From Longimicrobiales bacterium (GTDB lineage Bacteria > Gemmatimonadota > Gemmatimonadetes > Longimicrobiales > RSA9): a stretch of DNA of 64,000 bases. This document shows positions 1 through 64,000 of this stretch, in pieces. How positions within the stretch are numbered: the first letter of the stretch is position 1; each line of letters starts with the position of its first letter. The stretch covers positions 55 through 64,054 of the forward strand of contig DATKDR010000010.1 in assembly GCA_035512635.1 (NCBI GenBank), written 5' to 3'. The notes below the pieces were generated by a model. It had not been told where the DNA came from and ran no database searches. It saw only the letters and a list, made by a program, of their open reading frames with translations. The position numbers and the translations under genes are program-made.

Positions 1-40
1 ACTCCTCGCTCGAGGGTGCCTCAGTTTGTCCTGGAGTGTT

Positions 41-82
41 ACCTATGTGCCCGGTCTGAACTGTCACCTATGTGACCGGTCC
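41..82. repeat. Direct repeat pair ACCTATGTG(C/A)CCGGTC in 25-nt register
   Basis: 41-56 and 66-81 are identical except for one base. The pair lies immediately 5' of the heptamer array and about 120 nt upstream of the CDS at 200. Confidence 0.6.
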
Positions 83-89
83 GTACCCG

Positions 90-127
<38 letters not shown>

Positions 128-199
128 TCGGGCGCGGGCGCGCACCGGAGGGGTTCTTGCACTCTTCTCTCCGCAAAAAGCCGAAACGGGAGGCGACAG

Positions 200-457
200 A
201 TGGTCAGCAAGAAGGTGGAAGGGAACGAGGAGCAGAAGCGGCAGAAGGCACGCGAGGCGCGGGAAGGCGGCAGCTCGGCGAGCGCCGAGGGCGCGACGAC
301 CGGCGCCTCCAAGCAGCGCCGCAACGCGAAGGACGAGGAGTATCCGGAGACGCTGGATTCGATTCGCCGCGGCAAGCAGGATGTGATCGGCGAGAACACG
401 CCGGACGCGAAGCCGGGATACGGGCGTGAGGAAGAGAAGGAGAGCGGCCGGTCGTAG
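200..457 (+). CDS. Small hydrophilic, Lys/Glu/Arg-rich hypothetical protein (85 aa)
   Basis: ATG at 200 is preceded by GGGAGG at 188-193. The longer ORF-track form starts at a TTG inside the repeat region and looks non-coding. No family recognised. Confidence 0.6.
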   Translation: MVSKKVEGNEEQKRQKAREAREGGSSASAEGATTGASKQRRNAKDEEYPETLDSIRRGKQDVIGENTPDAKPGYGREEEKESGRS

Positions 458-504
458 GGGTTCGGAGCCCTGTGGGAGGCAAGCCGCCGAGGTCGCGCGT
501 CTGC

Positions 505-1728
505 TCAGGCCAGGCCGCGGACGGCGGCGTCCAGTGCCGCGATACCGTCGCGCAACTGGCGGTCGGACAGGTAGGGAGCGGGGCCGAGGCGGAGGATGTC
601 GCCGCGATGGTCGCTGAAGACGCCGCCCTCCCTGAGCCGGGTCTTCAGCTCTGCGGCTCGGGGCGCGCGCAGGGCGAGGAAGCCTGCGATCCCGTCGAGC
701 GCCGTGGAGCGGTCGCGCGAGATCACGCCCGGATCGAGATCGAGTCCATCGAAGCCATCGATCAGGAGCCCCACCTGGTGCTGGCTGACCTCGCGGAGTA
801 GCGCGGGACTCAGCGACATCTCGGCGAAGAAGCGGAAGACCTCCGCCGCGCGATAGTGGCTGGTCGGATCGTAGGTCGCGCCCGCAAAGCGAGCCGGGCC
901 GACGCCGTAGGGGACCGGGCCCTGCTCACCGTCCCCGCTGGAATGGGCCGCGCCGGCCGCGGCGGTCACCACGCCGAACTCGCTGAACCAGCCGGTGATC
1001 GCCGGCCGCAACCGCTCCCACCCGTCCGGCACACGCAGGAAAGCGTTGCCCTCTCCCAGCTGGCAGTACTTGTAGCCGCCTCCCGTGACGAATGCGTTCT
1101 CCAGGCCGTCGTCCGCCAGCGACATCGGCACCACGTCGAGCTGGTGATACACGTCGACGAGGAACGCCGCGCCCGCGCGATCACAAGCCTGCTGCACGAG
1201 CGCGAGCCCGGGCACGATGCGCGCGCTCTCGAACAGCACGGATGAGACGAAGGTGGCGGCGGTCCGGTCGTCGACGCGCGCGGCCACGCGTTCCGCGAGG
1301 GACTCGATCGGATCGACGTCGACGCGCACCACCTCGAGCCCGTCCTCCTCGAGGCGCGCCAGCTGGCGCCGGATCGTGTGGAACTCGCCCGTCGTGGTGA
1401 CGATGCGCGGCCGCGCGCCCAGCGGGAGCGCAGACAGCAGCCGCACGACCAGCTCGTGCGTTGCGGCGGCGAGCGCGATCTGGTGCGGGTCGCAGCCGAG
1501 GAGGCGCGCGTAGCCGCGCCGCACGTCGTCCGCCTTCTCGGACGCGAGCGGCCACTTGTCGTCGACGTGACGCGCCGCATCGAGCCAGGCCTGCTGCTGC
1601 CCCCGGAAGGCGACATCGGGCCACGCCTGATGCGAGTGACCCGACAGCAGCACGCGCCCCGCCACGTCGAACTTCGAGTAGTAGCGGGCGATGCCGTTCG
1701 GGTCGGAGTACAGCTCGTCGGCGTTCAT
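505..1728 (-). CDS. Kynureninase-like PLP-dependent enzyme (aminotransferase class V fold)
   Basis: 407 aa. GGGYKYCQLGEG resembles the kynureninase PLP-lysine motif YKYLNGGPG, and TGWFSE resembles SGWFGH. It is the last gene of the operon with the aryl-CoA monooxygenase. Confidence 0.65.
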   Translation of the reverse strand: MNADELYSDPNGIARYYSKFDVAGRVLLSGHSHQAWPDVAFRGQQQAWLDAARHVDDKWPLASEKADDVRRGYARLLGCDPHQIALAAATHELVVRLLSALPLGARPRIVTTTGEFHTIRRQLARLEEDGLEVVRVDVDPIESLAERVAARVDDRTAATFVSSVLFESARIVPGLALVQQACDRAGAAFLVDVYHQLDVVPMSLADDGLENAFVTGGGYKYCQLGEGNAFLRVPDGWERLRPAITGWFSEFGVVTAAAGAAHSSGDGEQGPVPYGVGPARFAGATYDPTSHYRAAEVFRFFAEMSLSPALLREVSQHQVGLLIDGFDGLDLDPGVISRDRSTALDGIAGFLALRAPRAAELKTRLREGGVFSDHRGDILRLGPAPYLSDRQLRDGIAALDAAVRGLA

Positions 1729-1737
1729 GAGGTACGC

Positions 1738-4077
1738 CTACTGGTCATCGGACCGGAACCTCGGCGTGAAGCGGGTCATCGACGCGTACGGATCCGGCCA
1801 CTCGTAGCCGTAGCCCATCTCGTACGCCGCGTGGCGCGTCCAGTACGGGTTCCACAGATGCATGCGCGCCATCAGGCACAGGTCCGCCCGACCCGCCGCG
1901 AGGATCGTGTTCACATCGGTGAACGACGAGATGTTGCCGACAGCCATGGTCGGCACGCCGGCCTCGTGCCGGATCCGATCGCTGAACGGCGTCTGGAACA
2001 GGCGACCGTATACGGGCTCCTGGTCCGCGACCGTCTGGCCGGCCGACACGTCGATGGCGTCGCAGCCGTGCGCCCTGAACGCGCGCGCGATCTCGACGGC
2101 CTCGGCGGAATCGACGCCGTCCGGCTTCCAGTCGACGGCCGAGATGCGCACGGACATCGGTTTGTGCTGCGGCCACACGGTGCGGATCGCGTCGAACACC
2201 TCGAGCGGATAGCGCAGCCGATTCCCGAGCGGGCCGCCGTACTCGTCGCCGCGCACGTTGGTGAGCGGTGACACGAAGCTGGCCAGCAGGTAGCCGTGCG
2301 CGCAGTGCAGCTCGAGCCAGTCGAAGCCCGCCTGGTCGGCGAGCCGCGTCGCGTTCACGTAATCGGCGAGGACGCGATCCATATCGGCGCGATCCATCGC
2401 CTTCGGCACCTGGCTGTGCGGCAGGTACGGGATCGCGGACGCGCTCATGATCGGCCAGTTGCCCTCCGGCAGCGGCTCGCAGTCGCCCTGCCAGATCAGA
2501 CACGTCGATGCCTTCCGGCCGGCGTGGCCGAGCTGCACGCCCATCTTTGCGCGCGAGTGCCCGTGGACGAAGTCGACGATTCGCTTCCAGGCCGTCGCGT
2601 GCTCCGGCTTGTACAGCCCCGTGCAGCCGGGCGAGATGCGCGCCTCGCGGCTGACATCCGTCATCTCCGCCATGACCAGCGCGGCACCGCCGATCGCGCG
2701 GCTGCCGAGGTGCACGAGGTGCCAGTCGCCGGGCGTGCCGTCGTCCGCACTGTACTGGCACATGGGCGAGACGACGACGCGGTTGTGCAGCCCGAGCTCG
2801 CGCACGCGCCACGGCGTGAAGAGCGGTGGCGGCGGCGGGTCGAGCGGCACGTCGATGCCGCTCTGCGCGGCGGCTTCGGCCGCGAACCAGCGGTCGACGG
2901 CTTCGACGAAGGCGGGATCGCGCACGCGCAGGTTGTCGTGCGTGACGCGCAGCGAGCGCGTGAGCAGCGTGAACGCGAACTGGAGCGGATGGTGCTCCAT
3001 GTAGCGCTCCGTCTCCTCGAACCACTGGAGGCTCACCTGCGCCGCGCGCTGGGTGGACTCGACCGTTTTCCGGCGGCCCTCCTCGTATTCCGCGAGGGCG
3101 GCTCCCAGATCGTAGCCAATCGCCCGCCTACCGCTTTGGGCGTCAGGCGTCAGGCGTCGGGCTTCAGAGACGGCGCAACGGTGGTTCTGTAGCGCCTGGG
3201 CCAGCGCGATTGCGTCCTCCATGGCCAGCTTGGTGCCCGAGCCGATCGAGAAGTGCGCCGTGTGCGCGGCATCCCCGATCAGCACGACGGGGACGTCCGC
3301 CATCGCCGCCCAGCGTGCGTTGCGCACGGTCGCGAACTGCCGCCACACCGAGCGGTTCGCCACCAGCGGGTGGCCCTCGAGCTCCTCGGCGAAAAGCCGC
3401 TCGCAGAAGGCGACGGTATCGCTCTCGCTCGCCCGGTCCATGCCCGCGGCGCGCCACGTCGCTTCCGTCGTCTCGACGATGAACGTCGACTGTCCGCCGT
3501 CGTATTGATAGGTGTGAACGCGCCAGAGGCCGTGCTCGTCCTCGCGGAAGTAGAAGGTGAAGGCGGGGAAGGGGCGTGTCGTGCCGAGCCAGACGAAGCG
3601 GTTGGGTCGCACGTCGAGCGTCGGAACGAACAGGTGGGCGTACCGTTCCCGCAACGCGCTATTGGCGCCATCGGCCCCGATCAGGAGGTCGGCATCCCGC
3701 TGGACTACGGCCGGATCGACGTCGTCGCCGAAGCGGACGTCGACGCCCTCCCCGAGCGCGCGGTCGGCCAGGATGTCGAGCAGCGCGCGCCGCGAGAGAC
3801 CGCTGAAGCCGTGGCCGGTGGACGTGATCTTCCGGCCGCGATAGTGCACGTCGATGTCGTCCCAGCGCGCGAAGCGCTCCGACATGCGCCGGAACGTCTC
3901 GGGATCGGCGTCGGCGAGGTTGTGACCGGTGGCGTCGGAGAAGACGACGCCGAAGCCGAACGGATCGTCGCGCTGATTGCGCTCGTGCACGACGACCTCG
4001 CACGACCGATCGGCGCGCCGCAACAGCGTGGAGAAGAAGAGGCCGGCGGGCCCGCCGCCGACGACCGCGACCTTCAT
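1738..4077 (-). CDS. Bifunctional aryl-CoA monooxygenase/reductase (2-aminobenzoyl-CoA monooxygenase-reductase or salicylyl-CoA 5-hydroxylase type)
   Basis: 779 aa from ATG 4077. N-terminal FAD monooxygenase (VVGGGPAGL, GDAAHTAHFSIGSGTKLAMEDA) is fused to a C-terminal Old Yellow Enzyme domain (SPMCQY, HCAHGYLL). The upstream part of the 1055-aa ORF is Arg/Gly-rich junk overlapping the next gene. Confidence 0.85.
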   Translation of the reverse strand: MKVAVVGGGPAGLFFSTLLRRADRSCEVVVHERNQRDDPFGFGVVFSDATGHNLADADPETFRRMSERFARWDDIDVHYRGRKITSTGHGFSGLSRRALLDILADRALGEGVDVRFGDDVDPAVVQRDADLLIGADGANSALRERYAHLFVPTLDVRPNRFVWLGTTRPFPAFTFYFREDEHGLWRVHTYQYDGGQSTFIVETTEATWRAAGMDRASESDTVAFCERLFAEELEGHPLVANRSVWRQFATVRNARWAAMADVPVVLIGDAAHTAHFSIGSGTKLAMEDAIALAQALQNHRCAVSEARRLTPDAQSGRRAIGYDLGAALAEYEEGRRKTVESTQRAAQVSLQWFEETERYMEHHPLQFAFTLLTRSLRVTHDNLRVRDPAFVEAVDRWFAAEAAAQSGIDVPLDPPPPPLFTPWRVRELGLHNRVVVSPMCQYSADDGTPGDWHLVHLGSRAIGGAALVMAEMTDVSREARISPGCTGLYKPEHATAWKRIVDFVHGHSRAKMGVQLGHAGRKASTCLIWQGDCEPLPEGNWPIMSASAIPYLPHSQVPKAMDRADMDRVLADYVNATRLADQAGFDWLELHCAHGYLLASFVSPLTNVRGDEYGGPLGNRLRYPLEVFDAIRTVWPQHKPMSVRISAVDWKPDGVDSAEAVEIARAFRAHGCDAIDVSAGQTVADQEPVYGRLFQTPFSDRIRHEAGVPTMAVGNISSFTDVNTILAAGRADLCLMARMHLWNPYWTRHAAYEMGYGYEWPDPYASMTRFTPRFRSDDQ
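3139..3166. repeat. Heptamer run GGCGTCA GGCGTCA GGCGTCG GGCTTCA inside the monooxygenase CDS
   Basis: Four tandem 7-nt units. This is the reverse complement of the intergenic unit GCCTGAC at 44467-44487. Confidence 0.6.
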
Positions 4078-5267
4078 CGCGCGTTCCCGGCCGCGTGCAT
4101 CAGCTCGCGCGCGATGACCAGGTGCTGGATCTCGGTCGTGCCCTCGTAGATGCGCAGCGCGCGGATCGAGCGGTACAGTCGATCGACGGGATGGTCGGCC
4201 ATGACGCCGCCCCCGCCGAGGATCTGCACCGCGTCGTCGATGATGCGCTGCGCCGCCTCGGTCGCGTACGCCTTCGCCATCGAGGAATGCAGCGCGAGCG
4301 AGGCGACGGCGCCGCGGTCCGCTTCCAGCGCGGCGCGATACGTCAGCAGGCGCGCGGCGTCCAGCTCCGTCGCCATGCGCGCGAGCTTTTCCTGCACGAG
4401 CTGGAAACGCGAGAGGGGGCGGCCGAACTGCTCGCGCTCGCGGGCGTGCGCGATCGCCTCGTGCAGCGCGCGCGCGGCCATGCCGCACGCCGCGCCCGCC
4501 ACCGTGCAGCGCAGCCGGTCGAGCGTGCCCATGCCGAGGCGGAAGCCCGCGCCCTCGGGACCGAGCCGGTTCGCGATGGGCACGCGGCAGCCCTCGAACG
4601 CGAGCTCCCCCAGCGGGTGCGGCGCGGACATCACCTGCGGCCGCACGAAGCTCATGCCCTCGGCTCCCGCGTAGACGACGAAGCAGGTGAGCGCCTCCTT
4701 GCCGCGCGCAGGGTCGACCGTTGCGAAGACGATGTAGTAGTCGGCGATGCCGGCGTTGGAGATGAAGATCTTGCGGCCGTCCAGCACGTAATCGCTGCCG
4801 TCGCGGCGTGCGGTCGTCGCGATGGCGCCCACGTCGCTGCCGGCCTCGGGCTCGGTCATCGCGAACGCGGCCATCGCGCGTCCCTCGATGGTGTGGCCGA
4901 GCCATTCGTCGCGCAGCGCCTGCGCCGCCTCGCGCGAGACATCGTCGACGAGCGGATCCTCCGAGGCGAGGATGAGCGGCATCGAGCCGAGCGCCTGTAG
5001 CGCGTAGACGGCGTCGGCCAGCGGAGACGCCCAGGCGAGCGCTTCGCGCAGGATGACGATGCTGGTCAGGTCGCTCTGCCGGATCGGCTCGAGCAGCTTC
5101 GCCTCGCCCAGCAGCCCCAGGATCTCGCGCGCCTGCGCGCGTGCGTCGTCGTCCGTGTCGGCATCCGGCAGCGGCGCGATGCGGTCGCGCGCGAAGACGT
5201 GTGCTCGGGCGGCGAGCTCAACGGCGGCGGGTGTGTCGAACGGAATCGGTGGACGGACGATGGACAT
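4074..5267 (-). CDS. Acyl-CoA dehydrogenase
   Basis: 397 aa from ATG 5267. Motifs FAMTEPEAGSD and RIYEGTTEIQ. ATGA overlap with the downstream monooxygenase gene. Confidence 0.85.
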   Translation of the reverse strand: MSIVRPPIPFDTPAAVELAARAHVFARDRIAPLPDADTDDDARAQAREILGLLGEAKLLEPIRQSDLTSIVILREALAWASPLADAVYALQALGSMPLILASEDPLVDDVSREAAQALRDEWLGHTIEGRAMAAFAMTEPEAGSDVGAIATTARRDGSDYVLDGRKIFISNAGIADYYIVFATVDPARGKEALTCFVVYAGAEGMSFVRPQVMSAPHPLGELAFEGCRVPIANRLGPEGAGFRLGMGTLDRLRCTVAGAACGMAARALHEAIAHAREREQFGRPLSRFQLVQEKLARMATELDAARLLTYRAALEADRGAVASLALHSSMAKAYATEAAQRIIDDAVQILGGGGVMADHPVDRLYRSIRALRIYEGTTEIQHLVIARELMHAAGNAR

Positions 5268-5361
5268 GGAACTCTTCGGTGAACGGAAGGGAATCGGCCT
5301 GCCAATCTGGGGGTGCAGCATGGTACGGCGCGAGCACCTTCGAGAAGCTACTACGACGGAC

Positions 5362-6261
5362 TCAGCGGCCGGTGCGCTCCTCCCTCGGAAAACTGCCCAG
5401 CACACGCAGGAGGCTGGCGCGACGCCGTACTTCGCCGAGCGCCGCTGCGGTGCGCTCGTCGTCGGCGTCCGCGTCCAGATCCATGAAGAAGCGGTAGGTC
5501 CAGGGCTGTCCCGTCGGTCGCGACTCGAGCCAGGACAGGTTGAGACGCCGCTCGGCGAACGCCGAGAGCACGCCGACGAGGGCGCCCGGCCGGTTGTCGA
5601 CCTCGACCAGCAGCATCGTCTTCATGGGCGGTCGCCTGCCGGTCTCGTCGGCGGTCGCGGCGATGGGACCCGCGCGCCCCCCCTTGGCCGAATCGGGTGG
5701 CGGCGCGGCCAGCAGGAGGAAGCGCGTCTGGTTGTCGGCCCGGTCCTCGATATCCCGGGCGATGACGGCGAGTCCCGACGTTTCCGCCACCCATTCACCG
5801 GCAATGGCGGCCAGCGTGCGATCTCCCGCTCGTGCCACTTCGTGGGCTGCGCCAGCGGTGTCGTAGGCGGATTCCGCCCGCACACCGGGCCGCGACCGGA
5901 CAAAGCGAGCGCATTGCGCGAGTGCGATCGGATGGGAGAGCACGCGCTTCACAGCATCTACGTCGGTGCCTTCCATCCCGAGCAGCGCGTGGTGGATCGG
6001 CAGTATCGTCTCCGCGACCACGCGCAGGCCGGTGTCCGCAAGCACCGCGAGCGTGTCCGGCACGCTGCCGGCCAGCGTGTTCTCGATGGGCAGGAGCGCA
6101 TGGTCCGCCTCGCCGCGTTCGACGGCTGCCGCGGCATCGCGTGCCTCGCGTTTCCCACGGGTGCGCGCACCGGCGGGGAAGAGACGGGCGATGGCGCGCT
6201 CGCTGTACGCGCCCGCCTCTCCCTGGAATGCCACGACGGGCGCGGGGTCGGATCGACTCAT
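5362..6261 (-). CDS. pheA: Prephenate dehydratase
   Basis: 299 aa from ATG 6261. Motifs IENTLAGSV, NQTRFLLL and a C-terminal ACT region with WLESRPT. Confidence 0.85.
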   Translation of the reverse strand: MSRSDPAPVVAFQGEAGAYSERAIARLFPAGARTRGKREARDAAAAVERGEADHALLPIENTLAGSVPDTLAVLADTGLRVVAETILPIHHALLGMEGTDVDAVKRVLSHPIALAQCARFVRSRPGVRAESAYDTAGAAHEVARAGDRTLAAIAGEWVAETSGLAVIARDIEDRADNQTRFLLLAAPPPDSAKGGRAGPIAATADETGRRPPMKTMLLVEVDNRPGALVGVLSAFAERRLNLSWLESRPTGQPWTYRFFMDLDADADDERTAAALGEVRRRASLLRVLGSFPREERTGR

Positions 6262-6268
6262 GGTGGGC

Positions 6269-6297
6269 AGGGTTATCTGGATGCGTCGCGGCGTCAA
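6269..6297 (-). promoter_or_regulatory. Candidate promoter of pheA (TTGACG-N17-AACCCT), 7 nt from the ATG
   Basis: Read on the minus strand: -35 at 6297-6292 and -10-like box at 6274-6269. There is no Shine-Dalgarno before ATG 6261. Confidence 0.4.
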
Positions 6298-6357
6298 GCC
6301 GGGTGCCGGCGGCGGATCCACGGACGCCGCCCCGGCCGTCCATCCGGCCCGGCGGCC

Positions 6358-6387
6358 TTGCCATCGATCGACCCTCCATCGTACCAT
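6358..6387 (+). promoter_or_regulatory. Candidate promoter TTGCCA-N18-TACCAT, 6 nt from the leader-peptide ATG
   Basis: -35 at 6358-6363 and -10 at 6382-6387, with the ATG at 6394. This implies a leaderless leader-peptide transcript. Confidence 0.4.
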
Positions 6388-6393
6388 AGCCCC

Positions 6394-6489
6394 ATGACGA
6401 GCGATCGGTCGGGCAGCAACGCCTTCTTCCGCAACTACTTTACCACGCCCCGTGGTACGGGTCGTGGCTGGAGGCGAGTGCGCGGCTGA
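6394..6489 (+). CDS. Candidate aromatic-rich leader peptide MTSDRSGSNAFFRNYFTTPRGTGRGWRRVRG (31 aa)
   Basis: F11 F12 Y15 F16 are clustered (6424-6441) and W26 follows. A terminator lies downstream and DAHP synthase follows that. This ORF is the tail of a long antisense shadow ORF in the track. Confidence 0.5.
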   Translation: MTSDRSGSNAFFRNYFTTPRGTGRGWRRVRG

Positions 6490-6524
6490 GCGCACGCTGA
6501 ACCGGCTGGAAAACGGCCCGTGCC
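6443..6524 (+). promoter_or_regulatory. Alternative RNA structures of the putative attenuator
   Basis: Hairpin CCACG-C-CCCGT GGT ACGGG-T-CGTGG at 6443-6467. GGTACGGGTCG (6454-6464) can instead pair with CGGCCCGTGCC (6514-6524; 11 bp including 2 G-U), which sequesters the 5' arm of the terminator. Confidence 0.5.
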
Positions 6525-6545
6525 TGATCGGCACGGGCTTTTTTT
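6516..6545 (+). terminator. Rho-independent terminator in the 5' leader of DAHP synthase
   Basis: GCCCGTGCC (6516-6524), loop TGATC, GGCACGGGC (6530-6538), then T7 (6539-6545). It ends 30 nt before ATG 6575. Confidence 0.8.
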
Positions 6546-6574
6546 GTTTTCACTACCCCTGATGGAGCTGAGCC

Positions 6575-7630
6575 ATGATCGTGATTACACGTCCGGGAGT
6601 GACCGACGGCGAGATCGACCAGATCCGCGAACGCGTGGAGGCGCTGGGCCTGCGCACGCACATCATCAGGGGAGAGAACCGCATCGTGGTGGGATGCATC
6701 GGCGACGCGACGCGTGTGGACGAGCTGTCCGCGTTGCGTGCGCTGCCCGGGGTCGACGCGGTCGTACCCGTCTCCAAACCGTACCCCCTGGCCGCGCGCG
6801 TTTTCGGAGAAGAGGCTCGGATGGTACGAATCGGCGACCGCGCCCGCACGACGATCGGCGGCCTCGAGCTCGTCGTGATCGCGGGTCCATGCGCGGTCGA
6901 AGGGCGCGACATGCTGATCGAGACGGCGCAGGCGGTTCAGCGCTCGGGTGCGCGCATCCTGCGCGGCGGCGCTTTCAAGCCGCGTACCTCGCCCTATTCC
7001 TTTCGCGGCCTGGGCGTGGCGGCGCTCGAGATGCTTGCCGAGGCGCGCGAGGCGAGTGGCCTCCCCGTCGCAACCGAGGTGATGGACACGCGCGAAGTCG
7101 AGCGAGTGATCGAGTACGCGGACATACTCCAGATCGGCGCGCGCAACATGCAGAACTACCCGCTCCTTGCCGAGGTGGGCCGGGTGCAGCGACCGGTGCT
7201 GTTGAAGCGCGGGCTCTCCGCCACGATCGGCGAACTGCTGCTGGCAGCCGAGCACGTGATGGCACAGGGGAACCTCGACGTCATCCTGTGCGAGCGTGGC
7301 ATACGCACGTTCGAGACAGCGACCCGAAATACGCTGGACGTCGCGGCGATTCCGGTTCTCAAGAGCGAAACACACTTGCCGGTGCTGGTCGATCCGAGCC
7401 ATGCCGGAGGCAGGCCGGAGCTGGTCGCACCCCTTTCTGCGGCCGCAATCGCTGCGGGGGCCGATGGCCTCATGGTCGAGGTCCATCCGAATCCCGCGGA
7501 AGCGCTGTCCGACGGTGATCAGGCGCTCACGATCGACGGATTCGCGGACCTCATGAGGCACTTGCGGCCGTTCGCGGCCGCCGCGGGGCGCGAGCTGCCG
7601 GCCACGATGCGGCGGGAGCAGGCGGCATGA
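6575..7630 (+). CDS. 3-deoxy-7-phosphoheptulonate (DAHP) synthase, type I-beta with N-terminal regulatory domain
   Basis: 351 aa. Motifs [14 protein letters not shown] and [13 protein letters not shown] at 6564-6567 precedes the ATG. Confidence 0.9.
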
Positions 7631-7920
7631 CGATCCCGGCGGCGAACAGCTCCAGCGCCATCGGCCAACTGCGCTGCGAAATCGAGGAAACCGACCGCGC
7701 CATCGTCGATCTGCTCGCTCGGCGTGTCGGTCTGGCGCGGCGCATCGGTGGCGAGAAGGCCTGCGCGGGCAAGCCGACGCTCGACCCCGCGCACGAGGCT
7801 CGCGTCGTCCGCCGCGCCGCGAGCTTCGCGCGCGACGCGGGCCTGGATCCGGAGATCGTGCGCGACCTCTACTGGCATCTGGTCCGGCTCTGCCGCACGG
7901 CCCAGCTCGTGGACCGGTGA
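7627..7920 (+). CDS. Chorismate mutase (AroQ class)
   Basis: 97 aa. [27 protein letters not shown] is typical of AroQ helix 1. ATGA overlap with DAHP synthase. Confidence 0.8.
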
Positions 7921-7947
7921 GTCGTGTCGCGGTGTCCGCGTGTGGCC

Positions 7948-8745
7948 TTACGAGAACTTCGCCTCGCGCTTCGCAGTGAACGCCTCGTACGCCTCGCGGA
8001 AGTTCGGGTCGAGCATGCACGCGGCCTGGATCTGCGTCTCCCACGCCATCGCGGACTCGAGGTCCATCGACCATTCGCGGTCGAGCGATTCCTTGGTCAC
8101 GGCCAGGCCGAAGGACGGCCCGCGCGCGAGCCGCCCCGCCAGCGCCGTGGCCTCGCCCAGCGCCGCGCCGTCCGGTACCACGCGGTTGTAGAGCCCGATG
8201 CGATGCGCCTCGGCGGCATCGATGAAGTCACCAATCATGAGCAGCTCGCTCGCACGGCCGTGGCCGACCAGGCGCGGCAGCAGCCAGGAGGCGCCCATGT
8301 CGGCTCCGGAAAGGCCGACCTTCACGAACAGGAAGGCGATCTTCGCCGATTCGGCGGCGATGCGGAGGTCGCACGCGGCGGCCATCACGGCACCCGCACC
8401 GGCGACCGTGCCGTTCAGCGCGGCGACCACGGGACGGCGGCACCTGCGGATCGCCGCGACCAGATCGCCGGTCACGCGCGTGAAATCGAGCAGCCCCTGA
8501 TAGTCGCGCTCGAGGAGGGGGCCGATGATGTCCTCGACGTCACCGCCCGAGCAGAATGCGCGGCCGGCCCCGGTGAGCACGATGGCGCGTACACCGGGCT
8601 CGGCGTCCAGGGCGATAAACGTGTCGCACAGCTCCTTGTAGACATCGAACGTGAGCGCGTTCAGCCGTTCCGGCCGGTTGAGCGTGATCGTCGCGACGCC
8701 GCTGCGCGCATCCAGGCTGTACAGGAAGCTCTTGGGACTGATCAT
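7948..8745 (-). CDS. Enoyl-CoA hydratase/isomerase (crotonase) family
   Basis: 265 aa. Motifs ITLNRPERLNAL and GAGRAFCSGGD. Confidence 0.85.
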   Translation of the reverse strand: MISPKSFLYSLDARSGVATITLNRPERLNALTFDVYKELCDTFIALDAEPGVRAIVLTGAGRAFCSGGDVEDIIGPLLERDYQGLLDFTRVTGDLVAAIRRCRRPVVAALNGTVAGAGAVMAAACDLRIAAESAKIAFLFVKVGLSGADMGASWLLPRLVGHGRASELLMIGDFIDAAEAHRIGLYNRVVPDGAALGEATALAGRLARGPSFGLAVTKESLDREWSMDLESAMAWETQIQAACMLDPNFREAYEAFTAKREAKFS

Positions 8746-8747
8746 CC

Positions 8748-8866
8748 GGTAGTCGGTATCGTTAATCGGTCGTCGGTATCCGGTATTCAGTATTCGGCAG
8801 TCGGAGTCCGGCAGGCGGCAATCGATTACCGTTTACCGCATACGTCTACTGTCTACGGTATAACGG
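8748..8866. repeat. Degenerate heptanucleotide array, about 17 units, consensus GTATCCG
   Basis: GGTAGTC GGTATCG TTAATCG GTCGTCG GTATCCG GTATTCA GTATTCG GCAGTCG GAGTCCG GCAGGCG GCAATCG ATTACCG TTTACCG CATACGT CTACTGT CTACGGT ATAACGG. It fills the whole ridA/crotonase gap and overlaps the last 14 nt of ridA. Confidence 0.85.
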
Positions 8867-9254
8867 CCGTGGCTTCGATCTCGATGACGGCATCCTCGTC
8901 GACGAGTGCGGAGACCTCGACGACGGACATGGCGGGATAGTGCCGCCCCATGCGCGCGCGCCAGACGGCGCCGATCTCCTTCAGCTGACGCCGGTACTCC
9001 TTCAGGTCGGTCATGAAGATGGTCATGCGCGCGATGTCGTTCGGGCGGCCACCCGCCGACTCGACCACCATCAGCACGTTGGCCAGCGCTTGCTCCCACT
9101 GGTCGACGAGTCCTCCTTCGACGATGCGACCGGCGGGATCGCGCGCCGTCTGGCCGGCGACGAAGAGGATGCCGCCGCCGGGGGGCGCGAGCATGCCGTT
9201 GGTCCAGCCGCGCGGCTCGCCGAGCGGCTCGGGATTGATCGACTGGAGACTCAT
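8853..9254 (-). CDS. RidA/YjgF/TdcF-family reactive-intermediate deaminase
   Basis: 133 aa with the typical length and C-terminal VEIEATAV-type signature. Its TAG stop lies inside the heptamer array. Confidence 0.8.
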   Translation of the reverse strand: MSLQSINPEPLGEPRGWTNGMLAPPGGGILFVAGQTARDPAGRIVEGGLVDQWEQALANVLMVVESAGGRPNDIARMTIFMTDLKEYRRQLKEIGAVWRARMGRHYPAMSVVEVSALVDEDAVIEIEATAVIP

Positions 9255-9261
9255 CGCTGCG

Positions 9262-10035
9262 TCACTCGTTTCCCTCGATCACGATGGCTTCGCCGTTCAC
9301 GTCGGCGGCGTCGTCGGCACACAGCCGCAGCACCGCGGCCGCGACCTCCTCGGGCGTGATGAGGCGCGCCTGCGAACCGGTCTCGAGGAGGGCGGCGATC
9401 GTTTCCTCGCGCGTGCGGCCGGTGCGCGACGAGATGGTAGCGATCGTCTGCTCCGTCATCGGCGAATCGACATAGCCGGGACATACGGCGTTGCAGGTGA
9501 CGCCGGTGCCCTGCACCTCCGCGGCGACCGCGCGCGTGAGTCCCACGAGCGCGTGCTTGGACGCGGCGTAGGCGGCAATGTACCGGGCGCCATGGAGTCC
9601 GGCGACCGACGCGATGTTGACGATGCGGCCGTGCGCGCGCGTCAGCATGCCCGGCAGCGCGGCGCGCGTCGCGACGAACGCGGACGTCGCGTTCAGCTCA
9701 AGCAGGCGGTGCCACTCCTCGAGGGTGGTGCGGTGCAGGGGAGCGGAGGACGCGCCGCCGGCGTTGTTGACCAGGATGTCGATGCCGCCGAGGCGGTCGT
9801 CGGCGTCGGCGATCATCGCCTCGAGCGCGGCGGCGTCGGTGACGTCCACCTGGAGCGCCCACGCGTCGGCCGCGGCCTCGCGCAGCTCCCGCGCGACGCC
9901 CGTGATCTGGTCGGCCGAGCGCGCGGAGACGACGACTCGCGCACCCGCAGCGGCCAGCGCACGCGCGATCGCAGCGCCGATGCCGCGACCGCCGCCGGTG
10001 ACCAGCGCGCCACGCCCGTCGAGCGCGCGCGGCAT
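9262..10035 (-). CDS. Short-chain dehydrogenase/reductase (SDR)
   Basis: Motifs TGGGRGIG and YAASK. ATG 10035 leaves a 2-nt gap to the upstream stop; the ORF-track start at 10059 would overlap the upstream gene by 22 nt. Confidence 0.8.
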   Translation of the reverse strand: MPRALDGRGALVTGGGRGIGAAIARALAAAGARVVVSARSADQITGVARELREAAADAWALQVDVTDAAALEAMIADADDRLGGIDILVNNAGGASSAPLHRTTLEEWHRLLELNATSAFVATRAALPGMLTRAHGRIVNIASVAGLHGARYIAAYAASKHALVGLTRAVAAEVQGTGVTCNAVCPGYVDSPMTEQTIATISSRTGRTREETIAALLETGSQARLITPEEVAAAVLRLCADDAADVNGEAIVIEGNE

Positions 10036-10037
10036 TC

Positions 10038-10832
10038 CTACCGGTCCCTGCCCGGCCATCCGATCTCCCGGTCGCGTTCGAGGACGGCTACCACCTCCTC
10101 CTCGAGGAGTACGCCGAGCGTGTCGATCGTGCGCCGCCCCTCGTCGGCGGTCGCGGCCGCGGGCGCGCCGAAGTACGCCTGCTCGCCGCCTGCCTCCCCG
10201 AAGCTGCGCACGCCGTCCCGGATGGCTTCGGACAGTGAGCGCAGGTAGGGCTCCAGGGCGCGGCGCTCCTCCTCGCGCACCAGCTCGGGCTGCTCGGCCA
10301 GGACGATGCTGGTCTCGTACTGTCCCGCATGACAGGCGCCCGAGCGGAACTCGTCGGTCAGCCGCGCTGCGGTCTCGCGGCGCGTCAGGTCCGGAAAGGC
10401 GACCAGCGGCGCGCCGGCGGCGCGGATCTCCTCGACCGTCGCGCGCAGCACGCTCACCTGCGCGGGATCGAAGTGCGCGTTGACGATGGCGAGGCAGCGG
10501 AAGCCGTGGCCGGCCAGGGCGGCGGCGATGTCGACGATCTGATCGCGCATGACCGACGGCCGCAGCGAGATGGTGCCGGCGAAGCCGGCGGCGAACGGCG
10601 CCGGCGAGTAGACGATGGGCGGCAGCAGCAGGGACGTGTAGCCGCGCGCGTCCAGGCGGCGCGCGCCCGCGGCGGCCATCGCGCGCGCGATGATGACGTC
10701 CGTGCCGAGCGGCAGGTGCGGCCCGTGCGCCTCGATTGCGCCGACCGGCAGCACGGCGATCGTGCGGGCGCGCTCGAGCGCGTCGACCTCGGGCCAGGTC
10801 AGCGTGGACAGTTCCCTCACGACGCCGCTCAT
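10038..10832 (-). CDS. Creatininase-family amidohydrolase
   Basis: 264 aa from ATG 10832. Motifs LTWPEV and LPVGAIEAHGPHLPLGTD. The rest of the 805-aa ORF is an antisense shadow of the ligase gene. Confidence 0.8.
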   Translation of the reverse strand: MSGVVRELSTLTWPEVDALERARTIAVLPVGAIEAHGPHLPLGTDVIIARAMAAAGARRLDARGYTSLLLPPIVYSPAPFAAGFAGTISLRPSVMRDQIVDIAAALAGHGFRCLAIVNAHFDPAQVSVLRATVEEIRAAGAPLVAFPDLTRRETAARLTDEFRSGACHAGQYETSIVLAEQPELVREEERRALEPYLRSLSEAIRDGVRSFGEAGGEQAYFGAPAAATADEGRRTIDTLGVLLEEEVVAVLERDREIGWPGRDR

Positions 10833-10847
10833 TCGTATGTTGCCGTC

Positions 10848-12374
10848 ATGTTCGAGCCACCCGAGGTGTTCAACATCGCGGACTACTTCCTGGACGCGCG
10901 CGTCCGCGAGGGGAGGGGAGATCGCGTCGCGCTGCGCACCGACGACGCCGACTGGAGCTACGCCGAGGTGCAGGCGCTCGCCAATCGCTGGGGCAATGTG
11001 CTGCGCGAAGCCGGCGTGCAGCCGGAGCAGCGCGTCCTGCTGGGCACGCTCGACTCGCCCGACCACGTGGGCGCGCTCTTCGGCGCGCTCAAGATCGGCG
11101 CCGTGCCCGTGATGGTCAATCCGTTCCTGAAGGCGGACGCGATCGCCTGGTTCTACGAGTATACGGGCGCGAGCGCCGCCGTGGTGCACGCAGAGACGTC
11201 CGCACCGTTCCAGACGGCGCGAGCCGGCGCCCGTCGCCTGCGCGAGCTGATCGTCGCCGACGACGCCGATTTCCGCCGCCGCCTCGACGCCGCGTCCGCC
11301 GTGCTGGATCCCGAGCCGACGCACCGCGACGACGCCGCCATCTGGCTCTTTTCCGGCGGCACCACGGGCAGGCCGAAGGCGGTCGTGCAGACGCATCGCT
11401 CGTACGCCAACTCGACGGAATGCTACGGCAAAGGCGTGCTCGGACTCACGGAGGACGACGTCACCATCTCCGTGCCGAAGCTCTTCTTCGGCTACGCGAT
11501 GGGCACGAACCTGTTCTTCCCGTTCTCCGTCGGCGCCTCCTGCGTGCTCTTCCCCGAACGCTGCACCCCGGCGGCGATCCTGGACCGCATCGAGCGCTTT
11601 CGCCCGTCCGTCCTCGTGACCGTGCCGACGATGGTGCAGCAGATGCTCGCCGATCCGACGCTCGCGAAGCGCGACCTGTCCTCGCTGCGGCTCGCGACCT
11701 CGGCGGGCGAGGCGCTGCCGCTCGAGCTGCACCGGCGCTGGAACCGCGCGTTCGGCATCGAGCTGCTCGACGGCCTCGGCACCGCCGAGATGTGGCACGT
11801 CTTCATCTCGAACCGGCCGGGCGCGGTGCGCCCGGGCACGCTCGGCACCGTCGTCCCGGGCTTCGACGTGCGCGTGCGCGACGACGGCGGCAGCGACCTC
11901 CCGGACGGGCAGGTCGGCTGGCTCTGGGTACGCGGCGACTCGCGCGCGCTCGGCTACTGGCGGCACATGGACCGGACCAAGGAGGCGTTCCGCGGCGAGT
12001 GGTACGTTTCCGGCGACATGCTGAGCCGCGCCACGGACGGCTACTTCTCGTACGCGGGGCGGGGAGACGACATGCTGAAGGTGTCCGGCCGCTGGCTGTC
12101 GCCGCAGGAAGTGGAAAACTGCCTGTTGCAGCACCCGGGCGTGCGGGAGGCGTGCGTGGTCGGAGTGGTCGAAGGGGATGGTCTCACGCGGCCGCACGCG
12201 TACGTCGTGGCCGCGTCCGACGCGGACGCACGGACGCTGGCGGACGATCTCGACGCCTTCGTGCGCAAGCGTCTCGAGTCCTACAAGGTGCCGCGCCGGG
12301 TCGTCCTCATGGACGACCTGCCGCGCACGCACCTGGGGAAGGTCGACCGCGGCCGCCTGCGCGTGTCCGCATGA
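10848..12374 (+). CDS. Aryl-CoA ligase, benzoate/2-aminobenzoate-CoA ligase family (AMP-forming)
   Basis: 508 aa from ATG 10848. Motifs SGGTTGRPK, GYWR and KVSGRWLSP. TATGTT at 10836-10841 lies 6 nt before the ATG and there is no SD. Confidence 0.85.
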   Translation: MFEPPEVFNIADYFLDARVREGRGDRVALRTDDADWSYAEVQALANRWGNVLREAGVQPEQRVLLGTLDSPDHVGALFGALKIGAVPVMVNPFLKADAIAWFYEYTGASAAVVHAETSAPFQTARAGARRLRELIVADDADFRRRLDAASAVLDPEPTHRDDAAIWLFSGGTTGRPKAVVQTHRSYANSTECYGKGVLGLTEDDVTISVPKLFFGYAMGTNLFFPFSVGASCVLFPERCTPAAILDRIERFRPSVLVTVPTMVQQMLADPTLAKRDLSSLRLATSAGEALPLELHRRWNRAFGIELLDGLGTAEMWHVFISNRPGAVRPGTLGTVVPGFDVRVRDDGGSDLPDGQVGWLWVRGDSRALGYWRHMDRTKEAFRGEWYVSGDMLSRATDGYFSYAGRGDDMLKVSGRWLSPQEVENCLLQHPGVREACVVGVVEGDGLTRPHAYVVAASDADARTLADDLDAFVRKRLESYKVPRRVVLMDDLPRTHLGKVDRGRLRVSA

Positions 12375-12901
12375 CTCGCCGGCCGATCCACGCGCGCGTG
12401 CAGAGCGGCGGCGGCGCGCCCGATGACGACGCCGCGGATGCGGTGCGGCACGCATTCGCGCTGTGGGCGAGCGGCGTCGCGGTGGTGACCGCCCGGGACG
12501 ACGACGGCCGCGTCTACGGCATGACCGTCGCCGCGCTGGCGCCCGTCTCGATCGATCCGCCCCTGGTCCTCGCCTGCATCCACAACGATGCGCCGCTAGC
12601 CTCCGTGCTCCTGCCCGGCGTCGCCTGCGGCATGTCGATCCTCACCGAGGGACAGAAGCGGGCGGCGACCACGTTCGCCGATCGCTTCACGGTTCCGGGC
12701 GACCTGCTGGTCGACGAGGGCGACGTGCCGGTCGTCGCCGATGCCGCCGCGACGCTTCTCGGCACGGTGGACCGGGTATACGACGGCGGCGACCATCGCA
12801 TCGCGATCGTGCGAGTGGAGCACGTGTCGGCGTCCCAGCCGGAACTGCCTCCGCTGGTCTACTGGCGCCGGGGCTATCGTCGCCTGGAGCCGCAGGACTG
12901 A
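12371..12901 (+). CDS. Flavin reductase-like (FMN-binding split-barrel) protein
   Basis: 176 aa. VAVVTARDDDGRVYGMTVAALAPVSIDPPLVL. ATGA overlap with the ligase gene. Confidence 0.8.
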   Translation: MTRRPIHARVQSGGGAPDDDAADAVRHAFALWASGVAVVTARDDDGRVYGMTVAALAPVSIDPPLVLACIHNDAPLASVLLPGVACGMSILTEGQKRAATTFADRFTVPGDLLVDEGDVPVVADAAATLLGTVDRVYDGGDHRIAIVRVEHVSASQPELPPLVYWRRGYRRLEPQD

Positions 12902-13033
12902 AACCCGCAGTACCGCGCCGGTGGCGCGCTCGAGCGTCCCCTCCGGATCGCGCGGGTACGGCTCGCACGCGATCGGCAGAAGCAGAATCAGGAGCGCCGC
13001 GCGCCGCGGCCGCATCCGGGTGCCGGTTCCCAT
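12902..13033 (-). pseudogene. Possible 5' stub of a lipoprotein gene
   Basis: GGGAGG (13044-13039) lies 5 nt before ATG 13033. It encodes MGTGTRMRPRRAALLILLLPIAC (signal peptide plus lipobox). After about 44 codons the frame runs antisense into the flavin reductase CDS. Confidence 0.3.
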
Positions 13034-13185
13034 CCACACCTCCCGTCGAGCGCCGGAATCTTCCGCCGGGGGCAGGTGCAGGTCGTGCGCCAGCAAACGG
13101 ATACGGGCTCTTCCGGCATCGAAGTTGCCCCTATGGAAAGGCGCCGCTAAGGACGTTTCCCTTCACGATTCTCCAGGGAGGACTC

Positions 13186-13680
13186 ATGGCACTCGACTCA
13201 CTCGAAAAGCTCTTCGTCGAAGAGCTCAAGGACACGTACAACGCCGAGAAGCAGCTGACCAAGGCGCTCAAGAAGATGGCGAAGAACGCCGCCGACAAGA
13301 CGCTCTCGCAGGCCTTCACGGACCACCTGGCCGAGACCGAGAAGCAGGTCGAGCGGCTGGAGCAGGTGTTCGACTCCATCGACATGGCGCCGAAGGGCAA
13401 GACCTGCGAGGGCATCAAGGGCATCATCGCGGAAGGCGACGACATGATGGCCGAGGACGGCGACGACGACGTGAAGGATGCCGCCCTGATCGCATCCGCC
13501 CAGCGTGCCGAGCACTACGAGATCGCAGCGTACGGCACGCTCCGTCACTACGCCGACCGCCTCGGCTACACCCGGGCCGAACAGCTCCTCTCCGAGACGC
13601 TGAACGAGGAGAAGGCCGCCGACGAGAAGCTCAACCGCATCGCCAAGGAGCTCGTCAATCCGAAGGCGCAGATGACGTAG
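13186..13680 (+). CDS. DUF892 (YciE/YciF-like) ferritin-like stress protein
   Basis: 164 aa. AGGGAGGA SD. Motifs DTYNAEKQL and EHYEIAAYGTL. Confidence 0.85.
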   Translation: MALDSLEKLFVEELKDTYNAEKQLTKALKKMAKNAADKTLSQAFTDHLAETEKQVERLEQVFDSIDMAPKGKTCEGIKGIIAEGDDMMAEDGDDDVKDAALIASAQRAEHYEIAAYGTLRHYADRLGYTRAEQLLSETLNEEKAADEKLNRIAKELVNPKAQMT

Positions 13681-13723
13681 GCGGCTGAACCCGGGTCTGG
13701 CGGACAGTAGCCGGGCGCAGGGT

Positions 13724-13744
13724 ATTCAGTCGTCAGTCGTCAGT
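13724..13744. repeat. Short heptamer run ATTCAGT CGTCAGT CGTCAGT
   Basis: Three units located 44 nt after the DUF892 stop. Confidence 0.5.
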
Positions 13745-13882
13745 GGAATGCGAAGGTGGGTGGGCCCCAATGGGGACTCACCCACTTTCACGTTATACGT
13801 CCGCAACCCGGCCTCTGGCGCCTGAGGCCACTCCCGGAACGCCCGCTGGACTGGTACGGTAGAGCGGGCGGGCCTGGTCACC

Positions 13883-15211
13883 ATGGGAGGCGTTATGCCG
13901 CAGACGAACGGAAGCGAAGGGCGTGGAGGACGGAGCGGTTGGCGCAGGGGACGGGTGGAGCGTCGCGGTGGGCGCTCGGTGCGCCGTGTGGCGCTCGGCG
14001 CGGCGCTGTCCGTCCTCGCCGCCTGCGCGAGCGACCAGAGCCACGGCCCGGGTGACGGTGAGGGGCCGCTCACGTCGCTGCCGCGCGAGCTCAGCGCCGG
14101 CGAACGGTCGCTGATCTCGAGCGCAAACGACTTTACGTTTGCTCTGCTCGCTCGCGCCGCGGCGACCGAGGACGGTCCGAACCTGGTGCTGTCGCCGCTC
14201 AGCGCGTCGATGGCGCTCGGCATGCTCCTGAACGGCGCGACGGGCGAGACGCGCGCGGAGATGGAGGAGGCGCTGCGGCTGGCGGGACTCGATCCGCACG
14301 ACATCAATGCCGGCTATCACGACCTCGTCGAGCTGCTCACCGGGCTCGACGACGATGTCGCCGTCGACATCGCGAACGCAGTGTGGGCGCGCCAGGGAGT
14401 GCCGTTCGAGCCGACGTTCCTGGATACGGTCGTCGCCTACTTCGACGCGACCGTGCGCACCCTCGACTTCGCGGATCCCGCGTCGCCCGACGTGATCAAT
14501 GCCTGGGTCCGCGAGCAGACCAATGACCGCATCGACGAGATGGTGCGGGAGATCGATCCGGACGCGGTCATGTTCCTGATGAACGCGATCTACTTCAAGG
14601 GCGACTGGACGTGGCCGTTCGACCCCGACCGCACGCAGCCGCGCCCCTTCCGGCGCGACGACGGCAGTACGGTCACCGTGCCGATGATGGACATGGACGA
14701 GGCGCCGCATGCGTTCGCGCAGAGCGACGACGGCACGAAGGTGCTCGACTTGTCCTACGCCCGTCGCGCATGGTCGATGACGTTCGTCCAGCCGCCGGAG
14801 GGAATCGGCGCAATGGACTTCGCGGCGTCGCTCGACCGCGCGTCGTGGGATGCGCTCGTCGCATCACTCGACTCGGTCGACGACGTGCCGGTGCAGATGC
14901 CGCGCTTCACGCTCGAGTACGAGCGCGTGCTGAACGATGACCTGTCCGCGCTCGGCATGCGGCGCGTCTTCACCGACATGGCGCAGCTCGACGCGCTCAC
15001 GCCGCTGAGCGTCTACGTGCACCTCGTGAAGCAGAAGGCGTTCATCGCCGTCGACGAGATCGGCACCGAAGCGGCCGCGGTCACCTCGATCGAGGTGCGC
15101 GTCGTCTCGTTGGGCCCGCATATCTTCCTCGACAGGCCCTTCCTCTTCGCCATTCGCGAGCGACTGACAGGGACGATTCTGTTCGTCGGCGTGGTGGGCG
15201 ATCCGGCGTAG
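13883..15211 (+). CDS. Serpin (serine protease inhibitor) lipoprotein
   Basis: 442 aa. Lipobox LAAC. Hinge and reactive-centre loop EIGTEAAAVTSIEVRVVS. C-terminal PFLFAIRERLTGTILFVGVVGDP. An alternative start at ATG 13895 has a GGGAGG SD. Confidence 0.9.
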   Translation: MGGVMPQTNGSEGRGGRSGWRRGRVERRGGRSVRRVALGAALSVLAACASDQSHGPGDGEGPLTSLPRELSAGERSLISSANDFTFALLARAAATEDGPNLVLSPLSASMALGMLLNGATGETRAEMEEALRLAGLDPHDINAGYHDLVELLTGLDDDVAVDIANAVWARQGVPFEPTFLDTVVAYFDATVRTLDFADPASPDVINAWVREQTNDRIDEMVREIDPDAVMFLMNAIYFKGDWTWPFDPDRTQPRPFRRDDGSTVTVPMMDMDEAPHAFAQSDDGTKVLDLSYARRAWSMTFVQPPEGIGAMDFAASLDRASWDALVASLDSVDDVPVQMPRFTLEYERVLNDDLSALGMRRVFTDMAQLDALTPLSVYVHLVKQKAFIAVDEIGTEAAAVTSIEVRVVSLGPHIFLDRPFLFAIRERLTGTILFVGVVGDPA

Positions 15212-15220
15212 GGACGCGAG

Positions 15221-16093
15221 TCACCCGATGCGGACGGCGCCCGGCTCCGGCACGATGGCCGCCCCTCTGCGTCGCGCCCACACCTGGGTGAACTCGGCGC
15301 CGAGCAGGACGATGAGCGCGGCGTAGTAGACCCATACGAGGATGACGGCGAGGGAGCCGGCGGCGCCGTAGGCGCTGCCGGGCTCGCTCTGCCCAATGTA
15401 GAGCCCGATCGCGAACTTGCCGATGACGAACAGCGCGGCGGTCGCGACGGCGCCGGCCCACACGTCCCGCCACTGGATGACCGCGTCGGGCAGCACCTTG
15501 AACATCGCCGCGAAGAGTCCCGTGATCACGACGAACGAGACGACGAGCTGGACGGCGTGCAGCAGCGCGCCGGAGATCGCGTCGGGCAGGAGTCCAGCGA
15601 GCGCGTCCCCGAACGCGGTGAGCGCGGCCGACAGCACCAGGGACACTAGCAGCAGGAAGCCGATGCCCAGGATCATGCCGAGCGAGAGCAGCCGCTTCGC
15701 GAGGAAGTTGCGAACGCCGCCCCGCTCCGGATCCGGCCGCACGTCCCACGCGGTGTTGAGCGCCGACTGGAGCTGCGTGAGAGCGCCGGTCGCGCCGAAC
15801 AACAGCGCCGCCACGCTCAGCAGGGTGGGGAGGAGCCCGCCACGCCCCGGCCGGTTCGCGTTCTCGAGCATCGTGCGGATGCCGGCGGCGCCCTCGGCGC
15901 CCAGCATCGATCGCATCTGCGTCTGGATGCTCCCCTGGATGTCCTCGGGTTCCCAGACCGCGCCGGCGATCATGATCAGCAGCACGAGCAGCGGCGGCAG
16001 CGCGAAGATCGTGTAGTATGCGAGCGCGGCCGCGACGCGTGGCGCATCGTCGGCGCGGAATTCACGCCAGGTTTCCCGGAGGATCGCGAGCAT
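15221..16093 (-). CDS. YihY/BrkB-family membrane protein
   Basis: 290 aa. Motif AALAYYTIFALPPLL. Multi-pass membrane protein. Confidence 0.8.
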   Translation of the reverse strand: MLAILRETWREFRADDAPRVAAALAYYTIFALPPLLVLLIMIAGAVWEPEDIQGSIQTQMRSMLGAEGAAGIRTMLENANRPGRGGLLPTLLSVAALLFGATGALTQLQSALNTAWDVRPDPERGGVRNFLAKRLLSLGMILGIGFLLLVSLVLSAALTAFGDALAGLLPDAISGALLHAVQLVVSFVVITGLFAAMFKVLPDAVIQWRDVWAGAVATAALFVIGKFAIGLYIGQSEPGSAYGAAGSLAVILVWVYYAALIVLLGAEFTQVWARRRGAAIVPEPGAVRIG

Positions 16094-16165
16094 CGGGAGG
16101 TGGTGGACGATCGACCCCGGCGTCGGAAGTCCGACACCGGGGTCCGACCGGCGACCGCGTGCAGA

Positions 16166-17227
16166 TCAGGTCAAATCTTCGATGGCGGCGCTCTGCCGCG
16201 GCTGGTCGCCACGAGCGAGGTCCGGCGTCGACTCGCCGCGAGCAATGTCGCTCGTCGGCTCGCCGCGCGTGGCGTCGCGTGTATGCGCGGCCGCAGCGCG
16301 CGCCCGCTCCTTCAGCGCGTCCGCCGACAGGCCCTCCGCGCGCGCCCTATCCTTCGCGGCGTTCGCCGCATCGGATGCGACCCGCCTGGCGCGATCCTTC
16401 ACCTCGTCGACGAAGTTCTCGGGCAGGGCCTCGCGCTTCACGACGGACAGCGCCTCGGAGCCCGCACTACGCGCCGCGCGTGCGGCATCGGACGCGATGC
16501 TGCGCGCCTCGCCCTTGAGCGCGTCGGCGCTCGGGCCCACGCGCTCGTTCTCCCAGCGCGTCGTCGGCGTCGACAGACCGGCGGCCAGTCCGAGCCCGAA
16601 GGCTGCGGCGCCGATGGCCAGCGGATTCTCCTCGAGCGTCGAGACATAGCGTTCGCGGGCGAGGTCCGCGCGCAGCGAGGTCTGCTCCCGGGCGCGATCG
16701 CCCAGGGACTCGACCCGATCACGCACCGACTCGCCGGTGTCGCGCAGCCGGTCCGTCGCCTCGGCGGCCGCGTCAGTCACGCGGTGCTTGAGGTCCGTCG
16801 CCTTCTCCCGCGCGCGATCCGTGAACCCGTGACCTCCGTCCCCCTCGTGAGTGGGGCGGCCGTCGTCGCGTAGCGCCCCCTCGTCCAGCGCGTCGCCCAT
16901 GTAGGGTCCTTTGCGGCCCTCGGCCGGCGCATACGTGCCGGCGCCGGTATCGCCGGAGTGGCCCTGTCGTGATTCCGCCGCGAGCCACGCCGCGCCCGCG
17001 CTCATCAGGGCGACCGGGATCGGGTGGTCCTTCGCGAAGCCGGTCACCGCGTCACCCACCGCGCGCGCCTTCTGCGAGCCGGTGTCGCTCCCGCGCAGCA
17101 TCCAGAGCGCGTGATCGAGGAGCCGTCCCGGCGACAGCTTCCGGTCCAGCGCGTCCACCGTCCCGTCCATCTCAGCACGCTTCCGCTCGATCTCGCGGCG
17201 GATGTCGTCGCTCGTTCGTCCGCTCAT
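16166..17227 (-). CDS. DUF3618-like membrane-anchored protein
   Basis: 353 aa. N-terminal IRREIERKRAEMDGTVDAL, one central TM segment (LAIGAAAFGLGLAAGL) and long charged helical segments. Confidence 0.65.
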   Translation of the reverse strand: MSGRTSDDIRREIERKRAEMDGTVDALDRKLSPGRLLDHALWMLRGSDTGSQKARAVGDAVTGFAKDHPIPVALMSAGAAWLAAESRQGHSGDTGAGTYAPAEGRKGPYMGDALDEGALRDDGRPTHEGDGGHGFTDRAREKATDLKHRVTDAAAEATDRLRDTGESVRDRVESLGDRAREQTSLRADLARERYVSTLEENPLAIGAAAFGLGLAAGLSTPTTRWENERVGPSADALKGEARSIASDAARAARSAGSEALSVVKREALPENFVDEVKDRARRVASDAANAAKDRARAEGLSADALKERARAAAAHTRDATRGEPTSDIARGESTPDLARGDQPRQSAAIEDLT

Positions 17228-17736
17228 GAATGCACCTTCCTTTCAGCCCAGCGCTTGTCTTCCTTCAGGGTTTCGATCGTCTTCGTGGGTTTGAGGCTCT
17301 CGCTGCGCATGCCTTTAAGGCCCTTCCGGACCTTGCTCCAGCCGAACGCGCCGAAAATCAGCGTCAGGATCAGCGGCGACAGCCAGATGGCGATGCCGAT
17401 CCCCATGAAGTTGGCGAGTACCGATGTGAGCGCCGCGTTCACTGTCCACGCGCCGAGCAGCAGCGCCGCCAGCAGCAGTCCGCCGCCGATTGCGAGGCCG
17501 AGCGCGTTCCGCTCGTAGACCTCGAGCTTCTCGCGCATCTCCGTCTTTGCCAGCGCGAGCTCGAGCGACAGCAGATCGCGGCCCTCCGTGGTCAGCGAGC
17601 GCAGCAGCCCGATGATCGACTGTCGATCGCCGCCGTTGTGCGTGCCGCGCGCGAGGGACGGATCGGGCTCGAACTCGGCGTCCACGCCGAGCTCCGCGTC
17701 CGCGTCGAAGCGCGGCTCCGTCGTATAGCCCGTCAT
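17224..17736 (-). CDS. Holin-X-like (phage holin family 3.6-type) small membrane protein
   Basis: 170 aa from ATG 17736 with two TM helices after a charged N-terminus. ATGA overlaps on both sides. Confidence 0.6.
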   Translation of the reverse strand: MTGYTTEPRFDADAELGVDAEFEPDPSLARGTHNGGDRQSIIGLLRSLTTEGRDLLSLELALAKTEMREKLEVYERNALGLAIGGGLLLAALLLGAWTVNAALTSVLANFMGIGIAIWLSPLILTLIFGAFGWSKVRKGLKGMRSESLKPTKTIETLKEDKRWAERKVHS

Positions 17737-18437
17737 GACGCACCTCCCTCGCCGGTCCGCGTGGGGCCGAAGCCGACGTCGCCCGGTCCGGTCCGCGTCG
17801 CGGCCACGCCCGAGCCGGTCGTGCCGTAGCCAGTGCCGGAGTTGCCGTATCCGCTGCTCCCCGCAGCCTCGCTCGTCGCCCGGTCCGCCATTAAGGCCGC
17901 GTCCGGCTCGAACTCCACCTCGACACCCCGATCGGTCGCGCTCGAGCGGTCGTCGCGCGTCGAGGCGCGCAGGAAGCGGCCCGCGGCGAGTCCGGCCGCG
18001 AAGCTCGTTCCGACGAATGCGGCCGGATGCTCGCGCGCCGTGCCCTCCAGATCCGTCACCAGCCCGCGCGTATCGGCCTGGTCGAGATACGTGGCAATGC
18101 GGCGCGCGCGGCCCGACAGGTCGCGCGTCCAGCCCGCGAGCCGCTCCTGCCGGCGGTCGCCGAGCGACGAGGCTGCCGCGTCGAACGCGGCCGCGAGCGC
18201 GTTCACGCTCTCCGAGAGTGTGTGCGTGCGCTCGTCGACCATCCGGTTTGCGCTCTGCTTCACCTGATCCGTGCGCTCGCGTACCTGCGTTTTCACCTGC
18301 TGTCGCGCGTCCCGCACCGAGTCCTTCGCCTGCTGCTTGAATCCCGCGTCCGTGCCGGGTTCGCGTCGGGCGAGGTCCCCACCGTCGCCCGTCGCGCCTC
18401 CGGAACCTCCGGCTCCATTGAGCGCCTGGTCCTCCAT
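17733..18437 (-). CDS. Hypothetical helical protein with one hydrophobic segment
   Basis: 234 aa from ATG 18437 (AAGGGGG SD). Gln/Arg-rich helical region, AAFVGTSFAAGLAAGRFL, and a Gly/Ser/Thr-rich tail. Confidence 0.55.
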   Translation of the reverse strand: MEDQALNGAGGSGGATGDGGDLARREPGTDAGFKQQAKDSVRDARQQVKTQVRERTDQVKQSANRMVDERTHTLSESVNALAAAFDAAASSLGDRRQERLAGWTRDLSGRARRIATYLDQADTRGLVTDLEGTAREHPAAFVGTSFAAGLAAGRFLRASTRDDRSSATDRGVEVEFEPDAALMADRATSEAAGSSGYGNSGTGYGTTGSGVAATRTGPGDVGFGPTRTGEGGAS

Positions 18438-18687
18438 GCTGCCCCCTTGGTTCTTGCAATCCGGGCGGGGTCGTAACTCCCGCAAACTCAACGCACTTGC
18501 GCTGGTCAGTAGAGCAAGTCCCTTGCCGTCGGGATCTGTTTCGCGAGAGGGCCGCGCTGCGATTTCCTCGATGCGAAGGCGAAACGCGCGCACAACGTCG
18601 CGCGCGCGATCGCGAGCGACGCGCGCTAGCTTGTATCGTGTACGCGTGGCGAGGACGAGCCCGTCACCAGCACCCATCGGGAGGCGC

Positions 18688-19545
18688 ATGGCGGAAGCAC
18701 GACGGCGTGCGGGCCGAGAACATCCATCGGGGTCGCGGCCGGATTCCGGCCAGGCTCTGCATGGCGACGAGGATCGCGAGCAGGCGCGGCGGATGGAGTC
18801 GCTCGCCCGCCTCGCGGGCGGCGTCGCTCACGACTTCAACAACATGCTGACCGCCATCAAGGGCTGTGTCTCCTTCGCCCTCGAGGATCTGCCCGCCGAT
18901 CACCCGGTCCGACCGGATCTGGAGCAGGTGGTCGTCGCGTCGGACCGCGCGACCGAGCTGACGCGCAAGCTCCAGCTGTTCAGCCGCGGCCAGCCCGCGC
19001 GTCCCGCCGTACACGACCTCGGCGAGCTCGTCCGGCGCGCCGAGCCTGCGCTCCGTCGTCTGCTACGCGACGACATCGAGCTGCGCATCGACGCCGCAGC
19101 GGAGACCGTGCCGGTGCGCGTCGACCCCGTCCAGGTCGAGCAGGTCGTCGTCCAGCTCGTCCAGAACGCGTGCGACGCCATGCCCGACGGCGGGAGCGTC
19201 GAGATGACGGTGGACGAAGTGCGGCTGGACGACGACGAAGCGGCCGCGCTCGGACCCGCCGTCCGGCCGGGCTCGTGGGCGCGCATCGCGGTCACCGACA
19301 CCGGCCCCGGCATCCCGCCGGAAGCGCGGCCCCACGTGTTCGAGCCCTTCTACAGCACCAAGGAATCCGGCATCGGCATCGGCCTCGGACTCGCCGTCGT
19401 CTACGGCATCGTGCGCCAGGCGGGCGGCCACGTCTTCATCGACGAGCGCGAGGGTACCGGCGCCCGCGTCGTCGTCCATCTGCCTCGATCCGACGCGGAA
19501 TCCGGGTCGCCGGCTCCGTTGACCTCCGAAGGGTCAGCGGGGTAG
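18688..19545 (+). CDS. Histidine kinase core (HisKA plus HATPase_c) with no recognisable sensor domain
   Basis: 285 aa. GGGAGG SD. H-box GGVAHDFNNMLTAI, N-box QLVQNACDAM, and G-boxes DTGPGI and GIGIGLGLA. Confidence 0.8.
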   Translation: MAEARRRAGREHPSGSRPDSGQALHGDEDREQARRMESLARLAGGVAHDFNNMLTAIKGCVSFALEDLPADHPVRPDLEQVVVASDRATELTRKLQLFSRGQPARPAVHDLGELVRRAEPALRRLLRDDIELRIDAAAETVPVRVDPVQVEQVVVQLVQNACDAMPDGGSVEMTVDEVRLDDDEAAALGPAVRPGSWARIAVTDTGPGIPPEARPHVFEPFYSTKESGIGIGLGLAVVYGIVRQAGGHVFIDEREGTGARVVVHLPRSDAESGSPAPLTSEGSAG

Positions 19546-19590
19546 CATTCGAGCCGGTCGCGCGGCGCTCAGGCGCTCAGCACGGCCATC

Positions 19591-19673
<83 letters not shown>

Positions 19674-19790
19674 GTCAACAACAGGCCGTTCGCGAAGGGG
19701 ATCCGCGAGAGGCAGTCGCCTTACGGCTCCGCCGGCTCCCAGAGCCGTTCGGGACCGGCCGCTCCACTTTCCGCGCACGCCGCTCGAGGC

Positions 19791-20258
19791 CTACCCCGCG
19801 AACATCGCCTCCAGGCGGTTCAGGCTGCTAGTCCAGCCCTGCTCGTGCTTGTCCCGATCGGCCTCGGTCACGAAGCCCTCGTGGACCATCACGACCCGCG
19901 TGCCGTCGCCGTCCTTCTCGAAATCGACGATGATGACCGTCTCCTGCGGCGCATCGCCGGGCTCGTCGCCGCCTTCCGGCAGCCACGCCCAGGTGTAGAC
20001 CAGGCGGCTGGGCGGCGTCACCTCGCGGTACGTCCCCACCGCGACGTGCCGCGCGCCACCCTCCGGCTCCTGCATCGCGATCCGGAAGCGCCCGCCTACC
20101 CGCAGGTCGACCTCCGTCTCGGGAATCGTCATGCCTTCGGGCGCGGACCAGCGTTTCAGCTCCTCCGCCCGCGTCCACGCCTCGAACACGCGCTCGCGCG
20201 GCGCACGGATCCGCCGCTCCACCTTCATCCGGAACATCTCGCCCGACTTCGTCTTCAT
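19791..20258 (-). CDS. SRPBCC/AHSA1-like (START fold) protein
   Basis: 155 aa from ATG 20258 (GGAGGAGGG SD). ATGA overlap with arsR, the usual ArsR-SRPBCC pairing. Confidence 0.8.
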   Translation of the reverse strand: MKTKSGEMFRMKVERRIRAPRERVFEAWTRAEELKRWSAPEGMTIPETEVDLRVGGRFRIAMQEPEGGARHVAVGTYREVTPPSRLVYTWAWLPEGGDEPGDAPQETVIIVDFEKDGDGTRVVMVHEGFVTEADRDKHEQGWTSSLNRLEAMFAG

Positions 20259-20596
20259 CTGCCCTCCTCCGTCTCGAGGTAGTGCGCGAGCCGGTCGAGC
20301 TGATCCACCCAGTACCGTCGGTACCGCTCCACCCACTCCGCCGCGCCCGCCATCGCCTCTCCGTCGAACCGGCAGCGGTTCACCCGCCCGTCCGGAACGC
20401 GGTGCACCAGTCCAGCTCGCTCGAGCACGTCCAGATGCTTGGAGATGGCGGGGCGAGAGATGTCGAACGGCTGCGCCAGCTCGCCCACCGTCGCCTCGCC
20501 CTCGCTCAGCCGCGCGAGGATCGCGCGCCGCGTGGGATCGGCGAGGGCGGCGAACACGTGATCGAGCTGCTCGGCCTCGCGCGCACTGGTAACCAT
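20255..20596 (-). CDS. ArsR/SmtB-family transcriptional regulator
   Basis: 113 aa. ALADPTRRAILARL and ISRPAISKHL form a winged HTH. Confidence 0.85.
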   Translation of the reverse strand: MVTSAREAEQLDHVFAALADPTRRAILARLSEGEATVGELAQPFDISRPAISKHLDVLERAGLVHRVPDGRVNRCRFDGEAMAGAAEWVERYRRYWVDQLDRLAHYLETEEGR

Positions 20597-20608
20597 ATGG
20601 TTACCAGT
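20585..20608. promoter_or_regulatory. Perfect 24-bp palindrome ACTGGTAACCAT|ATGGTTACCAGT centred on the arsR start codon
   Basis: Reverse-complement identity checked base by base. The centre lies between 20596 and 20597. Confidence 0.7.
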
Positions 20609-20634
20609 ATGCGCGGTGGGCGTTCTACATGCAA
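20606..20634 (-). promoter_or_regulatory. Candidate arsR promoter TTGCAT-N17-CATACT
   Basis: On the minus strand, -35 at 20634-20629 and -10 at 20611-20606, 9 nt before the ATG. No SD. The -10 overlaps the palindrome. Confidence 0.4.
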
Positions 20635-20647
20635 GGGCAGAGGGGCG

Positions 20648-21007
20648 TCACTCCTCGAAGTCGGTCTCGCCCTTGGGGTGGAGCGTCATGTCGATGGCCA
20701 GCCAGAGCGTCCGCGAGATGGGGAAGAGCAGCAGCGGCAGGGCGATCATGCCGATCACGCCGGTCCAGGTGACGGCCCGCCACGGGACGTCGGGCCAGAG
20801 GATGACGATGCCGGTCACGAGCAGAGCGGTGAACGCGGTCTCGACGCCGACGAGGTTGAGCATCCACGCGCCGATCCAGAAATCGGTCTCGCCGCGGTCG
20901 AGCCGTAGCCCGCACGTCGGGCAGCGGTCCCGGATAGTGAACCAGGAAGGGAAGAGGTTCCCGCCGCCGCACCACGGGCAGCGGCGCGCCAGCCCGCGCC
21001 GGATCAT
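20648..21007 (-). CDS. DUF983-like zinc-ribbon membrane protein
   Basis: CPWCGGGNLF and CPTCG followed by TM helices. ATG 21007 has GGAG 5 nt upstream. The ORF extends to ATG 21112, but that extension has weaker third-position GC and no SD. Confidence 0.7.
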   Translation of the reverse strand: MIRRGLARRCPWCGGGNLFPSWFTIRDRCPTCGLRLDRGETDFWIGAWMLNLVGVETAFTALLVTGIVILWPDVPWRAVTWTGVIGMIALPLLLFPISRTLWLAIDMTLHPKGETDFEE

Positions 21008-21126
21008 CCTGACTCCCGAAGGCTCCGCAGCCTCGTCCACGGCGCCTCCCGCGGCGCCCTCCACAGCGTCCGTGGGACGACTCGCATTGCCGATCCGTTC
21101 GTTTTCAGCCATGCATTCCGCTGTCG

Positions 21127-23070
21127 ATGCGCGCGATTGCCCCGCGCGGCTCTGCCACTCTACCCCGAATCGCCATGACGGCTTCCGCCGCAGCCCTCGC
21201 GCCTCGCCTCGCGCTCGTCACCAGCCTCCTCCTGGCCGCCTGCACGACCACCACCCCCGCGCCTGCGCCTGCCCCGGCGGTGGAACCCGCTCCCGCTCCC
21301 GCTCCCGAGCAGTTCGTCGCCGACGCGGAGCATCGCCTCGCCACGCTGTCCGAGCGCGCGAGCCGCGCGCAGTGGGTGCAGGCGAACTTCATCACGGACG
21401 ACACGGAGCTGCTCGCGTCGCAGGCACTCGAGGCGTACGTCGAGACGCGGACGGCGGCGGCGGTCGGCGCGGCCCGCTACGCGGACGACGCATCGCTCGC
21501 GCCGGACGTCGCCCGCGGACTGCTGCTGCTGCGCGTGGGCATGTCGATGCCGGCGCCTTCGGACTCGGCGAAGCGCGCGGAGGTTACGCGTCTGTCGACG
21601 TCGCTGGACGCGGCGTACGGGCGCGGCAAGTGGTGCCCCGCGAACGCGCCGCGTCCCGCGCTCACCGGCGGTGAGGCGGAGGAGGAGAATCCGTGGGCCG
21701 ATGGCTGCCTCGACATCGGCGAGATGACGGAGATACTCGCGACGAGCCGCGACGAGGGCGAGCTGCGTGCGGTGTGGGAGGGGTGGCGCACGATCTCGCC
21801 GCCGATGCGCGACGACTACCGTCGCTTCGTCGAGCTGATGAACGAGGGCGCGCGCGAGCTCGGCTTCGACGACACGGGCGCGCTGTGGCGCTCGGGCTAC
21901 GACATGACGCCGGCCGAGCTGGAGGCGGAAGTGAATCGCCTGTGGCAGCAGGTGAAGCCGCTCTACGACGAGCTGCACTGCTACGTCCGAGCCGAGCTGT
22001 CCGATTTCTACGGCGCGGACGTCGTGCCGCTCGACGGTCCCATGCCGGCGCACCTGCTGGGCAACATGTGGGCGCAGGACTGGGCGAACGTGTTCGACGT
22101 GGTGGCGCCGGGCGACGTCGATCGCGGCTACGACCTGACCGCCCAGCTCCAGGCGCAGGACTACGATGCGCTGCGCATGGTGCGCACGGCCGAGGGCTTC
22201 TTCACGTCGATGGGCTTCGAGCCGCTGCCCGGGACGTTCTGGGAGCGATCGCTGTTCACGCAGCCGCGCGATCGCGACGTCGTCTGCCACGCGAGCGCGT
22301 GGAACATCGACGACGTCGAGGACCTGCGCATCAAGATGTGCATCACGCCGACGGCGGAGGACTTCCAGACGATCCACCACGAGCTGGGCCACAGCTTCTA
22401 CCAGCGCGCGTACAACCAGCAGCCGTGGCTGTTCCGCGGCGGCGCGCATGACGGCTTCCACGAGGCGATCGGCGATGCGATCGCGCTGTCGACGACGCCT
22501 GCGTACCTGGTACGCATCGGGCTGATCGAGGAGGAGCCGCCGGCGTCCGGCGACATCGCGCTGCTGCTCCAGACCGCGCTGTCGAAGGTCGCGTTCCTGC
22601 CGTTCGGCCTGCTGGTCGATCAGTGGCGCTGGGACGTGTTCTCGGGCGAGACGCCGCCGTCCGGGTACAATCGGGCGTGGTGGGAGCTGCGCGAGCGCTA
22701 TCAGGGCATCGCGCCGCCGTCGCCGCGGGGCGAGGAGTTCTTCGATCCGGGCGCCAAGTACCACATCCCCGGCAACACGCCCTACACGCGCTACTTTCTC
22801 GCCGCGATCCTCCAGTTCCAGTTCCACCGCGCGATGTGCGACATCGCGGGTTACGAGGGACCGCTCCACCGCTGCACCGTATACGATAGCGACGAGGCCG
22901 GTCGCGCCCTCGATGCGATGATGGAGTTGGGGCAGAGCCGCGACTGGCGCGACGCGCTGCAGGCCCTGACGGGTCAGCGCGAGATGGACGCAAGCGCCAT
23001 TGTCGACTATTACGCGCCCTTGATGGTGTGGCTACGCGAGCGGAATGCCGGGGCCAGCTGTGGCTGGTGA
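21127..23070 (+). CDS. M2-family peptidyl-dipeptidase (angiotensin-converting-enzyme homologue)
   Basis: 647 aa. HHELGHSFYQ (HEXXH) and GFHEAIGD. A probable lipoprotein signal (LLLAAC) applies if translation starts at ATG 21175. Confidence 0.9.
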   Translation: MRAIAPRGSATLPRIAMTASAAALAPRLALVTSLLLAACTTTTPAPAPAPAVEPAPAPAPEQFVADAEHRLATLSERASRAQWVQANFITDDTELLASQALEAYVETRTAAAVGAARYADDASLAPDVARGLLLLRVGMSMPAPSDSAKRAEVTRLSTSLDAAYGRGKWCPANAPRPALTGGEAEEENPWADGCLDIGEMTEILATSRDEGELRAVWEGWRTISPPMRDDYRRFVELMNEGARELGFDDTGALWRSGYDMTPAELEAEVNRLWQQVKPLYDELHCYVRAELSDFYGADVVPLDGPMPAHLLGNMWAQDWANVFDVVAPGDVDRGYDLTAQLQAQDYDALRMVRTAEGFFTSMGFEPLPGTFWERSLFTQPRDRDVVCHASAWNIDDVEDLRIKMCITPTAEDFQTIHHELGHSFYQRAYNQQPWLFRGGAHDGFHEAIGDAIALSTTPAYLVRIGLIEEEPPASGDIALLLQTALSKVAFLPFGLLVDQWRWDVFSGETPPSGYNRAWWELRERYQGIAPPSPRGEEFFDPGAKYHIPGNTPYTRYFLAAILQFQFHRAMCDIAGYEGPLHRCTVYDSDEAGRALDAMMELGQSRDWRDALQALTGQREMDASAIVDYYAPLMVWLRERNAGASCGW

Positions 23071-23100
23071 CGTTGGGCCGGCCGTTTCTGCTCGGGAAAG

Positions 23101-23157
23101 GGGAAGCATTCGGTATGGCCTTTCTAAACCAGAAGCGCGTGTGACCGAATGCTTCCC
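23101..23157. repeat. 14-bp perfect inverted repeat GGGAAGCATTCGGT / ACCGAATGCTTCCC with a 29-nt loop
   Basis: Arms at 23101-23114 and 23144-23157. A third partial copy ACCGAATGCT lies at 23186-23195. It sits between convergent genes. Confidence 0.7.
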
Positions 23158-23241
23158 GCCGACAGACCCAGGCGGCTGTCTGATTACCGAATGCTGCGCG
23201 TCCGCCCTGCCGGTCCGGCCGGCCTGAAAACTCGGTAAAGC

Positions 23242-24054
23242 TCAGAAGCGCGTGGCCAAACCGACCCCGAAAAAGAAGTCATCCTCCACGGGCGAATCCA
23301 CGCCCAGGCCGATATGGGCGTCGAGCTGGAGGTCGGGGGTGAGCAGCCACGTCGCGCCGCCGGCGAGGTAGTCCCGTTGGGCGACTCCGCCGCCCTCGAA
23401 CTCCGGGCGGATCGCGAAGTACTCGCCGAATCCGCTCAGTCGCGCGGTGAGCGGAAGATCGAGCGCGACGCTCGCCGCCCACTCGTCGTAGCGGGCGACG
23501 AACTCCGGATCGCGCTGCGCGTAGTTCACGTTGACACCGAGGCCGAGCCGCTCCGTGAAGGACCAGGCGAGGGCCAGCTTCGCCTCCGGCTCCCAGGATT
23601 CCGCCGAGAGCGGCAGATCGTCGTCGCCGGTGGGAACGCCGGTGCCGAGCAGCAGTGCGACGGACGGCAGTCCCTCCGCGAGGCCGCTCTCGTACAGGCC
23701 GAGCTTCATGCCGAGGTGAGCGTCGCCGAAGCCGCTCTCGTCGACCTCGACGAGACCGACGTCGGCGTTGGCCGTGATGAAGGACGGCAGGCCGACCCGC
23801 AGCTCGAGGCCCGGAATCACCCCGAAGCGCAGTAGCGCCTCGCCGAGCCGATGCGAGTCGAGCTCGCCGAAGCGGGCGAAGGTGTAGCCCGCCTCGAGCT
23901 GGAGCGTGCCCGGCGCGACCGAGAGCGTGCGCTCGGTGAAGCGCGGGCGGTCGCTGCTCATCACGTCCTGGGCATCGGCCGGTGCGGCGCTCGCGGCAAC
24001 GAGCAGCACGGCCAGGGCACTGGCGCGCAGTATTCCGCGGTTCCTGCAAGTCAT
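23242..24054 (-). CDS. Outer-membrane beta-barrel protein (MetA-pathway/phenol-degradation-like transporter family)
   Basis: 270 aa. Signal peptide ending ADAQ, alternating beta-strand pattern, C-terminal ...GLATRF. Confidence 0.65.
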   Translation of the reverse strand: MTCRNRGILRASALAVLLVAASAAPADAQDVMSSDRPRFTERTLSVAPGTLQLEAGYTFARFGELDSHRLGEALLRFGVIPGLELRVGLPSFITANADVGLVEVDESGFGDAHLGMKLGLYESGLAEGLPSVALLLGTGVPTGDDDLPLSAESWEPEAKLALAWSFTERLGLGVNVNYAQRDPEFVARYDEWAASVALDLPLTARLSGFGEYFAIRPEFEGGGVAQRDYLAGGATWLLTPDLQLDAHIGLGVDSPVEDDFFFGVGLATRF

Positions 24055-24185
24055 GCGACGACTCCTCGATGTGGGTGCGCGTGTCGAAATCGCCCGGCCA
24101 CAGCCTGTGGGCCGGTCTCCCCACCGCTACACCGGTCCACCGGCACCTCGTTCCCCGCGGGGGAGCGCCGCATTAGACTGTCGCG

Positions 24186-24803
24186 ATGAATCCGCTCCTG
24201 CCGCTGCTTACCGCTTTCGCCGCCGGCTTCAGCCACGCGCTCGCGCCCGACCACGTCGCCGCGGTGGGGACGTTCGTCTCGAGGCGGCCGCGGCCGGTCG
24301 ACTGTCTGCGCTTCGGCACGCGCTGGGGCTTCGGTCACTCGGCATCGGTGATGCTCGCGGGCGGGCTCATTCTGCTGCTGGACGTGAGGGTTTCCGAGCG
24401 GCTGGCGCAGAATCTCGAGCGGGGTGTGGGCGCGATGCTGGTCGGCCTCGGTGTTTGGCTGCTCTGGTGTCTTGCCCACGAGCGCGTGCACGGCCGCCCC
24501 TCGTCGGACAACGAGGGCGGGCGGCGCGGATCCTTCCTGGTCGGCGTGGCGCACGGCCTCGCCGGGACCGCTCCCCTCATCGGCCTGCTCCCGCTCGCCT
24601 TCATCCAGCCGCGCGAGGCCGCGCTCGCCTACCTGCTGCTCTTCAGCGCAGGGACCGTTATCGCGATGGCTCTGTTCGCCGGCGCCGCGGGTCTGGTCCT
24701 CAGCGCCGCGGGTCGCGCCCGTCCCGGGTTGGCTCTCACCTTTCGCTTCGGCGCGGCGCTGGGCAGCGTCGTGATCGGCGCGGTCTGGTTCGCCAGCGTC
24801 TGA
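24186..24803 (+). CDS. NicO/HoxN-superfamily-like metal (Ni/Co) transporter membrane protein
   Basis: 205 aa. HALAPDH and WGFGHSASV resemble NiCoT signature motifs; about 6 TM. TAGACT at 24174-24179 lies 6 nt before the ATG. Confidence 0.5.
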   Translation: MNPLLPLLTAFAAGFSHALAPDHVAAVGTFVSRRPRPVDCLRFGTRWGFGHSASVMLAGGLILLLDVRVSERLAQNLERGVGAMLVGLGVWLLWCLAHERVHGRPSSDNEGGRRGSFLVGVAHGLAGTAPLIGLLPLAFIQPREAALAYLLLFSAGTVIAMALFAGAAGLVLSAAGRARPGLALTFRFGAALGSVVIGAVWFASV

Positions 24804-24829
24804 ACGCCCGCCCGCGAGCGTGATTCGGG

Positions 24830-25207
24830 TCAGGCAGTGGGGCCGACGGCGACCCCCTCCAGCAGCCGCGTCGTCTCGTCCTGGAGCAGCGCCCAGATCG
24901 TGTAGATCCCGAGCAGCGTGCCGAGCGGCGCGTTGAACAGGTTGAGCACGCCGAGCACGAAGCCGAGCGGCCGCGCCCACGACGTCAGCTTCCAGAAGCC
25001 CCAGGCGAGGATGAGTCCCGGCAGACCGATCAGCAGCAGGAAGAAGCCGAGGATCGATCCCAGCCCGGCCAGGAAGCTGAAGGCGAAGACGTCGCCGCTC
25101 AGGAGACCGGCGCCGCCCAGGATGCCGAAGATCGCGAACGCCGCGATCACCTCGCCGATCGAAGCCAGCAGGTAGAGGAGCGCGAGGACGTTCAGGTGTG
25201 TGCGCAT
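24830..25207 (-). CDS. Small integral membrane protein (4 TM), hypothetical
   Basis: 125 aa, highly hydrophobic, with an AGGAG SD. Confidence 0.6.
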   Translation of the reverse strand: MRTHLNVLALLYLLASIGEVIAAFAIFGILGGAGLLSGDVFAFSFLAGLGSILGFFLLLIGLPGLILAWGFWKLTSWARPLGFVLGVLNLFNAPLGTLLGIYTIWALLQDETTRLLEGVAVGPTA

Positions 25208-25221
25208 CGGGTCTCCTGAAT

Positions 25222-25311
25222 GTAGCCAGTAGACGGTATCCGGTAGACGAAAAGCGTCAGGCCGACGTGATGCTGACGTCTACCGTATACCGTATACCGT
25301 ATACTGGCTAC
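25222..25311. repeat. Inverted pair of heptamer arrays forming a long imperfect hairpin
   Basis: Left arm GTAGCCAGTAGACGGTATCCGGTAGACG (25222-25249). Right arm CGTCTACCGTATACCGTATACCGTATACTGGCTAC (25277-25311). Inner hairpin CGTCAG (25255-25260) / CTGACG (25273-25278). Confidence 0.8.
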
Positions 25312-25313
25312 TC

Positions 25314-25961
25314 CTAAGCGGTCAGCTCCCGCACCAGGAAGTCGCGCGCGAGCGTGCCCACCTGCTCCATCGTGCCGGGCTCCTCGAACAGGTGCGTCGC
25401 ACCGGGAACGATGACCAGCTCGTGCGGCGCGGCGAGTCGCGCGGCGGCGCTTCGGTTCATCTCGATGACCGGGTGGTCGAGGCCGCCGACGATGAGCAGC
25501 ACGGGCGCGCGCACCAGGGACAGCGCGTCCTCCGCCAGATCGGGACGGCCGCCGCGTGACACCACGGCGCGCACGGTATCCGGCCGCTCCGCGGCGGCGA
25601 GCAGGGCGGCGGCGGCGCCGGTGCTCGCGCCGAAGGTGCCGATCGGCAGCTGCGCCGTATTCTCCCGCGACGACAGCCAGTCGCAGGCGGCGACGACCCG
25701 GCGCGCGAGCAGCGGAATGTCGAAGCGGAGGTGCGCGGTGGTGGCGTCGACACGCTCTTCCTCCCGCGTCAACAGGTCGATCAGGAGCGTCGCCAGTCCG
25801 GCATCGCGGAGCACGCGCGCGATGTAGCGGTTGCGGCTGCTGAAGCGGCTGCTGCCGCTGCCGTGCGCGAAGCAGACGACACCGTTAGCGCCGTCGGGGA
25901 TGCCGAGCGAGCCGTCGATCTGCGCATCGGCTGCCGTGAAGCGGACATCCTCTTCGCTCAT
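25314..25961 (-). CDS. Dienelactone hydrolase-family alpha/beta hydrolase
   Basis: 215 aa from ATG 25961. Motifs VCFAHGSGSS and GASTGAAAAL (nucleophile elbow). ATGA overlap with the PRTase gene. Confidence 0.8.
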   Translation of the reverse strand: MSEEDVRFTAADAQIDGSLGIPDGANGVVCFAHGSGSSRFSSRNRYIARVLRDAGLATLLIDLLTREEERVDATTAHLRFDIPLLARRVVAACDWLSSRENTAQLPIGTFGASTGAAAALLAAAERPDTVRAVVSRGGRPDLAEDALSLVRAPVLLIVGGLDHPVIEMNRSAAARLAAPHELVIVPGATHLFEEPGTMEQVGTLARDFLVRELTA

Positions 25962-26602
25962 GGGCGCGATTCCGCGAGCAGCGCTCGCACCTCGTCGTCG
26001 GTGACCTGCCGGAAATCGTCGTACCAGAGACCCACCGCCTGGAAGGGCTCGGGCGTCATCGCGCACACGATCTCGTCGATGGACGGGTCGCGGCAGAAGT
26101 CGTCGCGCGTCTCACGAGCCGCCACCGGCACGGCGACGACGACGCGCGCGGGATCGCTGCCACGCACCGCCGCGGCCGCGGCGCGCATCGTCGCGCCGGT
26201 CGCGAGGCCGTCGTCGACGAGGATGACGACCCGACCCTTCAGGTCGGGAGCCGGGCGGGCGCCGCGGTATTCGCGATCCCGTCGCTCCAGCTCGCGCGCC
26301 TCCTGCATCGCGACGGCGGCAATGGCATCCTCCGAGACATCCAGCATCGAGATGACGTCGGGATTGAGCACGCGCACGCCCCCGGACGCGATCGCGCCGA
26401 TCGCCAGCTCGGCGTGGCCCGGGGCGCCCAGCTTGCGCACCAGAAACACGTCCAGCGGCGCGTCGAGCACGCGAGCCACCTCGCGCGCCACCGGAATCCC
26501 GCCGCGCGGCAGGCCCAGCACGAGGACATCCTGGCCGCGATAGCGCTCCAGTCGGCTTCCCAGCTCGCGGCCGGCTTCGGTTCGATCGCGAAAAGTCCGC
26601 AT
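25958..26602 (-). CDS. Phosphoribosyltransferase-domain protein
   Basis: 214 aa from ATG 26602. PRPP-binding motif VILVDDGLATGATM. Confidence 0.8.
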   Translation of the reverse strand: MRTFRDRTEAGRELGSRLERYRGQDVLVLGLPRGGIPVAREVARVLDAPLDVFLVRKLGAPGHAELAIGAIASGGVRVLNPDVISMLDVSEDAIAAVAMQEARELERRDREYRGARPAPDLKGRVVILVDDGLATGATMRAAAAAVRGSDPARVVVAVPVAARETRDDFCRDPSIDEIVCAMTPEPFQAVGLWYDDFRQVTDDEVRALLAESRP

Positions 26603-26762
26603 GGGTCGAATTCGCGTCGCAAAAGCGAGTCCCTCACGCGGAGCAATCCTTGCCATGCGGCCGCGCATGAAGCGCGACCTCGGAGGTTGGCTATTTCGAC
26701 AACGACGCCAAGGTGCACGCGCCGCGCGACGCCGCCCGTCTGCTCGAGCGACTGGCACGCTG

Positions 26763-26805
26763 ACAAAAGAAGAGGGCCGGCCACGCTGTCGCGCGACCGG
26801 CCCTC
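26763..26805 (-). terminator. Rho-independent terminator after the cold-shock gene
   Basis: On the minus strand: GAGGGCCGG, 16-nt loop, CCGGCCCTC, then TTCTTTTGT. Confidence 0.7.
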
Positions 26806-26826
26806 CGCTTCGAAGCAAAAACGGGT

Positions 26827-27222
26827 CTACCAGCGATTCGATCCCATCGGTCGCTCGCGGTCCCGATCCCCCCGCCCTCGGTCGCCACCCCGGCCGCTCG
26901 TCCCACCGGGGCCGCCCCGACTGCCACCACCCTGTCCGCCGCGACCGCCACCGCCCTGGCTGCCGTAGCCACCGCCGTGACCCGCCTCGCCGCTCGGCGC
27001 TCCACCCGCCGGGGCGTCGAGCCGGACGACGTTCTCGGCACGAGGGCCCTTCGCTTCCTGCTTCAGGTCGAACTCGACACGTTCGCCTTCCTCGAGGGTC
27101 CGGAACCCGCTGCCCTGAATCGAAGAGTGGTGCACGAAGACGTCCGGACCGTCATCCTGCACGATGAAACCGTAGCCCTTCTCCTGCGAGAACCATTTCA
27201 CGGTTCCATTCAGACGCGACAT
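26827..27222 (-). CDS. Cold-shock domain protein with C-terminal Gly/Arg-rich (RGG-like) tail
   Basis: 131 aa from ATG 27222 (AGGAG SD). [12 protein letters not shown] and VFVHHS RNP motifs, followed by about 60 aa of [14 protein letters not shown]... sequence. Confidence 0.9.
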
Positions 27223-27287
27223 GTGAGACTCCTGTACGTGGCTCTGGGATCGGTTCGCCCGCACCGGTGCTCATAGGCAGGATCCGT

Positions 27288-27334
27288 TCCCAAAGAACAA
27301 CCCGAAGCGGCAGCCATCGGGCTGCTGCTTCGGG
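27288..27334 (-). terminator. Rho-independent terminator after rpsU
   Basis: 15-nt arms at 27301-27315 and 27320-27334 with one mismatch and loop CGAT. On the minus strand it is followed by TTGTTCTTTGG. Confidence 0.7.
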
Positions 27335-27378
27335 TCGTCCTGCCGGTCGACGCGGACCCGGCGGCGCTGCGCTACGGG

Positions 27379-27576
27379 CTAGCGCGGCGTGCGTCGGCGG
27401 GCGCGCGCATTACGGCGTCGCGCCGCGGCCGCCTTCCGCTTCTTCGCCTCGCTCGGCTTCTCGTAGAAGCGCCGCTTCTTCATGTCCTTGAACAGACCCG
27501 ACCGGATCAGCTTGCGGCGGAACTGCTTCAACGCCCAGTCCAGCCGGTCGTTCTCGTCCAGGATCACTTCGACCAT
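27379..27576 (-). CDS. rpsU: 30S ribosomal protein S21
   Basis: 65 aa. LKQFRRKLIRSGLFKDMKKRRFYEKPSE. Confidence 0.9.
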   Translation of the reverse strand: MVEVILDENDRLDWALKQFRRKLIRSGLFKDMKKRRFYEKPSEAKKRKAAAARRRNARARRRTPR

Positions 27577-27664
27577 TCGCTACACCCCCCTCGGAGGTCG
27601 TTCGGGATTAGACAGCAGGAAAACATAGACCGGAACCAGCGGGAAGTCCAGGCGCCCCAGCCGG

Positions 27665-27699
27665 TCTACCGTCTACCGTCTACCGTCTACTGTCTACGG
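27665..27699. repeat. Heptanucleotide array TCTACCG x3, TCTACTG, TCTACGG
   Basis: Five exact-phase units. The trkH TAG stop (27687-27689, minus strand) lies inside unit 4. Confidence 0.9.
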
Positions 27700-29165
27700 C
27701 CTCCGGCCCGCTTCCAGTGGCGCCAGAGATCGGGATGGAAGAGCACGAGGATGGTGAAGACCTCGAGGCGTCCGACCAGCATGAGGAACGCGAGGACGAG
27801 CTGGGAGGCGGGGTTCAGCCAGCCGTAGTTGTCGACGGCACCGACACTGCCGAGGCCAGGACCCACGTTGCCGATGGCCGAGGCGGCGGCGCTGATCGAG
27901 GTCGTCAGATCCGAGCCCAGCATCGACAGTAGCAGCGCGCCGACGGCGAACATCACGAGGTAGAGCAGAATGAAGGCGAGCACGTTGAGCAGCAGGTGCT
28001 CGGCGACGGGCACACGCCCGAGGCGGGTGAGGAGCACCGCGGAAGGATGGAGGCTGCGCCTCAGCTCCGTGAAGCCATGGCGCAGGAGTATGTACAACCG
28101 CATGGTCTTCATGCCCCCGGCCGTCGAGCCGACCATGCCGCCGAGAAAGAACAGCACCAGCACCGTCATGTGTGCGCTTGCCGGCCAGAGCTCGTAGTCG
28201 AACGTGACGTAACCGGTCGTGGTCGTCAGCGATACCGCCTGGAAGAGGGCGTCGCGGAAGGCCCGCTCGGTGCCGGCGGCGATCGACAGCGGTGTAACCA
28301 GTGCCCCCGCCATGAGGATCACGGTGGCGATGGCGATGACGACGGTGTACAGCCGCCACTCGGGATCCCGCGCGTACGCCGACACCTGCCGCCCGAGCGC
28401 GCGGTAGTGGAGCGCGAAGTTGATCCCGGCCAGGTACATGAAGACGATGATCACGTACTGGATGAACGCGGAATCGTAGGCCGCGATCGACGCGTTGCGG
28501 GGGGAGAATCCGCCGGTCGACATCGTCGTCAGCGAGTGGGTGACCGCGTCGAAGGGGCCCATGCCGCCGATCATGAGAAGCGCGGCCTCGATCGCGGTCA
28601 GCCCGGCATAAACGAGCCAGAGGAGCTTCGCCGTCTGGGCGATGCGGGGCTGCAGACGCTCGGGCGTCGGACCCGGCACTTCCGCCTGGAAGAGCTGCAT
28701 GCCGCCCACGCCGAGGAACGGCAGGATCGCGATGCCCAGGACGATGATCCCCATGCCGCCGATCCACTGCGTCAGCGAGCGCCAGAACAGGATGCCGTGC
28801 GGCAGCGACTCGATGTCGCCGAAGACGGTTGCGCCGGTGGTGGTGAAGCCCGAAACCGACTCGAAGAAGGCGGCGGCGGGTGAATCGAGCACGTCCGCGA
28901 GCAGGTAGGGCACGGCGCCCACCAGGCCGATCGCGAGCCAGGTGAGCGCCACGACTGCATAGCCCTCGCGCACATTCAGATCGCGCTCGAGGGAGGTGAA
29001 GCGGCGGCCGACCAATCCCAGGAGGAGTGTCAGCGCCGCGGTCAGCACGAACGCGCCCGCGTCGCCGTCCGCGTACAGCAGTGCGAGGACGCTCGTCAGC
29101 AGGAGTGCGGCGGCGAGGGCGAGGAGGACGAGGCTGACGACGTGGACGAGGTGACGAAGGATCAC
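27687..29165 (-). CDS. trkH: TrkH-family potassium uptake protein
   Basis: 492 aa multi-pass protein with a GTG start and a GTGA overlap with trkA. Confidence 0.9.
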   Translation of the reverse strand: MILRHLVHVVSLVLLALAAALLLTSVLALLYADGDAGAFVLTAALTLLLGLVGRRFTSLERDLNVREGYAVVALTWLAIGLVGAVPYLLADVLDSPAAAFFESVSGFTTTGATVFGDIESLPHGILFWRSLTQWIGGMGIIVLGIAILPFLGVGGMQLFQAEVPGPTPERLQPRIAQTAKLLWLVYAGLTAIEAALLMIGGMGPFDAVTHSLTTMSTGGFSPRNASIAAYDSAFIQYVIIVFMYLAGINFALHYRALGRQVSAYARDPEWRLYTVVIAIATVILMAGALVTPLSIAAGTERAFRDALFQAVSLTTTTGYVTFDYELWPASAHMTVLVLFFLGGMVGSTAGGMKTMRLYILLRHGFTELRRSLHPSAVLLTRLGRVPVAEHLLLNVLAFILLYLVMFAVGALLLSMLGSDLTTSISAAASAIGNVGPGLGSVGAVDNYGWLNPASQLVLAFLMLVGRLEVFTILVLFHPDLWRHWKRAGGRRQ

Positions 29166-30505
29166 GCGAAGAGCGCCTCGAGCTCGTGGGTCGCGGTGGG
29201 CAGCGCGAAGACGATGACCTTGTCCTGCGCGAGCACGACGTCGTTGCCGCGCGGCAGGATCACTTCGTCGCCGCGCAGGATGATGCCGAGCACGGCGTCG
29301 TCGGGGAAGTCGACCTCGCGCAGGGTGCGGCCGGCGATCTTCGCGCCGGGCTTGACGTCCAGCTCCAGCGCCTCGGCGTCGATGCCCTTCAGCGTGGCGA
29401 CGCTCAGCACATTGCCGCGCCGCACGTAGCGCAGGATCGCGTTCACGGTCGACATCTTGGGCGACACCGCGGCGTCGATGCCGACCCGCGACACCAGCGG
29501 CATGTAGTCGAAGCGCTGGATCATGCTGATGACGCGGCGGGCACCGCTGCTCTTCGCCAGCAGACTGGAAAGCATGTTGGTGTCGTCATGCCCGGTGTAG
29601 GCGACGAAACCATCCGCACCCTCGATGCCTTCCATCTCGAGCAGCTCGAGATTGGTCGCGTCCGCGTGAAGGATGAGCGCGGCGGGCAGCAGCTCGGCCA
29701 GCTCGGCGCAGCGGGCGCGATCGATGTCGAGGACGGTGCACTCGACCTTGTGCTCTTCCAGGTACTGGCCCAGGTAGACCGTTTCCTCGGGACCGCCCGC
29801 GATCATGACGCGGCGCAGTTTCGTCGCCGGGTATCCGGCCATCGGCGCGAGCCGGTCCAGCTCGTTGGAGGGCGCGAGGACGTAGATCTGGTCGCCGGCT
29901 TCGATGCGGCTGTTGCCGGTCGGAATCTCCGTCACTCCGCTGCGGACGATGGCGACGGTAATGTAGTGCCGGCCCGCGAGCTCGCGTCCGATATCGACGA
30001 GGCGCTTGCCGGCGACGGCCGCCCCCTCCTTCACCCGCAGGCCGACGAGCTGGACGCGGCCGTCGGCGAAGCGCACCAGGTCGGTGGCCGCCTCGCTGTT
30101 GAGCAGCTGAAAGGTCTCCCAGGCGCACTCGCGCTCGGGATTGATCATCAGATCGACGCCGAGGTGCTCGCGGGACAGGACGTTGCCGCGGTTGTAGTAC
30201 TCGGGGTTGCTGATGCGGGCGACCTTGAAGCGTGCGCCCATGCGGGATGCGGCGAGGCAGGCGACCAGGTTGACCTCGTCCTCGCCGCTGACCGCGAGAA
30301 ACAGGTCCGCCTTGTCGGTGCCGGCCTTCTCCAGGTTCGGCAGTGACGCGCCGTTCCCCACGATCGTCATCACGTCGAAGCGATCGCCGATGCCAGCGGC
30401 CCGCCGCGCATCGGACTCGATGACGACGACGTCCTGCCCTTCCTCCGAAAGACGCTCGGCGAGATGGGAGCCTACTGAGCCCGCGCCCACGATTACGACC
30501 CGCAT
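29162..30505 (-). CDS. trkA: Trk system NAD-binding subunit TrkA
   Basis: Motif VIVGAGSVGSHLA and two RCK modules. ATG 30505 has GGAGG 6 nt upstream; the ORF-track start at 30511 is a TTG. Confidence 0.9.
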   Translation of the reverse strand: MRVVIVGAGSVGSHLAERLSEEGQDVVVIESDARRAAGIGDRFDVMTIVGNGASLPNLEKAGTDKADLFLAVSGEDEVNLVACLAASRMGARFKVARISNPEYYNRGNVLSREHLGVDLMINPERECAWETFQLLNSEAATDLVRFADGRVQLVGLRVKEGAAVAGKRLVDIGRELAGRHYITVAIVRSGVTEIPTGNSRIEAGDQIYVLAPSNELDRLAPMAGYPATKLRRVMIAGGPEETVYLGQYLEEHKVECTVLDIDRARCAELAELLPAALILHADATNLELLEMEGIEGADGFVAYTGHDDTNMLSSLLAKSSGARRVISMIQRFDYMPLVSRVGIDAAVSPKMSTVNAILRYVRRGNVLSVATLKGIDAEALELDVKPGAKIAGRTLREVDFPDDAVLGIILRGDEVILPRGNDVVLAQDKVIVFALPTATHELEALFA

Positions 30506-30582
30506 CGACAACCTCCGGGAGAGCGCCGCAGCGGGAGCGGATCTGCCTCGCCACTCCGTGCGGCTGCTGATGCACGGCGCGG

Positions 30583-30611
30583 AATGTTCGCTGCGGGCCT
30601 CCGGCGGTCAA
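30583..30611 (-). promoter_or_regulatory. Candidate trkA promoter TTGACC-N17-AACATT
   Basis: On the minus strand, -35 at 30611-30606 and -10 at 30588-30583, leaving a leader of about 70 nt. Confidence 0.4.
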
Positions 30612-30676
30612 CTCGGGCGGTCGGCCTCGGCGGCCCAACGCGGCTCGACTGCGGCGTGGACGGGCGGCCGGCAACG

Positions 30677-30706
30677 TTGTCGGCGCAGGGCGGCGCGCTC
30701 TACAAT
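30677..30706 (+). promoter_or_regulatory. Candidate promoter TTGTCG-N18-TACAAT, 6 nt from ATG 30713 (leaderless)
   Basis: -35 at 30677-30682 and -10 at 30701-30706. There is no SD between the -10 and the ATG. Confidence 0.5.
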
Positions 30707-30712
30707 GCTGCC

Positions 30713-32839
30713 ATGGTCTCTTCCCGCGACGACGCCGTTCGGCGTCGAGCGTGCCGCGCGCTGCTGCTCGCCGCGGCGCTGCTGCCGCTGCCCGCCTGCG
30801 GACGTCCCGCTCCCGAAATGCCGCCCGCGCCGCGACGTGTGGACTCGGCGGAGCACTATCGCCCGCTGGACGGTCTGCTCAAATCGGCCAGGCTTCAGCA
30901 ACTGGTCGATTTGCAGATCGACCGGAATGGTGAAGCGCTCGCCGCAGCGCTCGGCGATGCCGATCCGCGCGTCCGCGCGCGGGCCGCGTTCGCGCTCGCT
31001 TCGGTGCAGGATACGCTCGCCGTCCCCTCGCTGACCCCGCTGCTGGCCGATGCGGATCCGCTCGTGCGCGCGGATGCCGCGTTCGCGCTCGGCCAGACGC
31101 CGACAGCCGGCGGCGCCGCCGCGCTGCTGTCTGCGACGCTGACCGAAGCGGATACGACGGTTCTCCTGGTGATGCTGGATGCGCTCGGCAGGGCGGGAGG
31201 CGCGGCGGAGCTGGATGGGCTGGCCGGAGCGGAGCTGGCGCCGTCGTACGATGAGGCGCACGCGATTGCCGGCGCGCTGGCGCTGGCCTACGCTCGCTTC
31301 GCCATGCAGGGCATTTACGACGAGGAGGCGATGGAGTGGCTCGCCGGCGGTCTGAGCGCGGATTCGTCGGTCGTGCGGCGGAACGCCGCCTACTACTTCG
31401 CGCGCTCGCGCGATGCGGGATCGTGGGCAGGCGAGCGGCGCATGCTGGCGCGCGCGCTCGACCACTACGCGTTCGCGGACCGCGCCGCGATGCATCTGCT
31501 GACCGCGCTCGCGCGACTGGATGAAGCGGACGATGACCCGCGCTTCGTCGAGTGGCTGTCAGCCTCGCCCGACTGGGCAATCCGCGTGCATGCGGCCCGT
31601 GCGCTCGGGCAGCGCCCGGAGAGCGGGGAAGCGCGGGCCGCGCTGTTGACCGCGCTCGGCGATTCGTCGCATCACGTGCGGTCGGTGGCGGCGGCGGCTC
31701 TCGCGCAGGCATCGCTGACGACGTTCGACGCGGAAACCCTCATCTCGCGCCTGCCGGCCTTCAGGGAGGAGCCCGTCGTGCACGGATCGCTGCTGCGCGC
31801 GATTGCGGCCGCGGGCAGGGGCGACTGGGTGCTGGAGCACTGGTACACGCTGTCGGATGCGCGGCTGCGCCGGTCCGGCCTGGCCGCGCTCGCGCGGGTG
31901 CCGGGGCGTGCGGGCTTCGCCGCGCTCGAGCGCGCCGCACAGAACGCCGACTCCACGGTTGCGTCCGCGGCGGTCGAGGCGCTCGCGCAACGCCGCGCGC
32001 TGGACATCGAGGACGTCGGCGAGCCGCGCTATTACGCCGTTTTCACGAACGCGCTGCGGACCCGCGACCTCGCCGTCATGTCCGCGGCCGCCGGCGCGCT
32101 CGCCGACAGCGCGTTCGAGCCGCTCGGCGCGGGTCCCGCGCTCCAGTCGATCTTCCTCCAGCTTCGCGCGCCGGACCAGCTCGATGCGATGGTCGCCATC
32201 GCGGAGGCGCTGGGCGCGCTGCGCGACCGGACCGCGGAGCCGCTGCTGCGCGAGGCGCGCGCGAGCACCTGGGCGCAGCTGCGCACGGCCGCGGCCGGCG
32301 CCCTCGCGCGCATCACCGGTGAGCCGGAAGCCCTGCCGGCCGGCGATCCGCCCCCGACCCCGATGATGCAGTGGGACTGGCTGGCGCGGTGGGGCACGGC
32401 TCCGCGGCTCCGACTCGAGACGGAGCGCGGCACGATCGTGATCGAGCTGTCGGCGGAGCAGGCGCCGCTCACCGTACAGACGGTGCTCCAGCTCGCGAGC
32501 GATGGCCGCCATGACGGAGTACCCTTCCATCGCGTGGTGCCGAACTTCGTCGTCCAGGGGGGCGACGTGGAGCGCGGGGACGGCTGGGGCGGGCCGGGTT
32601 TCGCCATGCGCAGCGAGTTCACGCGTCTCCCCTTTCTGCGCGGCAGCGCCGGCATGGCGAGCTCCGGCAAGGACACGGAAGGCTCGCAGTACTTCCTCAC
32701 GCACGGCACGCAGCCGCACCTGGATGGCCGGTACACGTCGTTCGGGACGGTCGTCGAAGGTCTCGAGGTGCTGGACGCGATACGCGTCGGCGATCGGGTG
32801 CTGCGGGCGACCATCGCGCCCACGCCGGGCCTGCCCTGA
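30713..32839 (+). CDS. HEAT-repeat lipoprotein fused to a C-terminal cyclophilin-type peptidyl-prolyl isomerase
   Basis: 708 aa. Lipobox LPLPAC. Repeated DPRVRARAAFAL-type HEAT units. C-terminal FHRVVPNFVVQGGD and SSGKDTEGSQYFLTH. Confidence 0.8.
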   Translation: MVSSRDDAVRRRACRALLLAAALLPLPACGRPAPEMPPAPRRVDSAEHYRPLDGLLKSARLQQLVDLQIDRNGEALAAALGDADPRVRARAAFALASVQDTLAVPSLTPLLADADPLVRADAAFALGQTPTAGGAAALLSATLTEADTTVLLVMLDALGRAGGAAELDGLAGAELAPSYDEAHAIAGALALAYARFAMQGIYDEEAMEWLAGGLSADSSVVRRNAAYYFARSRDAGSWAGERRMLARALDHYAFADRAAMHLLTALARLDEADDDPRFVEWLSASPDWAIRVHAARALGQRPESGEARAALLTALGDSSHHVRSVAAAALAQASLTTFDAETLISRLPAFREEPVVHGSLLRAIAAAGRGDWVLEHWYTLSDARLRRSGLAALARVPGRAGFAALERAAQNADSTVASAAVEALAQRRALDIEDVGEPRYYAVFTNALRTRDLAVMSAAAGALADSAFEPLGAGPALQSIFLQLRAPDQLDAMVAIAEALGALRDRTAEPLLREARASTWAQLRTAAAGALARITGEPEALPAGDPPPTPMMQWDWLARWGTAPRLRLETERGTIVIELSAEQAPLTVQTVLQLASDGRHDGVPFHRVVPNFVVQGGDVERGDGWGGPGFAMRSEFTRLPFLRGSAGMASSGKDTEGSQYFLTHGTQPHLDGRYTSFGTVVEGLEVLDAIRVGDRVLRATIAPTPGLP

Positions 32840-32865
32840 TCCCGAGGCACGGAGCATCGTCTCTC

Positions 32866-34257
32866 ATGGAAAGTCGCAATCCCGCCACCGGTGAGCTGAT
32901 CGAACGCTACGAGCCACACGACGAGGCCGAGGTGGAGGCGCGCATCGCACGCGCTTTCGAAGTGTGGCGCTCCTACCGCCGGACCAGCCACCAGGAGCGC
33001 TCGGCGTGGCTGGCGCGGGCGGCGGAGATCCTGGACGGCGAGAAGGCGGAGCTCGGTCGCCTGATGACGCTCGAGATGGGCAAGCCGATCCGCGCCGCCG
33101 TCGCCGAAGCGGAAAAGTGCGCGTGGGCGTGCCGCTTCTACGCGGAAGAGGGCGCGGGCTTCCTGGCGGACGAGCCGGCCGAAACCGACGCGGCCCGGAG
33201 CCATGTCCGCTACGAGCCGCTGGGACCGGTGCTCGCCATCATGCCGTGGAATTTCCCGTTCTGGCAGGTCTTCCGCTTCGCGGCGCCCGCGCTGATGGCG
33301 GGCAACGTCGGTCTGCTGAAGCACGCCTCGAACGTGCCTGGCTGCGCGCTCGCGATCGAGGACATCCTGAAGCGCGCCGGTTTTCCGGAGGGCGCCTTCC
33401 AGACGCTGCTCGTCGGCGCGGAGGCGGTGGCCGGCATTCTGGAGGACGCGCGCGTGCGCGCGGTCACGCTGACCGGCAGCGAGGCCGCGGGCCGCGCCGT
33501 GGGGGCCGCGGCGGGTGGCGCGATCAAGAAGTCCGTGCTGGAACTGGGCGGCAGTGACGCGTTCGTCGTACTGCCCAGCGCGGATCTGCAGGCCGCGCTC
33601 GACACCGCCGTGAAGGCACGCATCGTAAACAACGGTCAGTCGTGCATCGCCGCCAAGCGATTCATCGTGCACGAGGCGATCGCGGACACCTTCCTGACCG
33701 GCTTCGTGGAACGGATGGAGGCGCTGACGGTGGGGGATCCGCTGGATCCGGCGATCGACATCGGGCCGCTCGCCACCGAGCAGATCCGGTCGGGGCTCGA
33801 GGAGCAGGTGCGCGCCACGGTCGAGGCGGGCGCGCGCGTGCTGACCGGCGGTGAGCGAGTGGCGGGAGCGGGCTGGTTCTACCCGCCGACCGTGCTCGTG
33901 GATGCGCCCGCCGGCTCGCCCGCGCGCGTCGACGAGCTGTTCGGGCCGGTCGCGACCGTGCTGGTCGCGCGCGACCTGGATCATGCGATCGAGCTCGCGA
34001 ACGAGACCGGCTTCGGCCTCGGCGCGGCCGGATGGACACAGGATGCCGCCGAGCGCACTCGCCTCGTCGAGGAGCTCGAAGCCGGCATGGTGTTCATCAA
34101 CGCCATGGTCGCTTCGGATCCGCGTCTGCCGTTCGGCGGTGTCAAGCGCAGCGGCTACGGCCGGGAGCTGGGCCGGCACGGCATCCGCGAATTCACGAAC
34201 GCGAAGTCCGTCTCGATCCAGCCGGGCGGGCTGGCCAGCCTCGAGGAAACCGAGTGA
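32866..34257 (+). CDS. NAD(P)-dependent aldehyde dehydrogenase, succinate-semialdehyde dehydrogenase-like
   Basis: 463 aa. ELGGSDAF and NNGQSCIAAKR (catalytic Cys). Confidence 0.85.
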   Translation: MESRNPATGELIERYEPHDEAEVEARIARAFEVWRSYRRTSHQERSAWLARAAEILDGEKAELGRLMTLEMGKPIRAAVAEAEKCAWACRFYAEEGAGFLADEPAETDAARSHVRYEPLGPVLAIMPWNFPFWQVFRFAAPALMAGNVGLLKHASNVPGCALAIEDILKRAGFPEGAFQTLLVGAEAVAGILEDARVRAVTLTGSEAAGRAVGAAAGGAIKKSVLELGGSDAFVVLPSADLQAALDTAVKARIVNNGQSCIAAKRFIVHEAIADTFLTGFVERMEALTVGDPLDPAIDIGPLATEQIRSGLEEQVRATVEAGARVLTGGERVAGAGWFYPPTVLVDAPAGSPARVDELFGPVATVLVARDLDHAIELANETGFGLGAAGWTQDAAERTRLVEELEAGMVFINAMVASDPRLPFGGVKRSGYGRELGRHGIREFTNAKSVSIQPGGLASLEETE

Positions 34258-35438
34258 ACCCGCCGCTCATCAGCGAGCCGACCGCGATCTTCGGCTACCT
34301 CGCGGCCGTCCTCGCCGTCGTGTTCTGGCTGAGCGGCCTGCCCGCACTCCGGCGCCTCTTCGACATCACGCCCGCGGTCATCTACGCGTACTTCGTTCCG
34401 ACACTGTCGACGACATTCGGCATCATCCCCGCCGCGTCGCCCGCGTATTCGTGGATGATCCGGTATCTCCTGCCGTTCTCGCTGCTGCTGCTCATGATCA
34501 CGATCGATCTGCGCGCGGTCGCGAAGCTGGGCAGGACCGCGCTGACGATGATGCTGGCGGGCACGCTGGGCATCGTCATCGGCGGACCCATCGCGCTGCT
34601 GGTGTTCGGCCGCTGGCTGCCGCCGGATGCGTGGCTGGGATTCGCCGCACTGGGCGGGAGCTGGATCGGCGGAACGGCCAACATGGTGGCGATGGCGGAG
34701 AGTGTCGGCACTCCGGATTCGCTCCTGGGGCCGATCATCGTGGTCGATACCGTCGTCGGCTACGGCTGGATGGGCGTGCTGCTGCTCGCGAGCGGCTGGC
34801 AGCACTCGTTCGATCGGCGCATGAAGGCGGATACGCGCACGATCGAGGAGACCAACCGGAGGCTCGCGGCCCTGGACGAGGGCAGACGGCCGAGCACGCT
34901 GCGTGAGCTCGCGATCATCTTCGGGCTCGGCTTCGGCGGCGCCGTCATCGCCACCCGCATCGGCGACACGATGCCCACGCTCGGCGACCCCGCGATCATC
35001 AGTCAGACGACATGGGCGGTGCTGCTGGTCGTGACCGTCGGACTCGCGCTGTCGTTCACGCCGATCACGCGGCTGGAGCGCGTAGGCGCGTCGCGCATCG
35101 GCTACGTCGCGCTCTACCTGCTGCTCACCGCCATCGGGGCGCAGGCGGATCTCCGGGCCGTGCTCGCGACGCCGCTATTCGTGCTGGCCGGCATGCTCTG
35201 GATCGCCATCCATGCCCTCGTGCTGCTCATCGTCGCGCGCGTGATCCGGGCGCCGCTCTTCTTCGTCGCGACCGGCAGCATGGCGAATGTCGGCGGAGCC
35301 GCGTCGGCGCCCGTCGTCGCGGGCGTCTACCATCCCGCGATGGCGCCCGTCGGCCTGCTCATGGCCGTGCTCGGCTACGTGCTGGGCATCTATGCCGCCC
35401 TCCTGTGCGCCTGGCTGCTCGCGCTCGTCGGCGCATGA
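34254..35438 (+). CDS. DUF819-like integral membrane protein
   Basis: 394 aa from GTG 34254 (GTGA overlap with the upstream stop). About 10-12 TM helices. Confidence 0.65.
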   Translation: MNPPLISEPTAIFGYLAAVLAVVFWLSGLPALRRLFDITPAVIYAYFVPTLSTTFGIIPAASPAYSWMIRYLLPFSLLLLMITIDLRAVAKLGRTALTMMLAGTLGIVIGGPIALLVFGRWLPPDAWLGFAALGGSWIGGTANMVAMAESVGTPDSLLGPIIVVDTVVGYGWMGVLLLASGWQHSFDRRMKADTRTIEETNRRLAALDEGRRPSTLRELAIIFGLGFGGAVIATRIGDTMPTLGDPAIISQTTWAVLLVVTVGLALSFTPITRLERVGASRIGYVALYLLLTAIGAQADLRAVLATPLFVLAGMLWIAIHALVLLIVARVIRAPLFFVATGSMANVGGAASAPVVAGVYHPAMAPVGLLMAVLGYVLGIYAALLCAWLLALVGA

Positions 35439-35489
35439 GACACGGCCGTCGCGTTTGCGAGCGCGGTCGATTCCCCGGACCTTGAGGCC

Positions 35490-36002
35490 ATGAGCGACAG
35501 GCCGGTTCCCGGCGAATCCTCGACGACCAGGCTCACCGGCGGCGCCGCGCCCGGCTGGATGAGCGTGCGGGTGGCCGGCGTCACGTTCGCGCTGCCGATC
35601 GAGACCGTGGGAGAGGTGGTGCCGACACCGACGGTATCCGCGGTGCCGATGGTGCCCTCGTGGGTGGCCGGCATCGTCAGCATTCGCGGTGAGGTGGTCC
35701 CCGTCGTCGACCCGGGTGCGAGGCTGTTCGGGCGACCGGCGAGCCGGGAGGGCCGCCTGGTGCTGGCACGTCCGGACGACGCCGGCGAACGGATCGGACT
35801 GCTGGTGGACGCGGTCGCCGGTCTGATCGATCGCGGCAGCGCCACGGTGGCAGCGGCCGACGACGCGCCGGACGACGTGCCCGCGCCGTTCGTGGCTGCG
35901 GTCGTCTCCGGCGCCGGCTTCGGACGACTGCCCGTCCTCGACCTCGAAGCCATGCTCGACCGCGAGATCGCCGGCGGCGAAACGGCGTCGCCCGGAGCCT
36001 AG
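35490..36002 (+). CDS. CheW-like domain protein
   Basis: 170 aa. FALPIETVGEVV...VPSWVAGIVSIRGEVVPVVD. Confidence 0.75.
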   Translation: MSDRPVPGESSTTRLTGGAAPGWMSVRVAGVTFALPIETVGEVVPTPTVSAVPMVPSWVAGIVSIRGEVVPVVDPGARLFGRPASREGRLVLARPDDAGERIGLLVDAVAGLIDRGSATVAAADDAPDDVPAPFVAAVVSGAGFGRLPVLDLEAMLDREIAGGETASPGA

Positions 36003-36916
36003 CCCGGCCGTCGGATCAGGACCGGCAGCGACGCCCCGCGCAGCACCTTGTCGGTCACGCTGCCGAAGACGAGCCGGGACAGCTCGCCGCGGCCGTGCTT
36101 GGTGAGCGCGATCAGATCGATCGACTCCCGCAGCGCCGCCTCCAGAATCGACGTGGCGACGTCGCGCGACACCACCACCTCGAGTACCGCGTCCACCCCT
36201 CGCGCGCGCAACCCGTTCGCCGTGTCCTCCATGCTCGAGTACGCGGCGTCGATCATGTCCCGCTGACGCGCCGGATCCACGGGAAATACGTGGCCGCCGA
36301 CCACCACGGCGGGGGGCGCGACGTGGAGCAGCAGCAGCGACGCGCCGGCGTCCGCCACCGCAAGGGCGTGCTCGATCACCGACTCCGATTCACGGCTGGG
36401 GTCCAGCGGCACGAGCACGCGGCGGAGAGGAGGCGGCGCCGCGGCCGGATCCGGACGGGGCGCATCGATCGCATCCGCGCCATCCGCGGGACGAATGAGC
36501 AGCACAGGCCGCGACGTGTGGCGGGCGAGGCCATCGGCGACGCTGCCCAGCCACGCCCGACTGAGCGGTCCGCGGCCGTGCGTCGTCATCACGATCAGGT
36601 CGGCGTGCAAGGCCTCGACGTGCGCTTCCAGCGCGGAAACCGTCGGTCCGTCGAGCAGTGTGGCGGTCGCCTTCACGCCCAGCGCGACGACGCGCTCGAG
36701 GAGACCGTCCAGATAGCCGCGATCGTGCTCCATGCCCTCGAGCTCCACGCTCGCGTCGATCAGCGGCACGCCCTCCATGTAGACGAGCGACGCCACCTCG
36801 TGCACGTGCGCGAGATCGAGCGTGGCGTCGTGCCGTCGCGCGAGCGCGATCGCCTGCGGCAGCGCGTGCTCCCCGAAGGTCGAGCCGTCCAGCGGCACCA
36901 GAAGGCGGCGGATCAT
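35999..36916 (-). CDS. Universal stress protein, tandem Usp domains
   Basis: 305 aa from ATG 36916 (GGGAGG SD). Two LVPLDGS/LVPLDPS units and G-x2-G-x9-GS motifs. Confidence 0.85.
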   Translation of the reverse strand: MIRRLLVPLDGSTFGEHALPQAIALARRHDATLDLAHVHEVASLVYMEGVPLIDASVELEGMEHDRGYLDGLLERVVALGVKATATLLDGPTVSALEAHVEALHADLIVMTTHGRGPLSRAWLGSVADGLARHTSRPVLLIRPADGADAIDAPRPDPAAAPPPLRRVLVPLDPSRESESVIEHALAVADAGASLLLLHVAPPAVVVGGHVFPVDPARQRDMIDAAYSSMEDTANGLRARGVDAVLEVVVSRDVATSILEAALRESIDLIALTKHGRGELSRLVFGSVTDKVLRGASLPVLIRRPG

Positions 36917-36942
36917 GGTGTCATCCTCCCGCAGGACGAGTG

Positions 36943-37548
36943 CTAGCGCGCGACCAGCCGCACCAGCGCACCGCCCGGCCCCCACTTCGCATGATCGAGC
37001 GCGAAGCCCGCGGTGCGAACGGTTTCATGGGTGCGGCGGTCGAAGTGCTCCCCGAACAGCGGCCCGGTCACCGCGCTGAGCGCCCGCGCGGCCGCCGCCG
37101 CAATTCTGCCGCGCGGCTGCACGTGCTCCAGCAGGTGCAGCGAGCCGCCGGGCCGGACGACGCGGCGCAGCTCGCGCAGGCCCGCTAGCGGATCGGCCAC
37201 CTCGCAGAAAACGAGCGAAGCGACGGCCCAGTCGAACGCCCGGTCGCGGAAGGGCAGCGCCTGCACGTCCGCCACGCCGAGCGTGAACCGCGTGTCGGTG
37301 TCGGCGGCGCCCATCGTGGCACGCGCGCGCGCGAGCATCGCGTGCGAAACGTCGATGCGGACGGCGTTTCGCGACGCGCAATACGCCTCGCCCGCGCCCG
37401 GGCCCGCACCCACTTCGAGTCCGCGACCGGAGGTCGGCACATCCGCCCACAAAGCCGCGCGCCAGCGTCGCAGTCCCAGCGCTTCGAGAGGCTGCCTCAC
37501 CACGTCGTAGAGCCGCGGCATGTTCGCGGTCCAGCTTCGTCGAGCCAT
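36943..37548 (-). CDS. Class I SAM-dependent methyltransferase
   Basis: 201 aa from ATG 37548. Motif I GLEVGAGPG. TATATT lies 5 nt upstream of the ATG and there is no SD. Confidence 0.8.
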   Translation of the reverse strand: MARRSWTANMPRLYDVVRQPLEALGLRRWRAALWADVPTSGRGLEVGAGPGAGEAYCASRNAVRIDVSHAMLARARATMGAADTDTRFTLGVADVQALPFRDRAFDWAVASLVFCEVADPLAGLRELRRVVRPGGSLHLLEHVQPRGRIAAAAARALSAVTGPLFGEHFDRRTHETVRTAGFALDHAKWGPGGALVRLVAR

Positions 37549-37665
37549 GACGGAATATATCGCATCGCGATGCTGCCCGTCCTGACGCGAAGGGAACGAC
37601 GCTTGCGGGGCCATTGGCTCGCGGACCTTTCCCCTTTTTTTTTGCGGGCAAACGGGCGGGCAGGG

Positions 37666-37980
37666 ATGAGGAGCATCGCGGAGACGCGCCTGCGCACTGC
37701 GGACGCGCGCACGAAAGGCGGCATGGAAAGCAGGGAGCCCGGCCTGGATCATTTCTGGGAGCAGGCGGACGAAGAGTCCTCCACTCAGCACCCGCTCGAA
37801 CGGGAGCTCGCCGAGCGTCTGGATGCCCTCGCCCGCTACCGTGACCAGATCCTCCAGGCCGAGGCCAACGAGCGCTCGGCCGACGCCGAAGTGCTGATGC
37901 GTCAGCACGAGCGCGAATACCAGGCCGTACAACGCCTCTGGTCCGCCATTCGCCGCATGCGCGAGCGGGAGCACACCTAG
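37666..37980 (+). CDS. Small hypothetical helical protein
   Basis: High third-position GC throughout. An alternative start at ATG 37723 has an AAAGG SD. No family recognised. Confidence 0.45.
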   Translation: MRSIAETRLRTADARTKGGMESREPGLDHFWEQADEESSTQHPLERELAERLDALARYRDQILQAEANERSADAEVLMRQHEREYQAVQRLWSAIRRMREREHT

Positions 37981-37984
37981 ATGC

Positions 37985-38078
37985 GGTAGACTGTATACGG
38001 TACTCGGTACGCCCGTATATCGTTATACCGTCTACGGGATACCGGATACCGGATACTGGATACCGTATACGGAGTACG
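37985..38078. repeat. Degenerate heptamer array with core GGATACC GGATACC GGATACT GGATACC
   Basis: Exact core at 38037-64, flanked by GTCTACG, TTATACC, GTATACG and GAGTACG-type units. Confidence 0.85.
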
Positions 38079-38118
38079 GAGCTTTCCTCCGCCCGCCTGC
38101 CGGAATAGCTTCCGCGCC

Positions 38119-39597
38119 ATGAGCGATTCGACCGATCTGCGCGTGCGTTTCGCGCCTTCACCGACCGGCTATCTCCACGTCGGCGGCGCGCGCACTGCGC
38201 TCTTCAACTGGCTGTACGCCCGACGTCACGGCGGCACCTTCGTGCTGCGCATCGAGGATACGGACCGCGCGCGCTCGAGCACCGAGCACACGCGCGCGAT
38301 CCTGGACGGCATGATCTGGCTCGGGCTCGACTGGGACGAGGGCCCGTACCACCAGGCGGACGGGCTGGACCGACATCGCGCCGACGCGTTGCGCATGCTG
38401 GAGGCGGACAAGGCGTATCGCTGCTTCTGCTCCGCCGGGGTGCTCGACGAAAAGCGCGCAGCCGCGCAGGCGCGCAAGGAGAACTGGCGCTACGACCGCC
38501 ACTGCCTGCGGAACGTGACGCCCGAGGAGTCCGCGCGCCGCGCCGCCGCGGGCGAGCCGCACACGATCCGCTTCTTCGTGCCGGAGGGGAAGACGGAGTG
38601 GGACGACGCGGTGCACGGCGTGGTCTCGTTCGCGAACGCGGACCTCGAGGACTTCATCATCCTGCGCAGCGACGGCACGCCCATCTACAACCTGGCCGTC
38701 GTCTCCGACGACATCGAGATGCGCATCACGCTCGTGCTGCGCGGCGACGACCACATCTCGAACACGCCGAAGCAGATCCTGCTCTACCGCGCGCTGGACG
38801 CGGCAGTGCCGCGTTTCGCTCACGTCCCGATGATCCTCGGCGCCGACGGCAAGCGACTGTCCAAGCGGCACGGCGCGACCGCGATCGGCGAATACGAGGA
38901 CCAGGGCATCCTGCCGCAGGCGATGGTCAACTTCCTCGCCCTGATCGGCTGGGGTCCCGGCGAGGAGCGCGAGATCTTCACCATCGACGAGCTGATCGAG
39001 CGCTTTTCGCTCGAGGGCATCGTCAGGAAGGCGGGCGTCTTCGATCCGACCAAGCTCGAGTGGCTGAACGGTCAGCACCTCTCGCGCACACCGGCGCTCG
39101 AGCTCGAGCCGATGGTGACGGAGAAGCTCGTGAATGCCGGCCTGGTCACGCATACCGAGCTGGACGAGCGGCGCGACTGGTATCTGCACCTCATCGATCT
39201 GCTCAAGGAGCGCGCGCGCAACCTCGACGACTTCCTGCGGCAGGCGCGGCCCTATTTCGCGCCCGGCGTCGCATACGATGACGAGGCGCTCGCCAAGCAC
39301 TGGAAGAACGCCGAAGAGACCGCGGCTCGCATGCGGGCGCTGCACGACCGCTTCGCGACCGTGTCCGAAAGCGACTGGAATCCGGAGGGACTCGAGCCCG
39401 TCCTGCGCGCGCTCGCCGACGAGCTGGGCACGAGCGCCGCAAAGCTGATCCATCCCGCGCGCGTCGCGGTCACCGGCATGAACGTCTCGCCCAGCATCTT
39501 TCAGGTGCTGACGGCCCTCGGAAAGAAGAAGACGCTCACGCGCCTCGAGCAGGCGATCGAGCGGATCCCGGCCGCGGCAGGACAGGTGGCTCCGTGA
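38119..39597 (+). CDS. gltX: Glutamate--tRNA ligase
   Basis: 492 aa. PSPTGYLHVGGARTAL (HIGH) and GKRLSKRHG (KMSKS). Confidence 0.95.
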   Translation: MSDSTDLRVRFAPSPTGYLHVGGARTALFNWLYARRHGGTFVLRIEDTDRARSSTEHTRAILDGMIWLGLDWDEGPYHQADGLDRHRADALRMLEADKAYRCFCSAGVLDEKRAAAQARKENWRYDRHCLRNVTPEESARRAAAGEPHTIRFFVPEGKTEWDDAVHGVVSFANADLEDFIILRSDGTPIYNLAVVSDDIEMRITLVLRGDDHISNTPKQILLYRALDAAVPRFAHVPMILGADGKRLSKRHGATAIGEYEDQGILPQAMVNFLALIGWGPGEEREIFTIDELIERFSLEGIVRKAGVFDPTKLEWLNGQHLSRTPALELEPMVTEKLVNAGLVTHTELDERRDWYLHLIDLLKERARNLDDFLRQARPYFAPGVAYDDEALAKHWKNAEETAARMRALHDRFATVSESDWNPEGLEPVLRALADELGTSAAKLIHPARVAVTGMNVSPSIFQVLTALGKKKTLTRLEQAIERIPAAAGQVAP

Positions 39598-39631
39598 AGG
39601 CCTGACGCGACCCGTGGCGTGGTGGCTCCTC

Positions 39632-40876
39632 TCAGTGCGGCGAGGTCGGTGAGATGTCGACGAAGACCGCGCCATGCGGGATTGCGGCGCCGGTTGCTCC
39701 ATGGGGCCATGCCTCGCGCTCGAAGTTCACGGCCGTGACATTGGAGGCCTCGCTCCCGAACTCGCGGTCGCCCGAAAGGATGCCGCTCCCCCGATCGATT
39801 CGAAGGAGGAGCAGCCGGTGTGCCATTTCGCCGTAACCCGTGACGACGATGCGATCGGCGCTGTCCGTCGCGAGCCAATGGGGTCTCCAACCATCGGGCA
39901 GGGCAAACCGATGCACCTGCCGCGGGTGCGCGGGGTCCGAGACATCGAGCACTACGATCGCGTGTTCGCTCGCGACTGCCTGGATCCACCAGTTCCCGAT
40001 CACGGCCGGCATGAAACAGCGCCGCGCTCCGAAGTCGTGCACGAGAGTCGCTCGCGGGAGATTCGTCTCGAGCTCATGCAGACGGTACAATCCGCAGCCC
40101 AGGGTTACCACGAGAACCGTGCTGCCGTCTTCGAGCACGCGCGGTTCGAACGAGTGTGCGCTCTCGCCGCCGCGCGGGCCGTCCGGTAGCTCGATCGTAT
40201 GCAGCAACTCCAGATCGCTCAAACGCCAGATCTGCACGATGCGGCTTACATCCTCCCCGTGCATGTCCGCGCCTGTCGTCACGATTCGGTCGAGGTTGGA
40301 CAGGACTGCGAGGCTGTAGGGTCGCACGAACCCCACCGATGCGGGATCGATCGCGGATGTGCCTCTCACGTATGCGCCGCGGGCGTCGTGCTCGGCCAGG
40401 CCTCCCGGGGTGTGGTGTGCGGCACCGAGCTGATATGTGACCAGCAGCCGGCCATCGGGCAGCCGATGAAAGCTGTGCGGGTGCGTGAAGCCGGGCGCTT
40501 CCGCCAACCGGCCGAGTACCGTGGGTCCGCCGGGTCGAGTCAGGTCCAGGAGGAACGTCGCATCGGCCGAGAAACTGTTCGCCCAGACGGTGGCGTCGTC
40601 GCCGACGACCAGCTCCGTGTGATGCGCGTCTGCGCCCGGCTCGCCGGCCGGGACGCTCGAGATCGGTTCGCCGTATCGGCTCGACGCCGGATCCGCGTCG
40701 ATGAATACCGCGAACGGCTGGTGAGCGCTGTCCGCGTCTGCGGCCCACGCGAGGATGTACGAGCTCGGGCGGGGGGGTCCACTCGGCGCGCACGCGAATG
40801 CCGGCGTGATCGCCAGGACGGCCGCGACCAGGCGATTGCATGCGCAGGATGTGCGCTGCTGCGGTGGCTGAATCAT
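39632..40876 (-). CDS. Secreted/lipoprotein beta-propeller-like protein (possibly related to selenium-binding-protein/YncE folds)
   Basis: 414 aa from ATG 40876 (GGGGAGGA SD). Signal sequence with AFAC lipobox. The fold assignment is only a guess from the repetitive strand pattern. Confidence 0.5.
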   Translation of the reverse strand: MIQPPQQRTSCACNRLVAAVLAITPAFACAPSGPPRPSSYILAWAADADSAHQPFAVFIDADPASSRYGEPISSVPAGEPGADAHHTELVVGDDATVWANSFSADATFLLDLTRPGGPTVLGRLAEAPGFTHPHSFHRLPDGRLLVTYQLGAAHHTPGGLAEHDARGAYVRGTSAIDPASVGFVRPYSLAVLSNLDRIVTTGADMHGEDVSRIVQIWRLSDLELLHTIELPDGPRGGESAHSFEPRVLEDGSTVLVVTLGCGLYRLHELETNLPRATLVHDFGARRCFMPAVIGNWWIQAVASEHAIVVLDVSDPAHPRQVHRFALPDGWRPHWLATDSADRIVVTGYGEMAHRLLLLRIDRGSGILSGDREFGSEASNVTAVNFEREAWPHGATGAAIPHGAVFVDISPTSPH

Positions 40877-41079
40877 GTGTCCTCCCCGCCGAGCAGGCGG
40901 ATCGATATTCCGGCGTGCCGGCCTGAGGAATGATACGGATCGCGCTTTCGAAGTACACCTTCGACCGGCGCCACCGCATCCGGTGTTACGCCGCTGCGGA
41001 CGCACCCATAAGGCCGCATCACCATATGGCCAAACGGGTTGACACGTCGGCCATCACCGGCTAGCTTGCGGCTCTTCCT

Positions 41080-41152
41080 TGCCCCTTGGTGTAACTGGCA
41101 ACACGTCGCACTCTGGATGCGAAGAGTCCTGGTTCGACCCCAGGAGGGGCAA
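41080..41152 (+). tRNA. tRNA-Gln (anticodon CTG)
   Basis: Hand-folded. Acceptor TGCCCCT/AGGGGCA (U1-A72, typical of bacterial tRNA-Gln), anticodon stem TCGCA/TGCGA with loop CTCTGGA, T-arm CCTGG TTCGACC CCAGG. Confidence 0.9.
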
Positions 41153-41165
41153 CTGGATTCAGACG

Positions 41166-41199
41166 AGGCCCGGCGCGGATCTTTCCCGCCGGGCCTTTC
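41166..41199 (+). terminator. Hairpin after tRNA-Gln
   Basis: 10-bp stem AGGCCCGGCG/CGCCGGGCCT with an 11-nt loop, followed only by TTTCG (short T tail). Confidence 0.45.
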
Positions 41200-41231
41200 G
41201 CATGACGGGACCTCCTGACGAGGCAGCACAC

Positions 41232-41741
41232 ATGAGGACACGCCGCTCCACGGTGATCGTCCGCCTGGCGGTCGTTTCTGCCGCATCGCTGCTCGGGGCG
41301 GCAGGGGTCGAAGCCCAGGAACCCAATCCGTTCTCACCGATCGCCGTTTTCCAGATGGCCGATCGGCAGGACTGGCTGATCCGGGCCTCATTGCGTGGCG
41401 GCGAGGCGGTGGTCGGTCGCGTGCGAGACATCGACGACGTGGGTGCGCGCCTGGAAGGCGGATCGGTTCGGTTCAGGGACGTGGCCCTTCTCGAGCGTGG
41501 CGAACGCCAGGGGGGCGGCGGAAAGAAGGGGGCGGTCGTGGGCGGGGCCGCGCTGGGAGCGCTGACTGCGCTCCTGCTGTTCGTCGGACCGACCGGAGCA
41601 GGCAGCGGAGGCGACTTCCTCCTCGGCATCTCCGCTGGCGTCGGGGTCGGCGCAATCGTCGGTGGCCTGATCGGCGCGGCCGTGTCACCGTCCGAGACCG
41701 ACTGGGTGCCGATCTGGCCCGGCCACAGCGTCGATCAATGA
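41232..41741 (+). CDS. Hypothetical secreted protein with C-terminal glycine-zipper membrane segments
   Basis: 169 aa from ATG 41232. Signal peptide ending VEAQ. Gly-rich hydrophobic C-terminal half. Confidence 0.55.
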   Translation: MRTRRSTVIVRLAVVSAASLLGAAGVEAQEPNPFSPIAVFQMADRQDWLIRASLRGGEAVVGRVRDIDDVGARLEGGSVRFRDVALLERGERQGGGGKKGAVVGGAALGALTALLLFVGPTGAGSGGDFLLGISAGVGVGAIVGGLIGAAVSPSETDWVPIWPGHSVDQ

Positions 41742-42253
41742 CGATGACGGATCGCCAGGACGACGCCTGGATGGCGCGCGCGCTCGAGCAGGCCCGCGCC
41801 GCGCGCACGGAAGACGAAGTGCCGATCGGCGCGGTCGTCGTGCAGGGCGGTCGGCTCATCGCCGAAGCGCGTAACCGCACGCGCACCTGGCACGATCCGA
41901 CCGGTCATGCCGAGGTCATCGCGCTGCGCCGCGCCGCCTCGATCATCGGGGACTGGCGCCTGACCGAGACGACGCTCTACGTCACCCTCGAGCCCTGCGC
42001 GATGTGCGCGGGCGCGATGGTGCTCGCACGCGTGAAGCGCGTCGTCTACGGCACGCCCGATCCGAAGGCGGGGATGTGCGGCTCGCTCGGCAATCTCGTG
42101 CAGGATCCGCGGCTCAACCATCGCGCCGAGCTGACGGGCGGGGTGCTGGAACAGCCGTGCGGGGATATCCTGCGGGAGTTCTTCCGGGCGCGGCGCCAGA
42201 AACCGACGGCGCTTGCGGCGGATGCAGCCGCCTTCTTTCGCGTGCGCCGATAG
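41738..42253 (+). CDS. tadA: tRNA adenosine(34) deaminase
   Basis: 171 aa. HAEV and PCAMCAGA zinc motifs. ATGA overlap with the upstream gene. Confidence 0.9.
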   Translation: MTMTDRQDDAWMARALEQARAARTEDEVPIGAVVVQGGRLIAEARNRTRTWHDPTGHAEVIALRRAASIIGDWRLTETTLYVTLEPCAMCAGAMVLARVKRVVYGTPDPKAGMCGSLGNLVQDPRLNHRAELTGGVLEQPCGDILREFFRARRQKPTALAADAAAFFRVRR

Positions 42254-42284
42254 ATTGGGGGAGGTCACAGCAGGAGGAATCCCG

Positions 42285-42671
42285 ATGCGTTCCGCTCCGC
42301 CAGTCGCTCCGTTCATCGTCCTCGCCGCCGCGTGTTTCGGCGCATCCGAGCCACTCGCGTCCGACACCGGCGCAGTCGTCGAAGTCTCCCTCTGGCCGAT
42401 CGATCCCGTCGAGTTCGCAGGACAGCCGTCACGCACGCGACCCGCGGTCGACGCACACGTCGTCGTGCTGGACGACGAGGGGCGCGAAGTCGCGGACGAG
42501 ACGACCGGCGCGGACGGCACGGCGCGCATCCTGCTCGCGCCGGGAAGCTATACGATGCGCGTCGACGAGTGTCCCGGCGCGATGTCCGGCCCGAGTGAAG
42601 ATGCCGCCGTCGTCGTGAGCGCGGGCGCTTTCGCCACCGTCGCTCTCACGTGCGATACCGGTATCCGCTAG
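42285..42671 (+). CDS. Small secreted protein, carboxypeptidase-regulatory-like (Ig-like) domain
   Basis: 128 aa. AGGAGGA SD. Signal peptide, then VVVLDDEGREVADETTGADGTARILLAPGSYTMRV. Confidence 0.55.
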   Translation: MRSAPPVAPFIVLAAACFGASEPLASDTGAVVEVSLWPIDPVEFAGQPSRTRPAVDAHVVVLDDEGREVADETTGADGTARILLAPGSYTMRVDECPGAMSGPSEDAAVVVSAGAFATVALTCDTGIR

Positions 42672-42686
42672 TCGAACGAGCTGCCC

Positions 42687-43625
42687 ATGCCTCGCATCCT
42701 GGTCGCCGAATCGCTCCGCAGGTTCCTCGAGCGTGAGCCCGGCGAGAATAGCCGCGCAGTCCAGCTCTTCGACGAGCGCGCGCCCCTTCCCGCGGGTGAG
42801 TGCGTCGCCATCCTGCCGACCGTCGTCTGTCGCGTGGACGCCGACGCGATGGACCGGCTGAGCGGCCTGCGCGTCATCGCGAACTACGGCGTCGGCTACG
42901 ACAACATCGATGTCGAAGCGGCGAGACGTCGCGGCATAGCCGTGACCAACACACCCGACGTGCTGACCGGCGCGACTGCCGAGCTGACCTGGGCGCTGAT
43001 CCTGGCGGTGGCGCGCCGGCTGGGCGAGGGAGAGCGGCTCGCGCGCTCCGGCGCGTGGTCCGGCTGGACCCCGACGCAGCTCCGCGGCATGTCACTGGAA
43101 GCGCGCACGCTGGGCGTCATCGGCGCGGGGCGCATCGGGCGAGAGGTGGCGCGGCGCGCGCCCGCGTTCGGCATGCGCATCGTCTACAGCGATCGGCTGC
43201 CGGCCGCCGAGCTCGAGCGCGACGTCCACGCGCGCCTGGTGCCGCTCGAGGAGCTGCTCGCGGTCGCGGACGTCGTCACGATCCACGTCGCGCTGACGCC
43301 GCGTACCCGGCACCTGATCGGCACCGCGGCGCTCGCGCGCATGAAGCCGGGGGCGATCCTGGTGAACACATCGCGCGGAGCGGTGGTCGACGAGGACGCG
43401 CTCACGGCCGCGCTGCGCGAGGGGCGCCTGCGCGGCGCGGGGCTCGACGTCTACGAGCGGGAGCCGCACATCCCCGAAGCGCTGCGCTCGCTCGACAATG
43501 TGGTGCTGCTGCCGCATCTCGGCAGCGCCACGGACGAGGCGCGTCAGGCGATGTGGGACGTCGCCTGGAAGAACCTCCGGCTGGCGGTGAGCGACCAACC
43601 GCTCGCGAATCCGGTCGCCTGGTGA
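42687..43625 (+). CDS. D-isomer-specific 2-hydroxyacid dehydrogenase (glyoxylate/hydroxypyruvate reductase-like)
   Basis: 312 aa. GVIGAGRIGREVARR and NTSRGAVVDE. Confidence 0.85.
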   Translation: MPRILVAESLRRFLEREPGENSRAVQLFDERAPLPAGECVAILPTVVCRVDADAMDRLSGLRVIANYGVGYDNIDVEAARRRGIAVTNTPDVLTGATAELTWALILAVARRLGEGERLARSGAWSGWTPTQLRGMSLEARTLGVIGAGRIGREVARRAPAFGMRIVYSDRLPAAELERDVHARLVPLEELLAVADVVTIHVALTPRTRHLIGTAALARMKPGAILVNTSRGAVVDEDALTAALREGRLRGAGLDVYEREPHIPEALRSLDNVVLLPHLGSATDEARQAMWDVAWKNLRLAVSDQPLANPVAW

Positions 43626-44071
43626 ATCGGATCCGGCCGCTGCGACCCGAGGATTCTCGCGATCGGGCCGAGTGGCTGCGCATGCGGCACGGCCTCTGGC
43701 CGGACGAGGATCACGCGACGGAAGCGCCGCTCGTCCTCGAGCAGCGGCACGGCCCGTACGAAGTTCTCGTGCTGCCGCGCGACGATGGCTGTCTCGCGGG
43801 CTTCATCGAGGTGGGCGAGCGCAATTACGCCGAAGGCTGCGAGACCACGCCCGTCGCCTACATCGAAGGATGGTGGGTGGACGAGGACGTGCGGCGCACG
43901 GGTGCCGGCCGAGCGCTCGTCCGCGCGGCCGAAGAGCGGGCGATCGCGCGAGGCCATCGCGAGATCGCCAGCGACGCGGTGATCGACAATCGCGTCAGTA
44001 TCCTCGCACACCGCGCACTCGGCTTCGACGAGGTCGAGCGCCAGGTCTGCTTCCGCAAGGATCTGAGATGA
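43622..44071 (+). CDS. GNAT acetyltransferase resembling AAC(6')-I aminoglycoside N-acetyltransferases
   Basis: 149 aa from GTG 43622 (GTGA overlap). LWPDE, YAEGCETTPVAYIEGWWV, REIASD and HRALGFDEVER recall AAC(6')-Iy/Ii-type proteins. Confidence 0.6.
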   Translation: MNRIRPLRPEDSRDRAEWLRMRHGLWPDEDHATEAPLVLEQRHGPYEVLVLPRDDGCLAGFIEVGERNYAEGCETTPVAYIEGWWVDEDVRRTGAGRALVRAAEERAIARGHREIASDAVIDNRVSILAHRALGFDEVERQVCFRKDLR

Positions 44072-44460
44072 GCGCGCACGATCCGGCGCGCGAGCGGACG
44101 CCGGCGGAGCTGGCGGCGATCGAGCGGCTGACCGAGCTGTGCGCGCCGTTGCCTGAGGTCACGATGGCCCGCGACGGCTTCGGTCACACCGTGTTCAAGG
44201 TGGGCGCCAGGTCCATCGTCATCCTGGGCGATGGCGGCCGCGCGGACGGCGCATTCATGTCGATCAACGTCGACCGCGAGACGCAGCGCTTCCTGATCGA
44301 GCACGCGGGCTTCCAGCGGACGCCGTACATCGGCCAGCACGGCTGGAGCTCGATCGACGTCGACGACACCGTCGACTGGAATCACATCGCCGAGCTGGTG
44401 CGCGCCGCCTATCGCCGCGTGGCACCGAAACGACTGGTGAAGCGGCTCTCGCCGGAGTAA
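44068..44460 (+). CDS. MmcQ/YjbR-family protein
   Basis: 130 aa. FGHTVFKVG and PYIGQHGWSSIDV. ATGA overlap with the upstream gene. Confidence 0.7.
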   Translation: MSAHDPARERTPAELAAIERLTELCAPLPEVTMARDGFGHTVFKVGARSIVILGDGGRADGAFMSINVDRETQRFLIEHAGFQRTPYIGQHGWSSIDVDDTVDWNHIAELVRAAYRRVAPKRLVKRLSPE

Positions 44461-44466
44461 CGCGAT

Positions 44467-44487
44467 GCCTGACGCCTGACGCCCGCT
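44467..44487. repeat. Short heptamer run GCCTGAC GCCTGAC GCCCGCT
   Basis: Lies in the 28-nt gap between convergent genes. It is the complement of the unit at 3139-3166. Confidence 0.5.
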
Positions 44488-44488
44488 T

Positions 44489-45091
44489 CTAGTCGAACTG
44501 CACCTGCGGCGCGGCCTCCGTTCCTTCCGGCGCGTCGAAGGTGTCGCGTCGCTCCGCCCCGATCACCTTCGCCGTGAGCAGCTGCGGGAACTGGCGGATG
44601 TAGGTGTTGTAGACCGCGACCGATTCGTTGTAGTCGCGACGCGCCACGTTGATGCGGTTCTCGGTCTCGGCCAGCTCGTCCTGAAGGCGCTGGAAGTTCT
44701 GCGTCGCGTTGAGCTGCGGGTACGCCTCGACGGCGACGTTGAGGAACAGGCGCAGGTTCTCGCCGACCGCGGCCGCCGCCTGCGACAGCTCTGCGGGCGG
44801 AGCGTCGCCCTCGACCGCGGCGGCGAGCTGCTCGCGCGACTGGTTGAGCCCGGCGCGCGCCTGGGCCACGTGGGTGAAGGTCTCCTGCTCGAACTCGGCC
44901 GCTTCGTCGACGGTTGCCACCAGGTTCGGGATCAGATCGTTCCGTCGCAGCAGCTCCGATTCGATGTTGCCCTCGGTCTGGTTCACGTTCTCCTCCAGCT
45001 CCTGGATGCGGTTGTAGCCGCAGCTCGAAAGCAGGGCGATCAGCGGCAGCAGGAGCAGCGGGCGCGTCGTCTTTGCGTTCATCGATGTCAT
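44489..45091 (-). CDS. LemA-family protein
   Basis: 200 aa from ATG 45091. N-terminal anchor/lipobox LLSSCGYN, RRNDLIPNLV and YNTYIRQFP. ATGA overlap with the upstream gene. Confidence 0.85.
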   Translation of the reverse strand: MTSMNAKTTRPLLLLPLIALLSSCGYNRIQELEENVNQTEGNIESELLRRNDLIPNLVATVDEAAEFEQETFTHVAQARAGLNQSREQLAAAVEGDAPPAELSQAAAAVGENLRLFLNVAVEAYPQLNATQNFQRLQDELAETENRINVARRDYNESVAVYNTYIRQFPQLLTAKVIGAERRDTFDAPEGTEAAPQVQFD

Positions 45092-45819
45092 GGCAGAGTG
45101 TCCACGTGGTCGGCCATGCGCTCGGCGAGGCCGTAGTAGTCGGCGACGATCGGGTCGTCGATCTTCGCTTCCAGCTTCCTGCCGGCCCAGCGCGCTTCCC
45201 ATACGGCCGCGAAGGGCGCGGGGTCGGCGACGATCACTTCGGCGGTCGCCAGGATCACCGATGGCGTGTCGCGGGGCACGTCGCGACCGGCGAGGCGCAG
45301 CGTCGCGCGCATGTAGGCGGTAAACGACGGCAGTGCCGCGCTGAGCAGCCAGCCCAGCTCGGCCGGCGACTCCGCGGCCAGCAGCGTGCCTTCACGGAGC
45401 TGGAGCAGCTTCCCACGCAGCTCCCGCTCGGTCTGGAGGCGCAGCTCGTGTCGCTTCGGCTCCAGGGCGGCGACCGGATCCGTGCCGAACAGCAGCTCGT
45501 GCGCTTCCTTCATGTCCGCGACCTCGATGGCGAACACGTCCGCCGCGCGCTTCCACTCGCGCTCGGTCAGGATGAGCGGCGGGCCGCCCGCGCTCTCCAG
45601 CCACTCGCGCGCGAGCGGCGCGAGCGCTCGCAGCTGGTCCGGCCGGGCCTCGTCGAGCAGCACCAGCACGTTCACGTCGCTGACGCCCGCGATCGCCTCC
45701 TCGCGTGCGACCGAGCCGTGCAGCACGACCGAGCGCAGGTTCGTCCCCGCCCGCTCGCGCAAGCCAGCCGTCAGTCGCTGCGCGGAATCGCGCGGGTTCG
45801 TATTCAGCATGCCTCCCAT
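45088..45819 (-). CDS. Nucleotidyltransferase (Pol-beta superfamily)-domain protein
   Basis: 243 aa. LHGSVAREEAIAGVSDVNVLVLL (GS...D.D/N signature) plus a helical C-terminal domain. GGGGGAGG SD. Confidence 0.65.
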   Translation of the reverse strand: MGGMLNTNPRDSAQRLTAGLRERAGTNLRSVVLHGSVAREEAIAGVSDVNVLVLLDEARPDQLRALAPLAREWLESAGGPPLILTEREWKRAADVFAIEVADMKEAHELLFGTDPVAALEPKRHELRLQTERELRGKLLQLREGTLLAAESPAELGWLLSAALPSFTAYMRATLRLAGRDVPRDTPSVILATAEVIVADPAPFAAVWEARWAGRKLEAKIDDPIVADYYGLAERMADHVDTLP

Positions 45820-45835
45820 CTGGGCCTCCCCCTTT

Positions 45836-45880
45836 TACCGTTTCCGGATTCCGGATTCCGGATTGCGGATAGCGGATCCG
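45836..45880. repeat. Heptamer array TACCGTT TCCGGAT x3 TGCGGAT AGCGGAT
   Basis: Exact TCCGGAT units at 45843-49, 45850-56 and 45857-63. It fills the gap from the TPM stop (45881) to the SD of the next gene. Confidence 0.85.
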
Positions 45881-46726
45881 TCACCAGCTCCCGCCGGCGC
45901 CGCCGCCACTGAAGCCGCCGCCGCCACCAAAACCACCGAACCCGCCGCCGCCTCCGAAACCGCCGAAGCCACCGCGTCGCCCTCCACCGAGCGGGAAGGG
46001 GATCGGCAGGATGAGCGGCATGCCGCGTCGGCGCCCGCGGCGGAAACCCCGTCCGCCGCCGCCGCCCCGGAAGATGCGCGAGATCCCGAGGAACAGCAGG
46101 ATCAGCAGGATGATGGTAAACAGGGACGGTCCACCACCGCCGCCGACCGGGCCGCGGTCGTCGCGTGGGTAGTCGCCGGTCAGCTCGAAATCGAAGTGCT
46201 CGGCATACATCTCCGCGAGCGCTACCACCCCGACCAGGATACCGCCGCCGTAGTCCCCCTCGCGGAATGCGGGAATCATCACGCGATCCCGGATCCGTCC
46301 CGCCTCGGTCGCCGTGATGAACGTGTTGGTGCGGTCTCCGAGCTCGAGCTTGACGTGCCCCTGTCCGTCGGCGCTCGTCTCCTTCGGCACCACCAGCACC
46401 ACGGCGCCCGTGTTGCGCGCCTGGTCCCCCGCCTCGCCCGCGGGACCGATGCGCCACTGCCGTCCGATCTCCAGCGCGACTTCGTCGCGGCTCCGTCCGC
46501 CCGGTAGCGTCGAAAGCGTCACGACCACGATCTCGCCGCCGCTCTTTGCGCGCACCTCGTCCACGACGTTCCGGATCGATGCCTCGACGTTTTCCGGAAT
46601 CACGTCGGCGAAGTCGTTCACGTAGCCGACCGGCTCGGGCAGCTCCACGCGCTGCGCGGCGGCCGGCTCAGCCATCCCGGCGGCTCCGCCTGCCAGGGCG
46701 AGGACGGAAAGTCGAAGACGATTCAT
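45881..46726 (-). CDS. TPM-domain (YgcG-like) protein with Gly-rich C-terminal tail
   Basis: 281 aa. Signal peptide, YVNDFADV, one TM helix, then a GGFGGFGGGGGF tail. Confidence 0.85.
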   Translation of the reverse strand: MNRLRLSVLALAGGAAGMAEPAAAQRVELPEPVGYVNDFADVIPENVEASIRNVVDEVRAKSGGEIVVVTLSTLPGGRSRDEVALEIGRQWRIGPAGEAGDQARNTGAVVLVVPKETSADGQGHVKLELGDRTNTFITATEAGRIRDRVMIPAFREGDYGGGILVGVVALAEMYAEHFDFELTGDYPRDDRGPVGGGGGPSLFTIILLILLFLGISRIFRGGGGGRGFRRGRRRGMPLILPIPFPLGGGRRGGFGGFGGGGGFGGFGGGGGFSGGGAGGSW

Positions 46727-46884
46727 CGAGGCGGCAAGCTAGGCAATCGGCGTGCGCGACCCAAATTCATTGCGCGGCGTTTGGCGGGACGCGGGCGGCT
46801 CGCGTGGCCGGCGTCCTGCGTCACCGCATGCGGAGGAGCCGCGAGGAGAGTCGCGCTGGAGCTGGACCGATACGGGAGGAAGCC

Positions 46885-47268
46885 ATGAGGAAGCTGGCCA
46901 TCGTCATGGGCGCGCTGGCGCTCGGCGCGTGCGCGTCGTCCGGCGGGCCGGAAGCCGCGCAGCCGGACGTCGTGTGCACGCTGGAGGCGCGCTCCAGCGT
47001 CGCGGTCACCGTGCTGGACGCCGTAACCGGCGAGAATCTCGCACCCGAAGCGACGGTGCGAGTGACGGATGGCACGTTCGCGGAAAACCTTGTGGCGACG
47101 CCCGGGACCGGCGTCTACAGCGGCGTCGTCTACGAGCGCGAGGGGACGTACACCATCGTCGTGTCGCGTCCGGAATACGATCAGTGGCAGCGGGCGGGTG
47201 TCGTGGTGGAACGGGACGAGTGTCACGTGATCACGGAGGAAGTGACGGCGCGCCTCACGCCGCGTTAG
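46885..47268 (+). CDS. Small lipoprotein, carboxypeptidase-regulatory-like domain
   Basis: 127 aa. GGGAGGA SD. Lipobox LGAC. Similar in size and style to the 42285 product. Confidence 0.55.
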   Translation: MRKLAIVMGALALGACASSGGPEAAQPDVVCTLEARSSVAVTVLDAVTGENLAPEATVRVTDGTFAENLVATPGTGVYSGVVYEREGTYTIVVSRPEYDQWQRAGVVVERDECHVITEEVTARLTPR

Positions 47269-47311
47269 TGTGACCACGCGAAACATTGACGGTAGCTGCT
47301 CGTCGTATAGC

Positions 47312-47354
47312 GGAAACCGGAAACCCGGATACTGGATACTGGATACTGGATACT
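47312..47354. repeat. Heptamer array GGAAACC x2 (plus C), then GGATACT x4
   Basis: GGATACT units at 47327-33, 34-40, 41-47 and 48-54. The array ends 8 nt before ATG 47363. Confidence 0.9.
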
Positions 47355-47362
47355 GAATTCCA

Positions 47363-47989
47363 ATGAACTCGCCGACGATCGACGCCCTGACGGTGCGGCC
47401 CCCACGAACGAGGGAAGAGATCCTGCTCGAGCTGGCGCGTCTCGCGGCGGAGGTGGAGCGCGTGGCGGGGCGGTTCGATACCGCGACCTTCTTCGCGCCC
47501 CAGATGGAGGACGGCACCCTCCGCTGGTCGCCCGCCGAGCAGGTCCGTCACCTCACCAAGTCGACGTATCCGCTGGCCCGCGCGTATGGGCTGCCGCGCT
47601 TCCTGCTCCTGCTGCGTTTCGGCCTGAGCCTGCGACCTTCGGCGGGCTACGTGGAGCTCGACGCGCGCTACACCCGTCTGCTCGAAAGCCGACCGGACTC
47701 GGGACGCTACGCGCCGCGGCCCGAGCAGAGGCGCGACGATGAGCGTCGGGCGGAGATCATGGCCCACTGGCGCGACGCGATCTCGCGCCTCTCGCAGGCG
47801 GCCGGCACGTGGTCGGAGCGCGCGCTCGACCGGTTCCGACTGCCGCACCCGCTGCTGGGTCACCTCACGACGCGCGAGATGCTCTTCTTCACGGTGTTCC
47901 ACACGTCGCATCACGGCCGGCAGATGGCGCGGCGGGCAGCCGCGCAGGATGCCGCGCCGCTCAGCCCTCCTCGGCCGGCTTCCCCATGA
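47363..47989 (+). CDS. DinB-superfamily (DinB_2-like) protein
   Basis: 208 aa, four-helix pattern with FHTSHHGRQ. The 3' end overlaps the convergent nhaC-like gene by 29 nt. Confidence 0.7.
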   Translation: MNSPTIDALTVRPPRTREEILLELARLAAEVERVAGRFDTATFFAPQMEDGTLRWSPAEQVRHLTKSTYPLARAYGLPRFLLLLRFGLSLRPSAGYVELDARYTRLLESRPDSGRYAPRPEQRRDDERRAEIMAHWRDAISRLSQAAGTWSERALDRFRLPHPLLGHLTTREMLFFTVFHTSHHGRQMARRAAAQDAAPLSPPRPASP

Positions 47990-49589
47990 CGCGCGCGATA
48001 GCGATCAGCAGCAGCACGCCGACCACCAGCGAGATCGCGGGATGCAGCCCGAACGCGGTCGGGATGTCGCCGATGAGGAGCGCGACGGTCACCACGGTCA
48101 GCGCGTAGGGAAGCTGTGTGCGCACGTGATCGATGTGGTCGCACGCGGAAGCGAGCGAGCTCATCACCGTCGTGTCGGAGATCGGCGAGCAGTGGTCGCC
48201 GAAGATCGAGCCGGCCATCACAGAGCTGATCACGCCGAGCAGGATCGTGTAGTGTTCGCCCGTGTCGAAATTGACGCCGGCGCCCATCGCCACGGCGAGC
48301 GGCACGACCACCGGGAACAGGATGGCCATCGTGCCCCATGACGTACCGGTCGCGAAGGAGATCGCGGCGGCAACGACGACGACGATCGCGGGCAGGAGCT
48401 GAATCGGGATCGATTCCTGGATCAGGCTGGACAGGTAGGGGCCGGTGCCGAGCGCTTCCGTGACGCCGCCGAGGCTCCAGGCGAGCGTGAGGATGATGAG
48501 CGCGAGCATCATCGAGCGCATGCCGTCGACGAACGCCTCCATGGCCGGCTGGATCTTCAGGATGCGCTGTCCGACGGCGAGGCCGATGGCGAGCATCGCG
48601 CCCGCGAGGGAGCCCCAGAGCAGCCCCTTGAAGGCGTTGCCGGCGCCGACGACGCTCCACACGCCGGTGCTCGGCGTCCCGGCTTCGGCGAGCGACGCCC
48701 GCCCCGTGAGCCAGATGCCGCCCAGCGCGACGCCGACCACCATGAGCACGGGCAGTGCGGCGTTGTACCAGCGGTCGTGGTCGGTATCCTCCGCGTCTGC
48801 CAGCTCGTGACGCACGTCCATCGGCAGCACCGCTCCGGGCCGGCTCACGCCGCCGCCCGAGCGCGCGCGCACTTCCGCCGCGTGCATCGGCCCGAAGTCG
48901 CGCTTCATCCAGATCACGATCGCGACGAACAGCAGCGCGAAGATCGGATAGAAGAGGTAGGGAATCGAATGCAGGAAGATGGTGAAGGGCATCTCTGACG
49001 CGGCCAGCAGGTCGGCACGCTGGAGTGGATCCGCGACCTGCGAGGCGGCGCTCTCGAGCGCGTCGCCGATCAGGGAGATCTCGAAACCGACCCAGGTCGA
49101 GATGACGGCGATCGCCGCCATCGGTGCCGCGGTCGAATCGACGATGTAGGACAGCTTTTCCCGCGACACGCTCAGCCCGTCGGTGACCGGCCGCATCGTG
49201 TTGCCGACAATGAGCGTGTTCGTGTAATCGTCGAAGAAGATGGCGATGCCGCCGGCCCAGGTCAGCAGCTGGGCCCGGCGCGGTGACGTCGCGAACGGCC
49301 GCATCGCCTCCACGATCCCGCGCGTGCCGCCGGACCGGCCGATCACCCCCACCATGCCGCCCAGCAGCAGCGTGAAGATCATGATCGATGCGTGGTCCGG
49401 ATCGGCGACGGCCTCGAGCGCGAAGCGATCGATCGTGATCGCCAGACCCGACAGCGGATTGCCGCCCGCCACGATGATCGCGCCCAGCAGCACGCCGAGG
49501 AACAGCGAAACCACCACTTCGCGGAAGATCAGCGCGAGCCCGATCGCCACCAGCGGCGGCAGCAGGCTGAGCCAGCCCGGTTCTATCAT
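47961..49589 (-). CDS. Na+/H+ antiporter NhaC-family transporter
   Basis: 542 aa from ATG 49589, multi-pass. IFFDDYTNTLIVGNTMRP. The longer ORF-track N-extension is not hydrophobic. Confidence 0.8.
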   Translation of the reverse strand: MIEPGWLSLLPPLVAIGLALIFREVVVSLFLGVLLGAIIVAGGNPLSGLAITIDRFALEAVADPDHASIMIFTLLLGGMVGVIGRSGGTRGIVEAMRPFATSPRRAQLLTWAGGIAIFFDDYTNTLIVGNTMRPVTDGLSVSREKLSYIVDSTAAPMAAIAVISTWVGFEISLIGDALESAASQVADPLQRADLLAASEMPFTIFLHSIPYLFYPIFALLFVAIVIWMKRDFGPMHAAEVRARSGGGVSRPGAVLPMDVRHELADAEDTDHDRWYNAALPVLMVVGVALGGIWLTGRASLAEAGTPSTGVWSVVGAGNAFKGLLWGSLAGAMLAIGLAVGQRILKIQPAMEAFVDGMRSMMLALIILTLAWSLGGVTEALGTGPYLSSLIQESIPIQLLPAIVVVVAAAISFATGTSWGTMAILFPVVVPLAVAMGAGVNFDTGEHYTILLGVISSVMAGSIFGDHCSPISDTTVMSSLASACDHIDHVRTQLPYALTVVTVALLIGDIPTAFGLHPAISLVVGVLLLIAIARVMGKPAEEG

Positions 49590-49688
49590 CTGTCGTTTTC
49601 CTGGGGGTCTACGACGGCGAAGGACGGGAAGGTCGGATGAGCCGGGGCTGCGCGCAATTCCGCCAGCGTCGCACACACCTCCCGGCGT

Positions 49689-49717
49689 TTGACGCGTCCC
49701 GGACCGGCCGGTACAAT
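49689..49717 (+). promoter_or_regulatory. Near-consensus promoter TTGACG-N17-TACAAT upstream of pyrR
   Basis: -35 at 49689-49694 and -10 at 49712-49717, with ATG 49729 only 11 nt downstream. Confidence 0.6.
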
Positions 49718-49728
49718 CCCCTCCCGCA

Positions 49729-50289
49729 ATGGCAAGGACTTCCCCCACCCGATTGATGGATACGCGCGCCGTCGAGCGTGCGCTCGAGCGCATGGCCCGC
49801 GAGGTGGTCGAGCTGAACGGCGGCGGCGTCACCGGCCTCTGCCTGATCGGCATCCAGCGCCGTGGCGTCGAGCTGGCGCATCGCCTCGCCGACGCCATCG
49901 ACCAGGCCGAGGGCGCCCGCCCGGAAACCGGATCCCTCGACATCACGCTCTACCGCGACGACCTGATGGCGATCGGTCCTCGCCCGGTCGTGGGCGAGAC
50001 GCGGCTGCCGCCGACGGGCATCGACGGCCGCATCGTCGTCGTCGTCGACGACGTCTGCTACTCGGGGCGGACGGCGCGCGCCGCGCTCGACGAGCTGGCG
50101 GACTTCGGGCGTCCGGCGCGCATCGTCCTCTGCGTGCTGATCGACCGCGGCGGGCGGGAGCTGCCCATCCAGCCGGACGTCGTGGGACGGCGCATCGAAG
50201 CGGCCGCTGACGAGCGCATCGACGTGCACGTTCCCGAGCTCGACGGCGAGCTCGCCGTGGAGCGCAGCGCGGTCACCGCCGAGCCATGA
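49729..50289 (+). CDS. pyrR: Bifunctional pyrimidine operon regulator/uracil phosphoribosyltransferase PyrR
   Basis: 186 aa. DITLYRDDL and [18 protein letters not shown]. Confidence 0.9.
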
Positions 50290-51257
50290 CGGCCCCGCGC
50301 CTCGCCCTCGGCAAGGACCTGGTCGGGCTCGAGACGCTCGACGCCGCGCAGATCCGCTCGATTCTCGACACCGCCGAGCCGTTCAAGGAGATCAGCGAGC
50401 GCGCCATCAAGAAGGTGCCCGTGCTGCGCGGCAAGACGATAGTCAACCTGTTCTTCGAGGCGTCGACCCGCACGCGCATCTCCTTCGAGTTCGCCGAGAA
50501 GCGACTGTCAGCGGATACCGTCAATATTCAGTCGACGGGATCCAGCGTTTCGAAGGGAGAGACGCTGGTGGACACGGCTCGCAATCTGGAGGCGATGCGC
50601 ATCGACATGGTCGTCATCCGGCACGGCTCTTCGGGTGCCGCGAGCTTCCTCGCCGAACGCATCCCCTCGAACGTGATCAATGCGGGCGACGGGCGGCACG
50701 AGCATCCGACCCAGGCGCTGCTCGACATGCTCACGATCCGCGACGCTCTCGGCAGGCTCGAGGGCGTGAAGGTGTGCATCGTGGGTGACGTGCTCCACTC
50801 CCGTGTCGCCCGCTCGAACATCTGGGGGCTGACGAAGATGGGCGCCGAGGTCGCGGTCTGCGGACCGCGCACGCTCATGCCGGCCGGCATCGAGGATATG
50901 GGCGTGCGCGTGTTTCCGCGCGTCGAGGAAGCCATCGAATGGGCCGACGTGCTGAACGTGCTGCGCCTCCAGCTCGAGCGCATGCAGGGCGGCTACGTGC
51001 CGACGCTGCGCGAGTACAACCGGGTCTTCGGCATATCGAACGAGCGCCTCATCGCGGCCGGGCGAAATCTGCTCGTGCTGCACCCCGGGCCGATGAACCG
51101 CGGCGTCGAGATCGACAGCGACGTGGCCGATGGAGAGCACTCGGTGATCCTGAAGCAGGTGACGAACGGAGTCGCCGTCCGCATGGCCGTGCTCTACCTG
51201 CTCGCGGGCGGCGAGCCGGAAAAAGCCGAAGCCGCCAAGGGTGGCGCGCATGCGTAG
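50286..51257 (+). CDS. pyrB: Aspartate carbamoyltransferase catalytic subunit
   Basis: 323 aa. [22 protein letters not shown] and [13 protein letters not shown] overlap with pyrR. Confidence 0.95.
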
Positions 51258-52536
51258 CCTCCTGATCCGCGGCGGCCGCGTCATCGACCCGGCATCGAAT
51301 CTCGATGCCGTGGCCGATGTGCTGCTGAGCGACGGGCGCGTCGAGGCGGTGGGCGACGGGTTCGGAACGCCTGACGACGCCGACGTCGTCGACGCCGGGG
51401 GCCTCGTCGTCTGCCCCGGTCTGGTCGACGTGCACGTCCATCTGCGGGAGCCGGGCGGCGAGCACAAGGAGACGATCGCGAGCGGCACTCTGGCCGCCGT
51501 CGCGGGCGGATTCACGACGGTTTGCGCGATGCCGAACACCGATCCGCCGATCGACGATCCCGCTGCCGTGGGCTTCGTGCGCGCCGAGGGGCTGCGCGCC
51601 GCACGCGCGCGCGTGCATCCGGTGGGCGCCATCTCGGTCGGCCTCGGAGGCGAGCGCCTCACCGAGTTCGGCGAGATGGTCGACGCGGGCGCGGTCGCGG
51701 TCACCGACGACGGCCGCCCGGTCTCGGACGCGGGGCTCATGCGCCTCGCCCTCGAGTACGCGCGCACGTTCGACATTCCGGTCGCGGCTCACTGCGAGGT
51801 GCTCGCGCTGTCGCGGCAGGGGGCCATGAACGAGGGCATCGTCTCGACCCGGCTCGGGCTGACCGGCATTCCGAACGCCGCCGAGGACGTGATGATTGCG
51901 CGCGACCTGCTGCTCGCCGAGCTGACCGGCGGGCGGCTGCACATCCAGCACGTATCGACGCGCAACGGCGTCGAGATGATCCGGCGCGCGAAGGATGCGG
52001 GTATCCGCGTGACCGCCGAGGCCACGCCGCACCACCTCACGCTCACCGAGGACGCAGTGGATCGTTACCGCACGGACGCGAAGATGAATCCGCCGCTGCG
52101 CGCCGCAGAGGACCGGGATGCGGTACGGCAGGGGCTCGCCGACGGTACCCTCGACTGCATCGCGACCGATCACGCACCGCACCACTACGACGAGAAGGAG
52201 CAGGCGTTCGACGACGCTCCCTTCGGCATCGTCGGGCTCGAGACGGCGCTCGGCCTCATCCTCACGCACGTGGTGGACGCGGGCATCCTGTCGTTGCCGC
52301 GGGCGCTCGAGCGCCTGACGATCGGACCCGCGCGCGCCTTGGGTCTCGACGCCGGCACACTGCGGCGCGGCGCGCCCGCCGACGTCACGGTCTTCGATCC
52401 GTCGGCCGAGTGGTCCGTGGAGCCGAAGCGGTTTCGCTCGCGCAGCCGCAACACGCCGTTCGCCGGCTGGCCGCTGCGGGGCCGCGCGCGCATCACGATC
52501 GTGGGCGGTGCCGCCGTCTGGGACGAGCGCGCATGA
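51250..52536 (+). CDS. pyrC: Dihydroorotase
   Basis: [10 protein letters not shown] and DHAPH. ATG 51250 overlaps the pyrB stop by 8 nt; the ORF-track start at 51241 is a GTG. Confidence 0.9.
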
Positions 52537-53726
52537 GCGGCGTGCGCATGCCGGTTGCGCCGCGCGAGTGGATCGGCGCGGACGAGTACCCGTGGCCGGC
52601 CGCGGCCTCGCTCGGCGAAGGGGACGCGATCATCGCGTGCTACTGCGTCGTGGAGGCCCAGTCGCTGCTCACCAGGCACCAGAAGCCGTACCTCAAGCTG
52701 CAGCTCAGCGATCGGCACGGTCCGATCGAGGCGCGCGTCTGGGAGGACGCGCAGCGCATCGAGGCGCTGGCCCTGCCCGGCGCCTTCGTCGGCGTGCGCG
52801 GACGCGTCGAGATCTTCAACGGCATGCGGCAGATCCGGGTGGAGAAGCTCGATGCCCTGCGGGTCGAGATCGACGACCTGGACATGTTCATGCCCCGCTC
52901 GCCGCGGGATCCGATCGCCATGGCGCGCGAGCTGGACGAGCTGATCTACTCGGTACAGGACAAGCCGCTGCGGGCGCTGCTGCTGCGCCTCCTCGGTGCC
53001 GAGACGCCCACTGGCCGCGCCTTCCGGCGTGCGCCGGCCGCCAAGTTCAACCACCACGCGTACGTGGGCGGGCTGCTCGAGCACACGCTCTCGGTCACCC
53101 ACCTGTGCGCCATGATGGCGCGACACTATGGCGCGGAAGTCGACCGTGACCTGCTCATCACCGGATCGCTGCTCCACGATATCGGCAAGATCGACGAGAT
53201 CGGACTGGAGGCGGGTTTTCCGTATACCGGCCGGGGCAAGCTGCTCGGGCATATCCTGATGGGCCTGGACCGCGTGGCGCAGGAGGGGAGGGAAGTCGAT
53301 GACATGGAGCCCGCGCGGCTCGACCTGGTGCTCCATCTCGTCGCCAGCCACCAGGGCAAGTACGAGTGGCAGAGTCCGCGCGAGCCGCGCATCCTGGAGG
53401 CGGTGCTGCTGCACCACGCGGACGACCTCGACGCGAAGATGCAGCTCGCGCTGGATCTGTCCCGCCGCGTCGAAGGTGGCTGGAGCGAGTACAGTCGCAA
53501 TATCGGCGGCGAGATCCTGCGTCACCGGTCGGCCGAGGAAGCCAGCGCGCTGCGCGAGGCGGAGCGCGAGCGGGAGGCCGGGTCCAACGGAGGCCCGGTT
53601 GCGCCGCGTACCGAGCCGAAGGCCGGCCGCCGGGACCCCGGTAGCGGTGAGGAGCGCCCTCCTCGGCCCCCTGCGCCCGGGCGCGAGGAGTCAGCCGCCC
53701 CCAGCTTCGACCTGTTCGAGGAATAG
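52533..53726 (+). CDS. YhaM-like 3'-5' exoribonuclease (OB-fold plus HD domain)
   Basis: 397 aa from ATG 52533 (ATGA overlap). OB region YLKLQLSDRHGPIEARVW and HD region LLHDIGK...HHADDLD. Confidence 0.8.
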   Translation: MSGVRMPVAPREWIGADEYPWPAAASLGEGDAIIACYCVVEAQSLLTRHQKPYLKLQLSDRHGPIEARVWEDAQRIEALALPGAFVGVRGRVEIFNGMRQIRVEKLDALRVEIDDLDMFMPRSPRDPIAMARELDELIYSVQDKPLRALLLRLLGAETPTGRAFRRAPAAKFNHHAYVGGLLEHTLSVTHLCAMMARHYGAEVDRDLLITGSLLHDIGKIDEIGLEAGFPYTGRGKLLGHILMGLDRVAQEGREVDDMEPARLDLVLHLVASHQGKYEWQSPREPRILEAVLLHHADDLDAKMQLALDLSRRVEGGWSEYSRNIGGEILRHRSAEEASALREAEREREAGSNGGPVAPRTEPKAGRRDPGSGEERPPRPPAPGREESAAPSFDLFEE

Positions 53727-53772
53727 CAGGGCTGAAAGGAGTCCGCGGCCCAGCGCGCCCGTTACGTGAAGA

Positions 53773-53809
53773 GGGCCAGGGTTCCGTGAGGAATCCTGGC
53801 CCTTTCGTT
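53773..53809 (+). terminator. Strong rho-independent terminator
   Basis: 13-bp stem 53773-53785/53790-53802 (one G-U), GTGA tetraloop, then TTTCGTT. Confidence 0.8.
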
Positions 53810-53847
53810 GTCGCTCGCGTTCCGCGAGAAGCTCGGCGTCCTGAACG

Positions 53848-54381
53848 TCAGAAGGCGAGCCCGAAGGCCACCCGGCCGGTCGGCAGGATCAGCGGAATGT
53901 CGTCGTCGACCTCGCCGAAGTAGTAGCGCTTCGCGCCGATGCCCGTGGCCAGGAACCAGCGCTGGGTATCCCCGAGCAGCCACGTCCAGTTCAGGTCCAC
54001 GCCGAAAGCCAGCCCGGTCGCGGAATCCTCCTCGCCGGTCACATCGTCGTTGAAGCCGACGCGCGCCGCTCCGATGATGCCGCCGATGGCGAAGCCCTCG
54101 AGCGCGCGATTCGGGTAGAATCGGCCCTTCAGGTCCACCGCGAGCCACGACACCTCGCCACCCCCGACGTCGTCGCCGAAGGAAAAGTAGCCGACGCCGA
54201 GCGCGCCCGTCGTCTCCTCACCCAGCTTCCGCTCGTATTCGGCCTGGAGCACCTCGAAGAGAGCGAGGATCGGGCTGAAGGAAATCGCCTGCGTGCGCTC
54301 GACCTCTGTCCGCGGCGATTGCGCCGCCAGCGGTGCCAAGGTCAGAGTGAGCATCGTGATGGCGAACGCGAAACGTCTCAT
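53848..54381 (-). CDS. Small outer-membrane beta-barrel protein
   Basis: 177 aa from ATG 54381 (AGGAG SD). Signal peptide ending LAAQ. Ends ...VAFGLAF. Confidence 0.6.
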   Translation of the reverse strand: MRRFAFAITMLTLTLAPLAAQSPRTEVERTQAISFSPILALFEVLQAEYERKLGEETTGALGVGYFSFGDDVGGGEVSWLAVDLKGRFYPNRALEGFAIGGIIGAARVGFNDDVTGEEDSATGLAFGVDLNWTWLLGDTQRWFLATGIGAKRYYFGEVDDDIPLILPTGRVAFGLAF

Positions 54382-54496
54382 TTGGCAGCTCCTGAGCGAG
54401 GTCGGGGAACGCGGAAAGATCAAAAAAGCGTCCCGGGCCGGTGCGGCCGGGGACGCTGATTCGCTTGCGATCGGGTGGCGCGACGCCCGCTAAGGC

Positions 54497-54760
54497 CTAC
54501 GCCCGAGCTCTCAGCGAGGCGACGTGCTTCGCCAGCTGGGACTTCTTGCGAGCCGCCTTGTTCCGGTGCACCAGGTTGCGGGTCGCGTAGCGATCGAGCA
54601 GCGCCGACGTCTCACGGAACGCCTGCTCCGCCGTCTCCGCGTCCGTGGCCGTGACGCAGCGCTTGATCGCCGTCCGCAGACGCGAACGCTGGGCCTTGTT
54701 GTGATCGGCACGGCGTACCGACTGCCGGGCCCGCTTGATGGCGCTCTTCGTGTTGGGCAT
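54497..54760 (-). CDS. rpsT: 30S ribosomal protein S20
   Basis: 87 aa. PNTKSAIKRARQS and NKAARKKS. Confidence 0.9.
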   Translation of the reverse strand: MPNTKSAIKRARQSVRRADHNKAQRSRLRTAIKRCVTATDAETAEQAFRETSALLDRYATRNLVHRNKAARKKSQLAKHVASLRARA

Positions 54761-54802
54761 CTCTTCGGGGTGCTCTTTGCGTTTACGCGGTTGCAGCCGA
54801 TG

Positions 54803-54831
54803 AGTTTAGCCCAACCGGGCGGGCGGGTCAA
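54803..54831 (-). promoter_or_regulatory. Candidate rpsT promoter TTGACC-N17-TAAACT
   Basis: On the minus strand, -35 at 54831-54826 and -10 at 54808-54803, leaving a leader of about 36 nt. Confidence 0.55.
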
Positions 54832-54833
54832 GC

Positions 54834-55005
54834 GGGAGGGGCGTCGCTTCGCTCGCCGTGAGGGCCCTGCCGGGCGGGAGGGCGCCCTGCGGGCGGCGGG
54901 AGGGCTGCGCGGGGGCGTTCCCTGGGCAGGACGGGCTCGTGTCCGTGTCTGGCTCGCCGCGCGGCGCAGCCGCCCTCCCTCGACCACGTGGCCGCCCTCC
55001 CTCCC
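54834..55005. repeat. Three GGGAGGG motifs facing two to three CCCTCCC motifs
   Basis: GGGAGGG at 54834-40, 54876-82 and 54898-904. CCCTCCC at 54973-79 and 54995-55005. All are embedded in a shared (G)CGGGAGGGC(GGC) context. Confidence 0.6.
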
Positions 55006-55884
55006 AGTGATTACCTTCCGGCCCGTAATCACCCCCGCGTCCTGGAACCTGCCCCTTTGAGTATAGCCACAGCAACCATCGACCCTACCGGCCAGGAGTT
55101 CACGGTCGAGCTGGACCGCTTCTCGGGACCGCTCGAGCTCCTTCTGCATCTGATTCGCGAGCAGGACATCGACATCTTCGACATCCCCATCGCCCAGGTG
55201 ACGCAGCAGTTCCTGAACGCGATCGAGGGGGTCGAGCACCTGGGGATCGATCGGGCGGGCGAATTCCTGGAGATGGCCGCGACGCTGATCCGCATCAAGT
55301 CGCAGATGCTGCTGCCGCGGCGGCAGGACGAGGAAGGAGAGCTGGAGGATCCGCGGGCGGAACTGGTGCGTCGCCTGCTCGAGTACGAGCACTTCCGCGA
55401 GGTGGCGCGCCGGCTGGAGGATGCCGAGGGCGATCGCACGCGGCATTTCGCGCGCGGCTATGTGCCGCCGCTGCCGAAGCGCGCGTCAGCGGAGGCGCCG
55501 CTCGAGGTGACGTGGGAGCAGGTGCAGGCGGCGATCGAGCAGATGGCGGAGCGGACGCGCGTGCCGGACCCGCACCGCGTGGAGCACCGGGCGATCCCGC
55601 TGGAGGAGAAGCTCGAGCTGATCGTGCAGACGCTGGAGCGGGTGGCGCGCGTCGAGTTCCGGACGCTGCTGGCGCCGTACAGCGATCGGCGTCACGGCGT
55701 CGTCACCTTCCTGGCCGGTCTGGAGCTGGCGCGCCAGAAGGCGCTGCTGCTCCGGCAGCGGGACCTGTTCGCTCCGCTCTGGTTCCTGCGTCGCGATGCC
55801 GATGCGCTGCGCAACGCCTACGTACCCACCGACGACGACACCTCGCCCGAGACCTCGGACAATGCAGACGACGCAAATCGTTGA
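54988..55884 (+). CDS. scpA: Segregation and condensation protein A
   Basis: FSGPLELLLHLIREQDIDIFDIPIAQV. The ORF-track start is GTG 54988, inside the C-rich repeat. TTG 55057 is the more likely start given codon bias and N-terminal length. Confidence 0.85.
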   Translation: MAALPPSDYLPARNHPRVLEPAPLSIATATIDPTGQEFTVELDRFSGPLELLLHLIREQDIDIFDIPIAQVTQQFLNAIEGVEHLGIDRAGEFLEMAATLIRIKSQMLLPRRQDEEGELEDPRAELVRRLLEYEHFREVARRLEDAEGDRTRHFARGYVPPLPKRASAEAPLEVTWEQVQAAIEQMAERTRVPDPHRVEHRAIPLEEKLELIVQTLERVARVEFRTLLAPYSDRRHGVVTFLAGLELARQKALLLRQRDLFAPLWFLRRDADALRNAYVPTDDDTSPETSDNADDANR

Positions 55885-56644
55885 AGCCCTGCTCTTCGCG
55901 AGCGACGCACCGCTCACGGCGGGCGACATCGCGCGCGCGGAGGAATCGCTGGACGAGGACGCGGTCGAGGCCGCCGTGCAGGAGCTGCGCGCCGGGTACG
56001 AGGCGAACGGCCGCGCGTTCCAGATCTACGAGGTGGCGGGAGGCTACCAGATCATGACGCTGCCCGACTTCGCGCCGTACCTCGAGCGCTTCGCCACCGT
56101 GCCGCAGTCGTCGAAGCTGTCGCAGGCGGCGCTGGAGGCGCTCGCGGTCATCGCCTATCGCCAGCCGATCGATCGCTCGGAGATCGAGGAGATCCGCGGC
56201 GTGGCGTCTTCCGGTGTGCTGCGCACGCTCCAGGATCGCGCACTGATCGAGGTCGTGGGTCGCGGCGTGGGGCTGGGTCGGCCGATGCTGTACGGCACCA
56301 CCGGCAAATTCCTCGAGCACTTCGGCTTCCGCTCGCTGGACGACCTGCCCCGTTCGGAGGAGCTGCCCATCGTGTTGACGGGCATCGAGCCGCCGCCCGC
56401 GCGACGGGCGGACGATCCGCCGGGTCTGCTCGACCCGGACGCGAGGGAGGATCGAGCCGCGGAATCCCAGGCGGGCGAGGAGGTCGCCGCGCTGGCCGAC
56501 CGACCGGTGACCGAGCGGGTGAACTTCGACGAGGACGACGTCGCGGAGCCGGGCGCCGAGGAGGATCAGGATTCGGACGAGGAAGAAGACTCACGCGGCG
56601 GCGCGTCTTCCACCTCGACGTCGACCTTCACTTCGGCGGGCTAG
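55862..56644 (+). CDS. scpB: Segregation and condensation protein B
   Basis: 260 aa from ATG 55862. IVEALLFASDAPL and YGTTGKFLEHFGFRSLDDLP, with an acidic C-terminal tail. Confidence 0.85.
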   Translation: MQTTQIVEALLFASDAPLTAGDIARAEESLDEDAVEAAVQELRAGYEANGRAFQIYEVAGGYQIMTLPDFAPYLERFATVPQSSKLSQAALEALAVIAYRQPIDRSEIEEIRGVASSGVLRTLQDRALIEVVGRGVGLGRPMLYGTTGKFLEHFGFRSLDDLPRSEELPIVLTGIEPPPARRADDPPGLLDPDAREDRAAESQAGEEVAALADRPVTERVNFDEDDVAEPGAEEDQDSDEEEDSRGGASSTSTSTFTSAG

Positions 56645-56720
56645 AAGTGGACCGCTGTCGTCGCTGTCCCGAACATCCATGACACGCCCCGGCAGCGGGA
56701 ATTTCGGAACGTTACCCTAG

Positions 56721-57440
56721 GTGCGGCTCCAGAAATATCTCTCGCGCGCGGGCGTCGCGTCGCGGCGACGCGCCGAGAGCATGATGGCGGCGGGTCGCGT
56801 GCGGGTGAACGGGGAAGTGGCGCGCGAGATGGGCGTCACGGTGGATCCCGACCGGGACCTCGTCGAAGTCGATGGCCGCCCCGTCTCGATCGCCGCGCCG
56901 GTATGGCTGGCGCTGCACAAGCCCCCCGGTTACATCACCACGCGCCGCGATCCGGGCGGACGCGCGACGGTCTACGACCTTCTGCCGGACCAGCATCACG
57001 GCCTGTTTTACGTCGGGCGGCTCGACTACGAAAGCGAGGGACTGGTGCTGCTGACGAACCAGGGAGACCTGGCGAATCGTCTCTTGCACCCGAGCCAGGA
57101 GGTAGAGCGCGTCTACGAGGTCGTCGTCGAGGGCGATCCGGATGCCGGCGCGGAGCACCGCCTGCGCTTCGGCGTGCGCCTGGAGGACGGCACGGCCCGC
57201 GTGGCCCGCCTGGATCGACTCAGCCGTGCGCCGGGCGGCGCGACGAAGCTTCGCGTGGTCATGCTCGAGGGACGGAAGCGCGAGGTGCGCCGGCTGTTCG
57301 ACGCCGTCGGCTTCCCGGTTCGACGACTGGTCCGCGTCGCGTTCGGTCCGGTCCGTCTCGGGGACCTGCCGCCGCGCGCCTGGCGCGGATTGACCGACGC
57401 GGAAGTGGATGCACTCGCCGAGGTGGCCGGACATTCCTGA
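56721..57440 (+). CDS. Pseudouridine synthase, RsuA/RluB family
   Basis: 239 aa with a GTG start. S4 domain (RLQKYLSRAGVASRR) and catalytic GRLDYESEGLVLLTN. Confidence 0.85.
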   Translation: MRLQKYLSRAGVASRRRAESMMAAGRVRVNGEVAREMGVTVDPDRDLVEVDGRPVSIAAPVWLALHKPPGYITTRRDPGGRATVYDLLPDQHHGLFYVGRLDYESEGLVLLTNQGDLANRLLHPSQEVERVYEVVVEGDPDAGAEHRLRFGVRLEDGTARVARLDRLSRAPGGATKLRVVMLEGRKREVRRLFDAVGFPVRRLVRVAFGPVRLGDLPPRAWRGLTDAEVDALAEVAGHS

Positions 57441-57494
57441 TCGACTGCAACGCGCGACGCCGCCGTGCGGACGCCGCGCCGGAAGCCGCGAGTC

Positions 57495-59150
57495 ATGGAG
57501 CTAGAGAAGCGTACGGTGGCGATCCTCGGCGGGCCCGGTCTGGTCGGGCTCGCCGTGGCGCGCCGCACCTTCGAGCACCACCCGGCTCGCATCGTCCTGA
57601 GCGCGCTCACCCGCGCCGAAGCGGAGCGCGGCGTCGACGAGCTGTCGAGCGATCCCGCCTGGGACGATTCCATCCAGCTCATCCCGTCCTGGGGTGACAT
57701 CTTCCTCCCGGCGGCGCTGCGCGAGCGCACGCGCACGGACGTGATGGCGGACGCGGACGCGCGCGCGACGCTCCTGGACGATCTCTACGGCGAGCTGACG
57801 GACGACGTGCTGCGCCGCTCCGCCCTCGGATCGCTCCTCCTCGAGTATCGTCCCGAGATCATCATCGACTGCGTCAACACAGCGACCGCCCTGGCCTACC
57901 AGAACGTGTACGCCAGCGCCCAGGATCTGCGCGTACGTGCGCGCCGGGGCAGCGCGGATCTCGAGGCCGTCGAGAAGCACCTCGCCACGCTCTACCTGCC
58001 GCAGCTCATCCGGCACGTGCAGATCGCGCTGGAGGCGATGAAGCGCGCGGGCACGCGCTTCTACCTGAAGGTCGGCACGGCGGGCACGGGCGGAATGGGT
58101 CTGAACATCCCGTTCACCCACTCGGAGGAGCGGCCCAGCCGGGTGCTGCTGTCCAAGGCCGGCCTCGCGGGGGCGCACACGCTGTTGCTGTATCTGATGG
58201 CGCGCACGCCCGACGCTCCCGCGGTCAAGGAGATCAAGCCGACGGCGGCCATAAGCTGGAAGCGGATCGCCTACGGCGAGGTGCGGCGCGGCGGCAGGCC
58301 GATTCCGGTGCACGATGCGACACGCACGGTCGCGCTCGACGAGGCGTTCGGTCCCGCCGCCGCGGATTCCTCCGTCGACACCGGCGAGACGCTCAGCGGT
58401 GTGTTCATTGACGCCGGCGAGAACGGGTTGTTCAGCCTGGCGGAGTTCGAGACGCTGACGGCGCTCGGCCTGATGGAGTTCATCACACCGGAGGAGATCG
58501 CGGAATCGGTGATCCGCGAGATTCGCGGCTACGCGACGGGGCACGATGTGGTGGCCGCCCTGGACGCGGCCACGTCCGGTCCGACGTACCGGGCGGGGGT
58601 CCTGCGCGGCGTGGCCCTCGAAGCGATGGAGCGACTCGAGAGGGAACATGGAGTCGAGGCGGTGGCGTACGAGATGCTCGGGCCGCCGCGTCTGTCGAAG
58701 CTGCTGTTCGAGGCGGCGGTGCTCGGTCGTCTGTACCGCACGGTAGACGAAGCTTCGGAGCTGGACCCGGATCGCGCGGCGGAGGACGCGGAGCAGCTAA
58801 TCCGCGCCGACCGGAACCTGCGCACGCGCATGCTTTCGATCGGCCTGCCGATCCTGATGCCCGACGGGCGTTCGCTGCTGCGCGGCGCGGTGGTCAAGGT
58901 CGTGCCCGAGGCCGGTCAGGCCGCGGACGATCCGCGCCTCGTCGACAACGGCTGGATCGACCTCCGGTCGGTCAACTGGAAGCGCTGGCGCGAGCGCCTG
59001 AAGGCGATGTCCGTGCAGCGGCGCGCGCCCGGGCCCGCCTTCGGCAGCCGCTCGAACGCGCCGGCCCAGTTCTCCGAGGCGGTGCGGCCCGGTCAGCTGG
59101 CGGCATGGGTCTTCCGCAGCGAGGACCACGGCGAGCGAATCAAGCGATGA
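57495..59150 (+). CDS. Uncharacterised 551-aa protein with an N-terminal Rossmann-type dinucleotide-binding motif
   Basis: VAILGGPGLVGLAV and IIIDCVNTA suggest an NAD(P)-binding fold. GTAGTGGMGLNIPFTHSE and the large C-terminal region are not recognised. Confidence 0.6.
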   Translation: MELEKRTVAILGGPGLVGLAVARRTFEHHPARIVLSALTRAEAERGVDELSSDPAWDDSIQLIPSWGDIFLPAALRERTRTDVMADADARATLLDDLYGELTDDVLRRSALGSLLLEYRPEIIIDCVNTATALAYQNVYASAQDLRVRARRGSADLEAVEKHLATLYLPQLIRHVQIALEAMKRAGTRFYLKVGTAGTGGMGLNIPFTHSEERPSRVLLSKAGLAGAHTLLLYLMARTPDAPAVKEIKPTAAISWKRIAYGEVRRGGRPIPVHDATRTVALDEAFGPAAADSSVDTGETLSGVFIDAGENGLFSLAEFETLTALGLMEFITPEEIAESVIREIRGYATGHDVVAALDAATSGPTYRAGVLRGVALEAMERLEREHGVEAVAYEMLGPPRLSKLLFEAAVLGRLYRTVDEASELDPDRAAEDAEQLIRADRNLRTRMLSIGLPILMPDGRSLLRGAVVKVVPEAGQAADDPRLVDNGWIDLRSVNWKRWRERLKAMSVQRRAPGPAFGSRSNAPAQFSEAVRPGQLAAWVFRSEDHGERIKR

Positions 59151-59160
59151 CGGGAGCCTC

Positions 59161-60201
59161 ATGAGCGAGTACGGCGGGACGATGGCTGGCGGCTCGGCCG
59201 GGACGGGCGCGGCGGGCGCGATGATGCCGCCGGGCGGCGCGACGCCGACGGGCGGACGCGAGCTGACGCGGCGCATCCGCCAGGAGCTGCACAAGCGCGT
59301 GGTCGGTCAGGAGGCGATGATCGACGGGCTGATGATCGGTCTGCTGACGGGGGGTCACGTGCTGCTGGAAGGCGTGCCGGGACTCGCCAAGACGCTCACG
59401 GTTCGATCCCTCGCCGATGCGCTCGACGTCGCGTTCCAGCGCGTGCAGTTCACGCCCGACCTGCTGCCGGCGGACGTGGTCGGCACGATGATCTACAATC
59501 AGCGAACGGGAGAGTTCACGGCGAAGAAGGGGCCGATCTTCGCGAACCTGGTCCTCGCCGACGAGATCAACCGGGCGCCGCCCAAGGTGCAGTCGGCGCT
59601 GCTCGAGGCGATGCAGGAGCATCAGGTGACGATCGGCGGCGAGACGTTTCCGCTGCCGGAGCCGTTCCTCGTGCTCGCGACGCAGAACCCGATCGAGCAG
59701 GAGGGAACCTACCCGTTGCCGGAGGCGCAGGTCGACCGCTTCATGCTGAAGCTGCGAGTCGGGTATCCGGACAAGGCGACGGAGAAGGAGATCATGCGGC
59801 GCATGTCGGGTCGCGAGCTGGAGCCGCTCGGCACGGTCGCCCGGCCGGAGGAGATCCTGGCCGCGCGCGCCGAGATTTCCGGCGTCTACATGGACGAGCG
59901 GATCGCCGACTACATCGTCGAGGTCGTGCACGCGACGCGCGAGCCCGCCGCGGCCGGCCTGCCCGATCTGGCGCCGCTGATCGAATTCGGCGCATCTCCG
60001 CGCGCCACCATCTACCTGGCCACCTGCTCGCGCGCGCACGCCTATCTCGACGGGCGCGGCTACGTGCTGCCGGAGGACGTGAAGGCGGTCGGCTGGGACG
60101 TGCTCCGCCACCGCGTGCTCACCAGCTTCGAAGCCGAAGCCGAGGAAATCACCTCCGACGACGTGGTGACCAGGGTATTCGAGGCTGTGCGGGTGCCCTG
60201 A
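59161..60201 (+). CDS. MoxR-family AAA+ ATPase
   Basis: 346 aa. LEGVPGLAKT (Walker A) and LADEINRAPPKVQSALLEAMQE. Confidence 0.9.
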   Translation: MSEYGGTMAGGSAGTGAAGAMMPPGGATPTGGRELTRRIRQELHKRVVGQEAMIDGLMIGLLTGGHVLLEGVPGLAKTLTVRSLADALDVAFQRVQFTPDLLPADVVGTMIYNQRTGEFTAKKGPIFANLVLADEINRAPPKVQSALLEAMQEHQVTIGGETFPLPEPFLVLATQNPIEQEGTYPLPEAQVDRFMLKLRVGYPDKATEKEIMRRMSGRELEPLGTVARPEEILAARAEISGVYMDERIADYIVEVVHATREPAAAGLPDLAPLIEFGASPRATIYLATCSRAHAYLDGRGYVLPEDVKAVGWDVLRHRVLTSFEAEAEEITSDDVVTRVFEAVRVP

Positions 60202-60208
60202 GGCAGCC

Positions 60209-61180
60209 ATGCCGACCGGATTCGCCGCCACCCCCGCCCCCGTTCCACCGCCCCCTCCCGCTCCCGCTTCACGGAGCTCGCGGAACCCGGTTCCCCGCGA
60301 CGTGCTCCGCCAGGTTCGTCTGATCGAGCTGCGCACGCGCGGCTGGGTCGACACCGTCTTCAGCGGCGAGTACCACTCGGTGTTCAAGGGGCAGGGTATC
60401 GAGTTCTCGGAGGTGCGCGAGTACCAGGCGGGCGACGACGTGCGCAACATCGACTGGAACGTCACCGCGCGCGCGGCCAGGCCGTACATCAAGAAGCACG
60501 TCGAGGAACGCGAGCTGACCGTCCTCCTGGCCGTCGACCTGTCGGGCTCCGAGCAGTTCGGCACGCGCGGCCGCTTCAAGGCGGAGCTGGCGGCGGAGAT
60601 CGCCGCCGTGCTGGCACTGTCGGCCACCCGCAACAACGACCGCGTGGGGCTGCTCATCTTCACCGACGTCGTCGAGCACTTCGTACCGCCGAGAAAGGGC
60701 CGGCGGCACGCGCTGCGCATGATTCGCGACGTCCTCGCGTTCAGCCCCGAGCGTCATGGCACGTCGATCGCGCCCGCGCTCGATTTCGCCGGCCGCCTGC
60801 TGCGTCATCGCTCGATCGTCTTCGTGCTGTCCGACTTCCATGTCGGACCGGAGGGCTTCGAGCCGCTGCAGCGCACGCTCAAGCTGATCGGACGCCGCCA
60901 CGACGTGGTCGCGATCCGCATCGCGGATCCGGCTGAAGGCGAGCTGCCGAACGCCGGGCTGCTCGTGCTCACGGATCCGGAGACGGGCGAGCGCACGGTC
61001 GTCGACAGCGGCAGCAAGGCGGTACGCGTCGAGTACGGGCGCGCGGTGCGTGCCGAGCGCGACGCCCTGCGGCGCCTGTTCCGCCAGCAGGGGGTGGACG
61101 AGGTCGAGGTCTCGACCGCCTCGTCGTACATCGGTCCGCTGCTCGCCTTCTTCCGCAAGCGCGAGCGACGAAGAGGCTAG
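60209..61180 (+). CDS. DUF58 protein (vWA-like, MoxR partner)
   Basis: 323 aa. EYHSVFKGQGIEFSEVREYQAGDDVRNIDW. Confidence 0.85.
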   Translation: MPTGFAATPAPVPPPPPAPASRSSRNPVPRDVLRQVRLIELRTRGWVDTVFSGEYHSVFKGQGIEFSEVREYQAGDDVRNIDWNVTARAARPYIKKHVEERELTVLLAVDLSGSEQFGTRGRFKAELAAEIAAVLALSATRNNDRVGLLIFTDVVEHFVPPRKGRRHALRMIRDVLAFSPERHGTSIAPALDFAGRLLRHRSIVFVLSDFHVGPEGFEPLQRTLKLIGRRHDVVAIRIADPAEGELPNAGLLVLTDPETGERTVVDSGSKAVRVEYGRAVRAERDALRRLFRQQGVDEVEVSTASSYIGPLLAFFRKRERRRG

Positions 61181-61181
61181 C

Positions 61182-62123
61182 ATGGCGGCCCTGCTTCGCG
61201 CGCCGATCTTCCTGTGCCTGGCTCTGACGCTGCCCGCGTCGGCTGCCGCGCAGGAGCTGCGCGCCGCGCTGTCGCCGGACACCGTCACGGTCGGGGACGT
61301 CGCTCGACTCGGCGTGCGCGCCCTGCTGCCGCCCGGCTCGCGCATCCTGCTGCCCGACACGCTCGACATCAGCGGCGACCTCGAGAACGCGGGCCGCAGG
61401 GAGCTCGTCGCCGTCGAGAACCGCGACGGCTCCCGCACCGTCACCGCGGTCTACCCGCTGACGGCGTGGCGGCCGGGAGTCGACACGCTGCCGCCGCTCG
61501 AGATCGTGCTCGAGGTCGACGACCGAAGGATCACGGAGACGCTCGCGTTGCCCGTACTGACCGTCGCTTCGGTGCTGCCGGCGGATACGGCCGGCATCGA
61601 GGCACGGCCGCCCCGTGACGTCATCGGGCCGGCCCGCGTCTGGTGGATCTGGGTGCTGATCGCGCTCGCGATCCTGATCGCGATCGCGCTTCTCGTTTGG
61701 TGGCTGATCCGCCGGCGCCGCGCCCGGCCGGTGGTGCTCGAGCCGGCGCTTTCGCCGCGCGAGCGCGCGCTCGACGAGCTCGCCGCGATCCGCGCCGAGC
61801 GGCTCTTCGACCGGCCTTCGATCGACCCGTTCTACGAGAGGGTGAGCGCGGTGCTGCGCGGCTACCTCTCCGAGGTGGATCCGCGCTGGGGACGCTATCG
61901 CACCACCAGCGAGCTGGCCGCCGCCATACTGCCGGCGACGTCACCCGAGGAGGCCGCGGCGCTGCGCTCGCTCCTGCGGGAGGCCGACGCGGTCAAGTTC
62001 GCCGCCGCGCTCCCCGACGCGCAGGCGGCACAGCGACATCTGGATCAGGTGCAAGCGTGGATCGAGGCCTTCCCGCCTGCGCCGACCTCGAGCGCCGAAG
62101 CGGAGCCGGAGCGCGCGGCATGA
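61182..62123 (+). CDS. Membrane protein of the Bat-type operon (DUF4381/BatD-like)
   Basis: 313 aa. Signal peptide, extracytoplasmic domain, one TM helix (WWIWVLIALAILIAIALLVWWLI) and a helical C-terminal domain. Confidence 0.55.
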   Translation: MAALLRAPIFLCLALTLPASAAAQELRAALSPDTVTVGDVARLGVRALLPPGSRILLPDTLDISGDLENAGRRELVAVENRDGSRTVTAVYPLTAWRPGVDTLPPLEIVLEVDDRRITETLALPVLTVASVLPADTAGIEARPPRDVIGPARVWWIWVLIALAILIAIALLVWWLIRRRRARPVVLEPALSPRERALDELAAIRAERLFDRPSIDPFYERVSAVLRGYLSEVDPRWGRYRTTSELAAAILPATSPEEAAALRSLLREADAVKFAAALPDAQAAQRHLDQVQAWIEAFPPAPTSSAEAEPERAA

Positions 62124-62160
62124 CGCGCGACCGTTGTCTTCGTCGCTCCGGGAGGCGGCC

Positions 62161-63150
62161 ATGAGATTCGGCTTCGCCCATCCGTGGATGCTGCTGCTCC
62201 TGCCGCTCGTGCCGCTCGGCATCTGGGCGCTGACCCGCCACGCGCACGGCGGGCTGCGACACTCGCGCGCGGGCGCCATGGCACTCTTCGCGGGGACGAC
62301 ACCGCAACTGCTCGCGAGGCTGCCCGGCGCGCTGCGCGTCGCGGCGGTCATCGCGCTCATCATCGGAGTCGCGGGTCCGCGCACCGGGCAGGCGATCGTC
62401 GACGTCGAGGCGGAAGGCATCGGGATCATGCTGGTCGTCGACATCTCGAGCTCGATGCTCGCCGAGGACTTCGCGCCGCAGAACCGGCTCGCGGTGGCGA
62501 AGTCGACCGTCGCCGACTTTATCCAGGGCCGCCAGTACGACCGCATCGGCATGGTCGCCTTCTCGGGCGAGGCGCTGACGCAGGTGCCGCTCACCATCGA
62601 CTATCCCGTCCTGTTCCGCGCGCTCGAGCAGCTGCGCGTCGGCATGCTCGAGGACGGCACCGCCATCGGCACCGCCATCGCGACCGCCGCGAGCCGACTG
62701 CGCGACGCGACGGGCAAGTCGCGCGTCATGATCCTCATGACGGACGGCGAGAACAACCGCGGGCAGATCGATCCGATCACTGCGGCACGGGCCGCCGCCG
62801 CCTTCGACATCAAGGTGTACACGATCGGCGTCGGCAGCGAAGGAGTCGCGCGCGTTCCCGTCGCTCGCGGCGTCTTCGGCGGCTACCAGTACGCCAACAT
62901 CCCGGTCCACATCGACGAGGAGTTGCTGACCGGGATCGCCGACATCACCGGCGGCCGCTACTTCCGGGCGACCAACGAGGCGGCGCTCGACAGCATCTAT
63001 GACACGATCGACGAGCTGGAGACGACGACGGTCGAAGTCCGGCGCTACACGAACTACATGCCGCACTATCTGCCTTTCGTGCTGCTTGCGATCTCGGCCC
63101 TCCTCGGGGAGTGGCTGCTGCGCGCGAGCCGGTGGGGGAGGGTGCCGTGA
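62161..63150 (+). CDS. vWA-domain membrane protein, BatA-like
   Basis: 329 aa. GGAGG SD. N- and C-terminal TM helices. MIDAS VVDISSSM. MILMTDGENN. Confidence 0.85.
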   Translation: MRFGFAHPWMLLLLPLVPLGIWALTRHAHGGLRHSRAGAMALFAGTTPQLLARLPGALRVAAVIALIIGVAGPRTGQAIVDVEAEGIGIMLVVDISSSMLAEDFAPQNRLAVAKSTVADFIQGRQYDRIGMVAFSGEALTQVPLTIDYPVLFRALEQLRVGMLEDGTAIGTAIATAASRLRDATGKSRVMILMTDGENNRGQIDPITAARAAAAFDIKVYTIGVGSEGVARVPVARGVFGGYQYANIPVHIDEELLTGIADITGGRYFRATNEAALDSIYDTIDELETTTVEVRRYTNYMPHYLPFVLLAISALLGEWLLRASRWGRVP

Positions 63151-64000
63151 CCTTCGCGCGACCCGACTGGGTGTGGATGATCGCAGGGCTGCCGGTTGCG
63201 GTGGCGCTCGCGATCTGGCTCTGGCGGCGGCGCGTGCGCCGGGTCGCCGCCGCCCTCGGTGAGCCCGTCCTGGTCGAGCGACTGGGACTCGCGGGCGCGG
63301 GCCGTGCGCCGCGCCTCCGCATCGCGCTCCTCCTGCTGGCCGCCACTTCCCTCGGCCTCGCCGCCGCCGGACCGCAGCTGGGACAGCGGCGCATCGAGGG
63401 GCGGAGCAGTGTACGCAACATCGTGCTCGCGGTCGACGTATCCAAGTCGATGCTCGCGCGCGACCTCGAGCCGAGCCGGCTGGAGCAGGAGCGGCTGCTC
63501 GCGCGTCGGCTGATGCGGGCCATGGCAGGCGACCGCTTCGGCCTGGTCGCGTTCGCCGGGCGCGCGTACGTGCTGTCACCGCTGACGACGGATCACGGCG
63601 CGCTCGCGCTGTTCATCGACGCGCTGGATCCGGACATCGTAAGCTATGGCGGGTCGGCGCTGTCCGCGGCCATTCGGCAGGCCACGGACCTGGTGCGGGG
63701 CGAGCGGCCGGACAACGCGCAACCGGCCGCCGTCCTGGTCACGGATGGCGAGGCGCTGGAGCCGGAGGAGGGGGTACTGGAGGCGACGGATCGCGCGGCG
63801 CAGCTCGGCGTGACGCTGCACACGGTCGGGGTCGGCACGGCCGCGGGCTCGCTCGTCCCGGACCTGGATCCGCGCACGGGACGCACGCGGGGCTTCGTCG
63901 AGGACGAGCAGGGCGACCGGGTCGTCTCGCGCCTGGGCGCCGACCTCCTGCGCGAGATCGCGCGGCGCGGCGGCGGCCAGTACTTCGAGCTGTCCGCTTC
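63147..64000 (+). CDS. vWA-domain membrane protein, BatB-like (3' end outside the window)
   Basis: GTG 63147 (GTGA overlap). The frame is open to the window end, so it is absent from the ORF track. MIDAS AVDVSKSM. VLVTDGEA. Confidence 0.75.
   Translation, partial: MTFARPDWVWMIAGLPVAVALAIWLWRRRVRRVAAALGEPVLVERLGLAGAGRAPRLRIALLLLAATSLGLAAAGPQLGQRRIEGRSSVRNIVLAVDVSKSMLARDLEPSRLEQERLLARRLMRAMAGDRFGLVAFAGRAYVLSPLTTDHGALALFIDALDPDIVSYGGSALSAAIRQATDLVRGERPDNAQPAAVLVTDGEALEPEEGVLEATDRAAQLGVTLHTVGVGTAAGSLVPDLDPRTGRTRGFVEDEQGDRVVSRLGADLLREIARRGGGQYFELSA

Follow-up and report, generated by a model that had tools for sequence, protein, structure and literature searches.

A probable Phe/Tyr-rich leader-peptide attenuator upstream of the aroF-chorismate mutase operon in Longimicrobiales

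What lies between the divergent pheA and aroF genes of a Longimicrobiales bacterium (Gemmatimonadota), and does it control aroF? We analysed a stretch of 64,000 nucleotides from this organism (henceforth the window), for which an earlier note had proposed a ribosome-mediated attenuator at positions 6358-6574. All of the elements that it listed there are present at their coordinates. We consider it quite probable that they constitute a ribosome-mediated (leader-peptide) transcription attenuator of the operon formed by aroF and a chorismate mutase gene. The Phe/Tyr-rich leader and the switchable terminator most likely increase aroF transcription when charged Phe-tRNA and Tyr-tRNA are low. This core reading is supported by recurrence of the unit in relatives, frame-specific aromatic codons, alignment gaps of whole triplets and constrained folds.

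The identities given earlier to the three genes at this locus are borne out by domain matches. The product of aroF (6575-7630, plus strand) is a type I-beta DAHP synthase (aroF type) that carries a ferredoxin-like regulatory domain at its N terminus (Pfam DAHP_synth_1, 5.7e-82; DAHP_snth_FXD, 2.4e-20; NCBIfam NF006421, 468 bits). Its Shine-Dalgarno sequence, GGAG (6564-6567, plus strand), was read from the sequence and lies 7 nt before the ATG, beyond the terminator hairpin and its T-run. The chorismate mutase gene (AroQ/CM_2; 7627-7920, plus strand) overlaps the aroF stop codon and closes the operon, since the gene that follows (7948-8745) runs convergently. The pheA gene, which encodes a prephenate dehydratase with an ACT domain (5362-6261, minus strand), is divergent and lies outside the attenuated transcript. 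Besides the source contig, no aroF relative exceeded 75% protein identity among the matches listed.

The leader ORF claimed for the gap exists as described. It occupies 6394-6489 on the plus strand, comprises 31 codons followed by UGA (MTSDRSGSNAFFRNYFTTPRGTGRGWRRVRG), and ends 85 nt before aroF. Four of the six codons at 6424-6441 (plus strand; TTC TTC CGC AAC TAC TTT, FFRNYF) specify Phe or Tyr, and these are the putative regulatory codons. A Trp codon (W26) is found at 6469-6471. The earlier note had suggested searching relatives of aroF for a short aromatic ORF with a terminator; both recur in at least 20 further Gemmatimonadota units, which together with the window unit make up our comparison set (21 in total). 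The units share one plan: a -35/-10 box, an ATG 6-7 nt further on, an ORF of 26-31 codons and a terminator hairpin about 100-125 nt downstream. A hairpin equivalent to the terminator is present in all 21 units and a T-run in 19. The units are always co-oriented with, and directly upstream of, aroF or PAH-aroF, and their upstream neighbours all differ. Some relatives lack the leader (L003, L081, L082 and L084).

The promoter box was also found as claimed, with a -35-like hexamer TTGCCA (6358-6363, plus strand), an 18-nt spacer and a -10-like hexamer TACCAT (6382-6387, plus strand) that ends 6 nt before the leader ATG at 6394. It is the sole promoter-like site in 5800-7000, where 0.1 would be expected, and the pattern TTGnnn-N16-18-TAnnnT-N6-7-RTG has only one other match on either strand of the whole 64-kb window. 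The spacing recurs in the comparison set: in 21 out of 21 units the TTGnnn box begins 35-37 nt before the leader ATG and the -10 box ends 6-7 nt before it, and 17 units match TAnnnT at -10 (one unit, L171, was read by eye for both boxes). No Shine-Dalgarno sequence precedes the leader ORF in any of the 21 units, in contrast to aroF itself with its GGAG. Because the -10 box ends so close to the ATG, transcription would start at or next to the A of this codon, and the leader ORF is apparently read from a leaderless mRNA, as judged from the box-to-ATG spacing.

Spurious ORFs are common in high-GC DNA, and the unit could be a coincidence, with a chance ORF beside a terminator that insulates aroF from divergent or upstream transcription. 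A second frame, which opens with GTG (6452-6562, …GTGFFCFHYP), also yields an aromatic run (FFCFHY), and it does so because it reads the terminator T-run; we rejected this frame as a leader, as it starts inside segment 2 of the RNA (described below) and is without a promoter. Against coincidence, the leader is alone among the 262 ATG-initiated ORFs of 20-60 amino acids in the window (69.9% GC) in having at least four F/Y/W within six residues, and it recurs in at least 20 further units. A strand-specificity control likewise argues against chance: aromatic short ORFs before type I-beta DAHP synthase genes, counted across phyla, number 46 on the plus strand vs 6 on the minus strand, and 31 vs 0 in GC-rich loci. 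We therefore regard coincidence as extremely unlikely, and the comparative sequence data effectively refute it.

The comparison set carries a clear reading-frame signature. Over the 21 units, 119 aromatic triplets are in the leader frame vs 17 and 27 in the two other frames (p = 5e-25; the units are phylogenetically related, so this and the other p-values below overstate independence). All 21 units have an F/Y/W cluster at codons 6-19, and gaps within the aligned ORFs come in multiples of three nucleotides. Among units, the N-terminal part and the cluster are free to vary as long as they stay aromatic, and the part of the RNA that varies is precisely the part that keeps F/Y/W codons. These observations bear on the proposal that the unit is a translation-independent switch (a riboswitch, a T-box-like tRNA sensor or a TRAP/PyrR-like protein-binding leader) in which the ORF is incidental. 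The RNA is indeed highly structured, with 6394-6550 folding at -80.9 kcal/mol (z = -5.06 vs dinucleotide shuffles), some stretches of it show no nucleotide variation within structural class A, and a Shine-Dalgarno sequence before the ORF is lacking. Such a switch would leave unexplained why the ATG is fixed relative to the -10 box in every unit, why frame and ORF length are kept through indels, why aromatic triplets are so strongly frame-specific and why F/Y/W codons persist exactly where the RNA varies. Moreover, T-box and riboswitch models gave no match at E values up to 10 in 6200-6650, nor at gathering scores in the window and 12 related loci (13 sources). A translation-independent switch is therefore quite unlikely.

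No Rfam family was matched either. A permissive Rfam search of 6200-6650 returned no family-level match and only weak, terminator-driven hits, and there was no match at gathering scores in the 13 sources. The best scores, mostly terminator-driven, were 28 bits for Thr_leader (cut-off 55) and 17.8 bits for Leu_leader (cut-off 50), and neither Phe_leader nor Trp_leader produced a hit in 6200-6650 at E values up to 10. Four leader peptides were looked up in the protein collection and none had an exact match; the window leader peptide is absent from its 15 billion proteins, which indicates that this peptide was never called as a gene.

We assessed whether the RNA could adopt the alternative structures of an attenuator. 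The intrinsic terminator before aroF is present as claimed (6515-6545, plus strand), and we count its stem as 10 bp (6515-6524 with 6530-6539), with a 5-nt loop and a T7 run at 6539-6545; its arms, at 6515-6539, read GGCCCGTGCC / TGATC / GGCACGGGCT, and its predicted energy is -21.6 kcal/mol. The window contains seven T-runs of five or more on both strands, of which two lie beside a strong hairpin, the aroF-leader terminator being one. Upstream of the terminator, segment 1 (6420-6447, plus strand), the 5' side of the anti-antiterminator, overlaps the Phe/Tyr codons and pairs with segment 2 (6451-6476, plus strand) in the minimum-energy fold. Segment 2 holds the Trp codon and can pair instead, through 6454-6471, with segment 3 (6502-6524, plus strand), whose last ten nucleotides (6515-6524) double as the terminator 5' arm. 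Between segments 2 and 3 lies a spacer hairpin (GUGCGC/GGCUGA/GCGCAC; 6478-6495, plus strand) with the leader stop codon (6487-6489) in its loop.

Folding, which the earlier note had recommended for 6394-6550, gave both the terminator and the antiterminator conformer. The proposed 1:2, 2:3 and 3:4 alternatives were reproduced, and antiterminator and terminator are mutually exclusive. Two of the proposed pairings turned out larger than described. The hairpin 6443-6467 is present and is the minimum-energy fold of its own 25-mer (-14.8 kcal/mol), but the anti-antiterminator extends to 6420-6447 with 6451-6476 and takes in the Phe codons (-29.4 kcal/mol for the 1:2 domain, 6418-6478). Similarly, the 11-bp antiterminator of 6454-6464 with 6514-6524 (-20.3 kcal/mol) is predicted, but in RNAfold it is longer, with 12 + 6 bp (6454-6465 with 6513-6524; 6466-6471 with 6502-6507) and -31.5 kcal/mol, an energy equalled or beaten by 1.7% of shuffles. 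In constrained folds, a ribosome placed on F12, Y15 or F16 frees 6454-6471 to pair with 6502-6524, and masking codons 12-16 switches the fold of the truncated window transcript.

Computation shows the parts and how they are conserved, the reading-frame signature, and pairings that exclude one another; the transcription start, leader translation, ribosome stalling and read-through we infer. The mRNA would begin at or beside the A of the leader start codon at 6394 and hence be leaderless, and a ribosome would translate the 31-codon leader. When Phe-tRNA and Tyr-tRNA are ample, the ribosome would pass FFRNYF and reach the UGA at 6487, segment 1 would re-pair with segment 2 behind it, the terminator would form and RNA polymerase would halt about 30 nt before aroF. 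When charged Phe-tRNA or Tyr-tRNA is scarce, the ribosome would stall at codons 12-16 and mask segment 1, so that 6454-6471 of segment 2 would pair with 6502-6524, sequester the terminator 5' arm and permit read-through into aroF and the chorismate mutase gene.

At this locus we found no support for the suggestion that the leader senses Phe, Tyr and Trp alike. The lone Trp codon lies inside segment 2, and in a constrained fold a ribosome on W26 covers this segment and leaves the terminator intact. In class-A relatives, the position of the Trp codon alternates between UGG and CGG/CGU. The window leader would sense Phe and Tyr, mostly Phe, and its Trp codon is not a sensing codon.

We extended the folding to all 21 units. 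The free full-length RNA retains the core terminator stem in every unit, and with a ribosome on the cluster codons most of the terminator 5' arm is paired in every unit (in transcripts truncated before the 3' arm), in most of them with a segment just 3' of the cluster. For about two thirds of the units, folding at equilibrium fails to tell the stalled state from the state without a ribosome; in these, the truncated RNA has the antiterminator as its minimum-energy fold even when no ribosome is placed on it. This lack of discrimination implies that the decision would be kinetic or dependent on ribosome position, and in these models the switch is not demonstrable by thermodynamics alone.

Complementarity between the segments is maintained across lineages. 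Cognate 1:2 duplexes are stabler than non-cognate ones in 10 units (permutation p = 5e-5), and segments 2 and 3 differ between lineages yet remain complementary (cognate -28.4 vs non-cognate -23.8 kcal/mol; p = 0.0025). An alignment of nine sequences of the closest structural class (A1) shows next to no classical covariation: segments 2, 3 and 4 do not vary in their core, which makes covariation uninformative. RNAalifold found two pairs with a double change in A1, only one of them inside the terminator stem, where a loop-proximal pair shows a compensatory change (GC in four sequences, AU in three). As a separate observation, strong duplexes arise by chance in GC-rich RNA, as the non-cognate mean shows. 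RNAalifold also paired segment 2 locally with the region of the stop codon (hairpin 2:2'), a structure that we set aside, as the window gives it only -11.0 kcal/mol and it is not the preferred fold.

The end of the ORF is unusually conserved. The sequence GCGCG(G/A)C-UGA in the spacer-hairpin region is conserved in relatives, and an ORF end of the form -R-[G/D/V]-stop, encoded by GCGCG(G/A/T)(C/G), occurs in 16 of the 21 units and in both structural classes. Conservation of this kind might be expected of a nascent arrest peptide that, unresponsive to charged tRNA, senses a free amino acid or, like TnaC, stalls at the stop codon. The conserved nucleotides also lie in a hairpin loop in the window. 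Against an arrest peptide, the C-terminal variation is not concentrated at third codon positions (the changes are W/R through U/C at position 1, T/M/V and D/G), which points to constraint at the level of the RNA. Free variation of the N-terminal and cluster sequences, provided that they stay aromatic, also argues against it, and where the cluster lies with respect to segments 1 and 2 is consistent with stalling at the level of codons. We consider an arrest peptide very unlikely.

Does the unit act on aroF at all? It might instead be chiefly a stand-alone RNA some 150 nt long, either a small-protein gene or an sRNA that acts in trans, with aroF expressed independently. The unit carries both a promoter of its own and a strong terminator, two complete units stand in tandem in two loci (L171 and L173), and two others (L166 and L167) have a second promoter-like box between the terminator and the first gene. 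There is also a precedent for an attenuator-derived RNA that acts in trans, rnTrpL in Sinorhizobium (PMC6614838). In the window, however, the aroF ATG follows the end of the T-run by only 29 nt, too short a stretch to hold a promoter of its own. A stand-alone transcript would likewise not account for the constant orientation and placement directly before aroF or PAH-aroF whatever the neighbours, or for a peptide that outside the cluster is conserved as nucleotides and not as amino acids. Codon content, furthermore, follows the end product of the operon: Phe:Tyr codons track the presence of tyrA (F16:Y51 vs F21:Y15; Fisher p = 0.001). A purely stand-alone transcript is therefore unlikely, and a role in trans may exist on top of attenuation.

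We compared the aroF leader with characterized attenuators. The mechanism is already known from E. coli pheL and trpL, from Corynebacterium aroR-aroF and from leaderless Cys sORFs in mycobacteria, and the aroF leader is probably a new, unannotated example of this known type. Like trpL-trpEDCBA, pheL-pheA and pheM-pheST, it has a short ORF with clustered codons for the end product, a terminator just before the first structural gene and, by prediction, 1:2, 2:3 and 3:4 pairings, and the outcome would again be set by the position of the ribosome. It differs from the enterobacterial leaders in lacking sequence or covariance-model similarity to them, in being apparently leaderless without a Shine-Dalgarno sequence, in its mixed Phe/Tyr codons where they have a homopolymeric run, and in controlling a type I-beta DAHP synthase and a chorismate mutase. 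Its ORF stops between segments 2 and 3, whereas in enterobacterial leaders the stop codon lies between segments 1 and 2.

The nearest functional precedent is Corynebacterium aroR-aroF, from another phylum (Actinomycetota), and the likeness established is one of logic. The aroF product of C. glutamicum is a DAHP synthase of another class. The work of Neshat et al. (2014), as PMC11802643 sums it up, established by experiment that the aroR leader peptide, with a mixed Phe-Tyr-Phe cluster, mediates ribosome-dependent attenuation of the aroF operon, and the attenuator responded to Phe limitation; the leader was first noted in PMC4046766. A further parallel is uORFC-13-1, a Phe-codon uORF predicted with an intrinsic terminator before the 3-deoxy-7-phosphoheptulonate synthase gene in Acholeplasma (Brewer et al. 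2021, PMC8632094). It resembles our unit in these features and in the aroF gene downstream, but it is AT-rich, has a ribosome-binding site and a U-run that codes for Phe only, and is a prediction confined to Acholeplasma and environmental sequences. Leaderless sensory ORFs are also known from Actinomycetota, including poly-Cys sORFs in mycobacteria (bioRxiv 10.1101/834739) and, as PMC4046766 states in citing Morbach 2000, the C. glutamicum ilvB leader, translated without a ribosome-binding site. As is predicted for the aroF leader, their sensory ORF lies at the 5' end of the transcript without a Shine-Dalgarno sequence, and stalling on clustered codons remodels the downstream RNA. They differ in the sensed amino acid and in phylum, and the output of the aroF leader would be a canonical intrinsic terminator well apart from the aroF ribosome-binding site. 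In the literature that we searched, no paper joined Gemmatimonadota with leader peptides or attenuation; aro genes are absent from the text of Naville & Gautheret 2010 and appear only in the reference list of Seliverstov 2005.

If the attenuator reading is correct, it would extend leader-peptide attenuation to Gemmatimonadota (Longimicrobiales) and to the enzyme at the head of the shikimate pathway, the type I-beta DAHP synthase. The strict promoter-to-ATG spacing would make the unit a clean, testable case of attenuation on a leaderless mRNA outside Actinomycetota, and leaderless attenuation bears on how early a ribosome couples to RNA polymerase. These leader ORFs of 26-31 codons are missed by gene finders and are absent from Rfam. 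New families of RNAs and leader peptides could be built from the 21 units, together with distinct families in Thermoleophilia and Chloroflexota, and could improve the annotation of metagenome-assembled genomes.

We advance a wider reading only tentatively, as a possibility that we rate below even chances. The units would belong to a large, unannotated Gemmatimonadota family of leaderless aromatic attenuators whose Phe:Tyr:Trp mix has been tuned in evolution to the end product of each operon, rich in Tyr codons if tyrA or PAH is transcribed with the operon and in Phe codons if not, with tandem duplication in some members. At least five other phyla would have acquired analogous but unrelated aromatic leaders, repeatedly and by convergence, ahead of their type I-beta DAHP synthases. 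The -R-[G/D/V]-stop would terminate translation slowly and park the ribosome between segments 2 and 3, enforcing transcription termination when amino acids are plentiful. Should this reading hold, the type I-beta DAHP synthase would be a hotspot for convergent evolution of attenuators, and attenuation could couple to 70S initiation on a leaderless 5' end. The 'LLRRSSFVKLLGSYPAATTP' ORFs before aroF in Anaerolineales loci are not leaders; they resemble the C-termini of prephenate dehydratases and most likely represent the C-terminal end of an upstream gene.

Prephenate dehydratase (minus strand, ATG at 6261) and DAHP synthase (aroF) are encoded by divergent genes 313 nt apart, and the gap contains the box, short ORF, terminator and aroF start that the earlier note had placed there. 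On the plus strand, TTGCCA (6358-6363), an 18-nt spacer and TACCAT (6382-6387) form a promoter-like box that ends 6 nt before the ATG of a 31-codon leader ORF (6394-6489) encoding MTSDRSGSNAFFRNYFTTPRGTGRGWRRVRG. As the note stated, no Shine-Dalgarno sequence precedes this ORF. A canonical intrinsic terminator (10-bp stem at 6515-6539, T7 run at 6539-6545) follows, and the aroF ATG at 6575, preceded by GGAG at 6564-6567, lies 29 nt past the T7 run. Pfam and NCBIfam matches show that aroF encodes a DAHP synthase of type I-beta carrying a ferredoxin-like domain at its N terminus, and that the second downstream gene encodes an AroQ-type chorismate mutase. At 100% identity, the DAHP synthase matches a protein annotated in the metagenome-assembled genome of a Longimicrobiales bacterium, which places the window in the Gemmatimonadota. 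Because the following gene is convergent, the operon comprises these two genes. We consider it quite probable that the leader is a ribosome-mediated attenuator of this operon. The evidence for its parts and their conservation, for the coding signature and for pairings that exclude one another is computational throughout.

Several counts show that these features are rare in the window (69.9% GC). Of 262 ORFs that begin with ATG and span 20-60 aa, counting both strands, the leader ORF alone has ≥ 4 F/Y/W in 6 residues. The pattern TTGnnn-N16-18-TAnnnT-N6-7-RTG has two matches on both strands of the 64 kb (0.7 in shuffles), namely the aromatic leader and a 708-aa ORF at 30713. In this ORF (30677-32839, plus strand), the ATG at 30713 is placed 6 nt past TTGTCG-N18-TACAAT, making it a second candidate leaderless gene of the organism. 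Of seven T-runs ≥ 5, only two adjoin a strong hairpin, including the aroF-leader terminator; the other canonical hairpin-plus-T-run terminator is at 54390-54432 (minus strand; GCGUCCCCGGCCGCACCGGCCCGGGACGC then T6). Intrinsic terminators with U-tracts appear rare in this genome fragment. The fold of RNA 6394-6550 has an energy of -80.9 kcal/mol (z = -5.06).

We searched relatives for a conserved aromatic short ORF plus terminator, a check suggested in the earlier note, using a one-genome-per-species scan, a metagenome-contig scan and ten look-ups of contigs with close DAHP synthase relatives. The same plan occurs in at least 20 further Gemmatimonadota units among the matches listed. The 21 units compared are window:6394-6489 and those of loci L001, L002, L004, L005, L083, L085-L088, L161, L164, L166-L168 and L170-L174. 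In all 21, the TTGnnn box starts 35-37 nt and the -10 hexamer ends 6-7 nt ahead of the ATG; the hexamer fits TAnnnT in 17 (L171 scored by eye). A Shine-Dalgarno sequence precedes the aroF genes but none of the 21 leader ORFs. Every leader ORF is 26-31 codons long, and its F/Y/W cluster falls within codons 6-19. A stable hairpin begins 101-127 nt past every ATG, and 19 units have a T-run after it. The upstream genes vary from one context to the next (pheA, M1 peptidase, methyltransferase, GAF or CHAT proteins, and others). Despite this, the unit in every case points toward aroF or toward a gene for phenylalanine hydroxylase (PAH) fused with aroF in one operon. The unit is absent in relatives L003, L081, L082 and L084. 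In L081, no leader is present and aroF comes directly after pheA in the same orientation. L082 (900-1037) and L084 (1860-2000) lack an aromatic ORF upstream of aroF; there they have a TTGAC promoter-like box and the hairpin GAGGCUCCCG...CGGGAGCCUC, whose U-run is weak.

Frame-specificity, gap lengths and the pattern of variation agree in pointing to translation of the leader ORFs. Of the aromatic triplets within the 21 ORFs, 119 are in frame, and the two alternative frames contain 17 and 27 (binomial p = 5e-25). In an alignment of the nine closest leaders among those listed, ORF-internal gaps are multiples of three. Changes in the aromatic region are F/Y exchanges and synonymous substitutions, while conservation in the ORF's 3′ half is at the nucleotide level, a combination that marks a translated sensor joined to an RNA switch and sets it apart from a functional small protein. 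An exact look-up of four leader peptides in a protein collection recovered none of them, so they were never called as genes. The rival readings are that the unit is a stand-alone sRNA, that it is an RNA switch working independently of translation, that the nascent peptide causes arrest, or that the arrangement is a coincidence. None of them accounts jointly for the frame-specific aromatic codons, the fixed promoter-ATG spacing and the constant place before aroF.

In the attenuator model, transcription would begin at the A of the leader ATG and a 70S ribosome would initiate on the leaderless 5′ end. Its position on the FFRNYF codons (6424-6441) would choose between pairing of segments 1 and 2 together with the terminator (3:4), with a stop at about 6545, and the 2:3 antiterminator, with read-through into aroF and chorismate mutase. 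The trpL and pheL leaders of enterobacteria follow the same logic. In the free full-length window RNA, segment 1 (6420-6447), where the Phe and Tyr codons lie, forms a duplex with segment 2 (6451-6476; domain -29.4 kcal/mol), and the terminator also forms (-21.6 kcal/mol). The hairpin at 6443-6467 described in the earlier note (-14.8 kcal/mol) is a sub-register of this larger domain. We modelled the stalled state by masking a 28-nt ribosome footprint, with the A site on leader residue F12, Y15 or F16, and ending the transcript before the terminator 3′ arm. In the minimum-energy structure, a 12-bp helix joins 6454-6465 to 6513-6524 and a 6-bp helix joins 6466-6471 to 6502-6507, at -31.5 kcal/mol; the 11-bp antiterminator proposed in the note (-20.3 kcal/mol) is thereby both confirmed and lengthened. 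When the segment-2 region is dinucleotide-shuffled, only 1.7% of the sequences match this pairing with segment 3.

In all 21 units, the free RNA retains the core terminator stem, and a ribosome on the cluster leaves the terminator 5′ arm mostly paired, in the majority of units with a segment just downstream of the cluster. Lineages differ in segments 2, 3 and 4 (ACGGGCCG with CGGCCCGUG, CGGGAGYCC with GGGCUCCCG, GGGGCUGGAGGC with GCCUCUGGCCCC). Cognate duplexes are more stable than non-cognate ones for 2:3 (-28.4 versus -23.8 kcal/mol, p = 0.0025) and 1:2 (-26.1 versus -21.4 kcal/mol, p = 5e-5), bearing in mind that GC-rich RNA pairs well by chance. Covariation is nearly nil in the closest class, where the core helices are invariant. 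In about two thirds of units, the shortened RNA adopts the antiterminator at equilibrium even with no ribosome, so discrimination would have to be kinetic or act via a ribosome positioned on the stop codon, which separates segments 2 and 3. The leader 3′ end (window 6475-6489) is unusually well conserved: it reads ...GCGCG(G/A/T)(C/G)-stop, i.e., -R-[G/D/V]-stop, in 16 of the 21 units (the window and 15 others), and is common to both structural classes although their segments 2-4 differ. Possible explanations are slow termination, a pause signal and shared ancestry. In the window, a small hairpin (6478-6495) has the stop codon in its loop.

The suggestion that the leader senses all three aromatic residues did not hold. 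In our models, the window leader would sense Phe and, less, Tyr, and not Trp, since its Trp codon (6469-6471) belongs to segment 2 and a ribosome stalled there covers that segment and leaves the terminator intact. In relatives, this position is UGG or CGG/CGU, paired with G by RNAalifold. Other lineages have Trp within the cluster (e.g., WYRYF, FRWFYYF, YRYWSWSF). Leaders of the 13 units with tyrA (prephenate dehydrogenase) in the operon are Tyr-rich (F16:Y51) and those of the 8 units without it relatively Phe-rich (F21:Y15; Fisher p = 0.001, kinship of the 21 units ignored). The leader of L166 is Tyr-only, and its operon, PAH-aroF-CM-PDT, implies a Tyr-via-Phe route. Between the leader terminator and PAH, L166 (595-640) and L167 (600-640) have a second near-consensus promoter-like box, CTTGAC-N17-TATAGT, followed by a 5′ UTR of about 125 nt. 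Two loci have two full promoter-leader-terminator units in tandem before a single aroF-CM-tyrA operon, each unit with its own -35/-10 box 6-7 nt ahead of the ATG: L173 (1045-1184 and 1315-1462; peptides MSIHARTSYRGYRYYGFPIGSPGRGARV and MSLHTRTFESGDRYYRFPTGAPELAARV) and L171 (1041-1185 and 1317-1461; MSICARNGYRGYRYYGFPNGTPGSAARD and MSIHARSCFSGYRYYRLPHGTPEVAARV).

The window leader fits no Rfam family, and our literature search found no paper joining leader peptide, attenuation and Gemmatimonadota. The closest precedents are two aroF leaders and two kinds of leaderless sensory ORF. The Corynebacterium glutamicum aroR leader (Phe-Tyr-Phe) upstream of aroF responds to Phe limitation (PMC11802643) and was first noted in PMC4046766. 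The uORFC-13-1 motif upstream of aroF in Acholeplasma is a prediction (PMC8632094). The leaderless ORFs are the mycobacterial poly-Cys sORFs (bioRxiv 10.1101/834739) and the C. glutamicum ilvB leader (cited in PMC4046766). The window leader is an unannotated instance, solidly supported in silico, of a well-known mechanism.

Short aromatic ORFs before type I-beta aroF are common and strand-specific in other phyla, in distinct families: 46 of the 149 loci listed have one in sense versus 6 in antisense, and the GC-rich loci listed have 31 versus 0. Unrelated examples (e.g., MASTERLNHFFGFYFGYYYWTQ, MSKLFNNNFDCYYYFGYFYGENNF...) occur in Calditrichota, Clostridia, Acidobacteriota, Anaerolineae, Gemmatales and unclassified contigs (L016, L045, L115, L097, L010, L012, L063, L091/L095, L150, L157); a terminator follows the ORF in eight of these loci, with none detected in L091/L095. 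In Solirubrobacterales/Thermoleophilia, a different short ORF ending ...Y(A)WRF(S/I)-stop lies about 130-300 nt upstream of aroF (L020, L022, L026, L032, L035, L038, L046, L048, L051, L052, L055, L057, L061, L067, L070, L071, L112, L117, L126, L134, L145, L151, L152, L154). Its W-R-F-S-stop codons are within a conserved hairpin, CGCCUGGCGAUUUAGCUAGGCG, and in most of these loci a simple scan detected no terminator with a U-run. These ORFs may represent another family of aromatic leaders, separate and undescribed. In a group of loci that are mostly Chloroflexota, together with metagenome contigs of unknown taxon, 11-13-codon ORFs (e.g., MSTFFFYRTPA, MTRFYWFTDPA, MNVPYWYPSPA) lie about 130-230 nt upstream of aroF (L029, L104, L121, L128, L054, L156, L143, L079). 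All of them end in PA-stop, and the Chloroflexota pattern is M..FFFY..PA-stop. The one example looked at, L029, has a short 5′ UTR with GGAG and is therefore not leaderless. In most of these loci, the ORF is followed by a long helix and by a U-run terminator, GCAGAGG...CCUCUGC.

Follow-up and report, generated by a model that had tools for sequence, protein, structure and literature searches.

Heptanucleotide tandem arrays behind stop codons in a Longimicrobiales genome: probable slippage-driven microsatellites of 3′ spacers

The stretch of DNA analyzed here in full (referred to as the window) comprises 64,000 nucleotides of contig DATKDR010000010.1 from a Longimicrobiales bacterium of the phylum Gemmatimonadota (metagenome-assembled genome GCA_035512635.1) and carries tandem arrays of 7-nt units at ten loci, labeled A1 to A10. 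These arrays are probably heptanucleotide microsatellites that are driven by replication slippage and tolerated in the spacers 3′ of genes, some of them being expanded 3′ hairpins, and they would be typical of this Longimicrobiales lineage. What is new is the lineage and the units of an already known kind of repeat, which is otherwise ordinary for its class, together with two modest additions, namely a match to the arrays of Xanthomonas without G-tracts and a series of terminators expanded in heptamer steps.

A self-match detector (score of at least 12) returned eight period-7 arrays in the window, compared with 0.08 on average and never more than 2 in 200 dinucleotide-preserving shuffles of it, and thus the shuffled-sequence check proposed in the first-pass annotation left the arrays far above expectation. 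The same detector found none at periods 4, 5, and 8–12 and two at period 6. All ten period-7 loci listed in that annotation were recovered at their coordinates; it had presented them as intergenic, which is true of nine, whereas one lies inside an open reading frame. The lag-7 self-match fraction ranges from 0.59 to 0.93 per locus, versus 0.22–0.30 in shuffles (z 4.3–9.3), and no other lag exceeds 0.50 at any reported locus. According to a gene map based on codon usage, about 90% of the window lies in genes; the non-coding remainder (~6.6 kb, 10% of the window) holds 7/8 of the detector arrays and 9/10 of the reported loci, so the enrichment of intergenic over coding DNA that had been put forward for checking is borne out within the window. 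The arrays are also poorer in GC (54.5% versus 69.9% for the window as a whole). As in other heptanucleotide long simple sequence repeats (SSRs), head-to-tail copies of a 7-nt unit run longer than chance allows, and coding DNA is avoided, with a single exception in an inter-domain linker (A10). The window holds 12.5 period-7 arrays per 100 kb versus ~3 in the Gemmatimonadota loci and ~3 in the Acidobacteriota loci; their occurrence in both sets indicates that the phenomenon is general and that the genome of the window is rich in it.

Three of the arrays are inverted pairs. The first-pass annotation had recognized inverted arrays at 25,222–25,311 (A4), correctly, and had missed that 8748–8866 (A2) and 37,985–38,078 (A6) are inverted pairs too; A4 and A6 form long hairpins on both strands, and A2 a weak one. 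The ~17 units assigned to A2 are present, in degenerate form (73% matches in TRF), with a lag-7 fraction of 0.60 over 112 comparisons (z 8.7) and a next-best lag of 0.27. On the minus strand its GTAGAC units precede those of the GGATAC type, and it folds only weakly (z −1.0 sense, −2.2 antisense). A2 occupies the entire gap between a RidA-family gene (8853–9254, minus strand), whose TAG stop falls within an array unit, and an enoyl-CoA hydratase gene (7948–8745, minus strand), stopping 2 nt ahead of the downstream ATG, where no Shine-Dalgarno motif is found. A4, a hairpin of ~35 bp (−51/−56 kcal/mol, z −5.2/−6.6), likewise fills its gap, from the stop of a DLH hydrolase gene (25,314–26,066, minus strand) to the Shine-Dalgarno site of the gene at 24,830–25,207 (minus strand). 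Within its loop, a terminator scan detected a small terminator-like hairpin followed by CTTTTC on the sense (minus) strand (25,267–25,255), and this inner hairpin fits the definition of an intrinsic terminator, i.e., a GC-rich stem-loop with a sense-strand U-tract.

A6 (fold z −2.9/−3.2) begins 4 nt past the TAG stop of a small plus-strand ORF ending at 37,980. The protein encoded by this ORF is kept, with synonymous changes, in the relative L118, which argues that the ORF is real and that A6 lies in a co-directional gap. Downstream, A6 directly adjoins the promoter of gltX (TAGCTT at 38,106–38,111, ATG at 38,119). As a separate observation, gltX lacks a Shine-Dalgarno motif and has a conserved TAGCTT box 7–9 nt ahead of the ATG in the window (38,106–38,121) and in L081, L084, L118, L165, and L166, which suggests that its mRNA is leaderless or nearly so. 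A TAGCTT −10 box also stands ahead of tRNA-Gln (41,062–41,067), after TTGACA at 41,039.

Five of the nine intergenic arrays (A1, A5, A7, A8, and A9) run in one direction and show no structure, with fold z values around zero or positive. A1 (90–128) has 5.6 copies of GTCTACT (TRF score 64; lag-7 fraction 0.91, z 8.2; fold z +0.6/−0.6), and is followed on the plus strand by a GC-rich hairpin with a T-rich tail. It is 86% identical to A5 across 65 nt, flanks included. Directly upstream of A1, a 16-nt direct repeat, ACCTATGTG(C/A)CCGGTC, was noted at 42–57 and 66–81, both copies of which end with the CCGGTC that also heads A1. A5 (27,664–27,699) consists of five GGTAGAC units read on the minus strand, the second of which supplies the TAG that stops trkH; its end and the −35 box of the downstream rpsU promoter (TGGACT at 27,650–27,645 and TATGTT at 27,627–27,622, minus strand) are 13 nt apart. 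The possibility that A5 is a terminator expanded on one arm was rejected, as its TATGTTTTCC tail is the conserved −10 region of the rpsU promoter, found also in L161 and L162. The promoter itself, TGGAC(T/A)-17 nt-TAT(G/C)TT, is conserved in the window, L161, and L162.

A8 (45,836–45,880), with about six GGAATCC-like units read on the minus strand, fills the spacer that begins at the TGA stop of a TPM-domain gene and closes at the Shine-Dalgarno site preceding the next gene; L165 has an ortholog in this position with the unit GGGATTC. At its 3′ end, the TPM-domain gene contains a coding repeat of its own, 27 nt long and present in 2.6 copies (45,906–45,975; CCACCGAAGCCGCCGCCGCCACCAAAA on the plus strand), and a similar repeat was seen in L165 (14,755–14,808). 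A9 (47,311–47,355) joins two copies of GGAAACC to four of GGATACT and stops 8 nt short of the ATG of a DinB-family gene (47,363–47,989, plus strand).

The remaining three loci carry units of a second type. A3 (13,724–13,744), a mini-array of 2.7 CGTCAGT copies, is flanked by two strong plus-strand hairpins, the second of which is terminator-like, and the region has a fold z of −7.2 on that strand. A7 (44,467–44,487; GCCTGAC, 2.4 copies), in a 28-nt convergent gap between a YjbR-like gene and LemA, is the weakest member: it is present where it had been reported, but with 2.4 copies it makes a poor array taken alone. The block that holds A7 to A9 (43,600–48,000, with the YjbR, LemA, TPM, and DinB genes) is syntenic in the 81% relative L165 and missing from the conserved gltX neighborhood in more distant Gemmatimonadota. 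A10 (3139–3167; GGCGTCA, 4.1 copies) is the array inside a reading frame (1738–4905, minus strand), where it lies in the linker between FAD_binding_3 (residues 387–573) and Oxidored_FMN (residues 695–1028). That frame, of 1055 codons, joins an FAD-binding monooxygenase domain to an Old-Yellow-Enzyme domain, and the linker looks as if an earlier intergenic spacer were now read through.

With respect to genes, most arrays begin 0–45 nt past a stop codon, chiefly in co-directional gaps: A2, A4, A5, A6, and A8 abut or overlap the upstream stop, while A3 and A9 begin 44 nt after it (the stop of a DUF892 gene and a TAG, respectively). The statement that arrays lie on either strand relative to transcription was confirmed, as both orientations were seen. 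Their supposed spread over same-operon and convergent gaps alike was confirmed in part only, since the bias is toward co-directional gaps behind stops and the sole convergent case is A7. None of the ~12 divergent gaps in the window contains an array once the small ORF ending at 37,980 is accepted, and promoter UP-elements were rejected because these divergent promoter gaps are array-free. The upstream stop is TAG in 6/8 cases versus a background of 35% (p ~0.025, binomial), an excess due in part to arrays that capture the stop. Stops are in excess in sense over antisense units (10 versus 2), a count biased by the way upstream ORFs were detected; all-frame stop codons as a general rule were rejected, for only some units contain a stop.

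Two unit families can be distinguished, NG(G/T)(A/C)(A/T)(A/T)C (GTAGAC, GTATAC, GGATAC, GGAATC) and CGTCAG(G/T) (the GGCGTCA type). The mean pairwise unit distance among the seven type-1 loci is 1.81 versus 2.97 ± 0.25 for a null of random intergenic heptamers (p ~4e-4), which upholds the earlier proposal of one family with two unit types; over all ten loci, unit similarity reaches p ~0.01. Outside the arrays, GTMKAC and similar words show no enrichment, and a dispersed motif resembling uptake sequences was rejected on this ground. An Rfam scan of the window retrieved two tRNAs only and no RNA family at the arrays, and the layout matches neither integron attC sites nor CRISPR.

Comparison with relatives revealed changes in copy number and in units. 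GTDB species representatives reach a GltX identity to the window of 57–69% at most, and all are Gemmatimonadota. Where the window has the five copies of A5, a relative whose TrkH is 90% identical carries one GGTAGAC, and this copy holds the trkH stop. In the trkH–rpsU gap, L162 (81%) carries inverted hexamer arrays (2281–2372), L163 (76%) a 21-nt array of ~5 copies (11,471–11,591), and L161 no array. Upstream of gltX, the heptamer hairpin of the window corresponds to heptamers of other units in L118 and to a 13-mer array of 5.2 copies in L166 (239–306), with no array in L165. The gaps that bear heptamers in the window thus appear from their orthologs to be repeat-prone regardless of unit, and the different units and periods found at one gap among relatives point to mutation-driven turnover. 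L165, a genus-level relative syntenic with the window (GltX identity 81%), has 4.3 copies of GTAGACC overlapping the stop of a different gene and eight perfect copies of CGTCTAT straight after the TTTT of a terminator, both at sites that are not orthologous to arrays of the window.

A further length change was found in the organism of L167, where 21 kb contain seven heptamer arrays whose units are unrelated, with up to 14.6 perfect copies, beginning 1 nt past the gltX stop. Two assemblies of this organism show no mismatches over 2958 + 1166 nt and differ in the number of AAGCCCA units, 13 versus 11 (L168, 2959–3292, versus L169, 2959–3278); this polymorphism comes from one relative with a gltX identity of 74% and from short-read assemblies, and contigs L170, L171, and L172 end within these same arrays. 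A role of the arrays as slippage hot spots, one of several possibilities raised in the first-pass annotation, is backed by this difference, by one unit versus five at trkH, and by a series of terminators in other relatives.

In Gemmatimonadales, a tRNA-Ser(GCU) gene precedes gltX, and at six loci (L046, L066, L124, L056, L051, and L149) it ends in an ordinary terminator, GAGGACTGAGGAT-loop-GTCCTCAGTCC followed by TTTT. At sister loci with identical flanks, that terminator stem has grown to 3.5–4 heptamer units per arm (L053, 9909–9985; L062, 9921–9993; L058, 3628–3712), and other clades have two-unit stems or expanded stems with different units. The inverted arrays of these relatives, being stems with U-tracts, have the hallmarks of intrinsic terminators. 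Judged by sequence comparison, the inverted-array hairpin in relatives is demonstrably an intrinsic-terminator stem of which both arms have grown one unit at a time. A preference for seven was seen as well: the regions 3′ of 126 tRNA genes are periodic at 7 in 13 cases, at 8 in one, and at other lags in none, while upstream of gltX lag-7 periodicity was found in 11/53 Gemmatimonadota versus 0/24 Acidobacteriota regions, with lag 8 seen once and lags 5, 6, 9, 10, and 11 never.

Based on these data, we propose that replication slippage creates the arrays and makes them longer or shorter, 7 nt at a time, as seen in relatives and by extension in the window. Survival would be confined almost solely to short untranslated spacers right behind stops, mainly co-directional ones, where an array is presumably harmless. 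Coding DNA is expected to be intolerant of 7-nt steps, and divergent promoter gaps would likewise stay free of arrays; persistence in 3′ spacers would follow from a genome that is ~90% coding, in which length changes are probably least harmful there. As TAG-containing units give stops in all three frames, an array can become the stop of the incoming gene. Where arrays of opposite polarity face each other, a long hairpin would form, and such inverted pairs may act as 3′ hairpins. Individual arrays would have no sequence-specific job and would at most provide spacing or a 3′ hairpin for terminating or stabilizing the transcript; no evidence of a sequence-specific role was found in the window or in the relatives compared. 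The common GTAGAC and GGATAC units may stem from seeding in stop-codon and terminator contexts, together with copying between loci.

Several observations sit uneasily with the slippage model. Local slippage alone predicts neither one unit family at seven loci nor the 86% identity of A1 and A5 with their flanks, and L165 uses GTAGACC and CGTCTAT at sites non-orthologous to those of the window. A uniformly short life of the arrays is contradicted by A8, which has persisted at one spot in L165, and the preference for 7 nt is not accounted for by a neutral model. The shared unit family, the reuse in L165, the persistence of A8, and the 7-nt preference keep alive, at low probability, the readings in which a protein binds the arrays or the arrays form a tunable module.

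A rather unlikely alternative is that all arrays are selected RNA 3′-end elements, i.e., terminators, processing sites, or stabilizers against exonucleases, like REP or intercistronic stem-loops, with copy number tuning read-through. Genuine terminators made of heptamer units with U-tracts do exist in relatives, as does the perfect CGTCTAT array directly after a terminator TTTT in L165. Furthermore, when all DNA examined is pooled, 32/59 heptamer arrays (54%) have a reverse-complement partner (at least 11/12 bases) no more than 150 nt away, versus 4/59 in each of two controls. In the window, the placement behind stop codons is consistent with such a function, A4 and A6 fold much better than their shuffles, and A4 encloses a small sense-strand terminator. 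However, A1, A5, A7, A8, and A9 are unstructured (z ~0 or positive), A4 and A6 have no U-tract behind their outer hairpins, the GTTTTCC after A5 belongs to the conserved −10 region of rpsU rather than to a terminator tail, and both orientations occur. In addition, 13 oriented hairpins from relatives examined for G·U versus A·C asymmetry displayed no sense bias in folding energy (mean ~−1.3 kcal/mol, seven negative and six positive), which leaves selection at the RNA level without support.

By analogy with known regulators, the arrays might instead serve to bind a protein that recognizes 7-nt units, either on DNA or on single-stranded RNA, which we consider improbable. The omega repressor, a ribbon-helix-helix dimer that acts upstream of promoters, binds consecutive 7-bp heptads in direct or inverted order; HutP recognizes UAG-N4 repeats on single-stranded RNA; and cold-shock proteins cover single-stranded RNA at one protein per ~7 nt. 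One unit family is common to seven loci and recurs in L165 at other sites, its GTMKAC core is a degenerate palindrome, and GUAGACN can be read as UAG-N4. Direct and inverted arrangements both occur without a transcription-strand bias, and an omega-type heptad layout would be compatible with these and with A5 and A6, which abut promoters. Binding of CspB to heptamer repeats has also been noted (PMC4679880). On the other hand, units are wholly different between close relatives and even within L167 (seven unrelated units in 21 kb), orthologous sites switch to 6-, 13-, or 21-nt periods, the motif is not enriched beyond the arrays, divergent promoter gaps lack them, and no candidate protein was found.

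Equally improbable in our estimate is a wider proposal, in which the arrays are a selected, copy-number-tunable 3′-end module common to Xanthomonas, cyanobacteria, and Gemmatimonadota. Unit number would set the leak of transcription or translation into the next gene, TAG units would act as a frame-independent stop, and a 7-nt-reading protein or polymerase would explain the period. If true, the G-quadruplex explanation offered for Xanthomonas would be incidental, as the same anatomy occurs here without G-tracts.

Spread of the arrays as REP- or MITE-like mobile elements by a dedicated transposase such as RAYT is very unlikely. A1 and A5 are near-copies including their CCGG...CTCSGG flanks, the distribution 3′ of genes is REP-like, and units start with GTAG, like REP heads, which begin GTAG-like (GT(A/G)G). 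Yet the other arrays have no common termini, length varies by 7-nt steps, in-situ expansion at orthologous sites is directly observed in relatives, and a Pfam scan of 20 window proteins gave no match to a transposase family. Lastly, chance clustering or an assembly artefact can be set aside almost entirely: contigs of relatives often terminate within long arrays, a sign that assemblers struggle there, but eight arrays stand against 0.08 expected, the longest in the window measures only 119 nt, a length taken to lie within that of usual short reads, and dozens of independent assemblies, including chromosome-scale ones of 3–8 Mb, have similar arrays.

Slippage-driven heptamers of the kind favored here have precedents, and the earlier belief that no such arrays had been described in a high-GC non-cyanobacterial genome was mistaken, given the arrays of Xanthomonas (PMC4692102) and the high-GC genomes surveyed in 2007 by Mrazek, Guo and Shah (via PMC4679880). 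Xanthomonas, with 65% GC, has ~185 arrays of the heptamer GGGAATC, 89–93% of them intergenic (Rehm et al. 2015, PMC4692102). They lie in co-directional (65–70%), convergent (16%), and divergent (7–8%) gaps, on both strands, overlapping the upstream ORF or, on average, 28 nt away from it, with ~70 convergent inverted pairs; their position is 83% conserved between species and their length is variable (PMC4692102). The arrays of the window resemble these and the GGGGA(C/T)T arrays of Nostoc in being tandem 7-nt repeats of intergenic, co-directional gaps, placed at the upstream stop on both strands and in inverted pairs, and share the high-GC setting with Xanthomonas. Unlike the Xanthomonas and Nostoc units, which have a tract of three or four Gs and form G-quadruplexes, those of the window (GTAGACN, GGATACC, GGCGTCA) contain no GGG and belong to another phylum; GGG-bearing units were seen only in close relatives (GGGCATC in L118, GGGATTC in L165). 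The same anatomy in an unrelated phylum with units unable to form G-quadruplexes weakens the G-quadruplex as a general explanation.

In the 2007 survey, as relayed by later papers, heptanucleotides are the commonest class of long SSR (via PMC4679880 and PMC4692102), the repeat-rich genomes include Burkholderia, Actinobacteria, and Xanthomonas, and slippage is proposed as the cause (via PMC4679880). The arrays of the window share with those SSRs the dominance of heptamers, the setting in large high-GC genomes of non-pathogens, the avoidance of coding DNA, and polymerase slippage as the proposed origin. The survey is older than Gemmatimonadota genomes, and the accounts of it in these papers describe neither a position behind stops nor hairpin pairs. 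Our literature search on heptamers in Gemmatimonadetes found no relevant paper.

The short tandemly repeated repetitive (STRR) sequences of cyanobacteria, named in the first-pass annotation as the closest analogue, are a fair analogue in that both are genome-specific tandem heptanucleotide families in non-coding DNA, but the present arrays are not STRR members: their units differ from those of STRR1–3, and STRR hosts are low-GC cyanobacteria instead of Longimicrobiales. STRR units are CCCCAGT, TTGGTCA, and CAACAGT, and to our knowledge a terminator-expansion series has never been reported for them. STRR heptamers are known from heterocystous cyanobacteria, Calothrix PCC 7601 being the case described (Mazel et al. 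1990, as cited in PMC4692102), and intergenic heptanucleotide arrays have, by that citation, been on record since 1990. TAACTGA repeats, found in Beggiatoaceae, cyanobacteria, and Bacteroidetes, are intergenic heptamers that often stand right before starts without a Shine-Dalgarno motif, like A2 and A9 here (MacGregor 2015, PMC4679880). In contrast to the arrays of the window, they are one fixed unit across phyla, mostly forward to the downstream gene, and inverted pairs are nearly absent, with one indirect set versus 169 direct ones (PMC4679880).

REP and BIME elements also lie 3′ of genes, form hairpins, and can alternate in orientation, whereas REPs are fixed-length palindromic units of 20–40 nt moved by RAYT, without 7-nt periodicity or stepwise lengths. 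The resemblance to intrinsic terminators is closer in relatives, whose inverted arrays are stems with U-tracts, than in the window, where A4 encloses one and most arrays are without a stem, without a U-tract, or without either. The Gemmatimonadales loci provide a series in which inverted arrays grow from ordinary terminator stems in 7-nt steps. In practical terms, arrays of this kind disrupt short-read assemblies, and annotated stop codons may shift.

Tandem arrays of period 8 were also observed in relatives (L044, 2613–2739; L080, 1052–1170; L022, 1–62; L117, 5006–5055), some as inverted hairpin pairs that follow tRNA-Ser(UGA). Period 8 is almost as frequent as period 7 in the Gemmatimonadota loci, with 21 versus 26 TRF rows, and the window has no period-8 arrays.
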